Part shown: in pieces, positions 1 through 64,000 of the stretch
How the letters are laid out: the number at the start of each line of letters is the position of its first letter
Position numbering within the stretch: the first letter of the stretch is position 1
Assembly (NCBI GenBank): GCA_002308995.1
Contig: DBWQ01000005.1
Span: forward strand, 28,592-92,591
DNA: 64,000 bases
Reading direction: 5' to 3'
Source: Clostridiales bacterium UBA1234
GTDB taxonomy: Bacteria; Bacillota; Clostridia; TANB77; UBA1234
Translations under genes and position numbers: made by a program
The notes under the pieces: model-generated
What the model was told of the DNA's origin: nothing
Seen by the model: the letters and a program-made list of their open reading frames with translations, nothing else
Databases searched by the model: none

Positions 1-1792
1 TTGGTTCTGCAGGTTCTTCAATTGGTTGTTCTTCTTCCTGCCCTGTTGGTTGCTCTGTTTTCTTTTCAACCAATTTTAATGTGATTACTTTTGAAAATAT
101 TGTTTCATCGTTAACTGCGAGAATACATCTGTATTCTTTTCCATCATATGAACTATCTGCATTCTTGATTGTATATTCACTATTTGTAGCACCTTCTATT
201 TTTTTAAATCCAAATATTTGCTTTACTCCACTACCACTTGCTACATAATGACACCATTGATAGCTATCAGCGCCTGTTGCTTTTACATATAGTTTAACAT
301 CTTCGCCACTTAAATACTCCAATGTTTCAGGTGATTGTTCCGTTATTTGTATTTTGTCAGTATATTCTGTTGTATGTTTCCAAATGAATACTCTTTCGTT
401 TTCTTCCATACTAGAGATCTTAAAGAATTCATCTTCTACTTTACCATCCAGCCATGCGTTGACTGAACTATTCCAGGAGTAACCATCATTTAATTTGATA
501 TATACGGATAATTCAATGTTATCTCCAGCGGTTGTATCTGATTCCATAACTTTCCCATTAATTTTGATTTGTTGTTTGGTGATTGTGCCAGGGAAATCAC
601 TCTTTAATACTGCCTTTGGATTTGATTGAGTATACTCTTGTCCATTGGTAAGCCACGTAAAGTTTTCAAATTTAACTTCGCTTACCGTATTTGCTTTTGT
701 ACCTCCTGTCGTAAAACTGATATCACTGATCACTTTATTGTTATTTGCTTGCATTTTATTGAATGTTGCCGTCTTTCCGTTTACAGTCACTTCAACATCA
801 GGATAGTACTCACAAAAGTCTGATAGCTTAACTAAAAACTGTGGTATATATTCAGTTGATGCTTGATAAGTCTCATTATCAGCCATGTAAGTGCCTTTTC
901 CTTTTTCCATCCAACCAGCAATTTCTACTCCAACACCCGATTGTTCTACACTAACTGTTTTTGACGGAGTTTTTCCTGCTTCTGGTTCAACAACCGTTAA
1001 GTCAAGACGATCAATTCCTACCATATTAACAAAAAAATGTTGTTCATCGCTAGGATAAATTGTTGCTATCGATTGATTTGTCTTGATAACACTATCTGAC
1101 ATATCAGTAGCATATGCTTTTCCTTTACCTTTGTTTTCAGTAGAAACTGATAGTTTTCCCACACCATCATCACTTCCAGATAGTACCGCAATTCCTTTAA
1201 TTCCATAAAAATCATCATAAGACGATGCTTTCCAATCAACCATTACAGTTGCATCTTTTGCGATTGTGCACTTTTCAATCATTCGATGAGCTTGGTTGAT
1301 ACCAGCAAAAGTTTTACCATTATCAATGCAGCTGATATTAAAATGACCATTATAGAACCCTAATAAACCTGAACAATAGATTCCACAACTTCCTACATCA
1401 ATATCTAATGTGCTTGCCGCACTTGTTCCTGCACCTTGCAAGATTAGTCCTGTATTACAATTTATCCCGTATAAACCATCTGTAATTTTACTATCCGTAG
1501 TGATAAGTATTCTCACCTGACTTACATTATCATACGCTCTAATGGTTATGCCTGAACCATCATAATTGTTTAAATTGATGGTTTCGTTGATAACAGTCCA
1601 TCCTTTTCCTCGCATTTCTTTAGTACAATTATTAATTTGATATCCATTAATACGAAGTGATTCAAAAACAGTGGATGCTTCACCCGTAAATGTAATCTCA
1701 GACAAATCCTTATCTGCAAATACAGTTGAAGAAATGCACATTATTGAGATAACAATTATAAGCATACTAAAAATTTTTAACTTACATTTCAT
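1..1792 (-). CDS. Secreted surface protein, N-terminal ~597 codons (3' end lies beyond window start)
   Basis: ATG at 1790-1792 with GGGGAG about 10 nt upstream. The N-terminus MKCKLKIFSMLIIVISIMCISSTVFA looks like a signal peptide. My hand translation stays open to position 1, so there is no stop in the window, which explains its absence from the ORF track. The distal part has an Ig-like module (GEDVKLYVKATGADSYQWCHY...GKEYRCIL). Confidence 0.6.
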   Translation of the reverse strand, partial: MKCKLKIFSMLIIVISIMCISSTVFADKDLSEITFTGEASTVFESLRINGYQINNCTKEMRGKGWTVINETINLNNYDGSGITIRAYDNVSQVRILITTDSKITDGLYGINCNTGLILQGAGTSAASTLDIDVGSCGIYCSGLLGFYNGHFNISCIDNGKTFAGINQAHRMIEKCTIAKDATVMVDWKASSYDDFYGIKGIAVLSGSDDGVGKLSVSTENKGKGKAYATDMSDSVIKTNQSIATIYPSDEQHFFVNMVGIDRLDLTVVEPEAGKTPSKTVSVEQSGVGVEIAGWMEKGKGTYMADNETYQASTEYIPQFLVKLSDFCEYYPDVEVTVNGKTATFNKMQANNNKVISDISFTTGGTKANTVSEVKFENFTWLTNGQEYTQSNPKAVLKSDFPGTITKQQIKINGKVMESDTTAGDNIELSVYIKLNDGYSWNSSVNAWLDGKVEDEFFKISSMEENERVFIWKHTTEYTDKIQITEQSPETLEYLSGEDVKLYVKATGADSYQWCHYVASGSGVKQIFGFKKIEGATNSEYTIKNADSSYDGKEYRCILAVNDETIFSKVITLKLVEKKTEQPTGQEEEQPIEEPAEP

Positions 1793-2052
1793 AAAAAAAC
1801 ATCTCCCCTTAATAAAATTTTTCTCTTAAGAGGAGTCGCATATGCTTTATCATTGGTATTTTCTCTAATCCCCTTAAAATAAGCACTTTCCTATCGTTTC
1901 TATCATATCAAATGATGAATGTATTTTCAACAATCAATTTAAATAAAAATGCCTATTTCGTAATGATTTTTTTGAGAAATTAATGCATATTTCATTTTAG
2001 TTAAACATAGTATGAATTAGCCAAAACTTTTTACCATTGAAAGGATTTGAAA

Positions 2053-2319
2053 ATGAAATCTCTTTTTGTATTAGTGCAAGATGAACCCTTCATTTTGCAT
2101 GTAGAAAACCAACATGACATCCAGATGAACTGGTACCACTCGCTCGAAAACAAAGAGTTTCATGTGATGTACTATCGGTTTGGAAAAGTGGAATTTGTAA
2201 AAGTGCTAAGAGATGCCATATTTTCTCCTTCTTCGCTTTCTAGTTGCAAAGTGATTCCCAAATGTCAAGCACCGAAAATTGTGCAAGAAACTTTTCTAGA
2301 AAAAGAATGGATGCATTAG
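2053..2319 (+). CDS. Hypothetical small protein (88 aa)
   Basis: AAAGGA RBS 7 nt before the ATG at 2053 (the track ORF starts at TTG 2047). No recognisable motif. The 3' end overlaps the repeat region. Confidence 0.3.
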   Translation: MKSLFVLVQDEPFILHVENQHDIQMNWYHSLENKEFHVMYYRFGKVEFVKVLRDAIFSPSSLSSCKVIPKCQAPKIVQETFLEKEWMH

Positions 2320-2394
2320 TAAGGTATAACAAAAATGTGACAAGAATGAACTCCTTGTCACATTTTTTATTTTTCTATCAAGCACCAAAAGGTC

Positions 2395-2444
2395 TGTCCC
2401 TTTATGTGCGAAATCGCTCAAAAATGGTTGTCCCTTTATGTGCG
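2395..2444. repeat. Tandem pair of 16-nt units TGTCCCTTTATGTGCG separated by AAATCGCTCAAAAATGGT
   Basis: The unit is read directly at 2395-2410 and 2429-2444. The same 50-bp architecture recurs at 3642-3690, with single units at 3032-3047 and about 7833-7849. Confidence 0.8.
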
Positions 2445-2969
2445 CTTGCGATTCAAAACAAGATAAATCACGATATAGATAAGTGAAATTGGTAATACTG
2501 GAACAAGCGAAAAAGCAATCAGATTCCATAATAGAGCTTCTCTTATTGCTTCAAGTCCATATACTCGATGCATATTAATGATTCCTGTATTATACCCCCA
2601 GAAGAAACAGCCAATTGCATATGCAAAATAAATCATCCAACATATGATAGATATTACAAAAATAATTTTTCCTAATCTTATTTTTTTCTTGTTAGTATCT
2701 TTTTCTTGTTTTTCTCTATTTTTACTGAGCAAATAATAAATTTGATATCCAATCAAAAGAGCAAAACAGATTGCTTTTTGCCAAAGAAAATCAATTCCAA
2801 ATAACACGTCTCCAAGCAAAAAATCTCCCATAGCTTCCAAACCATAATCTGTGCTATTAATATAGTCAAAATGATATCCAAAGATTGCAAAATAGATTCC
2901 AATCAAAATGATTATAACATACGGAATTAGTGAAACAATGAACAATACTTTTTTGGTTTTAGGTTTCAT
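2436..2969 (-). CDS. Polytopic membrane protein, unknown function
   Basis: 177-aa ORF with 5-6 hydrophobic helices. Its stop codon (CGC ACA TAA) lies inside the repeat unit. Confidence 0.5.
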   Translation of the reverse strand: MKPKTKKVLFIVSLIPYVIIILIGIYFAIFGYHFDYINSTDYGLEAMGDFLLGDVLFGIDFLWQKAICFALLIGYQIYYLLSKNREKQEKDTNKKKIRLGKIIFVISIICWMIYFAYAIGCFFWGYNTGIINMHRVYGLEAIREALLWNLIAFSLVPVLPISLIYIVIYLVLNRKRT

Positions 2970-3036
2970 AAATTCTCCTTTTCCTTCATTATGAATGATA
3001 GCATAAGCTACCTTAATTGCACGAAAATGGTTGTCC

Positions 3037-3603
3037 TTACATGTGCGCTAAACTATCGGTAATCTCATCTTCCTTATTTTGCATTGCTTCCAATGTTTGC
3101 TGAAGTAATTCATCAAGCTCCCAGCCAAGCATCTCAGCACCTTTCGCAATAATATCTCGTGAACATCCTGCTGCAAACTTTTTATCTTTATATTTTTTCT
3201 TTAAGCTAGATAACTCCATGTCTTTGGTGCTACCAGATGGCCTCATCTTGGCAGCTGCCCAAATTAAACCTGTTAGTTCATCGGTTGCAAATAAGATTTT
3301 TTCCATTTGCTTTTCTGGAACCACATCACAGCAGATTCCATAGCCATGGCTACAGATAGCATGAATCATTTCATCATTGCAACCAATTTCTTTTAATAAT
3401 TCTGGCGCCTTTTGGCAATGCTCTTCTGGATACTTTTCAAAATCCACATCATGAAGAAGTCCCACTAATCCCCAAAAATTTTCATCTTCACCATATTTGT
3501 TTGCAAAATATTTCATCACTTGTTCTACGGTGTAGGCATGCCTTATATGGAATTCTTCTTCATTATATTTTTTTAATAAATGAACTGCTTCTTCACGTGT
3601 CAT
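3037..3603 (-). CDS. HD-domain phosphohydrolase
   Basis: Contains LLHDVDFEKYPEEHC and HAICSHGYG motifs. AAGGAGGAAATCAAA-ATG supports a start at 3603 (MTREEAV) rather than the track start at 3630. The stop lies inside repeat unit 3032-3047. Confidence 0.7.
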   Translation of the reverse strand: MTREEAVHLLKKYNEEEFHIRHAYTVEQVMKYFANKYGEDENFWGLVGLLHDVDFEKYPEEHCQKAPELLKEIGCNDEMIHAICSHGYGICCDVVPEKQMEKILFATDELTGLIWAAAKMRPSGSTKDMELSSLKKKYKDKKFAAGCSRDIIAKGAEMLGWELDELLQQTLEAMQNKEDEITDSLAHM

Positions 3604-3641
3604 TTTGATTTCCTCCTTTTTACTCAACACACTGAAACATC

Positions 3642-3690
3642 TGTCCCTAAATGTGCGAAATCGCTCAAAAATGGTTGTCCCTAAATGTGT
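3642..3690. repeat. Second copy of the 50-bp double-unit repeat (TGTCCCTAAATGTGCG-AAATCGCTCAAAAATGGT-TGTCCCTAAATGTGT)
   Basis: Direct reading. It differs from the 2395-2444 copy mainly by TT to AA in both units. Confidence 0.8.
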
Positions 3691-3698
3691 AAAAACGG

Positions 3699-3854
3699 TT
3701 AAGGTGTTATTTCTCCTGAATACTTGCTCTCCATCATCTTTAGAGCATCATCTACTGTGGATGATGCACGAGAATCAATAACCATATTGACAACAGCCGT
3801 GCCTATTAATCCTATTGCAACGATAATCAATAAAATAATAAAAAACTTTTTCAT
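3699..3854 (-). CDS. Small membrane protein (51 aa), below the ORF-track length cutoff
   Basis: GAAGGAGGTGAAAAG-ATG. Translation is MKKFFIILLIIVAIGLIGTAVVNMVIDSRASSTVDDALKMMESKYSGEITP*. It lies 36 nt downstream of the flippase stop. Confidence 0.4.
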   Translation of the reverse strand: MKKFFIILLIIVAIGLIGTAVVNMVIDSRASSTVDDALKMMESKYSGEITP

Positions 3855-3890
3855 CTTTTCACCTCCTTCAACGCTTTCTTTTTCCTATGT

Positions 3891-5546
3891 TCAAATGTGT
3901 AATTTCCTTCCTATTTTCTCTAAAAACTCTTTTCCAAATACTTCTTCTAACAAGTGATTCTTATATGTATAAACAAGATAGATTCCTGTACCGATGCATC
4001 CGTTAATTCCCAAATAAATTAATGCGGTTATTTTTCTATATTCTTCTATGTAGATGATTTTTCTTACAATCATATTGAATACTACGATAGCGCATAGTGG
4101 CACAACCGTTTTCTTTAATACTTTTAAGGTGTTTCCAAACTTAAAGTTCATCGTTCTACGTAAATAAACAAGTACTATCGCAGTGGAAACCATGTAACCT
4201 ATAATAGTGGCAAGAATTGTTCCAATATAGGCCGGTAGACCTAGTGAATATAATAAACGAATCATAGGAATATCAATCAAAGCATTGATTACTAATCCAC
4301 AAATCGAGTTTAAATACACAATTTTAAACTTTTTCAAACTTTGTAATACACTATTTAGCACACTCCATATACCAAAGAAAATATGTGAAATCGCAGAAAA
4401 GCTTAAAATAAGAGTTCCATATTGACTTGCCCCATAAAAGATAAAATACGATTCTCTTGATAGCATGAATAATAACACTGCCATTGGAATAGCTACTACC
4501 AACATGGTTGAAAGCGCTTGATTAATTCTATGGTTTACTCCCTCATAATCTTTTTTGGTGTAGCATTCTGTTACATTTGGAATGATGCTTGTAATTAATG
4601 CTGTAGAAATGGCAATGATAAGTGTACAAATCTTTGGAGCCCATGTTGCGATGATACTTGAAATGACTTTGCTTTCATCACCCACAAACCCGACGCCATT
4701 TAATCCTTTCACAATCAAATGAATGTCTACTAATGTATAGATATCGTTAATAATTGAGATTAATACGATTGGCAAACAGTATAAAGCAATTTTCTTTAAA
4801 ATGGTTTGATTGGATACATCATCTTTTTTGGTTGGCTTTTCAAAGGCATCTTGGTTCTTTTTCACTTTTAGTTTAAGATAAAGAAAGGCAACTAACCCAC
4901 CAAAAAATGCACCTGATAGAGCAAACGATACACCAGTTGTTACGGATAGTTTTAATAATCGAATGGAGATATAAGATCCAACTAGAACAACGATAATTCG
5001 AACTACTTGTTCAATCACTTGTGAAAATGAGGTAATGGTGATGAATTTGTGGCCCTGAAGATATCCTCTTAAAACACTTAAAAAAGGAATAATCAGTAAG
5101 CAAAAAGAAGTTACTTTAATCACCAAAGATACATTGGATACAGAAATAATAGAGGTATCTATTGCTACATTTTCTTCTGCATCTCTTGCCAGTAAATACC
5201 TTGCAAGCAGTGGTGAGCCAAAGAACACAAGCAAAAACGAAACAATTGCTAGCACTGCAACCAATATGGTTCCTATTTTTTGAGCTCGTTGTTTTGCCTC
5301 ATATTTTTCAAGTGTTAAATACTCCGCAATAATCATACTCATTGCCACAGGAATACCTGCCGTGGAAATATTTAAGAATAGGATATAAATATTATAAGCA
5401 TAGCTATAAAGCGTTCCTCCATCTTCTCCTATAATTTGATAAAAGGGAATCACATAAAGTGCTCCCATGATTTTGATCAGTATTAAAAAGATTGAGGTAA
5501 CAAGTGTCCCTTGTATGAAACTATTCTTCGTTAATTTTTTACTCAT
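3891..5546 (-). CDS. MOP-superfamily polysaccharide/lipid II flippase (MurJ/SpoVB/YtgP-like)
   Basis: 551 aa with about 14 TM helices. The N-terminus (GTLVTSIFLILIKIMGALYVIPFYQIIG) is typical of the family. A 4-nt overlap with the upstream ATP-grasp gene suggests an operon. Confidence 0.7.
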   Translation of the reverse strand: MSKKLTKNSFIQGTLVTSIFLILIKIMGALYVIPFYQIIGEDGGTLYSYAYNIYILFLNISTAGIPVAMSMIIAEYLTLEKYEAKQRAQKIGTILVAVLAIVSFLLVFFGSPLLARYLLARDAEENVAIDTSIISVSNVSLVIKVTSFCLLIIPFLSVLRGYLQGHKFITITSFSQVIEQVVRIIVVLVGSYISIRLLKLSVTTGVSFALSGAFFGGLVAFLYLKLKVKKNQDAFEKPTKKDDVSNQTILKKIALYCLPIVLISIINDIYTLVDIHLIVKGLNGVGFVGDESKVISSIIATWAPKICTLIIAISTALITSIIPNVTECYTKKDYEGVNHRINQALSTMLVVAIPMAVLLFMLSRESYFIFYGASQYGTLILSFSAISHIFFGIWSVLNSVLQSLKKFKIVYLNSICGLVINALIDIPMIRLLYSLGLPAYIGTILATIIGYMVSTAIVLVYLRRTMNFKFGNTLKVLKKTVVPLCAIVVFNMIVRKIIYIEEYRKITALIYLGINGCIGTGIYLVYTYKNHLLEEVFGKEFLEKIGRKLHI

Positions 5547-6559
5547 AGTTTAATCTGCCTCATTTCATCTCCTAAAATATCGGAGATTTGTTTTAGATGA
5601 CCTACATGTTCATCATTAAATAAATAATACTGTACAAGCCCATAACTTGGATACTCATTTCCTTCCATAATCACTGGCCCGTTTTTGGTAATGGCAAAGT
5701 CCCAACCAACATAACGAATTTCTGGAACTTCTAATGCTGCTTTTAATGCCATGTCAAACGCTTCTTTCACGTAAGGAATCGTTACCGTATCAAATTTGAT
5801 TTTACGCATTGGATGCTCCGTATATACATTTGCCACATCATCAATGACTCTACTGCAAATTTTTCCTTCTTCATTTAAACGCATGTAAGCATCATTACAA
5901 CCAATCGCAATGGCATCATCGGTATTAATACGAAGAGCATTAGCAAGCATATAGGATTTACCATCTTTCACCAAAGTAACAATTCTAAATGAGTTAACCG
6001 CATATGGATTTATTTTATTTAGTTCATCATGTTGCACAATTTCTTCTTCTACCAAGTTTAATTTCTTGTCCTTTAACTCTTGATATAACTTTGCAATGTC
6101 ATGCTCTTTTACCTTAATTTTTTCAATACCGTGCCCGCCAAAATCCTTTGGAGGTTTTGCAAATACCGTTTCTTTATCACTGACAAATGCTTTAAAATCA
6201 TCTAGTGTTGAAACTCTTAAATCAATCCAACTTCTGCCGATGTATTTGTTAAAAATCTTATTAAACAATATTTTATCTGACATAGTGGCACGATACTTTG
6301 GATCATTTAAATAATTTAATAATTTATAAAAAGAGGTAGTCGTCACATACGTCTTTTTTTGTTCTTTCGTAAGATTAATATAATCGCCCTTTAGATAATC
6401 GGTATAGCCAATACCATAACGAGCAAAGTTATATAGCATATCCATTTTTACTTTGAAAGGAGATTTATTGTTTCTTTCGCCAATATCTTTGGCAAGTTTA
6501 TTTAGTTTATCAAAATTAATTTCTTTTATCTTTTTGTACATCATGCGAAACACTGACAT
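5543..6559 (-). CDS. ATP-grasp fold protein (sugar-transfer-associated / TupA-like)
   Basis: 338 aa. KPPKDFGGHGIEKI is a glycine-rich loop, and WDFAITKNGPVIMEGNEYP resembles the E-x-N Mg site of ATP-grasp enzymes. Confidence 0.55.
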   Translation of the reverse strand: MSVFRMMYKKIKEINFDKLNKLAKDIGERNNKSPFKVKMDMLYNFARYGIGYTDYLKGDYINLTKEQKKTYVTTTSFYKLLNYLNDPKYRATMSDKILFNKIFNKYIGRSWIDLRVSTLDDFKAFVSDKETVFAKPPKDFGGHGIEKIKVKEHDIAKLYQELKDKKLNLVEEEIVQHDELNKINPYAVNSFRIVTLVKDGKSYMLANALRINTDDAIAIGCNDAYMRLNEEGKICSRVIDDVANVYTEHPMRKIKFDTVTIPYVKEAFDMALKAALEVPEIRYVGWDFAITKNGPVIMEGNEYPSYGLVQYYLFNDEHVGHLKQISDILGDEMRQIKL

Positions 6560-6583
6560 GTGACAATCCTCCTACAATTCATT

Positions 6584-7735
6584 TTACGATATATATACTC
6601 TTTCTAATCCTTTTCCTATGCTTACCAATGTTTGTTGAATAGTTTCATGTTTTAAGCGACTCATATAGCCAAGTGTTAGGCTCTCCCCCATAATCACAAC
6701 TTCATCATAAAGTTCAACAGCATCGTCTACCTCCATAAAACTCATACACATGCATGCATTCCCTACAAAAGGATATTTTTTGGTTCCAATCAGTCCAAAA
6801 CGATTATGCATATCTGTTCCAATCCCATCATCATAACCGATTGGCAAAATGGCTATTCTCATATCTCGCTGCACTCTTTCTAAGCCGTAGCCAATGATAT
6901 CTCCTTTTTTAACACTACGAATTTCCATCACATTCGTTTTAACCGTCATCGCTGGTTTAAGCGGAAGATGATTACCACGAATCACGGGACTAATATGATC
7001 TTTTTTGATTAAAATAGTATCTCTTATTTTTAAGGCTTTTTCTTTAAGTGATGTGCCGTATTCTTCAAGAGAGACATCATATCCATATAGCATGGTTCCA
7101 ATTCTCACCGCATTTTCAAATGGAATTTTAGGATGCGCAACCATTGAAAAACTACTACTTAAATGCACCATTGGAATTTTAGACAAATCGATATCGGATG
7201 TGATGTCTTGAAATCTTTTAATTTGATTATCATATTCTTTATCATGAATCCCTGTTGTACCAAAATGGGTATAAATTCCTTCTAACTGAATATTCTCATG
7301 TGCCATGATATATTGATACATTTCAAAAAACTCTTCCTTGGTTTTTACGCCCATGCGATTCATGCCGGTATCTAATTTGATATGTACCTTACAATTTAAA
7401 CTACCGATTACTTTTAAATATGCTAAACTATCAACCGTTAATGTTACTTTATAATCAATAGCGGTGGGTACTAATCCTATATCAATTATCTCCGTACAAA
7501 GAATCGGAATAATTTGATAATCTTTTCGGATTTGAACCGCTTCATCTAAAGAAGAAACTGCCAAATAATTAATGCCAGCATCTGTTAATGTTTGCACAAT
7601 ACCATATCCATGTCCATAGGCATTTGCTTTTACCATACCAATATAGTATTGATAATTGTGATACTTTTGAAGAATCGTACTCACGTTATGATGTATATTT
7701 TTTAAATTTACTTCTACATATGTTTTTCGAAACAT
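6584..7735 (-). CDS. alr: Alanine racemase
   Basis: MVKANAYGHGYG is the PLP-lysine motif, and length and order are typical of Alr. GGAGGG sits 7 nt before the ATG at 7735 (MFRKTYVEV); the track start at 7765 has no RBS. Confidence 0.85.
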   Translation of the reverse strand: MFRKTYVEVNLKNIHHNVSTILQKYHNYQYYIGMVKANAYGHGYGIVQTLTDAGINYLAVSSLDEAVQIRKDYQIIPILCTEIIDIGLVPTAIDYKVTLTVDSLAYLKVIGSLNCKVHIKLDTGMNRMGVKTKEEFFEMYQYIMAHENIQLEGIYTHFGTTGIHDKEYDNQIKRFQDITSDIDLSKIPMVHLSSSFSMVAHPKIPFENAVRIGTMLYGYDVSLEEYGTSLKEKALKIRDTILIKKDHISPVIRGNHLPLKPAMTVKTNVMEIRSVKKGDIIGYGLERVQRDMRIAILPIGYDDGIGTDMHNRFGLIGTKKYPFVGNACMCMSFMEVDDAVELYDEVVIMGESLTLGYMSRLKHETIQQTLVSIGKGLERVYIS

Positions 7736-7837
7736 GAAAAATCCCTCCAACATATCGTAATCCACGACACCATTATAATGATAATGACGAATTTTGTAAA
7801 TATTTGTTTGACAATTTCCACACGAATAGGGTTTTCC

Positions 7838-8875
7838 CTAAATATGCGCAAGTATTTTTTGGAAAGCTGTTGGGAGTGCATATTTGCTTTCTAATTCTTC
7901 GGGAGATGCCCACAAAAAGCCTTCGCTTTCTTTTTCTACCAATACTTGGTAACCTTTCATGTACCAATCTATATGGGTAAAAACGTGCTTTACGTCTTTG
8001 ATGTACTTGATTTTAGTATCCTTTAAATTCCATTTTTGGATAACTTGCTTCATTTCTTTTTCTGTTAAAAAGCCTTCGACATTTGGCAATTGATACATCC
8101 CAGAAAGAAGTCCTTTATGCGTTCTTTTTTCTAATGCAATTTTTCCGTCTGGTGTTATCATGATAAACACTGTTTTTTCTTCTTGTTTGCGTTTGACCTT
8201 TTTGATACGAACTGGGATTTCTTCTGTCAAATCATGGGCATAGGCATAACAGCTTTGATGAATTGGGCAATTTTTGCAATCTGGCACACCACTTGGTATA
8301 CAGATTGTTTCTCCAAGTTCCATTAAGCCCTCATTAAAATCTCCTGACTCTTCTGGCATGATTTTGATAAGCATTTCCTCTACTTCTTTTTTGGTTTCTG
8401 GTAATAACACATCTTTTTTACTGCCGATGATACGTGAGATTACACGAAGCACATTGCCATCTACTGCTGTTACTTTTTCATTAAAACAGATGGATCCAAT
8501 TGCTCCTGCTGTATAATCACCAATTCCTGGAAGCTTTCTTCTTTCTGCAAAGTGCTCTGGCATATTTCCCTCATATTCTTCCATGATTTGAATGGCTGCC
8601 TTTTTTAAATTACGCGCACGACTATAGTATCCCAAACCTTCCCAAAGTTTTAATAAATCTTCCTCGTCAATTTGAGAAAGTGATTGGATATTAGGTAATA
8701 TGTTCATAAAGCGGGCATAATACTCTTTGACTGCTTCAATTCTAGTTTGTTGAAGCATGATTTCAGATATCCATACATGATATGGATTTTTATCTTTTCT
8801 CCATGGAAGCATACGTTTATTGTTTTGATACCATTTTAGTAATGGTTCGACAATTGGCTTTAATTCTTGTTTCAT
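7838..8875 (-). CDS. mutY: A/G-specific adenine DNA glycosylase
   Basis: LPWRKDKNPYHVWISEIMLQQTRIEAV is the HhH-GPD motif. A Cys cluster (CIPSGVPDCKNCPIHQSC) fits the Fe-S cluster, and the C-terminus is NUDIX-like. Confidence 0.85.
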   Translation of the reverse strand: MKQELKPIVEPLLKWYQNNKRMLPWRKDKNPYHVWISEIMLQQTRIEAVKEYYARFMNILPNIQSLSQIDEEDLLKLWEGLGYYSRARNLKKAAIQIMEEYEGNMPEHFAERRKLPGIGDYTAGAIGSICFNEKVTAVDGNVLRVISRIIGSKKDVLLPETKKEVEEMLIKIMPEESGDFNEGLMELGETICIPSGVPDCKNCPIHQSCYAYAHDLTEEIPVRIKKVKRKQEEKTVFIMITPDGKIALEKRTHKGLLSGMYQLPNVEGFLTEKEMKQVIQKWNLKDTKIKYIKDVKHVFTHIDWYMKGYQVLVEKESEGFLWASPEELESKYALPTAFQKILAHI

Positions 8876-8985
8876 TATTTCTCCTTCTTATGATGAGCAA
8901 TGCTCAACCGCTACGAGTAAGGGAGCGACGAGAGTGTCGCTCCCTATATTCATGATTGTTTCGCTACGAATCATTTCGTCAATAC

Positions 8986-18740: not shown

Positions 18741-19409
18741 TCAGTCCACGCAAAGGTCCACGTGAATGCCGTATCTCCGGGGGTCACCGCGCGCTTCGAG
18801 CAGGTCGTTGAGCTCGTTGATCAACCGAGCTGCATCGAAGTAGAGATCCCAGATGTGGCTCTGGACGAAGGCCTCCTTCTCGGCTTCGAGCGCGGCCGCT
18901 TCGGCAGCCATCCGCGCTTCCTCCTCGAGGGCCATGGCCTCATCCTCGAGGAGCTGCGCGTCGATGTCGAGTGCGTCCATGGCCGCCTTGGTGCGGTCCT
19001 GCAGGAGCTTCTGGCGCCGCTCAAGGCCATTGTAGAGGCGATAGTCGCGCTTGCCGGCCTTGGCCGCGCGCTTGGGCTCCGCCATCCACATTCCCGTGAA
19101 GGGGCTGTGCCAGAGCACTACGCCCTTCGGGACGGTGCCCCTCTTGAGGGTGGGAGCCTTCCAGCCAGTCTGGCACTGCGGAACGGTCACGCCCTTGGGG
19201 CCGCGGATGGCCTGGTTGGCCTTCCAGGTCTTCCGGCGCCGATCTGCGCGCTTCTTCTTGGGCATCTGCGGACGCGGGTCGAAGTCAAAGTCGTTGGAAA
19301 ACAAGCTACGCTCCGAGGGCTTTTCGTCTCCTTTCTGGGCCAGGGTTTCCTGATCCGGGGTGAGGTATCCCTCCAAGAGGGATTCGGCCATGCTCATTTT
19401 CTTCGGCAT
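18741..19409 (-). CDS. GC-rich orphan protein A (222 aa; basic low-complexity N-terminus, acidic coiled-coil C-terminus)
   Basis: AAAGGAGAATTTT-ATG RBS, GC3-rich codons and a terminator just downstream. No motif recognised. Confidence 0.6.
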   Translation of the reverse strand: MPKKMSMAESLLEGYLTPDQETLAQKGDEKPSERSLFSNDFDFDPRPQMPKKKRADRRRKTWKANQAIRGPKGVTVPQCQTGWKAPTLKRGTVPKGVVLWHSPFTGMWMAEPKRAAKAGKRDYRLYNGLERRQKLLQDRTKAAMDALDIDAQLLEDEAMALEEEARMAAEAAALEAEKEAFVQSHIWDLYFDAARLINELNDLLEARGDPRRYGIHVDLCVD

Positions 19410-19500
19410 AAAATTCTCCTTTCTATGCCCTCATAGCAAACGTAATACACCTAGATTGTGCATTCGTGCTATGTTCAATTCGGATTTTCGTACAGTTAAT

Positions 19501-19529
19501 AGTATACCAAAAATTAGTAATTTTGTCAA
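19501..19529 (-). promoter_or_regulatory. Near-consensus sigma-A promoter for orphan A
   Basis: On the minus strand: TTGACA, 17 nt, then TGG-TATACT (extended -10). Confidence 0.55.
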
Positions 19530-19586
19530 TATTATGTTTACTAGTAAGCAATATTTTTGTGAATTTATCAAATGTTATAAAAGTAA

Positions 19587-19615
19587 TTGACGCTTTATGT
19601 TAACTATGGTATAAT
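19587..19615 (+). promoter_or_regulatory. Near-consensus sigma-A promoter for orphan B
   Basis: TTGACG, 17 nt, then TGG-TATAAT. The core TTTATGTTAACTATGGTATAATA is nearly identical to the orphan C promoter. Confidence 0.55.
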
Positions 19616-19720
19616 AGTTACCGTATCCCGCACATACCCTTTTGATACTTCTATTACAATTCGGTAATAGAAAAACTTTGAGACCTTGCGCAATATGATA
19701 GCGCAGAAAGGATTTGCCTT

Positions 19721-20407
19721 ATGGAAGATAAGGTGCTCGCGTCCCAGAACCTCAGCAATGCCCCTTCCCGCCCGAACCTCTCGACGTCGTACGTTCACGA
19801 CCCCTTTCCACGTTACCAGGAACTCAAAGATAAGTACCTGAGCGGGTGGAGGCTTCTGCAACAACTGCAACAGGCCCAGACCGAAAAGGCTGTTTTCCAC
19901 GCTCTGAAGAATCTCAAGGCTGTCATCAAGCAGCTCGAGAAGCTCCAAGAGCTGGATATCCGCCCCGCCATGGAGGAGCTCCACCGGCTGGAGCTGCGGG
20001 AGGTCTCCCGCTTTGACCTGGATCAGGTGGAAAGCCTGCTTGCCCAGCTCGGCGACTTGGTCGACGAGGCCGAAATGGCGGTCTCCGAGTACCACCTGCA
20101 GAGCGTTCTCCTGCAGGCGAGCTACGACCGGCGGATTGCCAAAACCGTCGGCCAGCGCGGTCTGGAAGGCCTCTGTCTGTCCGAAGAGCTGCTGAGCATC
20201 CTCGTGAAGCTCAGCAATGAGCTCGGGGAAAGGCCTGTCTTCACCAAGGCCAAGATGGCCATTATGCTCGCTCGCATTTCCAAGATCATGGAGGTGCAGG
20301 AACTGGTGGGCCAGTATGGCCTGAATGGACTGGCGACTGCTCCCAAGGACGTCCTCGAGCTCATGGTGAACGTCGTGACCGACGTACTCCAGGACGACGA
20401 GGACTAA
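19721..20407 (+). CDS. GC-rich orphan protein B (228 aa, predicted all-helical, acidic C-terminus)
   Basis: AAAGGA RBS, GC3-rich codons (CTC/CTG/GCC/AAG/GAG) and a terminator downstream. No motif recognised. Confidence 0.6.
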   Translation: MEDKVLASQNLSNAPSRPNLSTSYVHDPFPRYQELKDKYLSGWRLLQQLQQAQTEKAVFHALKNLKAVIKQLEKLQELDIRPAMEELHRLELREVSRFDLDQVESLLAQLGDLVDEAEMAVSEYHLQSVLLQASYDRRIAKTVGQRGLEGLCLSEELLSILVKLSNELGERPVFTKAKMAIMLARISKIMEVQELVGQYGLNGLATAPKDVLELMVNVVTDVLQDDED

Positions 20408-20420
20408 GCCCACAAAAAAA

Positions 20421-20465
20421 CCCTCAAGAAGAAGGTTCTATTCCTTCCTTCTTGGGGGTTTTCCC
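20421..20465 (+). terminator. Imperfect hairpin plus T-run after orphan B
   Basis: CCCTCAAGAAGAAGG...CCTTCCTTCTTGGGGG followed by TTTT. Confidence 0.45.
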
Positions 20466-20487
20466 CTATTTTACGCTTTTGTCAAGG

Positions 20488-20516
20488 TTGCTATTTTATG
20501 TAAATTATGGTATAAT
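20488..20516 (+). promoter_or_regulatory. Sigma-A promoter for orphan C
   Basis: TTGCTA, 17 nt, then TGG-TATAAT. Confidence 0.5.
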
Positions 20517-20597
20517 AATAAGTGACTCAATATCTTTTGTACAGCGCGATACCCTTAGTACAGACTGTATTGGGATCTCAATGAAAGGAGATTTGTT

Positions 20598-21212
20598 ATG
20601 AATACAAATCTCAAGTCCGCGTTCACCACCCTCGCCACCCTGTTCACCCACCTCAAGGTCGGATGCAAGCGGCTCGTCCGTATCATCCGCCTCGGATGGC
20701 GCCGCTACCTCAGCCCGTATCACCATGGGCCAAGTCGGCGCGATCTCCAGGAAGACTACGCCGACCTTCGGCGGCTGCAGGCCATCATGGCCCTCGGCTT
20801 CCTGTGGTTCGCCGTAGGAAGCATCAAGGCGCCCAACTGGAGCGTTAAGGCCTGGGGGCTTGCTGCCGTCTCCGCGGTGTTTTTGGTAGCCATCGGCTAC
20901 CTTGGCCACCGCATCGACGCGGTAGCTGCGGATTTCCGCGCTTCTCTTCGGTCAGGAGAGCGCGTTAATCTCGATACCCCCAACCTCAACGCTTTCGCGG
21001 CGAGAACGTCCGATGCTGCACAGAGAGCTGCCACGAATCTCGCCCGCCTGCTCCGGCGCGCCGTCCTCCTCACAGTCGTCGTGGCGGTGGCTTCCGCCCT
21101 TGTTGTGGAGAATGGGTGGCTTTCGAGCTATCCCATCCTCCGCGAGATGGCGGAAACCGTTGTTCAGGCCGTGAACAGCGGACTTACCTGGGTCATGAAC
21201 TGGATTGGTTAA
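20598..21212 (+). CDS. GC-rich orphan protein C (204 aa, 3-4 TM helices)
   Basis: AAAGGAGATTTGTT-ATG RBS. Hydrophobic segments are LQAIMALGFLWFAVGSI, WGLAAVSAVFLVAIGYLG and AVLLTVVVAVASALVV. Confidence 0.55.
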   Translation: MNTNLKSAFTTLATLFTHLKVGCKRLVRIIRLGWRRYLSPYHHGPSRRDLQEDYADLRRLQAIMALGFLWFAVGSIKAPNWSVKAWGLAAVSAVFLVAIGYLGHRIDAVAADFRASLRSGERVNLDTPNLNAFAARTSDAAQRAATNLARLLRRAVLLTVVVAVASALVVENGWLSSYPILREMAETVVQAVNSGLTWVMNWIG

Positions 21213-21225
21213 GGCCCACGGCATC

Positions 21226-21274
21226 AAAAAGAGTCGCTCCCGGAAACACGGGTAAGCGGCTCTTTGCCGTTTTA
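21226..21274 (+). terminator. GC-rich hairpin plus T-run after orphan C
   Basis: AGAGTCGCTCCCGgaaacaCGGGTAAGCGGCTCT followed by TTGCCGTTTT. Confidence 0.45.
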
Positions 21275-21301
21275 TTGGTTACAATAAGTCATTTTTTTAC
21301 T

Positions 21302-21331
21302 AAAAAGAGGCACGAAACTCGTGCCTCTTTT
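21302..21331. terminator. Bidirectional terminator (host side, ends the A2M/113-aa transcription unit)
   Basis: AAAAA-GAGGCACG-aaact-CGTGCCTC-TTTT. Confidence 0.65.
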
Positions 21332-21333
21332 GG

Positions 21334-21663
21334 TTATTTTTCTTCTTGTTGTTCTATTTCTAACTCTTCATGCTTTTCTTTCCATGCTTTGCATTTTTGG
21401 TAAATGCTTTGTTTTTCGTCAAGTGTCAGTTTACTCAAGCATTGGTCTAGTGGAATTTGTCCCATGCGGATTTGATCTGCCAAATCTCCTATTTGACTTG
21501 CATTTTCCATCATTTCTTGCACATGATTACTCATAATCTCTTGGGTTTGGATGTTTTTTTGCTCTATTTTGGCATCTTTTATTAAGTTATCTCTTCTTTC
21601 ATATAACTCGGTAGCAATCATTTGCTTAATCATATAATTGGGTACATTAAAATTTTCTTCCAT
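21334..21663 (-). CDS. Small coiled-coil protein downstream of the thioester protein
   Basis: A GAGG RBS precedes the ATG at 21663 (MEENFNVPNY). The track start at 21675 lacks an RBS. No motif recognised. Confidence 0.45.
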   Translation of the reverse strand: MEENFNVPNYMIKQMIATELYERRDNLIKDAKIEQKNIQTQEIMSNHVQEMMENASQIGDLADQIRMGQIPLDQCLSKLTLDEKQSIYQKCKAWKEKHEELEIEQQEEK

Positions 21664-21678
21664 GGGAAACCTCATTTC

Positions 21679-24600
21679 TTATTCAACTACTCTTATCTCC
21701 ATTGGAGCACTATATCCTTCGATGGTTGGATTATAGTAATCATAGGCACGTACAGCAAAGCCTGTTATTTCTACTGGGTAAGAAGCTCTAAAGGATACAT
21801 TTAAATCGGCATAGCTATCAAAGTCTCTTAAGTAGATTCCTACATCATTATAATTCATTTCATATTTCTCTATCGTGCCTTGATTTAAAAGTTTCATCAA
21901 ACTATCTTCTTCTACTACAAAACCTTGTGGAATAGAGATGGTTACCATACCATTTGCAATAGCACTACCACTATTGTTTTCTACTCTAACCTTGGCATCT
22001 AAACGCTCATTCACTCTTAGATGATTTGGGCAAGTAACCGTTATTTTGATATTATTGCCACTACTCATCTTAACATCCTCATATGGAATATAGTATTCTT
22101 CCACTACCTCATAATATGCGCTAGAACGCTCAATGTCAATAGATAGTTTATTTTCTTTTGCTACATTTTCAAACATAAATTCGTACAAATCCAAAGCATT
22201 GTCTTTGATTTCCACTTTGCGTTCATCACTATTTAGTTTTACCAATACTGTTTGATTGTCTAGCTTATTCTTCTCGTTAAATTCGTTTAATGCTTTTAAG
22301 GCTAAAATGGTAGCTTGGGTGCTGTGCCATGTTCCATAAGGATCTTTCGTGCTAATTAAATAGTTCACTAATAATTGATTGGTGCTTTGATTACTTGATG
22401 TTTTCGATAACGCCATGGATGTTAAGGCAACAGTTTGAATGGTTTGATAGTTATATCTTGTACCATAGTAATCTTGGATGTTAGAAGTAATATACGCACT
22501 ATTTTCATTAATTTGAATATTGTTTATTAAAGTTTTTACGACATTACCAGCTTCTTTATCTCCTACATTGGCAAAGACATTGGCAATTAAGGCAAGCGTA
22601 TAATTATCGTTTACATCTTCTAATTTTTCTTTTAGATATTCAACAGATTTTGTAAGTCTACTATCTTTTGGATTACTCTCCGATAATGCCCAAATAATAT
22701 AAGCGTGTTGTGCTAATTTTTCTCTTGAGCTTAAGCCACCCATGTGACCACCAGTAATTTCAAACGAGCCTCCTACTTCCTGTTTTCCATATAGATAAGT
22801 ATTCATTTTTTCTAATACTTTTTCATCTACTGGATATACTTTGCTTAAATCAGTAAGTTCCATTAACCCATAGGCCGTTAATACGGTCTCGGCAGGAGAA
22901 TCTCCATAAAGTGAATACCCACCTCTTTCGCCTCTTACTTCATACGCTAATATCTTTTGGTAACCAGATGAAATATACTCTAACGCTTTTTTCTTAATGG
23001 CTTCATCTGCTGTTTTATTATCTTCCATATATTTTAATGCTAAAATGTTTGGATACAAGCTTGAAGATACTTGTTCAAAACATCCTGTTGGCATTCTAAA
23101 GATGTTTTCCATACCTTCGATGGCTTGTGCCATTAAGCTAGCATAAATCTTAACTTTAACCTTGGCAGTATTTTCTATCATATTATCTAAAAGCAAGATA
23201 TCTTCTGAAATATCTCTGTCGAGTGATCCGTTTGAAACCACTTTTTCTACCTTGTAGCCCTTTGGCATAATGGTTAATTCTTTTTCTACAATATCAGTAT
23301 AAGTATTTCCCTTTGCTTCCACACGTAGCTTAAAGGTTCCACTAGTATTAATTGTTAATGGAACGTAGGTCATTTTTAATCCTTGTGGTTCAACAGCAAG
23401 GGTAAGATTATGAGAACCATTTAACGTAAAGAAGCTATCTTCTTTCACTGTCAACGTGACATTTTGCATTTCATCGGTATAGTTATACACCGTTACAGGG
23501 ATACTTACTTTATCTGATGTGACTAAATTCTTTGGAAGTTCAAAGTCCACAAAGAATTCCTTAAATACTTTCACATCGTCTTTGGTGCCAAAACCGATTC
23601 TACCATCTTTGGTATTTCCTACCGTTTGAATGGTCCATGTAGTAATATTATCGGCAAGTCTTAAATCTAAACTTGCTTTTCCATTGGAGGCAATTAGTTC
23701 TGGAATAAAGCACATACTCTCTAAGAAAATGTTTCTCACCTGTTCTTCTGATGCTTCTTGTGTATCATTTGGCGCTGTTTCCACTACCACATCACGCTCT
23801 ACAACTGGAGCTGGTGCTGTATTTTCTTTCTTACTCGTTGAAAAGTCTAAGAAATTAGAAAAACCACCTCTTGAACTACTGCCAAACGCTTTAGACGCAC
23901 CTGATCTATCTGATTGAATCCCGATGCTATCACTATAATTGAAATCTGAAATTGCTTGGCCACCGCCAGTAATCGTATCTTGTGAAAAACTAAATAATAG
24001 TCCCAAAAACAATCCCATTAAGGTCATGCCAATAATAACTCCAATCACAACACTTGCAATAGATTCTTCTGTTTCTTCACCTGCTACCTCTTCGTTTTGT
24101 TCTTCAGTTTGATTCATTCTTCGAACATTTAAGAAATAGTTAATGACATATAAGGCAATGATTGCAATTGGCAAAGTAATAGAAGTATGACTCTCAACTC
24201 TCCAATAACGATCATATGGATATCGGCTCATATAGTTTATATAACTATATGAATGCCCTATAAAGAATAGTTTATCCATAATGAATCCAATAGCGAGAGA
24301 CGGAATACATGCAATCAGCATCCACCCAATATAGATTAGTTCTTTTTTACCAAAGTCAGCGACAATACCCTTTTTCTTTCTCCTACTATTCACTATTTTT
24401 GCCACAATGACAACCACTAAAACAAGTGCTGCCAATAGCGTAAGTATCAACATTCCTTCTAAATAAAGCTCCTCTATCATCCAATAGCAAGCAAACCATA
24501 ATAAAAACATTATCATAATACTTGTTGTGGTTCTTTTGGTATATGGATATAGTTTTGAAAGACCAACAATATAAACAATGGCCCCCACAATCATTGTGAT

Positions 24601-26736
24601 AAGTAGTAACCATTCTTCCTCATAGAAACGAGTATAATAATCTAATAAACTATAAAGAATGACATAAGTGACAATCACAAAAACCAAGTAGGTTGTAATT
24701 TGTCTAAAGAGATTGCGCACTGCTTTAAAACGAACCAAGGAATAAATAAGTGCCAAAATAGCAAACATGCAATAGAAGAAAACAGAAAAACCTTTGGCAC
24801 GTTCTTCATTATCATACCCCGTATAAGTGTTTTTATCTAATTGCATTGACCTTACGCCTTGCTTTAATAATAAACCAACCATTGCTTCTTCACTGATATC
24901 ATCTACAATGCAAGAATACAGTGTTGCTGCATCTAATTCATCATCAAATGAAATATCTTGTAAAGCAAGTTTAATGTTATCAATGGTTAAATCATTTCCT
25001 GCTAAATTTAATACCGCATTATCTAGCATGCTCACTAAAAGAGCAGCTTCTACATTCGTGCCATTTTCATTTGTTGCATCAAATGCAATATGAATGTTCT
25101 CTCCCGGCTTATATTCTTGTTGATTGGTATCAATGCTTATTTGTAACTCTTTTTCCGGTTTAATAAAGATGGTTCTATGATAGGAATTATCACTATTTAT
25201 AGAAGAGTTTTTACGATAAGAATAATTGTAATAGTCGTAATCATAGTATGATGAAGAATTACTATTTTGACTATGAACATAAATATCAATTAATCCGTAT
25301 GTATCACCTAAATTGACACTGGTTTCATCACTGTCTGTTGATAGCACTTTGATTAGCTTATCATTTTTAAAGAAATAGATTTCTCTGGTATTATCTACTA
25401 ATGATAAAGTTCTTAAATTGATTTCATCTCCTTGAGTATACTTTGGTTTATCTGTAGAAAGCAAAAGAGTTCTTTTTACAACATTAAGGGTGATGTTTTT
25501 ATTCACATGATTGCCATCCATGTCTTCCGCTAAGATACGAAAAGTTTTTTGCGAAGCATTTGCATTATCAATATCAATAGAGAACTTACCAATACCGTTG
25601 TTATCTGTTGCAACTTGTCTTGTGTAATTACCTGAAGTCACTGTTAAATATGTTTTAAGACCACTTCCATCTGCATTTTTAGTAAATACATAAATATCAT
25701 TTCTTGTTCCCATCGCCAGTGTTCCAAACTCTGGAAGAAGTTCTATTTCAAACAAATCCGTTCCCACAGAAAAACGTTTATCTGCTTCTGCATAATAGTT
25801 TGAAGCATCAACCGCTTCCACATGAATCTGATAAGTACCCGGATTGGTTACCTGAAAAGAATACTCTGACTTTCCATCACTACCCGTTACTGTTTCTCTT
25901 CTTTTTTCGCCATTTATATAGACATTTAATTTGGTATCTGGTGCCACTTCTCCAAAAAAGTAATTGGCAGCAAAAGTGATCTTTGGCATTTCACCTACCA
26001 AATATTTTTCTTTATCGGTTGTGATAGTTACCTCATATTTTGGCACTACATAAGGGTTTACTATAAACTCTTTGATTGTTTCTGAAGCATTGGTGCTAAC
26101 TTTTAATTTGTAAAAACCACTATTCACTTCGCTAGCAAGATGAAAAGAGCCACTCATAATACCATAATCAGAAGTTTTCACATTTTCGTTATAAACCCTA
26201 TTATCGTTGCCATCATAGATGGAAACATTGACATCTTTGGCAAGAGGAATGTCTGATTCTTTTTGAGTCAGTAATGCTCTAAAATTCACCGTATCTCCTG
26301 GTTTATAAATTCCTTTATCAAAAGAAATGGTTACATTTTCACTATGCCCTTTTGATAAGTAAATATCTTTTTGAATAACATCCTTTCCCTCTTTACTTGA
26401 AACATGAAACTCTAAAGTATAGTTTCCCGCTTCTACGTCAGGAATTCTTATGAGAAACGTATTTCCTTCTTTTGAAGTTTCAACGCCTTTTACTTTTTTA
26501 TTTTTGGAATCCAATAGTTTTACTTCTGTCTTTGCCTCAAGTTCAGTGCCATTTGTTTTATAGGCCATCACATTTAAATAGACATCGCTATTGGTATAAA
26601 GATTTTTTGCCATGCTAATGACTACTTTTTGTTCCCCAGATACAATCCATTTATATGTATTTATCAAGGCTAAAGCAGTGCATAAAATGATAAGTCCTAA
26701 GATGACTTTTAAAACCACTTTTCTTTTCTTCGACAT
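21679..26736 (-). CDS. Thioester-containing alpha-2-macroglobulin family protein with an internal 8-TM block
   Basis: 1685 aa with an N-terminal TM anchor. MG modules include FDKGIYKPGDTVNFRALL...DYGIMSGSFHLASEVNSGFYKLKV. The A2M-domain signature is VRNIFLESMCFIPELIASNGKASLDLRLADNITTWTIQTVG. The thioester motif is MPTGCFEQ. Confidence 0.8.
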   Translation of the reverse strand: MSKKRKVVLKVILGLIILCTALALINTYKWIVSGEQKVVISMAKNLYTNSDVYLNVMAYKTNGTELEAKTEVKLLDSKNKKVKGVETSKEGNTFLIRIPDVEAGNYTLEFHVSSKEGKDVIQKDIYLSKGHSENVTISFDKGIYKPGDTVNFRALLTQKESDIPLAKDVNVSIYDGNDNRVYNENVKTSDYGIMSGSFHLASEVNSGFYKLKVSTNASETIKEFIVNPYVVPKYEVTITTDKEKYLVGEMPKITFAANYFFGEVAPDTKLNVYINGEKRRETVTGSDGKSEYSFQVTNPGTYQIHVEAVDASNYYAEADKRFSVGTDLFEIELLPEFGTLAMGTRNDIYVFTKNADGSGLKTYLTVTSGNYTRQVATDNNGIGKFSIDIDNANASQKTFRILAEDMDGNHVNKNITLNVVKRTLLLSTDKPKYTQGDEINLRTLSLVDNTREIYFFKNDKLIKVLSTDSDETSVNLGDTYGLIDIYVHSQNSNSSSYYDYDYYNYSYRKNSSINSDNSYHRTIFIKPEKELQISIDTNQQEYKPGENIHIAFDATNENGTNVEAALLVSMLDNAVLNLAGNDLTIDNIKLALQDISFDDELDAATLYSCIVDDISEEAMVGLLLKQGVRSMQLDKNTYTGYDNEERAKGFSVFFYCMFAILALIYSLVRFKAVRNLFRQITTYLVFVIVTYVILYSLLDYYTRFYEEEWLLLITMIVGAIVYIVGLSKLYPYTKRTTTSIMIMFLLWFACYWMIEELYLEGMLILTLLAALVLVVVIVAKIVNSRRKKKGIVADFGKKELIYIGWMLIACIPSLAIGFIMDKLFFIGHSYSYINYMSRYPYDRYWRVESHTSITLPIAIIALYVINYFLNVRRMNQTEEQNEEVAGEETEESIASVVIGVIIGMTLMGLFLGLLFSFSQDTITGGGQAISDFNYSDSIGIQSDRSGASKAFGSSSRGGFSNFLDFSTSKKENTAPAPVVERDVVVETAPNDTQEASEEQVRNIFLESMCFIPELIASNGKASLDLRLADNITTWTIQTVGNTKDGRIGFGTKDDVKVFKEFFVDFELPKNLVTSDKVSIPVTVYNYTDEMQNVTLTVKEDSFFTLNGSHNLTLAVEPQGLKMTYVPLTINTSGTFKLRVEAKGNTYTDIVEKELTIMPKGYKVEKVVSNGSLDRDISEDILLLDNMIENTAKVKVKIYASLMAQAIEGMENIFRMPTGCFEQVSSSLYPNILALKYMEDNKTADEAIKKKALEYISSGYQKILAYEVRGERGGYSLYGDSPAETVLTAYGLMELTDLSKVYPVDEKVLEKMNTYLYGKQEVGGSFEITGGHMGGLSSREKLAQHAYIIWALSESNPKDSRLTKSVEYLKEKLEDVNDNYTLALIANVFANVGDKEAGNVVKTLINNIQINENSAYITSNIQDYYGTRYNYQTIQTVALTSMALSKTSSNQSTNQLLVNYLISTKDPYGTWHSTQATILALKALNEFNEKNKLDNQTVLVKLNSDERKVEIKDNALDLYEFMFENVAKENKLSIDIERSSAYYEVVEEYYIPYEDVKMSSGNNIKITVTCPNHLRVNERLDAKVRVENNSGSAIANGMVTISIPQGFVVEEDSLMKLLNQGTIEKYEMNYNDVGIYLRDFDSYADLNVSFRASYPVEITGFAVRAYDYYNPTIEGYSAPMEIRVVE
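23071..23082 (-). other. Thioester codons C-F-E-Q
   Basis: The reverse complement reads ...ATG CCA ACA GGA TGT TTT GAA CAA GTA..., i.e. M P T G C F E Q V. Confidence 0.8.
23985..24790 (-). other. Eight predicted TM helices inserted between the MG-domain half and the bait/A2M/TED half
   Basis: There are eight hydrophobic segments of 17-25 aa. Alternate loops are basic (RFKAVRNLFRQ, SKLYPYTKRTTT, NSRRKKKGIVADFGKKE, NVRRMNQ), consistent with the positive-inside rule and with both flanks being outside the cell. Confidence 0.6.
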
Positions 26737-26767
26737 AAGAATCCCCCTTCATAAAATTGATATTGAA

Positions 26768-26796
26768 ATTATATCATATTCGACAAAAAACAACAA
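26768..26796 (-). promoter_or_regulatory. Putative sigma-A promoter of the thioester-protein gene
   Basis: On the minus strand: TTGTTG, 17 nt, then TATAAT, followed by a GAAGGGGGA RBS. Confidence 0.4.
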
Positions 26797-26809
26797 TCTT
26801 AAGCAATAC

Positions 26810-26846
26810 AAAAAGACTTGGTAATTTAATTACCAAGTCTTTTTTG
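26810..26846. terminator. Bidirectional terminator after the SLH adhesin gene
   Basis: AAAAGACTTGGTAA-tttaa-TTACCAAGTCTTTT, flanked by A and T runs. Confidence 0.7.
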
Positions 26847-26855
26847 TTTTTTTAT

Positions 26856-29800
26856 TTAAGCAGCTTCTTGCTCGTCATCTTGTTTAGTATTTTCCGTTTC
26901 TTGTGGAAGAACTGCTTCTACTTGTTTAGTAGATTCTGTTTCTTCAACTGATGATTTTTCTTCAATCGTTTTTGGTTCTTCTACTGGAATTTCTTCCTCA
27001 GATGCCTTTGGCTCTTCTACTGGAACTTCTTCCTCAGATGCCTTTGGCTCTTCTACTGGAACTTCTTCCTCAGATGCCTTTGGTTCTTCTACTGGAACTT
27101 CTTCCTCAGATGCCTTTGGCTCTTCTACTGAAACTTCTTTCTCAGATGCCTTTGGCTCTTCTACTGAAATTTCTTCCTCTTCTTTCTTGTCATCCTCAGA
27201 AGGTTTGATTACTTCTTCCTCTTCTTTCTTGTCATCCTCGGAAGGTTTGATTACTTCTTCCTCTTCTTTCTTGTCATCCTCAGAAGGTTTGATTACTTCT
27301 TCCTCTTCTTTCTTGTCATCCTCTGAAGGTTTGGTTACCTCTTCCTCTTCTTTCTTGTCATCCTCTGAAGGTTTGGTTACCTCCTCGGCTTCTTTTTCAT
27401 CTTTGTCTTTCTTTTCTTCAACCTTTTCTTCTGACTCTACAACTTCCTCAGCTTCAACTTTTTCTCCAGATTCTATCATTTCAATCTCATCGCTATCTTC
27501 TGAAATGATTTCCTCTTTTTCATCAGGCTCAGCTAACGCATTTTCTATTGCAAGTAATTCTTCTTCTGATAAATCTCCTGTATTGTCTTTGCCTACGTAT
27601 ACAACGGTCCATGTGAACTCATCACTATCCATCGTCTTTGTCATAAGAGCTTTTCTTAGACCTCTTGTTCCTGCTGATGTTCCTAATTCCATGGTAAATG
27701 CACTACATCCAGGATAATTAGAAATATCCCATGAGATATTATTCTCTTCATCAATAGCAATATGGTTTTCCGCTAATTGTGAGGAATTACTTACAGTGAT
27801 TGTAACAGTATCGCCTGATACATCTTTATAAGTTAAAGTAATTGGATAAATATTTTCTGTATCGGTTAAGGTTGTTCCAATATATCCATGATCCGATTGC
27901 ATTGAATTAATTTCACTAGCAATCTCTTCAAATGCTTTCACTAAACCTTCCTCATTTGTTGCTGGGAATATCCTTAATTGATTGTTGTTAACAATCTTAT
28001 TCATTTCTCCAGTTGCAAAGGAATCTCCTAGTCCAACTGCAAATGATTCGATTTCAAACTTTCTAAAATCTCTAAGTGTCGAATCACTAATTTCTTTTTT
28101 AGCATCTGGTTCTCCATCCGACAAAAATACTAAAATATTTGTCGCATTATCAAGCATTCTATCTCCTTTGTCTCCGCTAAATACTGCTGTTGCATTGGCT
28201 AATGCCTGATTGATATCTGTTCCACCAGCCACTTCAATTGCATTAATAGCGGTCTCTACTGCCGAGTAGGATGGATTTGTTTTGGTATCACTGATAGTAA
28301 CGTCAGATGCAAATTGAATAAAGGTTATCGTAATATTTTCTGATGCACCTTTGTTCTCAAGAATCGATTTTGCAAATGCTTTTGCAGCTGTTTTCAAAGC
28401 ACTTAATCTTGAACTATAAAGTAGTCCACATTGTTTGCAGTATGAGGTGCCTCCTAGACTTCCATGTTCGCTACAAGAATAGGTCCATCCTGTTAGCATT
28501 CCTCCCCAACTTCTTGTTACATGGGCTTTACCGCACTCTGTGCAGTAGATATCATATTTATCAGAATCATATTTGCCTGTGTCCCAATCCCATCCTGATG
28601 CATCACAATCTAAGTCACCACTTCCATGTTTTAAGCAAAATGTCATACTTCCTGATGTATCAAGTAATAAGACAATGTTCTTATTTGATTCTTGTTTTAA
28701 AATAACAGAATCTTCGATAGCAACACTACTTGTTCCAGTTGCTCCTTCGGTTGCTTCTACGGTAAGTGTTGCACCTGCAGGAACCATATTAGATACTGTT
28801 AAATCAAATGTTAGTGTATCATCTACCGAATTAATTGTATAGGTGATGGTACCACTATCAGAATCGTATACAGCTCCTTCTGGCAAGTTGGCAATCGTAG
28901 ATGCTACATGGTCAATTGAATCACCACTTCTGGTTGCACCACTAATACTCAAACAAACTGTCATTGGGTATTCTCCTGATGTTTCACCACCTATTTCTTC
29001 AAATGAAACCGTATACTTAATGGTATCTCCTGGCTCAGCCTTGGTTCCATCAGCTTTTGGATAATCTGAATTAATGGTAGCGCTTAAAGTTGCTTTTTCT
29101 TTTCTATTGTAACTTGCGACATACGTTACATCACCTGTTACAACTTCATTTGCTATAGTAACGCTTGCACCATTCTTTGTCCAACCAGCAAACTCATACT
29201 TGTATGTGCTATCTGATGGTCTGGTTGGTTCACCACTATCATAGCTTGGAGTTGTTCCATGTTTTACATTTTCATCTACTTCTAATTGTGTTCCATTGTA
29301 ATTTTGCCAAGTAACAGTGTAGCTATTCAAAGTATAGTATAGTTTTAATACTAAACTACCATCTCCTGCAATCTCACCACTAACAATGTTATTTGCATTG
29401 TTTGGATCGAATGTGAAGCCTTCAAATTCTTTTTGCTCTGCTTCTACTACTGCTCCGGTTGTTCCCGTTAAGTTTTCGGTTTGCTTAATTTCAAAAGTAC
29501 CATTTAGTTTTTCAGTGTAGTGTTTTACTTGGTATGGTGTATCGTCCTTTGCACTAAATGAACCTGTAATGGTTACATTCTCTGCTGGCATTGGGAAGGT
29601 ACCTGTTCTATCCCAACCACTAAACTCATATCCTGCTGCTGTTGCTGGATCTGCCACAGTTACTGTTGCACCGTATGCATATTCTCCGCTTGCAGGTAAT
29701 GCTGTTGCATCTGCTGGGATAACTTCGCCTGTGTATTCATACTCTACTGTGTAACTATTTCTTACATAGTATAGTTTTAATACTAGGCTTCCGTCTCCGG

Positions 29801-32800
29801 CAATCTCACCACTAACTACATTGTTTGTATTTGTTTCATCGAAGGTAAAGCCTTCAAATTCTTTTTGCTCTGCTTCTACTACTGCTCCGGTTGTTCCTGT
29901 TTCATTTACTGTTGCATCGTCATCTTTTTCAAATGCTGTCTTTTCTACATTTTGTTTGTAGTATTCTACTGTGTATGCGGTATCGTCCTTTGCACTAAAT
30001 GAACCTGTAATGGTTACATTCTCTGCTGGCATTGGGAAGTTTTCCGTTCTGCTCCAGCCACTAAAGGTATATCCTGCAGCTTCGGCTGGACCTGCTACGA
30101 TAACAGTTTCATCAAATAAATACTCCCCACTTGCAGGTAATGCTGTTGCATCTTTCGGAATCACTTCGCCTGTGTATTCATACTCTACTGTGTAACTATT
30201 TCTTGTATAGTATACGTTAATCACATTATCGCTATCTGCTAAAACTAGTTCTTCTGGATCAACACTATCATAGGTAAAGCCAGGTGCTTCCTCTAGTTTT
30301 TCGCTTTCGCCACTAATCATGTCACCAACTTTGACGTCAGTTACTGTTTTTGCATCAGCAACTGTCACTGTTGGTTTATCTTTTTCTAAATAATTAACGG
30401 TATAGCTTGTAGACTTTCTTGTATAGGAGATTGTTGCTTCTAATACATCTTTATTAAGTGTTTCTACATCTTTCGTGATGGTGTACCAAGAAGCTTCTTC
30501 GCCACTATATACATAGTCGGCAACTGCTACTGTTTTATCCACGCTATCGATGATAACCTTATTATCTTCAACGGTCACAGCTTCATCATCAAATACATGA
30601 TGAATAACTGCTTCTAGTGGTAGTACAGTAACTGTTACCTCTTTTTCTACTACAACTACATCATGAATGGTGATGGTAACTGTTGCTGTTACTTCGCCAG
30701 AGGTAATGCCACGAACTGTTGCTTCATTTTCATCGCTGCCCTTCACAATTTCTGCAATTGTTTCTTCTTGATCTAATGTCCAAACAACTGTCTTCTTTTC
30801 TGCATCTGGTCTTAAAGTAAGTGTCATTTCCTTTTCTTCACCAATGTATAGGGTAACACCATTTGCTAGAGCATCAATTGTTTCATCACCCGATGGAGTA
30901 ATCGTTGGATCACCAGAAGGGTCACCTGATGGATCAACTGTTGGGTCTCCCGATGGGTCTACAGGAACTTCAATCTCAATTTCTCTATCTAATACAATAA
31001 CATCGACTACTTTGGTAATCTCAAAACCTTGCACGGTTGTGGCAGTAATTGCAACTTGAACAGGTTCTTTTGTTGCTGCCAAAGCTGTTACTGTGCCATC
31101 TTCTGCTAAGGTAATATTTTCATGGTTGGTTCCCTCAACGATTTCGTAAGCATAAGTTGCTTGTAAATCTTCTGGAATGATGCTTACATTAAATCTTCTC
31201 TTTTCACCAACCCACATTACTAGGCCATTTGCTTCAATGTCTTCGTTTGTAATATCCCCCGAGTTATCTCCAGATGGAACTACTGGTGTATCACCAGATG
31301 GGTCTCCTGAAGGATCTACTGGTGTGTCACCTGATGGATCTCCTGATGGTTCAACCGTATTTGGATCTGGATCTGCTTCTACTTTGATGGTTGCCCAAAT
31401 AGCATCTAATCGAATATTTTCTGATAACTTCGAAATGGTTTCGCCACCGGCATAAATCGTCGTGCCATTTTCTCTCTTCCAACCAGCAAATTCAAAACCT
31501 TCTATTGCTAAATCAGCAGGCTTTTCATGAACTACAACATCTAAACCAGTTACGACGGTTTGTTTAAGATCTGTCAATTCATCACCACTACTATAGTAGG
31601 TAACTGAAAAATGATCTTCTTCATCATCTGGGATGTTGTTTTCATTTTGATCTTCACCAAATTTAACAGTAATCTCATGGTCTGCGATAACGTCCTCAAA
31701 TTTATATCCGTCAACTTTATATTGATCTCTTTCTTCTGTTGAAAGAGCTGTACCATCTACTGTAATTTCTTTTACGGTATATTTGTCATCTGGAGTAAAT
31801 GTATATGTGTAATCCTTTTCATAGTCTGCATTGATAGTTCCCTCTGGAGCAATACTTCCGTGATTATCTCCACTTTCATCAGTTACTACCGAAGACGTAA
31901 TATGAAGTTGAATCACTTTAACATCAATTTCTCTTGATACTTCTACACCATTAATCGAAACTGTCACTTTTGCTTTCGTTTCGCCTTCTGCTAAACCTTT
32001 GATAGTGGCATTTTCTGTGTTCTCACCTTTCACAAAGTCTGCATAGGTTTGAGTTTCATCTATAAACTCCCATGCAACAACTTTGTTTTTAGCATCTGGT
32101 GTTAATGTAAGAGATAATTCTTTTTCTTGTCCTACATATAGAGTAACACCATTTGCTAATACATCAATTGTTTCTTCTCCTGATGTTGGCGTTTCGCCTG
32201 ATGGATCACCTGTTGGTGTTGGCGTTGGTGTTGGTGTGTCACCTGATGGTGTTGGTACATCCCCAGATGGATCTACTGGTGTTTCGATAGTAATTTCTCT
32301 ATCTAATACAATAACGTCTACTACTTTGGTAATTTCAAAACCTTGTGCCGTCGTTGCAGTAATAGAAACTTGGACTGGTTCTTTCGTCTCAGCCAAAGCT
32401 GTTACTGTACCATCTTCTTCTAATATAATATTTTCATGGTTGGTTCCTTCAATAACGCTATAAGTATAGGTTGCTTGTAAATCTTCTGGAATGATGCTTA
32501 CATGAAATTTTCTCTTTTCGCCAACCCACATGACTAAGCCATTTGCTTCAATGTCTTCGTTGGTAATATCACCAGGGTTATCTCCTGATGGAGTCACTGG
32601 TGTTTCGCCTGATGGATCACCTGATGGGTCTCCACTTTCTACTGTGTTAGGGTCTGGATCAGCTTCTACTTTGATGGTTGCCCAAATTGCATCCATACGA
32701 ATATGTGATTTTAATTTACTGATAGTCTCGCCACCACCATAAATTGTATTGGTGTCTTGTCTTCTCCAACCAGCAAATTCATATCCTTCTTGCATAAAGT

Positions 32801-33581
32801 CAACTGGTTTTTCATGAACAGTAACATCCTTTCCCGATGCTACTCTTTGTTTTAAATCAGTTAACTCTTCGCCACTATTATAGTAGGTAACATTGTAGTA
32901 GATGGTTGTACCACCACCGCCACCTCCTGTTGGGCGTTCTATCTCAATATTTTCTTCTAATTTATTTAATAGTTCTACAGTTTCAGCACGTGTTACATTC
33001 TTAAGAATTTTAAGAGTGCCGTCTTTATAACCATTAATAAAGTTGTGAACAGAATAACTGTGAATTGCTTGTCTAGCCCATGCTTGTACTTCTTTATTAT
33101 CAGAGTATTGTGCTAAACCATCTACATGATCTTCTGGATACTCTTCTTTATCGATGTGAATGATTCTCGCCAAAATGACTGTTGCTTCTTGACGTCTAAT
33201 TGGATCTTGTGGTTTGAAAGTACCATCATCATAACCCGTGATATAGCCACGTCTTACTGCTTCTTCTACATAGCCTGTATACCAAGCATTTTCAGGGACA
33301 TCCTTAAATGTTGAACCTCCCTTCGGTGTAGAATCATAGCCAAAGAAGTTATTGACTATCTTAACGTACTCAGCTCTTGTGATAGTTTGGTCAGCTTTGA
33401 AAGTGCCGTCCTTGTAACCATCCACATAGCCTCTGTCTAAAAAGTCCATAATCTTTTCATAGCACCAATGAGTAGGTTTTAAATCGCTAAAACCAGGTGT
33501 TGCTGCTTGTGAGATCAATGAAACAGTAATTAATGATAATACAAGTATTAAACTTGCCATCTTAAAAACTTTAGACTTCAT
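26856..33581 (-). CDS. Giant SLH-anchored multidomain adhesin (3x SLH, InlB-B/Flg_new-like repeats, Big_2, MucBP-like repeats, vWA, acidic tail)
   Basis: GGAGGAA lies 7 nt before the ATG at 33581 (MKSKVFKMASLILVLSLITVSLISQA signal peptide). Three SLH repeats are present (FSDLKPTHWCYEKI..., FKDVPENAWYTGYVEEAV..., YSDNKEVQAWARQAI...). The vWA MIDAS motif is VLLLDTSGSM. There is no LPXTG. The track start at 33674 is an upstream extension. Confidence 0.8.
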   Translation of the reverse strand: MKSKVFKMASLILVLSLITVSLISQAATPGFSDLKPTHWCYEKIMDFLDRGYVDGYKDGTFKADQTITRAEYVKIVNNFFGYDSTPKGGSTFKDVPENAWYTGYVEEAVRRGYITGYDDGTFKPQDPIRRQEATVILARIIHIDKEEYPEDHVDGLAQYSDNKEVQAWARQAIHSYSVHNFINGYKDGTLKILKNVTRAETVELLNKLEENIEIERPTGGGGGGTTIYYNVTYYNSGEELTDLKQRVASGKDVTVHEKPVDFMQEGYEFAGWRRQDTNTIYGGGETISKLKSHIRMDAIWATIKVEADPDPNTVESGDPSGDPSGETPVTPSGDNPGDITNEDIEANGLVMWVGEKRKFHVSIIPEDLQATYTYSVIEGTNHENIILEEDGTVTALAETKEPVQVSITATTAQGFEITKVVDVIVLDREITIETPVDPSGDVPTPSGDTPTPTPTPTGDPSGETPTSGEETIDVLANGVTLYVGQEKELSLTLTPDAKNKVVAWEFIDETQTYADFVKGENTENATIKGLAEGETKAKVTVSINGVEVSREIDVKVIQLHITSSVVTDESGDNHGSIAPEGTINADYEKDYTYTFTPDDKYTVKEITVDGTALSTEERDQYKVDGYKFEDVIADHEITVKFGEDQNENNIPDDEEDHFSVTYYSSGDELTDLKQTVVTGLDVVVHEKPADLAIEGFEFAGWKRENGTTIYAGGETISKLSENIRLDAIWATIKVEADPDPNTVEPSGDPSGDTPVDPSGDPSGDTPVVPSGDNSGDITNEDIEANGLVMWVGEKRRFNVSIIPEDLQATYAYEIVEGTNHENITLAEDGTVTALAATKEPVQVAITATTVQGFEITKVVDVIVLDREIEIEVPVDPSGDPTVDPSGDPSGDPTITPSGDETIDALANGVTLYIGEEKEMTLTLRPDAEKKTVVWTLDQEETIAEIVKGSDENEATVRGITSGEVTATVTITIHDVVVVEKEVTVTVLPLEAVIHHVFDDEAVTVEDNKVIIDSVDKTVAVADYVYSGEEASWYTITKDVETLNKDVLEATISYTRKSTSYTVNYLEKDKPTVTVADAKTVTDVKVGDMISGESEKLEEAPGFTYDSVDPEELVLADSDNVINVYYTRNSYTVEYEYTGEVIPKDATALPASGEYLFDETVIVAGPAEAAGYTFSGWSRTENFPMPAENVTITGSFSAKDDTAYTVEYYKQNVEKTAFEKDDDATVNETGTTGAVVEAEQKEFEGFTFDETNTNNVVSGEIAGDGSLVLKLYYVRNSYTVEYEYTGEVIPADATALPASGEYAYGATVTVADPATAAGYEFSGWDRTGTFPMPAENVTITGSFSAKDDTPYQVKHYTEKLNGTFEIKQTENLTGTTGAVVEAEQKEFEGFTFDPNNANNIVSGEIAGDGSLVLKLYYTLNSYTVTWQNYNGTQLEVDENVKHGTTPSYDSGEPTRPSDSTYKYEFAGWTKNGASVTIANEVVTGDVTYVASYNRKEKATLSATINSDYPKADGTKAEPGDTIKYTVSFEEIGGETSGEYPMTVCLSISGATRSGDSIDHVASTIANLPEGAVYDSDSGTITYTINSVDDTLTFDLTVSNMVPAGATLTVEATEGATGTSSVAIEDSVILKQESNKNIVLLLDTSGSMTFCLKHGSGDLDCDASGWDWDTGKYDSDKYDIYCTECGKAHVTRSWGGMLTGWTYSCSEHGSLGGTSYCKQCGLLYSSRLSALKTAAKAFAKSILENKGASENITITFIQFASDVTISDTKTNPSYSAVETAINAIEVAGGTDINQALANATAVFSGDKGDRMLDNATNILVFLSDGEPDAKKEISDSTLRDFRKFEIESFAVGLGDSFATGEMNKIVNNNQLRIFPATNEEGLVKAFEEIASEINSMQSDHGYIGTTLTDTENIYPITLTYKDVSGDTVTITVSNSSQLAENHIAIDEENNISWDISNYPGCSAFTMELGTSAGTRGLRKALMTKTMDSDEFTWTVVYVGKDNTGDLSEEELLAIENALAEPDEKEEIISEDSDEIEMIESGEKVEAEEVVESEEKVEEKKDKDEKEAEEVTKPSEDDKKEEEEVTKPSEDDKKEEEEVIKPSEDDKKEEEEVIKPSEDDKKEEEEVIKPSEDDKKEEEEISVEEPKASEKEVSVEEPKASEEEVPVEEPKASEEEVPVEEPKASEEEVPVEEPKASEEEIPVEEPKTIEEKSSVEETESTKQVEAVLPQETENTKQDDEQEAA
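26968..27395 (-). repeat. In-frame coding tandem repeats (about 6 x 36 bp, then about 5 x 45 bp) encoding the acidic C-terminal tail
   Basis: The protein repeats are EEPKASEEEVPV x6 and EEV(I/T)KPSEDDKKEEE x5. The near-identical DNA units are directly visible. Confidence 0.85.
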
Positions 33582-33692
33582 TTTACAGTTCCTCCTTTTT
33601 GATTTTAACCTTATTAGGTTTTGTAAAAAATTTTTAACAAATAAGACCAGAGAGTATTTCTCTGATCTTATCAAAACAAAAAATATGAAAAA

Positions 33693-34550
33693 TTATTCCA
33701 CGATAATGTTAAACTTGGAAATCATTTCTTTTTGTAGGTAAACTGCGATGGATGTCATTCCAACTTTTCTAGCTTCTATCGTGTACGTTTCTTCATCAAG
33801 CATTGCCACATCCTCATTTTCGATAACAAAGCTTAAGTCATCTTCAAAAGAATCATTTTGTATCATCACTGCCAAATGAACACTTTCATTAACGCTTAGC
33901 TTTATCTCTTCGTGAATTGGTGAAACAATCGCTTTGCCACTTTCATATTTTAAAATCCCGATTTCAACCATTGAAACATCTCTATCTTTTGTGATGGTAA
34001 CTTCTTGTCCTAGATAGTCTTGACATCGATTCATGACTGTGACAAGCTCCGCTTTCGTAATATACTTTCCAGGTTTAAATGATAAATCTGGATATCCTTT
34101 CAAAATATTTATCTCTTGTAACTTTGCAACGTAACCTCTCGCCCAGTGTAAAATTTCTTCATTATCATTGAAAGTTGTTTGAGCCTCTAAATCAATCTCA
34201 ATATCAAAATTCAAAACTTTACTAACAATTATTGCCAATTCTTCTCTTGTAATACATGCATTTGGATTATTTTCCAAAAAATAACTATTTTGTTTTTCAA
34301 CACTTAAGCTATCTTCTGAAGAAAGAAATCCATTTTTCTTCATAAAAGATTCAAATATCTTTTCTATCTCTGAAGCAGTAGCCGCTTGGTCAGGAAAAAA
34401 CTGATCATGAGAGATAGTAATCATGTTATCATGAACGGCTCTTTGAATCTCTTGTGAAGCCCAATGGTTTTCAAAATCTGATGCAAAAGAAATATGGCAC
34501 ATTAACATAACTAGAACGAATGTTGCTAAAAAGAAGATTTTGTGATTCAT
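33693..34550 (-). CDS. Secreted SLH-like / Big_2 domain protein
   Basis: A signal peptide is followed by two SLH-like segments (HWASQEIQRAVHDNMI; HWARGYVAKLQEINILKGYPDLSFKPGKYITKAELV) and a C-terminal Ig-like module. Confidence 0.55.
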   Translation of the reverse strand: MNHKIFFLATFVLVMLMCHISFASDFENHWASQEIQRAVHDNMITISHDQFFPDQAATASEIEKIFESFMKKNGFLSSEDSLSVEKQNSYFLENNPNACITREELAIIVSKVLNFDIEIDLEAQTTFNDNEEILHWARGYVAKLQEINILKGYPDLSFKPGKYITKAELVTVMNRCQDYLGQEVTITKDRDVSMVEIGILKYESGKAIVSPIHEEIKLSVNESVHLAVMIQNDSFEDDLSFVIENEDVAMLDEETYTIEARKVGMTSIAVYLQKEMISKFNIIVE

Positions 34551-34928
34551 ATTTTTCTCCTTTTCTCCGCGTAATTACACTCATAGCAAGATTACCTTCT
34601 AACGCTCATTCATTAAATCACAGATACTATGAAAAGTCAAGGTTTTTTCTTACGGAAATAATGATTTGCAAAATTTGAAAAGAATTCCTTATAACCCTTG
34701 AAAAGACTATAAAAATATTTTCTTTTCAAAAATATTTTTGGATAACATAAATACATGATGAACGCCTATATCCGTAAGCATAACTAATTTGTAAACCTTT
34801 TCCAAATTGGCTCTACTCTAGCATTTTAGAGTTTTTCTTCTTTACTTTTCCTTATTTTTCTGCTATAATATAGTTAACATAGAAACAAGGAAGTCATGAT
34901 ATCTCTTTATGTAAAGGAGGTAAGGATT

Positions 34929-35810
34929 ATGAAAAAGATGTTTTATCAAAGTTGTATAGGAATTATCATATTCATTTTTTTACAAGCTATCTTTGGCATT
35001 GTCCTTGCCGAAAATGAATCTTCCATTCCTTTTTCTTACAATGTGTTACCAACTGTGAAACGTGAAAGTATTATTGATAGTAAAGCAACTCCTACGTTAG
35101 CATTTAGATTATATGAACCAGTAGAAGCTATTTTTTATAACGGCAAGCAAGTAACGGTTATGGATGACATGTTTTCTATTGATGTAAGTGATTTAAGTGG
35201 TAAGTGCATGATAACGTTTACCAACCAAAATGGTGACAAAGCCATGTTTCAATATTATTTTCCCAATGCTTATGGCAAAGTGGATGACTATGAACTTGTG
35301 AAAGGTGAAGATTTAAATGTTTATGTAGAAACCTATCGCAATATTAAAATTATCTATACGGATAAAGAGGAAAATGCGATGGAAAAACTAAAAGAGTATA
35401 TCGAATTACTTCCTGAAAACTATACTCAAAATGTGAAAACCATTCAAATGATTCCATTTGATAATACACAAAATATTGCAGGAACTACCAAAGATACTAC
35501 CATAACGTTATATCATTTTAGCCAATATGCGAAACAAACCAAAATGCAAATTATCTTTCATGAAATTGCCCATACTTTTGCCAACAAAATGATGGAGAAA
35601 AAAATCATAGATTATTCTTATTCACAATATACAAAGGCAGCCATTAAAGATAGATGCTTTGTTAGCAAGTATGCTCAAAAATCTGCCTCTCTTCAAAGTC
35701 GTTTAAGTGAAGATTTTGCAGATGCGATGGCAGAATATTTCATGAGTTCTTCTTTCGAAAGACGTTTCCCAAATCGCTATGCTTATCTAAATAGTCTTTT
35801 GGGAAAATAA
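34929..35810 (+). CDS. Secreted zinc metalloprotease, ATLF-like (M34 / Pro-Pro-endopeptidase-like fold)
   Basis: AAGGAGG RBS before the ATG at 34929, then a signal peptide. The HExxH motif is IIFHEIAHTF, with a downstream SEDFADAMAEYF (third ligand Glu) as in anthrax LF/PPEP-type domains. Confidence 0.55.
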   Translation: MKKMFYQSCIGIIIFIFLQAIFGIVLAENESSIPFSYNVLPTVKRESIIDSKATPTLAFRLYEPVEAIFYNGKQVTVMDDMFSIDVSDLSGKCMITFTNQNGDKAMFQYYFPNAYGKVDDYELVKGEDLNVYVETYRNIKIIYTDKEENAMEKLKEYIELLPENYTQNVKTIQMIPFDNTQNIAGTTKDTTITLYHFSQYAKQTKMQIIFHEIAHTFANKMMEKKIIDYSYSQYTKAAIKDRCFVSKYAQKSASLQSRLSEDFADAMAEYFMSSSFERRFPNRYAYLNSLLGK

Positions 35811-35869
35811 TGAATGAAACAAAAAGCCCCCCAAATGAAAGAATTTTTCATTTGGGGGTATTTTTTTTC

Positions 35870-36355
35870 TTATTTATTGATTAAATCAGTAAGCTTTTCT
35901 TTTTGGACTACACCAACTACTTTTCTTTCAATTTTTCCCTCTTTAAAAATAGCAATGGTTGGAACAGCATTAATCCCAAAATAGTCTTTTAATCCAATTT
36001 CAGCATCTGTATCCACTTTTGCAATTTTAACCTCTGGATTTTCTGCCGCAAATACTTCTAGAATTGGTTCTTGTACTTTGCAATCTTCACTCCATGTATT
36101 GCAAAACTCTATCACAACTATTTTATCTGATTGTAGAACCTCTTTCTCATAATTTTTTTCGGTAAGCTGAATTAATTTTGACTCACCAGAAAAACCTACG
36201 ACTTCTCCAGACTCTGCAACAGGATTCGTTGGTGTTTGTTCTTTGATAATAGGAACAGGATTCTGTTTGTCACCAAGCTTTTTCCAAATGATACACCCTA
36301 CCAATAGTAACAAAATGACAACAATAACAATCATGAGTACACGTTTTTTCTTCAT
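35870..36355 (-). CDS. Membrane-anchored thioredoxin-fold protein with an atypical W-S-E-D-C active site
   Basis: IVVIEFCNTWSEDCKVQEPIL aligns to the Trx motif FWAEWCGPCK, so the nucleophilic Cys is replaced by Ser. The cis-Pro region is AVPTIAIF. Confidence 0.6.
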   Translation of the reverse strand: MKKKRVLMIVIVVILLLLVGCIIWKKLGDKQNPVPIIKEQTPTNPVAESGEVVGFSGESKLIQLTEKNYEKEVLQSDKIVVIEFCNTWSEDCKVQEPILEVFAAENPEVKIAKVDTDAEIGLKDYFGINAVPTIAIFKEGKIERKVVGVVQKEKLTDLINK

Positions 36356-36370
36356 AAGTATTCTCTCCTT

Positions 36371-37534
36371 TTATTTAAGTTTTTTGATATCTATTTTGGA
36401 ATTTGTCTTAGCAGCAGCATCAATGATATTTTGCATCGTTATTTCCTTTGCTTTCTTAAGCTCTGCAAGAATCCCTGCTTCATTCATAATAGTTTCAATA
36501 GCTGCAGCACTCAGGTTTTCAAAACCATCTACTAGTTTTGCTTTATTAACTTCTGCTGCTAATTTTTTGCCCTTGGTGTATATTTCCACAAGTTCCTTTC
36601 GTGTTTCTGCATCTGGATTTGGAATATGATATTTTAAATCAAATCTTCCAGGTCTAATAAGGGCAGCATCTAATGATAAGTAGGAATTGGTTGCTGCAAT
36701 CACTAAAATGCCATCATTAGGCTTAAATCCATCCATTTCATTTAACATAGCAATAATAATTCGATTGTTCTCTTTGTCTACGCCTGTTCCGGCATAATTT
36801 CTACGCTCACCTATGCCGTCGAACTCATCAATAAAGATAATGCATGGCTTGTGCCTTGCTGCTTTTTTAAAGAGCAATTTGATTTTTTGTGCTCCCATGG
36901 ACATCATAGCACTTTGAAAATCTGCCCCTTTCGTAGCTATAAAATTCACATTTGCCTCACTAGCTAGTGCTTTGGCAAATAGTGTTTTTCCATTGCCTGG
37001 AGGACCTTCTAAAATAATTCCTTTAATTGGTCTTGCTGTCTCAGATGGATTTTTTAAAAGTGAAACGATATACATCATTTCTTCTTTAACATCCTTCATA
37101 CCTGCAATATCACTAAACCTAACATTGGTGTGTTTGACCACCTTAAAAGTGGTCCTCGTGATTTCGGTTAATTTATACACCCCAAGACCTACTGCAATAA
37201 AGAAAAACATGTAAAACAATAAATTGGCAATCAAATTAACGGTATCTTCAGCAGAAGCTTCTTGCACATCAATTCCTTTTAAGAGTAGTCTTTCTTTTAG
37301 CTCAGGTAGTTTAGAATGATCTGTATAGTATTTTTTAGAACTACCTTTTTGTAAAAAACAAATACGATTATCTTCTAACACTACTTGCTTTACCTTTTCT
37401 TCTTGCACTGCTTGGTAAAACGTTTGATATGGCACGTATTCTGCTTTTTCTAAAAAACAACTCGCAAGCATGATCAAACCAATCGCTATAATAATAATTC
37501 CAATCACAATTTTCTTTTTTCTTTGTATCGTCAC
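36371..37534 (-). CDS. FtsH-like membrane AAA+ ATPase lacking the M41 protease domain
   Basis: Walker A is GPPGNGKT and Walker B is IIFIDEFD. The SRH region and an N-terminal TM plus extracellular segment are present. The protein ends at 387 aa with no HExxH. Confidence 0.7.
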   Translation of the reverse strand: MTIQRKKKIVIGIIIIAIGLIMLASCFLEKAEYVPYQTFYQAVQEEKVKQVVLEDNRICFLQKGSSKKYYTDHSKLPELKERLLLKGIDVQEASAEDTVNLIANLLFYMFFFIAVGLGVYKLTEITRTTFKVVKHTNVRFSDIAGMKDVKEEMMYIVSLLKNPSETARPIKGIILEGPPGNGKTLFAKALASEANVNFIATKGADFQSAMMSMGAQKIKLLFKKAARHKPCIIFIDEFDGIGERRNYAGTGVDKENNRIIIAMLNEMDGFKPNDGILVIAATNSYLSLDAALIRPGRFDLKYHIPNPDAETRKELVEIYTKGKKLAAEVNKAKLVDGFENLSAAAIETIMNEAGILAELKKAKEITMQNIIDAAAKTNSKIDIKKLK

Positions 37535-37539
37535 TTTCT

Positions 37540-38241
37540 TTACTTCCTTCTTTTTCCTGTAAGACTTAATAGTTTAATAAAAATGTTAATAAAATCTAAA
37601 TACAAGGTTAATGCTCCCATGACAGAAACTTGTGTCACACGCTCTTCATCACCAAGTTCTACCATTTGAGAATATCCTTTTATTTTTTGAGTATCATAAG
37701 CTGTTAAACCAATAAACACAATAAGACCAATGATGGTGACAATAAAATCAAACATACTGTTTTGAATAAAGATATTAACAATGGTTGCTAAAATAACACC
37801 TACTAACGCCATTAACAAGAAACTTCCTAATTTAGACAAGTCTTTTTTGGTAGTCTTGCCAATAAACGCCATTAAGCCAAAGACACCTGCCGTAATGAAA
37901 AAAGTACTTGCAACAGAAGCACCTGTATAATACAAACAAATCGGAGAAAGGGTGATTCCATTAATCATTGCATAAATAAAAAATGCGAGACGACAGGTAT
38001 TAGTACCCATTTTAGTTACCCTAAAACTTAAGAATACTACCATTACCACCTCGGCAATTAGCCATACCCACATGGTTTTTAATGCAAATGCTAAGATGCT
38101 TAGGTTATTCAAAACAATAAATGATACTACAGCAGTGATACCTAAGCCAAGTGTCATCATAGAAAACACTTTTTGCATCACCGTTGTTGTTTTTTCATTC
38201 AGCGTACTATTACTAATTGGATCATATTCCTCTTCCATCAT
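37540..38241 (-). CDS. Bax inhibitor-1 / YccA family membrane protein
   Basis: Seven TM helices, the typical N-terminus (MQKVFSMMTLGLGITAVVSF) and a charged C-terminal tail. Confidence 0.7.
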   Translation of the reverse strand: MMEEEYDPISNSTLNEKTTTVMQKVFSMMTLGLGITAVVSFIVLNNLSILAFALKTMWVWLIAEVVMVVFLSFRVTKMGTNTCRLAFFIYAMINGITLSPICLYYTGASVASTFFITAGVFGLMAFIGKTTKKDLSKLGSFLLMALVGVILATIVNIFIQNSMFDFIVTIIGLIVFIGLTAYDTQKIKGYSQMVELGDEERVTQVSVMGALTLYLDFINIFIKLLSLTGKRRK

Positions 38242-38363
38242 TTTAATCTCCTCCTTTGACTCATATGAGATTATTTTAGTATATTTTTCTATCTTTTGTC
38301 AAGCAAGAATCCCAGTTTTTTCCATTTTGTCAGTCAGTTTCTTAGTTTTTTCATCATTTTATG

Positions 38364-38392
38364 TTGACATTTTCTTTTGCCCCTTGTATAAT
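38364..38392 (+). promoter_or_regulatory. Perfect-consensus sigma-A promoter (TTGACA-17-TATAAT) driving the tRNA-like RNA
   Basis: TTGACA at 38364-38369, a 17-nt spacer, then TATAAT at 38387-38392. No protein gene follows on this strand. Confidence 0.6.
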
Positions 38393-38431
38393 ATGCAAGA
38401 ATTTAACTTTAGCACAGTCTACCTCCAATTA

Positions 38432-38634
38432 GCGGGTATAGTTTAACCGGAAAAACGTAAAGAGGCGTCATTGTCATTTTGTGTTCGTTCATCCTTTATG
38501 CTTTCTTTCAGGGGTCAAACAGTATTTATCAAAAAAAAAGAAGGCAAGTGGTGTTTTTTACCGCTTGGATATGGTCACATAACGGTGCTGGAAGAGTCTC
38601 TTTAAAATCGTAGGTTCGACTCCTACTACCTGCT
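38432..38634 (+). ncRNA. tRNA-shaped RNA (acceptor, D-like and T arms) with a 129-nt domain in place of the anticodon loop
   Basis: The 7-bp acceptor stem GCGGGTA/TACCTGC has G3:U70. The D-like arm is GTTT-aaccggaa-AAAC. The T arm is the canonical GTAGG-TTCGACT-CCTAC. A 9-bp helix TAAAGAGGC/GTCTCTTTA (38458-38466/38596-38604) encloses 38467-38595. No canonical 7-nt anticodon loop is present. Confidence 0.4.
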
Positions 38635-38794
38635 TTAGCATAGCTTTGGGCATGGGGCGCCTATCGCTTTGCTTATCTTTGCCAACCTCCTTTTCCCATC
38701 CTTCTTCCCTCCTTTTGCAAAAAGCAAGTATTTCCTCTTTTGGAATGCTTGCTTTTGCATTTATATGACCTCAAAATTTGTTTCTTCTCACATT

Positions 38795-39037
38795 TTACAT
38801 AGGTTCCTCTTCATTAAATTCAACTGTAACATTGAATCCAACCGTTAAAGTTTCAATATCTGTTACCGTACCGCTTGTGCTTTTTAAACGCTGAAATAAC
38901 GGAATGTTACCAGACATTGCTACCGCTGGTTCTATGGTATAGTACCAGTTGGATGGTAGCTCTCCTTCACTTACTTCTACCGTGTCTCCCACTTTGACCA
39001 AATCTGGTCGCTCCATTTTAAATACCATTTTTCTCAT
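38795..39037 (-). CDS. Hypothetical small protein (80 aa)
   Basis: TAGGAGGAAAATAAA-ATG RBS and a long hairpin terminator downstream (about 38712-38752). Confidence 0.45.
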   Translation of the reverse strand: MRKMVFKMERPDLVKVGDTVEVSEGELPSNWYYTIEPAVAMSGNIPLFQRLKSTSGTVTDIETLTVGFNVTVEFNEEEPM

Positions 39038-39052
39038 TTTATTTTCCTCCTA

Positions 39053-40849
39053 TTAATCCCAATACTTAAATCGATACGCGTCTCCAAAATCTCGATACTC
39101 GATAAAAACAAATGGATATTCTTCTCCCCACGTGATTCGGATTCCTCTATCTTCTATTGTATATTTGGCATTTTCTAAAATATACTCTACTTCTTCATCT
39201 GTTCGCTGGTATCTTCCATTTCTTTTGTCATTTTTGATGGCTTCTGTTATCACTTCCCTATAGTTGCTATCAGGATAAAAAATATCCTCTAATGTTTCTA
39301 AGCGATGCCAATCTTTAGCTTCCACATAATATAATTCTCTACAGTCTCGTACATCATATAAGTTCCAATACACGTTGTTAAACCATGGGCCAATCACATT
39401 TTTTACTCCATAAGTCATCTCAAAATTATCCCTCCAATTATAGGATGTAGATTGCATATAGCTTTGAAATTGTGAAGCAAAGTTTTGAGGTGTTATAGGA
39501 TACTCCTCAAGTTTAGAATACTCCTCTACTTGCTTTAATGGAGATTCCGCCAAATAACGTCCCGTTTTCCAATCATATTTTCCTTGCGCATAGTAGCGAA
39601 CTGCTTTTTGGAAAAAATACATTGTTTGAGGATTTTCGGTGGCTTTCTGTTCATAAGTAGCAAGTTCTTCTTTAAAAGAATCCATTATTATCCCAACATA
39701 TTTTAGATTATTTTCGCATTCTTCCTTTGTATTATAGCTAGACATTCCCACAATATCGATGGCATAAAACAAATTATCCCTTTGAAAGCCATACTTTTTA
39801 TAATTATTCCCAGTAAGTAAATTCGTAATCTCTTGCTTTGCACCTACGTATAACTTTTTAGAGGCAATATCGTCCCTCTCGTACAAACTCTCCTCAGTTA
39901 AATACTTATCATAAATAACAACGATTTCTGCATTTTCTACAATTGAAATAGGCCACTTCCAATCCTGTGAACAAAATATGCTAATGGAAGCACCACTTTG
40001 CTTTGGAATGTAGGTAAAAAAGATTTGATTTGGGGTAAAGTAAAATGTTTGATAGTTTTGGAAATAGTTTTTAATCGTTTTGTAGACTTTTTCCTCATCT
40101 AAAGCAACTTGCTCACTATATTGTTCATGTGTTTTTTTATATTCCTCTACTGCTTCCCAACTGATTTTTTCCTCTATTGCCTTTCCTACCAAGCGATTAT
40201 ATTCTATTGATTCTTCTGGCCAATAATACTCCAAATAATATGATCCAACATAATAGTTCTTTTCCACAATCTCATGAAACATTGCTTTTTTCATTAAATC
40301 TACTATATTGGCATCTTTCACAAACAAATCTTCTAAGGTTAATTCTGCGCCATTTACCAACTCATAATTTAACGGAAACATCTCCTGATAATCTTTTTCC
40401 TTTTCTTCTCCAAATCCAGGAGTAGCATAAAAGCCAACAATTGAGATAACATTTGCATAATTCGCACATACTTCGTAATTTAACATTTCAGGATTGGTAA
40501 TTAAGTTTTTGTCAATTCTTTGAAGAATCTTCTCTTTCATAGACTGATTCACGCGATTTTCTACAGCTTTATTTTTTAACCCCGAAATTACAGGAATGGC
40601 AAATTCTTTTCCTTGATATGTGATTTTCTCAGCATAAAAAATGATATCATTTTCATTATAAAAGCCATTGACATCAAGCCCTTTTTCTGGAATTTGAATG
40701 AAGCTCTCGTCTTCTTTTTTTACTAGTGTCTCTGTATTTTGCTGTTTTTGATTTTCCTTGGTACTTTTGATGAGCCCATATGTCACGCCAACAGCACCAA
40801 CCGCAAATAATACAATAACCATCAGAAAACGAATGATTTTTTTAGACAT
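39053..40849 (-). CDS. Membrane-anchored protein, N-terminal part DUF4163/DUF3298 (RsiV/PdaC)-like
   Basis: N-terminal TM helix. The pattern 'ITYQGKEFAIPVISGLKNKAVENRVNQSMKEKI' resembles the 'YPqisGl.n..vq.kiN' signature. Confidence 0.45.
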   Translation of the reverse strand: MSKKIIRFLMVIVLFAVGAVGVTYGLIKSTKENQKQQNTETLVKKEDESFIQIPEKGLDVNGFYNENDIIFYAEKITYQGKEFAIPVISGLKNKAVENRVNQSMKEKILQRIDKNLITNPEMLNYEVCANYANVISIVGFYATPGFGEEKEKDYQEMFPLNYELVNGAELTLEDLFVKDANIVDLMKKAMFHEIVEKNYYVGSYYLEYYWPEESIEYNRLVGKAIEEKISWEAVEEYKKTHEQYSEQVALDEEKVYKTIKNYFQNYQTFYFTPNQIFFTYIPKQSGASISIFCSQDWKWPISIVENAEIVVIYDKYLTEESLYERDDIASKKLYVGAKQEITNLLTGNNYKKYGFQRDNLFYAIDIVGMSSYNTKEECENNLKYVGIIMDSFKEELATYEQKATENPQTMYFFQKAVRYYAQGKYDWKTGRYLAESPLKQVEEYSKLEEYPITPQNFASQFQSYMQSTSYNWRDNFEMTYGVKNVIGPWFNNVYWNLYDVRDCRELYYVEAKDWHRLETLEDIFYPDSNYREVITEAIKNDKRNGRYQRTDEEVEYILENAKYTIEDRGIRITWGEEYPFVFIEYRDFGDAYRFKYWD

Positions 40850-40865
40850 TTTTCTTTCCTCCTAC

Positions 40866-42530
40866 CTATGATAGTGTTTCTAACCCTTGTCTCATTTTTT
40901 GGATAAACTCACGTAATTCTTGTGGCATTTCTAATTGTGGTGGATGAATCGTTCGATAACAAAGTGGATTAGTTTCATTTAATACCTCCTGAATACGGCT
41001 TTCTATCTGTAAAACCTCACTTCCATATTCTTTCATTTTCTCTAAGTTTTTTTCTCCTCGATAATAGTGAAATGCCTTACTTAAAAAATCAGCATACATA
41101 ATATAGTTATACATCGTATACTTGTTTAAAGCTAAACGTTTCTTTTCATATACAAGTGCTTTGTCAAAGTTTTTTTCTTTTTGTTCATGATTAGAAAACG
41201 CTTCATATACTCCCGAAACATTTTGATTCAAGCGATATATCTTTTTGGCCAGTTTGAATTGTTCTTCTTCTTCTGCGACAGAATACAATCTTTCTTGCAA
41301 TGCTTCTGTATGAAAAGGAACTACTTGATAAGTAAATTCATAATCTTTAGTCTTGTATCCTATTTCTCCCAAAAGTAGCCATGTATAAAGAAGTGTTGTG
41401 GTATAAAAAATCCATTTTACCGACGTTATTTGGGTAAATGATGTTTTTTCTTCTTCTGGAATCATAAGGATCATCATCAAAACAAATATTAAGTATTCTA
41501 AATCAATATCAATAAGAGAATGGCCCATGATTAATATCATCAAAAGACGATTCTTTTTAGTTTGTTTTTTGTCAAAAAATGAAAAACAAACCATTACCAT
41601 CAAACAAATGCAAGGAATAAATCCAACATCTAAAAGCACTTGAAGAACCGAATTGTGTACAAATTTACTATCATATACTCCTGTTTGAGTTTCTGATTGT
41701 TTATAATAAAAACCTTCATAGCCATAACCAAATGGTCTTTCCTTGATTAACAAAATGGCATCTTGGTAATACATGAGTCTTGTAAGGAACTCACTACTTT
41801 GAAGCATTTTTCCATCAATTCTTTTATCGAGTTTGGAATAATAATGGCTACCAACAAACAATGTTAAAAAAGCGAGCATACAGACAATCATTTTTTTCCA
41901 TTTTTGTTTATTGAAAAACAAAGAAACAATCATTGAAAAAATTGTCAGCAAAATAATGGCACGGCTATTCGTTAACACAATTCCTATCATTAATAATGAA
42001 AGCAAGAAATAGTCTTTTTTGTGGATATCAACTTGGTTCATTAAGATTGTAAGACCCAAAAGTAAGTATAATCCATAGCTATTGGCGTACAAAAAAACGC
42101 CTTGCATACGATTATCATTCCATACACCCGGCACTTTGAGTAATGCCATAGCAATGGAAACAATCACGCTTCCTGCCCCAGAATAGGCAATCATCTGAAA
42201 ATATCTTTCTTGTTTTTCATATTGCATAAACAGCAAAAAGAACAATACTATGACGGCATTTTTAAAAAATGCTAACACCGTCATTCCTTTGTCGATTGCA
42301 TAAAACGATGTTACCAAAAAACTAATCCAATAAACTCCAAGCAACGCAAAATACTTTTTGGGAGGAAGAACAAATCTTTTATTCTTTTTTAACTGATAGA
42401 GGATTCCACATGAACAAAGTATGGCTACTAAAAATAAGCTAAAAAGCGAAAGAAGACCAGAAAACAAAGGAACTATCAATAGAACTCCTTCAATGATATT
42501 GAATTTGTTTTTTTCCCTTCTTTCGCTCAT
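40866..42530 (-). CDS. O-antigen ligase/polymerase (Wzy_C)-like membrane protein with a soluble helical C-terminal domain
   Basis: More than 10 TM helices and a loop GIVLTNSRAIILLTIFSMIV typical of Wzy_C. GAGGAAAAG-ATG favours a start at 42530 (MSERREK); the track start is 42554. Confidence 0.55.
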   Translation of the reverse strand: MSERREKNKFNIIEGVLLIVPLFSGLLSLFSLFLVAILCSCGILYQLKKNKRFVLPPKKYFALLGVYWISFLVTSFYAIDKGMTVLAFFKNAVIVLFFLLFMQYEKQERYFQMIAYSGAGSVIVSIAMALLKVPGVWNDNRMQGVFLYANSYGLYLLLGLTILMNQVDIHKKDYFLLSLLMIGIVLTNSRAIILLTIFSMIVSLFFNKQKWKKMIVCMLAFLTLFVGSHYYSKLDKRIDGKMLQSSEFLTRLMYYQDAILLIKERPFGYGYEGFYYKQSETQTGVYDSKFVHNSVLQVLLDVGFIPCICLMVMVCFSFFDKKQTKKNRLLMILIMGHSLIDIDLEYLIFVLMMILMIPEEEKTSFTQITSVKWIFYTTTLLYTWLLLGEIGYKTKDYEFTYQVVPFHTEALQERLYSVAEEEEQFKLAKKIYRLNQNVSGVYEAFSNHEQKEKNFDKALVYEKKRLALNKYTMYNYIMYADFLSKAFHYYRGEKNLEKMKEYGSEVLQIESRIQEVLNETNPLCYRTIHPPQLEMPQELREFIQKMRQGLETLS

Positions 42531-42600
42531 CTTTTCCTCACACTTTCTTTTCATTTTTATGTATATTACAAATCATTCTCTGTGGCAATTCTCTCATAGC

Positions 42601-43971
42601 TTACACAGTAAGTACTTGATCAATTTTTTCAATAATTGTTTCAAATTTCATTCCTCGTGATGCCTTAACTAAAACATCATCTTCTTTTTCCAAAATAGTG
42701 TCTAGTTTATCTAAAACATCCTCCGTTTTAGATAGTGTTAGAATAGCTGTTTCAGGCATGCCATTTTGTACGGCACCATTTTTCACATCTTGGCAAAAAT
42801 CTCCTATGGATATTAACTTATCCACTTTAGCTTCTGCTACTGCTTTGCCAATCTCTTCATGAAGTTTTGATGAATACTTTCCTAACTCTAAAACATCCCC
42901 CAAAATGGCTACCTTACGTTTCCCGTTTTGTGAAAGTAGTGCATCTAATGCTGCTTTGATAGACTCCAAGCTTGCATTATAACAATCATTAATAATCGTC
43001 ATTCCATTGATTTTTTCTATATTCATACGCATTTTAGTATATTGGCAGTGTTCTAGGGCTGCTTGTATTTTTTCCATCGGAATATGATAAAGTCTTCCCA
43101 CACCAATTGCGAGTAGAGCATTATACACAAATTTTTCAGAAGATAGCATAATTTTAAATGCGTATTCTTTTCCAGACTCTTGCACACAAAAAGTGGTACA
43201 ATCCTTGTTTACTTGAACATTGTATGCTTGGTAATCCGCTTGCTTTTGGATGCCAACTGTCATAAGACGTGGTTTCACCTTTTCAACGGTACCTAATAAA
43301 TCGTTATCCGTATTTAGAATGAGTGTTCCCTCTTCATCCATTCCCTCTAATATTTCTAGCTTTGCTTTTAAAATATTCTCTCGACTTCCTAAATTGCCGA
43401 TATGAGATGTACCGATATTGGTAATTAAGGCAACATTTGGTTTGGCGATATTTGTCAATAATGACATTTCTCCCATAGCACTCATTCCCATCTCTAGTAT
43501 TATCATCTCTTGATTTTGATAATTGATTAAAGTAAATGGCATTCCAATTTCGTTATTGAAGTTTCCTTCATTTTTAAGCGTTGTATATGTACTACTAAGA
43601 ACTGCATATACCATATCTTTGGTGGTAGTTTTTCCAACACTACCTGTAATGGCAATGAGTGGAACATTCATCATACTCATCCTATCATTTTTGGCAAGTG
43701 TATGTAGCGCTTCTAACGTATTATCTACTTTAATCAAGAATTTACCTTGTGGCACTGCAATTTCTTCGGTAGAAAAAGCCCCTATAGCTCCATTTTCAAA
43801 GGCATTTCGAATATGATTAGGTCTTTCTTCTATTTTACTAGATAGTGGAATAAAAAAACTATTCTCTTTTTGTTCTCGGCTATCGATTGTAAAAGCCTCT
43901 ATTTCCATAGTATCATCAACTTCATTTAATAAAGTTCCCCCAGAGTATGCAAGTAATTCTTTTAGTTTCAT
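42601..43971 (-). CDS. murF: UDP-N-acetylmuramoyl-tripeptide--D-alanyl-D-alanine ligase
   Basis: The ITGSVGKTTTKDM P-loop, DSREQKENSFFIPL and Mur-ligase length and order are all present. Confidence 0.85.
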   Translation of the reverse strand: MKLKELLAYSGGTLLNEVDDTMEIEAFTIDSREQKENSFFIPLSSKIEERPNHIRNAFENGAIGAFSTEEIAVPQGKFLIKVDNTLEALHTLAKNDRMSMMNVPLIAITGSVGKTTTKDMVYAVLSSTYTTLKNEGNFNNEIGMPFTLINYQNQEMIILEMGMSAMGEMSLLTNIAKPNVALITNIGTSHIGNLGSRENILKAKLEILEGMDEEGTLILNTDNDLLGTVEKVKPRLMTVGIQKQADYQAYNVQVNKDCTTFCVQESGKEYAFKIMLSSEKFVYNALLAIGVGRLYHIPMEKIQAALEHCQYTKMRMNIEKINGMTIINDCYNASLESIKAALDALLSQNGKRKVAILGDVLELGKYSSKLHEEIGKAVAEAKVDKLISIGDFCQDVKNGAVQNGMPETAILTLSKTEDVLDKLDTILEKEDDVLVKASRGMKFETIIEKIDQVLTV

Positions 43972-44195
43972 TTTCTCTTCATCCCCTTATGATAAATCAT
44001 TTTTATTTTACCAAAAATGATGTTTTTTTCAAGATTTTTAAAAATGATTTTCGTATATTCTATTTTCTTTTTCAACATAATAATACTGAATTCTTTGCAA
44101 CATGCTTTTTTCTTTTAACATAAGAAGAATTCAAGAAGATAATATTTTTAAAAATAGTATTTTCATAGTTTTAGAAAGAAAGGATTGAAGTAATA

Positions 44196-44708
44196 ATGAA
44201 AAAAACCATATTTTTAAGTTTATTCATTATTTCACTATTTTGTATGACGATGATACTAGAAGCAACGACATTAGGCACCTCGACTACCAATGTTCCAACC
44301 ATAACGCCTACCAAAGTACCTTCCACTTCTCAGAACACAAATCTTATGAGTGATACAACCAACACAGCTGGTAATGTTGTTAACGACATTGGTCAAGGAA
44401 TTGGTGGTGTGATTCATGGCGCAGGTAATGCCCTAAATAGCGTAGGAAATGCCACTAAGAATGTTGGTAGAGATTTAGGAAATGGAATTGACAACATGGG
44501 AGATGAAAGTAGAAATAATACCAATGGAACCAATGACTTAACAACTACTGGAACCCCTTATTCTGCCTCAAGAACAGCCATGGATACCGAGATGGGAACC
44601 ACATGGACATGGATTGTGGTTGCGATTGCAGTAGCTGCCATCGTGGCACTAATTTGGTACTACAATAGTGAAAATAATAAAGAAACGAGAAGAAAAGATC
44701 GATATTAA
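44196..44708 (+). CDS. Secreted Gly/Asn/Thr-rich protein with a C-terminal TM anchor
   Basis: Signal peptide, low-complexity repeats (GNALNSVGNATKNVGRDLGNGIDNMG) and a C-terminal TM helix followed by a basic tail. Confidence 0.45.
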   Translation: MKKTIFLSLFIISLFCMTMILEATTLGTSTTNVPTITPTKVPSTSQNTNLMSDTTNTAGNVVNDIGQGIGGVIHGAGNALNSVGNATKNVGRDLGNGIDNMGDESRNNTNGTNDLTTTGTPYSASRTAMDTEMGTTWTWIVVAIAVAAIVALIWYYNSENNKETRRKDRY

Positions 44709-44761
44709 TTTAGTATGTCATTTATTTTTTGGGTTCAAATCATCTTTCTTCTATTAAAATG

Positions 44762-44816
44762 AAAAAGACGATGAACTAAGTGAAAACACTTTCCACTTAA
44801 TTCATCGTCTTATTTT
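44762..44816. terminator. Bidirectional terminator between convergent genes
   Basis: GACGATGAACTAAGTG...CACTTAATTCATCGTC (16-bp stem with one mismatch), flanked by A and T runs. Confidence 0.65.
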
Positions 44817-45371
44817 TTAGAATTGAACTTTTACATTATTTTTTTCTTCTGCTGTTGCCTCAAAGAATTTTTCTGGCCTAAATCCAAACATTGATGCAAC
44901 AATGCTAGATGGGAACATTTCAATAGCATCTTTATACTTAAGCACAGCATCGTTGTAAAATTGTCTTGCATAGGCAATTTTGTCTTCTACTTCTCTTAAA
45001 TTATTTTGTAAATTTTTAAAATTATCATTTGCTTTTAAATCCGGGTAAGCTTCGCTTAAAGCCAATAGTTTATTTAAAGCACCTGTTAATTCATTATTAG
45101 CTTCCATTTCTTCAGTAGCACTTTTAGCTCCCAAAGCACTATTTCTGGCATCAATCACTTTTGTGAAAGTATCTTGTTCGTGACTTGCATAACCCTTAAC
45201 TGTTTCAACAATATTAGGAATTAAATCAAACCTTCTTTTTAATTGAACATCCACTTGGCTCCACTGATCTTGAACACGATTTCTTAACTGGATGAGTTTA
45301 TTCTTAGTGGCAATCACATAAAAAGCAATTCCTAAGGCAATGATAATAATGATAGCAATGGCAATGATCAT
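44817..45371 (-). CDS. lemA: LemA family protein
   Basis: N-terminal TM helix, then NKLIQLRNRVQDQWSQVDVQLKRRFDLIPNIVETVKGYASHE, a typical LemA sequence. Confidence 0.8.
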   Translation of the reverse strand: MIIAIAIIIIIALGIAFYVIATKNKLIQLRNRVQDQWSQVDVQLKRRFDLIPNIVETVKGYASHEQDTFTKVIDARNSALGAKSATEEMEANNELTGALNKLLALSEAYPDLKANDNFKNLQNNLREVEDKIAYARQFYNDAVLKYKDAIEMFPSSIVASMFGFRPEKFFEATAEEKNNVKVQF

Positions 45372-45536
45372 ATAAATCCCCTCTCTCCTACAATTTATTT
45401 TATTGTATCCTAATTCTCAAAATAATGCAACAACATTTACTATTGTTATCTAAATAGATAACATCCTATGCTATTTACAAAAACATTTTCTTAACATATA
45501 ATCATGATATCACCTGTATCAATAGAGGAGGTATTT

Positions 45537-47666
45537 ATGAATTACATTTCATTTTTCATCCAAAAAATAAAACCATTCTTTCGAATCATCTACTCCCTTT
45601 TAAAGGCTCCTTTATTATTTTTTCTTTTAATAGCTTTATGCTTTTGGTCAGATGGTTATACATTAGAAGATTTTGGAATTGAAGCAACACTAAATCCGAA
45701 TGATTATTGCCACATAACCGATGTAAATTATACAGCCGTGGTGCAAGATACCAATGTTTCCATCACAGAGTATCTTACTTTTGATGTTCATGCCAGTTCA
45801 AAATCCAATCCTTTTAAAGAGCTTTGGCGAGAACTACCAGAAGACATTGTTGATGGTGTAAAGGTAACATATCGTGTGGATTCTGTTTCACAAGTATTAG
45901 AAAATGGCGAAGAAATCCCTTACAAAGAAACTTCCAAAATGTATTGGGAGGATAGTGATTATACAAGGGATGCCACACAGTATTGGCACCATAGTGCCGG
46001 TAGTGGACGTCATCCAGATGACGATGAATCTTTACTAATCTATATTCCTTGGACCTATCGCGATACCCTTACCTTTAAAATTCAATACACCATGTATAAT
46101 GCCTCACTACGATATAATGATTGTGCAGAACTATATCTTAGTCTATTTTCTGGCAAATCTGTTAAATGGCTTAAGTCCTATCAAGCCAAAATTTTGGTAC
46201 CAAATGAGTTAATGCCTACTGACTACTATGCTTATTCCTTTGGGACAAAATATTCTCGCATTCCCTTTACTGAGTCAGACACATTGGTGCCAGGACATCA
46301 TGCGTTTTCTATTCAATTAGATCAAAAAGACCTTAAATTCAATCACCACAACCGATATATAGAGTTTTGTCTACTCGCCTATGGTAAAGATAAACATATT
46401 TTTGCACAATCAGCACCACGAAATCAATATACATTTTATAATGTACTCGACGAATGCATTGCTGAGAACGAAGCCTATAGCAATCAAGTAAGTAGATTTA
46501 GAATGTATCGTCTTCTTTGCCTTGCCATCTGTATTTGTCTTTCACTTTGCATCATTTCTCGTACCAAAAAGAGATATCAAGAAGCGCTCAATAATCCGCA
46601 AATTGCAAAACCAGATAATGAGCCAGAATACTTTAGAGATATTCCAAGTGATTTAGACCCTTATTTTGCTTCTGAACTAGTATTTTTAAAAGATCCTTTT
46701 AATAAAAATAAAGAGAAACAAGAAGAATATGCAGCCATTTTATTAAGTTTGGTTCGCAAAAAATACGTTACTATTACTAAACTAAATACGCTAAGTGATT
46801 GGAAAGATACGAATACTTTAATTCATTTAGAGCCAATCCATTGTGGTGAAGAAAATACTTCATCAAATCTTGTTACTTATCATTCCACAACGGGAGAAAT
46901 CCTTGAGCCTCTTACTACTTCGGAAAGGTTGTACTATGATTTACTATCACGACAAATCTCTTCTCGTATGTCGCAAAGTATTTCTTTGTACTCTTTGCAG
47001 CAAGAAATAGACGAAGACTATGTTTATACCAATAACTTTATAAAAAATATTGAAAAAAAGCCTGCGTTAGAGTGTGGCTTTATGCAAGGATACTTTAGTC
47101 AAATGGATTATGATGCCGAGCAAAAGAAATTTGAGAAATCTGGAAATCTTAGCTTTGTACTTGCCATAATTCTATTAGTTTTTGTAAATGGCTTTTCATA
47201 CTTTACTCCAATGATGCTTAGTTTAGGTGCCTATACTCTTCTTGGCATTACTTTGTTATGGAGATCTGCTTTCCTATCCATGAAAGCCCCTGACTTAGTT
47301 TTCTTTACTCCATTTGGAGCTAATGAACAAGCAAAGTGGCGTGGATTATATAACTTCTTAAATAGCAATACTCTTATGAATGAGAGAGAAGTACACGAAA
47401 TCGCTTTATGGGAAAAGTATTTGATTTATGCAACTGCTTTTGGCATCTCCGAAAAAGTAATCAGTGCCATTAAGCTTCACGTCAATACCTTAGACATAGA
47501 TACCAGTCCTATCTTACATCATCAAAGTTACATACATTCCTCTCATTTCCATTCAACTTCAAGAGGATTTGGTCGTTCTCTTCACACGTCTTCTCGTGGC
47601 GGATTTAGTGGACATGGCTACGGCGGTGGAGGTCGTGGCGGTGGCGGCGGTGGCGGTGGTCACTAA
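45537..47666 (+). CDS. DUF2207-type membrane protein (LemA partner) with a poly-Gly tail
   Basis: GAGGAGG RBS before the ATG at 45537. It pairs divergently with lemA. The C-terminus is SSRGGFSGHGYGGGGRGGGGGGGGH, as is usual for this family. Confidence 0.65.
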   Translation: MNYISFFIQKIKPFFRIIYSLLKAPLLFFLLIALCFWSDGYTLEDFGIEATLNPNDYCHITDVNYTAVVQDTNVSITEYLTFDVHASSKSNPFKELWRELPEDIVDGVKVTYRVDSVSQVLENGEEIPYKETSKMYWEDSDYTRDATQYWHHSAGSGRHPDDDESLLIYIPWTYRDTLTFKIQYTMYNASLRYNDCAELYLSLFSGKSVKWLKSYQAKILVPNELMPTDYYAYSFGTKYSRIPFTESDTLVPGHHAFSIQLDQKDLKFNHHNRYIEFCLLAYGKDKHIFAQSAPRNQYTFYNVLDECIAENEAYSNQVSRFRMYRLLCLAICICLSLCIISRTKKRYQEALNNPQIAKPDNEPEYFRDIPSDLDPYFASELVFLKDPFNKNKEKQEEYAAILLSLVRKKYVTITKLNTLSDWKDTNTLIHLEPIHCGEENTSSNLVTYHSTTGEILEPLTTSERLYYDLLSRQISSRMSQSISLYSLQQEIDEDYVYTNNFIKNIEKKPALECGFMQGYFSQMDYDAEQKKFEKSGNLSFVLAIILLVFVNGFSYFTPMMLSLGAYTLLGITLLWRSAFLSMKAPDLVFFTPFGANEQAKWRGLYNFLNSNTLMNEREVHEIALWEKYLIYATAFGISEKVISAIKLHVNTLDIDTSPILHHQSYIHSSHFHSTSRGFGRSLHTSSRGGFSGHGYGGGGRGGGGGGGGH

Positions 47667-47746
47667 GCCATCTCTCATCGTTTTTGAAATCAAAAGCTGC
47701 CGAATGAGTATATGGTTTTACTCATTTGGCAGCTTTTCTAATATCT

Positions 47747-49198
47747 TTATCTTTCCAATTCAATGATATCTTTTAACTGTACATGATTTAAATCTATGTG
47801 AAGTTTCTGTTCCAACTTCTTTTTAGGAATGGTTTGATATATCGTTTTAGAAATATACTTTTCTGCAAAAGTAATCATTTCATGATAATCCATGATTTCA
47901 TCTGGAAAATAAATACCACCTTGCTCTTGATGCTCAATCATCCAGCAGCATGCTGCCAAAGCAGACATAGAAACAGGTGTAATCGTTGGTGTTTGCCAAT
48001 ACGATGTTTTAAGATGACGATACAAAAAATGCTTCTTAATGCGATTTCCTACCCAAACAGGATGAAATCTTTTTCCGAGAATTAGTACCCCCACATACTC
48101 AGTTCCCCTTTTAATATTTTCTTTATAAATAATTTCTGAAATGGTAGGATATTCAAACCCCTTAATCACCGTATCATTCATAGATGTTGGAGTCTCTTCT
48201 ATTTTTTCTTTTCTAGCTTTCTTTAAAAATTGGATGGCATGTTCACAAGGAGAATATAAAAATACAACGGTCGGTCTGTATAAAATATCATTTTCGTTTT
48301 TCACTTCTAACGATTTGGCAATCGTTATCGTTTCCTCATGCGGCACCATATACCCCTTCATCTTTCCTCGAGGATAATAGGTATTGGCAATGATATCTAG
48401 TGCAATTTTACTAAATTCCAAATACCCATTTTTCTGGTCTACACTTGCCTCTTTTAGAGTAAATGATTTTTCTTCTGTTCCAAGAACGGCTGTTGCCTTG
48501 CTAATCATCTCAAAGAAAAAAGAATCCACTGACCAAGTACTATAGAGTATTCTAGGATTAAATTTTTCTTTGACCACTTGTTCATCATTATCGTTCACGT
48601 GAATTTCACTTATTTCTAATTCCTCTGCAAGAAGATTAAATTGTTTATTTTGCAATAATTGGTGAAGATGTTTATCCTTGGAAAACTGTTTTGTCACAAT
48701 ATACTCTATGCCAGCTTTTACAAAATGAGACACCAACCCAGGATTATTTCCATGTTGAAGGACAATTGGCACTTTATTCACGTCTTTCATATGTTTTAAT
48801 TCTTCACGCAAAGCAATTTTTTTCGTGTTTTCTTCAAAAATACTATACCAATTATCTTCCCAATCTGTTTCGCCTGTATTTAAGTACATCACATTATGGA
48901 GGGCACACCATTTCATAAAATCTTTCGTTCCAACAGAATCTGCAAAGTCAATTAAAAAATCTCCCTCATGTAAATACTTTTCAAAAAGCTTTTGATAATT
49001 ATTCTTCGTTACATTTGCTTCAATAAAATTTCCTAGCTTTCCACCCATTTCTAAAAAAGTCGCATACTCTGTTTGATCGCGAGAAATGACATAGTATTCA
49101 TTGTTATCAAATTGAATCTCATTTGACACCTTTTCAAAAAAACTCTTTCCGACAGCGCCAAAACCGAATTGTACAATTCTATGTTTAAATTCAACCAT
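47747..49198 (-). CDS. hss: Homospermidine synthase (bacterial HSS type)
   Basis: Several blocks align from memory to bacterial HSS: IVQFGFGAVGKS (NAD fold), QHGNNPGLVSHFVK, YSTWSVDSF, MVPHEETITIA, YRPTVVFLYSPCEHAI. Confidence 0.7.
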   Translation of the reverse strand: MVEFKHRIVQFGFGAVGKSFFEKVSNEIQFDNNEYYVISRDQTEYATFLEMGGKLGNFIEANVTKNNYQKLFEKYLHEGDFLIDFADSVGTKDFMKWCALHNVMYLNTGETDWEDNWYSIFEENTKKIALREELKHMKDVNKVPIVLQHGNNPGLVSHFVKAGIEYIVTKQFSKDKHLHQLLQNKQFNLLAEELEISEIHVNDNDEQVVKEKFNPRILYSTWSVDSFFFEMISKATAVLGTEEKSFTLKEASVDQKNGYLEFSKIALDIIANTYYPRGKMKGYMVPHEETITIAKSLEVKNENDILYRPTVVFLYSPCEHAIQFLKKARKEKIEETPTSMNDTVIKGFEYPTISEIIYKENIKRGTEYVGVLILGKRFHPVWVGNRIKKHFLYRHLKTSYWQTPTITPVSMSALAACCWMIEHQEQGGIYFPDEIMDYHEMITFAEKYISKTIYQTIPKKKLEQKLHIDLNHVQLKDIIELER

Positions 49199-49199
49199 T

Positions 49200-49862
49200 T
49201 TATAGTTCTTCCTTTTCTAATCGTTCTTTGAATGTTTTCTTTAAAATAATTTTATGGATTGGTGAAAATCCATCAGTTGTTAAAATCTCAAATCCTTCTT
49301 TTTGAAATTTCAAAAAGATCTTTTTTAAATCTGAATGGATTTCTTCTCCTACCACTAAAATTTTATGAATTCCATTTTGCTTAAAATACTCTATAGAAGG
49401 AATGTCTTGTCCATAAAGATCCCAGCTATTATCAAACATAGATGCTTTGGCTCGATATCGATTCATTCTTGCGCTATCTAGTAAAAAAGCAGGATTTGCC
49501 TTGAGGCTTAAAGGAATAGCTTTTAGTTTTTTCCCTCCATTTATCAGTGCACTTTCTACTAAACAAGTATCTGTTGTACCTAAAGTTCCTTGTTGCACAT
49601 CTACTCCATTAAAAACAGGAATCGGACGATACCCTATTTTGGCTAGTGAAATGCCAAGCTCTATACTTTCTTGTCCCGGTAAGTCTACGAATATTGCCAT
49701 ATCTTCTTGGTATTCTTTCATAAAAATTGCTTTTCGTTCTTGAAATTGAAAAGCAGGTTTTCTTTCGTAGTAATCAATTGCCACAAAAGGAACCGGCCTA
49801 ACCCATGAAGTCCATTTTGCACCTTCTGGAGCATAAATTTGAAATAATTCTTTTCCAATCAT
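49200..49862 (-). CDS. Hypothetical protein between the GspS-like and HSS genes
   Basis: 220-aa ORF, tightly packed (1-nt and 6-nt gaps). No motif recognised. Confidence 0.5.
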   Translation of the reverse strand: MIGKELFQIYAPEGAKWTSWVRPVPFVAIDYYERKPAFQFQERKAIFMKEYQEDMAIFVDLPGQESIELGISLAKIGYRPIPVFNGVDVQQGTLGTTDTCLVESALINGGKKLKAIPLSLKANPAFLLDSARMNRYRAKASMFDNSWDLYGQDIPSIEYFKQNGIHKILVVGEEIHSDLKKIFLKFQKEGFEILTTDGFSPIHKIILKKTFKERLEKEEL

Positions 49863-49868
49863 GCTACT

Positions 49869-51074
49869 CTACCTTTCTACTAAAACAGGAATGTCCGAAG
49901 CATAGGAGTCAATACGTGGATAAGGACTCATTCTAGCATAATAACCTGCATGCTTGCCTTCAATAGTATAAGAACCCAAACAAATATGATATTCCTTACC
50001 ATCTTCTGCTTTTAATGGTTTACTGATGAATTTTTTTTGCATGATGTATGCTTTTGGATGATGCTTGACATCTTTCATAATCTTTTGATATTCATCACCC
50101 TTGCAGGCTTCTTTAATTGTTATTTTTTCTCCTACTCTACCATATACAGGTTTAAAGAGATATCCCTCTTCTAAAATTCCTTTTGTAGCTTCTTTGGTTT
50201 CTGGCAGAAGCATCTTCCACGTTTTCATACTTATTTGTGCGTTTTCTAAATCTTCCCAAACAAAGGGAAATCTTTTGCTTTGTGCATAAATACTAATCGG
50301 ATGATTACATGACATTGTACTCGTATCAAAATAGCCATCCCATTTGCGAGGTTTCATTTGAATAAGCCATTCTAGAGGGGTAAATCTAAAAATCAAATCT
50401 ACTCTTTCTTGGTTGTTTTCTAAAATGCTATATGCTTTTTGATTTTGAAAGCGAATATGATCAGCTGCACCATAAATCACTTTGTATCCGTTTAAACTTA
50501 ATTTGTTTCCCATATACTGCATCACTTGTCTATCATCACTAAAACATGTGCAATGTACCATCATGATAGTAGCAGGCGGTTGTAGCTTTTTAGTAATTTC
50601 TTCTACCATTTTATCTCCAAAAGACGTATATGTAAGTTCAGGCATTTGAATGATTTCTTTAGCAAGTTGTGGTAATAATGAGCTTTCAGCAAAACCACCA
50701 GGAACATCACTATTGACTTCTGTAACCACCCATTTTTCCTCCACACTTGGATGAAAATCATATCTCATGAGCCTGATATTTTGCGTTTTATCATAATGCT
50801 TCATATGCTTTATTTGCTGGCAAATGTGATGTGGAAGAGATAACTTTTTGGCTATTTTTGCATGTTGATTTAAATACTCTTCTGCTCTTCTTGTTTCTTG
50901 GTCTAAGGATTCTGTCAAGTGAATAACTTCTTCATTTTCTTGTTTAGATAATACCAAAACATAGTTTGCTAAGGTGTTACTATCATAAAACTGAGGATCC
51001 CATTTATAACAATCAAACATCGCACTTAAGCGATACTGATAATATTCTTTTTCGGGGATTTTAATAAGTTTCAT
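49869..51074 (-). CDS. Glutathionylspermidine-synthase-family ATP-grasp amidoligase (YgiC/YjfC-like)
   Basis: The family signatures present are YRLSAMFDCYKWDPQF, LMRYDFHPSVEEKWVVTEVNSDVPGGFAESS and FKPVYGRVGEKI. Confidence 0.65.
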   Translation of the reverse strand: MKLIKIPEKEYYQYRLSAMFDCYKWDPQFYDSNTLANYVLVLSKQENEEVIHLTESLDQETRRAEEYLNQHAKIAKKLSLPHHICQQIKHMKHYDKTQNIRLMRYDFHPSVEEKWVVTEVNSDVPGGFAESSLLPQLAKEIIQMPELTYTSFGDKMVEEITKKLQPPATIMMVHCTCFSDDRQVMQYMGNKLSLNGYKVIYGAADHIRFQNQKAYSILENNQERVDLIFRFTPLEWLIQMKPRKWDGYFDTSTMSCNHPISIYAQSKRFPFVWEDLENAQISMKTWKMLLPETKEATKGILEEGYLFKPVYGRVGEKITIKEACKGDEYQKIMKDVKHHPKAYIMQKKFISKPLKAEDGKEYHICLGSYTIEGKHAGYYARMSPYPRIDSYASDIPVLVER

Positions 51075-51171
51075 TCGTCATCCTCCGTGTTCTCTTTTTT
51101 CTAATTTTTTCTTGATTTTTAGTGTATCATAAAAGCAAGTAGTTTGCAATGAACTACTTGCCTTATCCTTT

Positions 51172-51606
51172 TTATAAATACTTGCGAATATCTACCGCTA
51201 ATTTTTCCTCTAAATTAATTAAGCGCTTTGTAATATCTTTGACTCTTTCCTCTGCCGCTTCGTATTCATTGAGATAACGATTTAAGGATTTTACACCCAT
51301 GTTACATCCATCTGTCATTAAGTCACTAATAGTTTCGTCAGATGGATCTACAGTAAGCCTAAAATTGGTTTTAAGCCAAGACATGCTTTTGGCCATCGGA
51401 TTTGGTTCTTTTCCTTTGTCATCGTAATCATTTAGCATTTCTTTGGTTTCTTGTTCTAATTTTTCATGTTCTCTTTTGCAGGTTTCTAATGTTCGTTTGA
51501 ATTCATCATCATAAACATCTGCCATCACATCGTCAATCGAGGTAATCCCCATTTTAATGCCTGCATTACATTCTCTTAATAGTTTTATCGTATCATCTTG
51601 AATCAT
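51172..51606 (-). CDS. Hypothetical helical protein (144 aa)
   Basis: ORF with an RBS. No motif recognised. Confidence 0.45.
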   Translation of the reverse strand: MIQDDTIKLLRECNAGIKMGITSIDDVMADVYDDEFKRTLETCKREHEKLEQETKEMLNDYDDKGKEPNPMAKSMSWLKTNFRLTVDPSDETISDLMTDGCNMGVKSLNRYLNEYEAAEERVKDITKRLINLEEKLAVDIRKYL

Positions 51607-51660
51607 AAAAAAATCTCTCCTTTATTGGTAGTATTGCCAACGAAAGAAGAGATATGTATT

Positions 51661-52014
51661 TTATTGATTTTTTGTTTTTTCATCGTGAATCTTTTTTAAA
51701 ATATCACTGGTGGAAAAACTACTAGTATGAGACGTATTATTCATCTTTTCTTGATTTTGATAATACTTTAAAAGTTTTGCACATTGTTCATCTGTAGACC
51801 AATACGTAATAAATAATGCTGTAAAAATATCTTTTGTTTCTTCCAACGTTTGATTTAGATCCAATGTTTCATATTCAAAATGGCATTCATATTCTCGATC
51901 CATTCGATCTGAAAAATACTGAATCAACTCCTGAGGAATTAGAGTAACCACCTCTGATGGAAGGATACTTAATATTTCAATGATTTCTCTAAAAGCTTTT
52001 CTTTCATTTTCCAT
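51661..52014 (-). CDS. Hypothetical protein (117 aa)
   Basis: ORF only. Confidence 0.4.
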   Translation of the reverse strand: MENERKAFREIIEILSILPSEVVTLIPQELIQYFSDRMDREYECHFEYETLDLNQTLEETKDIFTALFITYWSTDEQCAKLLKYYQNQEKMNNTSHTSSFSTSDILKKIHDEKTKNQ

Positions 52015-52029
52015 AAGGCGACACTCCCT

Positions 52030-52521
52030 TTATCTATCCAATAATTCTTGTGTGTTTTCATCATGTGATTTATTCTGGTGTCCCGGAATTAATGAAGATG
52101 ATACTTCTCTATCTTTTGGTGGGAATCTATTAAAGCATAAGTTCAAATATTTTCCTACCATATTCCAATTTCGCGTCTTCAATAATTCTTGTATTCCCAA
52201 GACTCCATCTTTATCTAAGCCGTGAGGAAATATTTTATCAATTGACTTTGCTCTCATAACAGCAAGATCTGCTTTTAGAATATTGGTTAATGGTTCTTGT
52301 ATTTTATCAGCAATTCTTAATAATGCTTTTTCAAATTCAGGCACCTCATATGTGCTTGGAGTGTTTTTTTCTACACTTGGTGAATGATCTGGTTTCTCTT
52401 CAGTTGGTTCTTGTGGTGCATTTTCTGCATTCAAATAATCTAAAGCAGCCTGAATATCTTGTTTTGAATATTTTTCAAGGTCAGATTCTTTTGAAACATC
52501 ACTATATTTATTCATCTCCAT
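52030..52521 (-). CDS. Hypothetical protein (163 aa)
   Basis: ORF only; likely co-transcribed with 51661-52014. Confidence 0.4.
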   Translation of the reverse strand: MEMNKYSDVSKESDLEKYSKQDIQAALDYLNAENAPQEPTEEKPDHSPSVEKNTPSTYEVPEFEKALLRIADKIQEPLTNILKADLAVMRAKSIDKIFPHGLDKDGVLGIQELLKTRNWNMVGKYLNLCFNRFPPKDREVSSSLIPGHQNKSHDENTQELLDR

Positions 52522-52623
52522 ACTTCCTCACCACCTTCTTTTGAAACGCTTTATATTATATATATTATACCATAAAATGATACTTTTTTCAATAAGAGAT
52601 TCCTGATATATGAATTTTCCTCA

Positions 52624-53523
52624 CTATAGATACTTGCAAATAAATGCATCTATCGTATTCCAATAAAGAGTGTTTTCGATGGTAAATGATTCACTATGTC
52701 TTGCCCCTTTTACCGCTAGTTTTCCTTTTGGGCATTTGGCTGCATCATAGTTTTTTTGAAGCATGTAAAAAGGGACAAAATCATCCTCCGTCCCGTGAAT
52801 GAACAAAGTTGGTGTATTAGATTTAACAAGTGCCTTTGTACTAGAATATTCATTTAAAAAATATCCTGCTCTTATTTTACAGATGAGGCTAGCTAAGTTT
52901 AAAATAGGAAAACTAGGAAGTTTGAATAATCGTTTTAATTGATACGAAAACTCCTTCCAAACTGATGAATAGCCACAATCAGATATAGCAAGTTTCACCT
53001 GCTGTGGCATATTTTCTCCCGTTGCCATCATCACAGTAGAAGCTCCCATTGAAATACCATATAAAATGATTTTGCGTTCCGGATGATTCCTTAAAAGATA
53101 CTGTATCCAATCTGACAAATCAAATCGATCGGGAATTCCCATACCAATATACTTTCCTTCACTCTTTCCATGTCCTCTTAAATCTGGAACTAGCACATGA
53201 TAGCCACGCTTAAAAAACTCCTCCGTAACGTAGCACATTCCTCTTCCATCAATCATATAGCCATGAACAACAATCACCCATACATCAGAATTGGCATTTT
53301 CAAATTCATAGGCATGAAGACGTAAATTATCCTTGGAACTATTTAAATATATATCGTTGTGATTTTTATCAAACCATTCTTCTGCTTGTATTTGAGCAGT
53401 AGTTTTTTCTTTATGAGCACTGGTATCCTTGAACACTTTTGATTTATCTTGTTTAGGATTTAGTCCTAAATTAAATAGATAGTATGCCATTCCAAATAAA
53501 ACAAGTAGTATGATTATAATCAT
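52624..53523 (-). CDS. Alpha/beta hydrolase (membrane-anchored)
   Basis: The nucleophile elbow is GISMGAS, with an HGY oxyanion region and a late D...H (IHGTEDDFV; ARHSES). An N-terminal TM helix is present. Confidence 0.7.
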   Translation of the reverse strand: MIIIILLVLFGMAYYLFNLGLNPKQDKSKVFKDTSAHKEKTTAQIQAEEWFDKNHNDIYLNSSKDNLRLHAYEFENANSDVWVIVVHGYMIDGRGMCYVTEEFFKRGYHVLVPDLRGHGKSEGKYIGMGIPDRFDLSDWIQYLLRNHPERKIILYGISMGASTVMMATGENMPQQVKLAISDCGYSSVWKEFSYQLKRLFKLPSFPILNLASLICKIRAGYFLNEYSSTKALVKSNTPTLFIHGTEDDFVPFYMLQKNYDAAKCPKGKLAVKGARHSESFTIENTLYWNTIDAFICKYL

Positions 53524-53532
53524 TTGATTCTC

Positions 53533-54432
53533 CTATTCTCTCATTCCATTTTCATTCCACGTATCTACCGCAGTAATGTTTTTTTGTTTTTCTCTACCTC
53601 TTTCATCATAATCATCTAAAAAATGATGTACTTCGTTTCCTCTGCGATATGAAATGATGGTATCTAAATTTACTTCTTCTACACTTCGGAAAATATTGAT
53701 ATCCATATTTTTATATGTCTTACGAAGTTCTTTGATGAGTTTTTTGATTTCTTGTCTTTTGGAACCATTTTCATCATAGGTATTCTTTTCAACAATTTTA
53801 CAAGCACAATGAATAAACTCTAGCTTATTTCTTTCTTTCCAGCTTAAGATATCTGCTTCTTTCACCAAATATAGTGGTCGAATCAGTTGCATACCTTCGT
53901 GAAAAGTGCTATATAGTTTTGGCATCATCGTTTGTACTTGTGAACCATAAAACATGCCCATTAAAATGGTTTCCACCACATCATCAAAATGATGTCCAAG
54001 CGCAATTTTATTACACCCAAGTTCTTGCGCCTTTTTATATAAATGGCCTCTTCTCATTCTCGCGCACACATAACATGGATGATCATCAATTCGTTCTACA
54101 TGTTCAAAAATATGAGTTTCAAACATGGTAACTGGAATTTCCATTAGTTCACAATTCTCTAATATTTTTTGTTTGTTAGCTTCATTATACCCAGGATTCA
54201 TGCATAGATATATCACTTCAAAATTACGTTTCCCATGCTTGTATAATTCTTGAAAGCACTTAGCAAGAAGCATGGAGTCTTTTCCACCAGACAAACATAC
54301 CGCAATTTTATCTCCATCTTGAATCATATCATAAGTAGTGATGGCCTCAATAAACTTATTCCATATTTTTTTACGATACGTGGTAATAATGCTTTGCTCA
54401 ATTTGTTGATTCTTTGATAATTCTCTAGGCAT
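53533..54432 (-). CDS. ttcA: PP-loop ATPase, tRNA 2-thiocytidine synthetase TtcA-like
   Basis: The PP-loop is VCLSGGKDS. CYVCARMRRG (CxxC) and HCACK cysteines are also present. Confidence 0.7.
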   Translation of the reverse strand: MPRELSKNQQIEQSIITTYRKKIWNKFIEAITTYDMIQDGDKIAVCLSGGKDSMLLAKCFQELYKHGKRNFEVIYLCMNPGYNEANKQKILENCELMEIPVTMFETHIFEHVERIDDHPCYVCARMRRGHLYKKAQELGCNKIALGHHFDDVVETILMGMFYGSQVQTMMPKLYSTFHEGMQLIRPLYLVKEADILSWKERNKLEFIHCACKIVEKNTYDENGSKRQEIKKLIKELRKTYKNMDINIFRSVEEVNLDTIISYRRGNEVHHFLDDYDERGREKQKNITAVDTWNENGMRE

Positions 54433-54434
54433 AA

Positions 54435-55148
54435 TTATTCTCCCTTAATTAAATCTTTCACAACTTCTCCCGCAATAATTAATCCCGCAACTGATGGCAC
54501 AAAAGAAATGCTACCTGGCACAGGATGATTGGTACTTCCCTTTGTTTCTTCTGTTTCAAAAACTTTTTTCGGTTCTTCTTTTGAATATAAAACCTTCACA
54601 TGTTCAATTCCTCTCGCCTTTAATTCTTTTCGCATCACTTTGGCAAGTGGGCAGACAGAAGTTTTAGCGATATCTGTGATTTCAAACTTGGAAGCATCTA
54701 GTTTATTACCAGTTCCCATACAAGAAATGATTGGAATATTTAATTTTTTTGCAAGTTCAATTAATTGTAGTTTAGAAGTAACTGTATCAATAGCATCTAC
54801 TATATAAGAAACGGTACTATCTATCATGTTTTTGGTATCCTCATTGAAAAAGGTAGGATAAATATCAACCAAAGCCTCTGGATTAATATCTAAAACACGT
54901 TCCTTAGCCACATCAACTTTTTTTCTTCCCACAGTTTTAGTGGTAGCAATTAGTTGTCGATTAATATTCGTTACTGAAACATCATCATGATCTATCAAAA
55001 TAAAATGTCCAATGCCAGCTCTAGCAAGCCCTTCAACTACATAAGAGCCCACACCGCCAATTCCAAATATTGCCACCTTAGCTTGTTTTAATTTATTTAA
55101 AGCTTCTTTTCCAATAAGAAGCTCCGTTCTAGAAAATTCGTTTAGCAT
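54435..55148 (-). CDS. tcdA: tRNA threonylcarbamoyladenosine dehydratase (ThiF/E1-like)
   Basis: KVAIFGIGGVGSYVVEGLARAGIGHFILIDHDDVSVTNINRQ. GAGGGAG precedes the ATG at 55148; the track start at 55223 runs into the repeat element. Confidence 0.75.
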   Translation of the reverse strand: MLNEFSRTELLIGKEALNKLKQAKVAIFGIGGVGSYVVEGLARAGIGHFILIDHDDVSVTNINRQLIATTKTVGRKKVDVAKERVLDINPEALVDIYPTFFNEDTKNMIDSTVSYIVDAIDTVTSKLQLIELAKKLNIPIISCMGTGNKLDASKFEITDIAKTSVCPLAKVMRKELKARGIEHVKVLYSKEEPKKVFETEETKGSTNHPVPGSISFVPSVAGLIIAGEVVKDLIKGE

Positions 55149-55207
55149 CAAAAATCTCCCTCTTTCCTGATTTATCAGCATTATATCACGAAAAGAGGCC
55201 ACCGCAC

Positions 55208-55518
55208 AAGAGGGACGCTCCATTTTGGTCGCTCGTCAAAAATGAATCCATTGTCCCTCAAGGATTTCCGAGGAGGCATTCCGACCAAAAGGGACAGACG
55301 TCAAAAATGCCTACTCTTAGTAGGCTTTCACAATCAGTATAATAGGATAAAATATGGATTAAAATTCGGTCTTAAATCGTCTAGAAAGCCATTTTAAAAT
55401 GTAACAGTGCCAAGACTTTTGGAACGTCTGTCCCTCGTGGCCGCTAAGTGTGTCTGGAAACCGCTGTGAGAGAAGGGCTTAAAAAACGGAGAGCGACCAA
55501 AATGGAGCGTCCCTCTTG
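55208..55518. repeat. 311-bp element bounded by perfect 28-bp terminal inverted repeats (MITE-like or large structured element)
   Basis: CAAGAGGGACGCTCCATTTTGGTCGCTC (55208-55235) is the exact reverse complement of 55491-55518. An inner inverted repeat GGGACAGACGT/ACGTCTGTCCC lies at 55291-55301 and 55425-55435, and a GCCTACT-ctt-AGTAGGC hairpin at 55309-55325. Confidence 0.6.
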
Positions 55519-55523
55519 GTCGG

Positions 55524-64000: not shown

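Follow-up and report, generated by a model that had tools for sequence, protein, structure and literature searches.

A eukaryote-like thioester protein family of gut-associated Clostridia whose activation site holds a polytopic membrane domain

Innate immunity in animals relies heavily on thioester proteins such as alpha-2-macroglobulin (A2M), C3, the TEPs and CD109. The bacterial relatives known to us are all from Gram-negative species, in which they are soluble proteins or lipoproteins of the periplasm. The window (the whole 64,000-nucleotide stretch of DNA that was analysed, from Clostridiales bacterium UBA1234) encodes a 1685-aa protein of the A2M/TEP family, for which the original prediction had proposed an N-terminal anchor, an intact thioester and eight internal helices at the position of the bait region (Table 1). 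The protein represents a family that is eukaryote-like, bears a thioester and has a polytopic membrane domain where activation takes place in its relatives; the members belong to gut-associated Clostridia, many of them uncultured.

Domain layout, family and gene neighbourhood

The hallmarks of the A2M/TEP superfamily are present in the protein, namely an MG array, an A2M domain after the bait or anaphylatoxin (ANA) site and a CxEQ thioester domain (TED). Pfam matches comprise MG2 (residues 137-220, E = 3.6e-20), MG4 (349-405), the end of the A2M_BRD profile (527-578, upstream of the membrane block), the A2M domain PF00207 (1008-1096, E = 1.1e-22), TED_complement PF07678 (1197-1486, E = 8.8e-38) and A2M_recep (1598-1671, E = 4.2e-07), and together with the motif PTGCFEQ they bear out the predicted assignment to the A2M family with an intact thioester. 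The motif is where it had been placed, although the interval given for it, 23071-23082, spans the CFEQ core only and the full motif extends to 23091. The predicted hydrophobic helix at the N-terminus was likewise found; a net charge of +2.8 precedes it family-wide, and in the AlphaFold2 (AF2) model a helix at 2-32 leads directly into MG1. The helix is probably a signal-anchor, and possibly a signal peptide that is cleaved (ALA at 21-23). Over the MG array (residues 36-570) AF2 models beta structure throughout, for which Foldseek returns CD109 at 2.7e-29 and also C3, A2ML1 and ECAM (range 1e-24 to 1e-29).

Table 1. Features of the locus, with positions in the window, strand and the basis of each call
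Feature	Position	Strand	Basis
Whole ORF, membrane-threaded thioester A2M/TEP-family protein	21679..26736	-	Pfam domains, homologues
N-terminal hydrophobic helix, residues 7-25, after basic MSKKRK tail	26662..26718	-	KD score 2.87
MG1 to MG6-beta beta-sandwich array, residues 36-578	25003..26631	-	Pfam MG2, MG4, A2M_BRD; AF2
Pre-membrane linker, residues 579-649, helical, LNK/BRD-like	24790..25002	-	Conservation, AF2
Eight-helix transmembrane (TM) block, residues 650-914	23995..24789	-	Hydropathy, loop charge, AF2 helices
Disordered hypervariable linker rich in Ser/Gly/Asp/Thr, residues 915-1000, putative bait	23737..23994	-	AF2, family alignment
Alpha'NT-like motif RNIFLESMCF, MG6-alpha and A2M domain with DNITTWT, residues 1001-1096	23449..23736	-	Pfam, C5/C3 alignment
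Thioester domain, residues 1197-1486	22279..23148	-	Pfam TED_complement; best PDB matches CD109, A2ML1, TEP1
Thioester motif PTGCFEQ, residues 1216-1222 (Cys1219, Gln1222)	23071..23091	-	Translation
His1331 in GGHMGG	22744..22746	-	HMMER alignment with catalytic His of CD109, A2ML1, TEP1
Receptor-binding/MG8-type domain at the C-terminus, residues 1598-1671	21724..21945	-	Pfam A2M_recep
Upstream control region: 16-bp terminator-like hairpin (26810-26844), promoter-like site (26802 to 26773)	26773..26844	-	Consensus scans
113-aa acidic helical ORF, 3 nt past the A2M stop, same transcription unit	21334..21675	-	ORF call
13-bp GC-rich hairpin between convergent units	21303..21331	.	Hairpin scan

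Among the relatives listed are the identical protein (P0001) and 119 homologues of about 50% identity, and all 120, which are full length and come from independent assemblies, share the TM block and the motif P[TS]GCFEQ; the family amounts to at least 120 clusters at 90% identity. The identical protein was separately assembled in a Logan run, and dozens of metagenome contigs, obtained from human gut, rumen-type and termite-type samples, encode the same unbroken architecture. Some related contigs bear the label human gut, and others derive from different metagenome collections. An artefact, in which two genes, one for an MG-domain protein and one for a TM protein plus a TED protein, have been fused by a frameshift or assembly error or the hydrophobic stretch does not span a membrane, is thus exceedingly improbable, given the uninterrupted architecture throughout these homologues and contigs, the separate Logan assembly, and a pattern of eight hydrophobic peaks with alternating charge that is conserved across the family. 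The contigs of relatives carry Spo0A, YabP/YqfD and sortase genes, and one is labelled Eubacteriales, which would fit a monoderm host that lacks a periplasm to hold a soluble trap. The sole database name for the family is 'hypothetical protein [Clostridia bacterium]', no NCBIfam model matches the 1685-aa protein, and full-text literature searches returned no description of a thioester A2M architecture with inserted TM helices. The architecture, which the original prediction had called unfamiliar, is therefore undescribed in the literature searched, yet it is not rare.

The transcription unit consists of the A2M gene and a non-conserved 113-aa ORF only. By consensus scans, the terminator-like hairpin upstream closes the preceding gene, which encodes a 2272-aa SLH/VWA/Flg_new surface protein, and the promoter-like site comes next, while the 13-bp hairpin downstream probably acts as a terminator in both directions, at the end of the A2M transcript. 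Conservation of the 113-aa ORF, which had been raised as a point of interest, was not borne out: tblastn over 85 loci found it only in L001, which is the same sequence, and it has no match in Pfam, NCBIfam or PADLOC. NCBIfam and PADLOC also return nothing for the A2M protein itself or for its neighbours, which include high-GC ORFs, and a trio of these beside the gene is unmatched in plasmid and phage collections. No conserved partner gene was found, the neighbours being unrelated across four loci; SipW/TasA-like fibre genes are common to L003 and L004 only, and Flg_new proteins adjoin some homologues. Rfam and tRNA scans of the whole window returned nothing. The same window also contains a thioester-less, N-terminally anchored A2M paralogue (8986..13956), which is type II-like.

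The membrane block and the bait slot

A Kyte-Doolittle scan places the eight internal segments at residues 650-668, 680-698, 709-727, 736-754, 761-779, 801-826, 853-871 and 896-914, and averaging the alignment columns of 101 full-length homologues recovers all eight as peaks of hydrophobicity. AF2 models eight long helices in the block (pLDDT 79, pTM 0.70), and the boundaries fall close to the 23985-24790 first proposed. The loops are basic on one side of the membrane (family-wide net charges of +3.8, +3.2, +4.3 and +1.5) and acidic on the other (-2.1, -1.6 and -0.8). Alternate loops are thus basic across the family, and hydropathy, the positive-inside rule and the AF2 secondary structure together put both large halves outside the cell, as had been proposed; to keep them there, the number of internal helices must be even. 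What is left for the cytoplasmic side is a tail of six residues and loops of 8-24 aa, with no cytoplasmic domain.

The block itself has no counterpart in the collections searched. Against Pfam at E <= 10 it gives noise only (best DUF2062 at 0.042, below the cut-off), Foldseek against the PDB finds no fold match (best E = 2.2, TM-score <= 0.2), and a profile search of 1.84 billion representative proteins found zero relatives beyond the family itself; short matches begin or end within family motifs, and the hits are family members or fragments only. In close pairs the TM block is 46% identical, against 84% for the TED. Its conservation is unevenly distributed, with values of 0.58 for the cytoplasmic and 0.44 for the external helix halves and of 0.42 for the cytoplasmic and 0.18 for the external loops, and 26 of the 32 best-conserved positions lie on the cytoplasmic half. 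The conserved polar residues on this half include His679 (Gln in the 1685-aa protein), Y722, T736, Y863 and N870; G903 is also conserved. Overall the block looks like an anchor rather than an enzyme or transporter, and the conservation of its cytoplasmic half hints at a role beyond anchoring.

The segments that flank the block differ sharply. The pre-membrane linker 579-649 is gap-free across the family with a consensus identity of 0.74, AF2 gives it helices at 573-591, 600-612 and 616-625 and a strand at 633-639, and the connection from MG6-beta to helix 1 through this linker has nearly zero slack. Nowhere in the protein is conservation lower than in the 86-aa linker after helix 8 (residues 915-1000; consensus identity 0.24, 32% gaps), which has a pLDDT of 25-35 and spans 62-112 aa across the family; it is rich in S/N/D/T/E/G and only 22% identical in pairs whose TEDs are >= 80% identical (84% for the TED in these pairs). 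Disorder, variable length and hypervariable sequence are bait-like traits, and the linker lies where a Gly/Ser-rich stretch had been predicted after the last helix. VRNIFLESMCF, which follows this linker, aligns to IRSYFPESWLW, the alpha'NT segment of C5 and C3, which in those proteins comes straight after the anaphylatoxin domain, and R1001, F1004-S1007, C1009, F1010 and D1029-T1032 are invariant columns in the family, in which DNITTW also does not vary. Because the alpha'NT-like motif follows the linker and the A2M_BRD end precedes the block, the alignments place the TM block in the anaphylatoxin slot of C3/C5 and the bait-region slot of A2M, which agrees with the position originally assigned to it; the slot between the two MG6 halves is filled by the TM block plus the disordered linker.

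Relatives in metagenomes have two, four or six helices in this position, even in every case, and form one clade with the 8-helix family (neighbour-joining tree, no support values). They show that eight helices are an elaboration rather than a requirement. Most of the 2/4/6-helix relatives have a lipobox at the end of the last helix, and those with two or four helices appear to use this helix and lipobox as an internal lipoprotein signal peptide, which would by analogy mature them into two chains, comparable to the beta and alpha chains of C3. Such processing was rejected for the 8-helix family, where 1 of 134 sequences has a lipobox, no more than chance would give. One distant relative, L056 (23% identity), has six helices at the site and an N-terminal zf-HC2 anti-sigma domain (2.2e-10), and the start of its gene and the stop of an ECF-type sigma factor gene overlap. 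A TonB-plug insertion is found among the module variants of bacterial A2Ms. Taken together with the internal lipoboxes, the TonB-plug insertion and the anti-sigma fusion, the helix series suggests that bacterial A2Ms generally exchange modules at their bait slot.

Comparison with known A2M and TEP proteins

The closest relatives by sequence in the PDB are eukaryotic. A phmmer search ranks CD109 first (7e-47) and also returns human A2M, A2ML1, TEP1 and C3, and both ECAM and Salmonella A2M are absent from its 58 hits at E <= 1e-3. CD109 is also the best match for the TED taken by itself (9e-24) and the best fold match, and it shares the monomeric-type MG/CUB/TED/MG8 layout, an intact thioester with an aligned His, and a membrane tether. 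The tether differs, since CD109, a eukaryotic protein with an ordinary soluble bait region, has a C-terminal GPI anchor, whereas the 1685-aa protein is held by its N-terminal helix and the eight helices at the bait site; its own C-terminus ends in the MG8/RBD domain (...APMEIRVVE), without a hydrophobic tail, and a GPI-anchor signal is absent. Human A2M and A2ML1 and insect TEP1 have the domain order, the CxEQ thioester and a receptor-binding-type C-terminal domain in common with it, and their bait or protease-sensitive region lies where MG6-beta meets MG6-alpha, the place of its putative bait, but they are secreted, soluble and without membrane segments, and neither the tetramerisation of A2M nor the TEP1-LRIM partnership has a counterpart in it. 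The likeness to C3/C5 lies in an identical insertion point, in the alignment of the alpha'NT segment (FPESWLW with FLESMCF) and of DNITTW, and in a bulky module ahead of the segment that must be freed for activation. In contrast to C3/C5, the 1685-aa protein lacks both the ANA and the C345C domain and shows no signs of convertase-type activation, and while the module of C3 is released as C3a, an integral membrane bundle cannot leave.

The known bacterial A2M classes have been characterised (PMC5764988; PMC13069473). Type I A2Ms (ECAM/YfhM, Sa-A2M) are thioester-bearing, membrane-associated protease traps with a proposed role as guards of the envelope, and ECAM is a diderm periplasmic lipoprotein whose gene adjoins pbpC; type II A2Ms (P. 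aeruginosa MagD, E. coli YfaS) combine an MG scaffold and bait region, are associated with the inner membrane and are thioester-less (PMC5764988). The likeness to ECAM (5a42) is at the level of the fold only (Foldseek 1.8e-24), and the Pfam matches are to eukaryote-type models, with no bMG model matched. The protein has the internal TM block and neither the lipobox nor the pbpC linkage of type I: the only Cys of the N-terminus MSKKRKVVLKVILGLIILCTALALI is preceded by Leu (position -1), which does not make a lipobox, no pbpC or mag-type neighbourhood is found at the gene, and no PBP gene adjoins the homologous gene in L003-L005. Type II A2Ms, in turn, are encoded in a six-gene mag-type operon, whereas the 1685-aa protein has a thioester, TM segments of its own and no operon. 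The proposed distinction from the known bacterial A2Ms therefore stands.

A membrane-integrated trap and its alternatives

It appears somewhat likely that the 1685-aa protein traps proteases while integrated in the membrane, its helix bundle serving the bait as tether and stopper. By the topology set out above, the chain runs from a signal-anchor helix through an external MG1 to MG6-beta, passes the membrane eight times and returns outside, where a disordered linker of about 90 aa leads to alpha'NT/MG6-alpha, MG7, CUB, TED (with its intact Cys-Gln thioester) and MG8. The protein would be presented on the extracellular side of the cytoplasmic membrane. The helix bundle would hold the N-terminal end of the bait as a membrane-embedded tether and stopper, and a foreign protease at the membrane surface would cleave the exposed linker and release the alpha'NT end. 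The MG ring and TED would then rearrange as in A2M, C3 or CD109, and the unmasked thioester, probably with help from a His, would link covalently to the protease or to the closest nucleophile. The cleavage product is assumed to stay at the cell surface because the N-terminal helix (helix 0) and helix 1 would still hold the MG ring; for the C-terminal fragment MG6 would provide a non-covalent hold only, so its retention at the membrane is likewise an assumption. The steps of bait cleavage, thioester formation and trapping are deduced from the homologous proteins. The fast evolution of the block and the existence of 2-helix relatives favour a tether, but eight helices far exceed what a tether needs, which counts against the tether and stopper reading.

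The protein could instead be a transmembrane protease sensor, in which cleavage or thioester firing outside would repack the bundle. The change would be passed on to the cytoplasm by regulated proteolysis, by an opening that resembles a channel or by way of a partner protein, and would trigger a response. We regard this as unlikely, even though the conservation is concentrated on the cytoplasmic face and the pre-helix-1 linker is so structured and highly conserved that the MG ring should be tightly coupled to helix 1. L056 also speaks for it, as its anti-sigma domain is fused to a 6-helix TM-inserted A2M beside an ECF-type sigma gene; at least one lineage therefore has a signalling protein whose ectodomain is a thioester A2M with inserted TM helices. 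Against a sensor in the 8-helix family stand the short cytoplasmic tail and loops, zero conserved neighbouring genes, a block that evolves much faster than the ectodomains and is unlike any known channel, transporter or sensor, and a sister clade in which two helices suffice. The wider proposal that TM-inserted thioester macroglobulins form a prokaryotic class of transmembrane protease sensors that signal via an even-numbered bundle, with L056 as the explicit version and the 8-helix family acting via its conserved cytoplasmic face, is similarly doubtful.

The thioester may also be directed not at a protease but, as in complement, at hydroxyl or amine groups on another surface, for example host mucus, a different cell, or the wall or S-layer of the bacterium itself, which would make the protein a covalent tagger or adhesin. 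A catalytic His gives C3, C4B, TEP1 and CD109 their reactivity towards hydroxyl groups, and His1331 aligns with it, but the alignment is a gapped one of sequence only, crossing a gap of 3-4 residues, and the equivalence of the two is putative. The membrane-bound CD109 and the opsonin TEP1 being the closest sequence relatives would fit such a role, as would the adjacent SLH/VWA/Flg_new gene and the TasA/SipW-like fibre genes and Flg_new proteins beside homologues, but the gene neighbourhoods are not conserved. Moreover, a hypervariable bait suits an arms race with proteases better than adhesion, and the TED sits on the fragment that would lose its covalent link to the membrane after cleavage and would be a poor anchor for a target cell. 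We therefore consider a tagger quite unlikely.

If the protein is indeed a trap of this kind, it would show how a cell without a periplasm keeps a suicide protease trap at its membrane. The family would also provide a natural experiment on the mechanical role of the ANA or bait module in C3 and A2M, and it would bear on the old question of horizontal transfer of A2M between metazoans and bacteria. The TM-inserted and other module-swapped A2Ms are currently all annotated as 'hypothetical'.

Domain architecture of the 1685-aa protein and its homologues

The 1685-aa protein is clearly a member of the A2M/TEP superfamily, as was originally predicted, with a complete eukaryote-type domain set in Pfam and an intact thioester motif (see table). 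NCBIfam has no model for it, and no source names it other than as "hypothetical protein [Clostridia bacterium]". Among 5.8 billion proteins, the search retrieved the identical protein and 313 further matches. Among the 120 matches listed, nearly all are 1630-1700 aa long and align end to end at ~50% identity, and every one has both a hydrophobic block at the matching relative position inside the chain, with 6-8 segments counted per homologue at a crude hydrophobicity threshold, and an intact P[TS]GCFEQ. A fusion or assembly artefact is excluded by the same architecture in 120/120 listed homologues and by the identical gene in an independent Logan assembly. The architecture is thus conserved family-wide rather than unique, since at least 120 full-length homologues share the transmembrane (TM) block and the thioester.

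Features of the main A2M gene and protein; mean identities are for homologue pairs with thioester domain (TED) identity >= 80%
Feature	Residues	Window	Strand	Basis	Mean pairwise identity
Strong hairpin, upstream of main A2M gene		26810-26844		sequence scan	
Main A2M ORF, 1685 aa, uninterrupted		21679..26736	minus	ORF call	
N-terminal hydrophobic segment	7-25			Kyte-Doolittle	
MG2	137-220			Pfam	
MG4	349-405			Pfam	
A2M_BRD, last third only	527-578			Pfam	
TM block, eight internal hydrophobic segments	650-914	23995-24789	minus	Kyte-Doolittle	46%
Linker after helix 8	915-1000	23737-23994	minus	translation	22%
A2M domain	1008-1096			Pfam	84%
TED_complement	1197-1486			Pfam, E = 8.8e-38	84% (TED)
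Thioester motif PTGCFEQ	1216-1222	23071-23091	minus	motif position	
A2M_recep	1598-1671			Pfam	
13-bp hairpin, after 113-aa ORF		21303-21331		sequence scan	

The best phmmer matches in the PDB are CD109 (7e-47) and human A2M (2e-44), then A2ML1, TEP1 and C3, with neither E. coli nor Salmonella A2M reaching E <= 1e-3; a fold-level search finds ECAM (1.8e-24) behind CD109 (2.7e-29). HMMER aligns His1331 (GGHMGG) with the His of CD109 (VIHSELQGG), A2ML1 and TEP1, which we take to be the catalytic His that lets C3-type thioesters transfer onto hydroxyl groups; His1331 would be its equivalent, across a short gap in the alignment. Bacterial A2Ms have been described as type I, with a thioester and encoded with PBP1c, and type II, lacking the thioester and encoded in the six-gene mag operon, both being periplasmic proteins of Gram-negative bacteria (PMC5764988). 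Neither a membrane-threaded nor a Clostridial version turned up in full-text literature searches, and the expected distance from known bacterial A2Ms holds: the protein lies outside both described classes, and no precedent was found for its activation-site module.

The window also encodes a second A2M-family protein (1656 aa, 8986..13956, minus strand; MG2, A2M_BRD, A2M and Big_5), which has an N-terminal TM anchor only, neither a CxEQ thioester nor internal helices, an ordinary Gly/Ser/Asp-rich stretch ahead of the A2M domain, and no sequence match in the PDB. It is a thioester-less "type II-like" paralogue, and the genome, like that of E. coli, therefore encodes A2Ms of two kinds.

The transmembrane block and the bait slot

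A 19-residue Kyte-Doolittle scan placed the TM block within a few bases of its predicted position and with the same helix count, and eight distinct peaks appear in hydropathy averaged over 101 full-length homologues. Family net charge is positive on loops 1-2, 3-4, 5-6 and 7-8 (+3.8, +3.2, +4.3 and +1.5), negative on loops 2-3, 4-5 and 6-7 (-2.1, -1.6 and -0.8), and +2.8 on the segment preceding the N-terminal helix. The basic alternate loops seen in the single sequence are thus a family trait, and by the positive-inside rule the N-terminus would be inside, the MG half outside and, after eight crossings, the C-terminal half outside as well. AlphaFold2 models the excised block (alignment A3 of TM-block sub-sequences, 31 sequences) as eight long helices (pLDDT 79, pTM 0.70), and a model of residues 1-1196 has the same helices between beta-sandwich arrays. 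External loop 6-7 carries an aromatic-rich insertion, GHSYSYINYMSRYPYDRYWRVESHTS (residues 824-849, window 24190..24267, minus strand), where most homologues have a few residues.

Upstream of the block, the end of the A2M_BRD profile (MG5/MG6-beta) is followed by a helical linker (residues 579-649; consensus identity 0.74, zero gaps). Downstream, after a variable stretch, VRNIFLESMCF...DNITTWTIQ aligns to IRSYFPESWLW...DSLTTWEIQ of C5, and the C3 alpha' chain is alignable from residue 1023 on; this is the alpha'NT/MG6-alpha segment, next after the anaphylatoxin domain (ANA). The human A2M match starts at residue 724 of the deposited chain, presumably just past the bait. On these alignments, the helices and the variable stretch fill exactly the ANA/bait slot inside MG6, in agreement with the bait-region position originally proposed. 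Both ends of the MG6 insertion must rejoin one domain, so the helix count has to be even, and eight complies.

The variable stretch is the linker after helix 8, which is disordered (pLDDT 25-35) and hypervariable. It is 62-112 aa long across the family, rich in S, N, D, T, E and G, and less conserved than any other part of the protein (consensus identity 0.24, 32% gaps). Its disorder, predicted exposure and hypervariability are as expected for a bait, so that the stretch first picked out as protease-accessible-looking is a candidate for that role.

The TM block has no Pfam family even at E <= 10 and no fold in the PDB by Foldseek (best E 2.2, TM-scores <= 0.2). A profile search against 1.84 billion representatives returned 41 proteins, those inspected being full-length family members or truncated pieces of such members, and the block is without any relative in these searches. 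It evolves fast, yet its conservation is polarised: cytoplasmic helix halves score 0.58 vs 0.44 for outer halves, cytoplasmic loops 0.42 vs 0.18 for outer loops, and 26 of the 32 positions with >= 75% consensus are on the cytoplasmic side, including His679, N682, Y722 (invariant), T736, Y863, N870 and G903. Residue 679 is Gln in the main protein vs a near-invariant His in the family.

Relatives with other inserts and genomic setting

A metagenome scan recovered further 8-helix members as well as relatives with other inserts at the bait site, which form a series of even-numbered inserts. A 2-helix clade (L021, L025, L026, L027, L030, L033 and L050; 1447-1515 aa, 37-42% identical) has a hairpin of two helices joined by a basic loop, L034 has four helices, and L056, a distant thioester A2M (23% identical), has six, counted by reading the sequence. 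A lipobox-like motif (LTSC, LASC, FSAC, FAAC or IMGC) closes the final helix of the 2- and 4-helix forms, and after it come a Pro/Ala-rich linker and VRRLFLET; the lipobox-like motif occurs in 1/134 8-helix sequences. This helix end looks like an internal lipoprotein signal peptide, which could divide the protein into two chains, the C-terminal one lipidated. Distant TM-less thioester relatives (L072, ORF 5591..10168; L070, L073 and L082) carry a TonB-dependent-receptor Plug domain in the same slot (in L072 PF07715, 1.1e-14, residues 674-780, between the MG half and the A2M domain), and the slot seems to accept varied modules. In a neighbour-joining tree of C-terminal halves, without support values, the Plug forms, L056 and L034 branch off in that order, leaving the 2-helix and 8-helix forms as sister clades, and a KFxKFR motif after helix 1, common to 4- and 8-helix forms, supports common descent of the inserts.

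The main A2M gene works alone. A hairpin and a promoter-like site separate it from the upstream gene (26856..33674, minus strand), whose 2272-aa surface protein has three SLH domains, Flg_new (Listeria-Bacteroides) repeats, VWA and C-terminal acidic tandem repeats (KPSEDDKKEEEEV..., then VEEPKASEEE...). The 113-aa ORF, which begins 3 nt past the A2M stop and whose conservation had been of interest, has no family matches in Pfam, NCBIfam or PADLOC; of 85 loci examined by tblastn, the sole one with it is L001, whose sequence is the same. Homologue neighbourhoods are mutually unrelated (YabP/YqfD in L003; toxin-antitoxin, Agr and SipW/TasA-like genes in L004; CutA1 and phospholipid genes in L005). 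L003 (1763..6388) and L004 (13171..16377, 19627..20499) have in common a cluster beside the A2M gene, absent from the window and L005, of SipW-like signal peptidases, TasA/camelysin-like small secreted proteins and a Flg_new protein.

Between both A2M genes lie TelA, a 418-aa protein, an XpaC-like protein (Halogen_Hydrol) and a 616-aa SBP_bac_11 + VWA protein (13986..18787, minus strand), resembling a tellurite-resistance/stress-type cluster. Three adjacent ORFs of 254, 228 and 204 aa (18672..21212, plus strand), convergent with the A2M unit, have 60-66% GC and AT-rich spacers in a genome of ~33% GC. Pfam and PADLOC give no match for them, nor do the plasmid and phage collections at the DNA level; the same layout in the independent Logan assembly (L001) rules out a chimera of the window. 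A 568-aa large serine recombinase (55881..57587, minus strand; Resolvase, Recombinase and Zn_ribbon_recom) possibly marks an integrated mobile element at the far window end.

Possible roles of the membrane-threaded protein

A signalling role is possible, given the six extra helices, the conserved cytoplasmic face of the TM block and the anti-sigma-fused relative L056. The A2M of the latter (6416..11605) has an N-terminal zf-HC2 anti-sigma domain (2.2e-10). An ECF-type sigma factor gene (5787..6419) ends in a stop codon that overlaps the A2M start codon, and the two genes are translationally coupled, an arrangement that suggests the use of A2M ectodomains as sensors. Just upstream, the opposite strand holds another sigma/anti-sigma pair. 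However, the fast-evolving TM block and the 2-helix sister clade argue for anchoring as the core role. Complement-like tagging or adhesion is also possible, and would be consistent with the aligned His1331 and the surface-protein neighbours.

Genes for sporulation and for a sortase, together with the label "uncultured Eubacteriales bacterium", suggest monoderm Clostridia as the organism type, and human gut is among the metagenome contig names. Domains, insertion site and topology agree with the original prediction, which was essentially correct in its overall reading. For the anchored protein, the helix bundle would replace ANA/BRD as a stopper and would also pin the bait at the membrane surface; cutting of the linker would free the alpha'NT end, which may then lead to an A2M/C3-type rearrangement and thioester attack. 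We infer that the protein traps proteases at the surface of a cell that has no periplasm.
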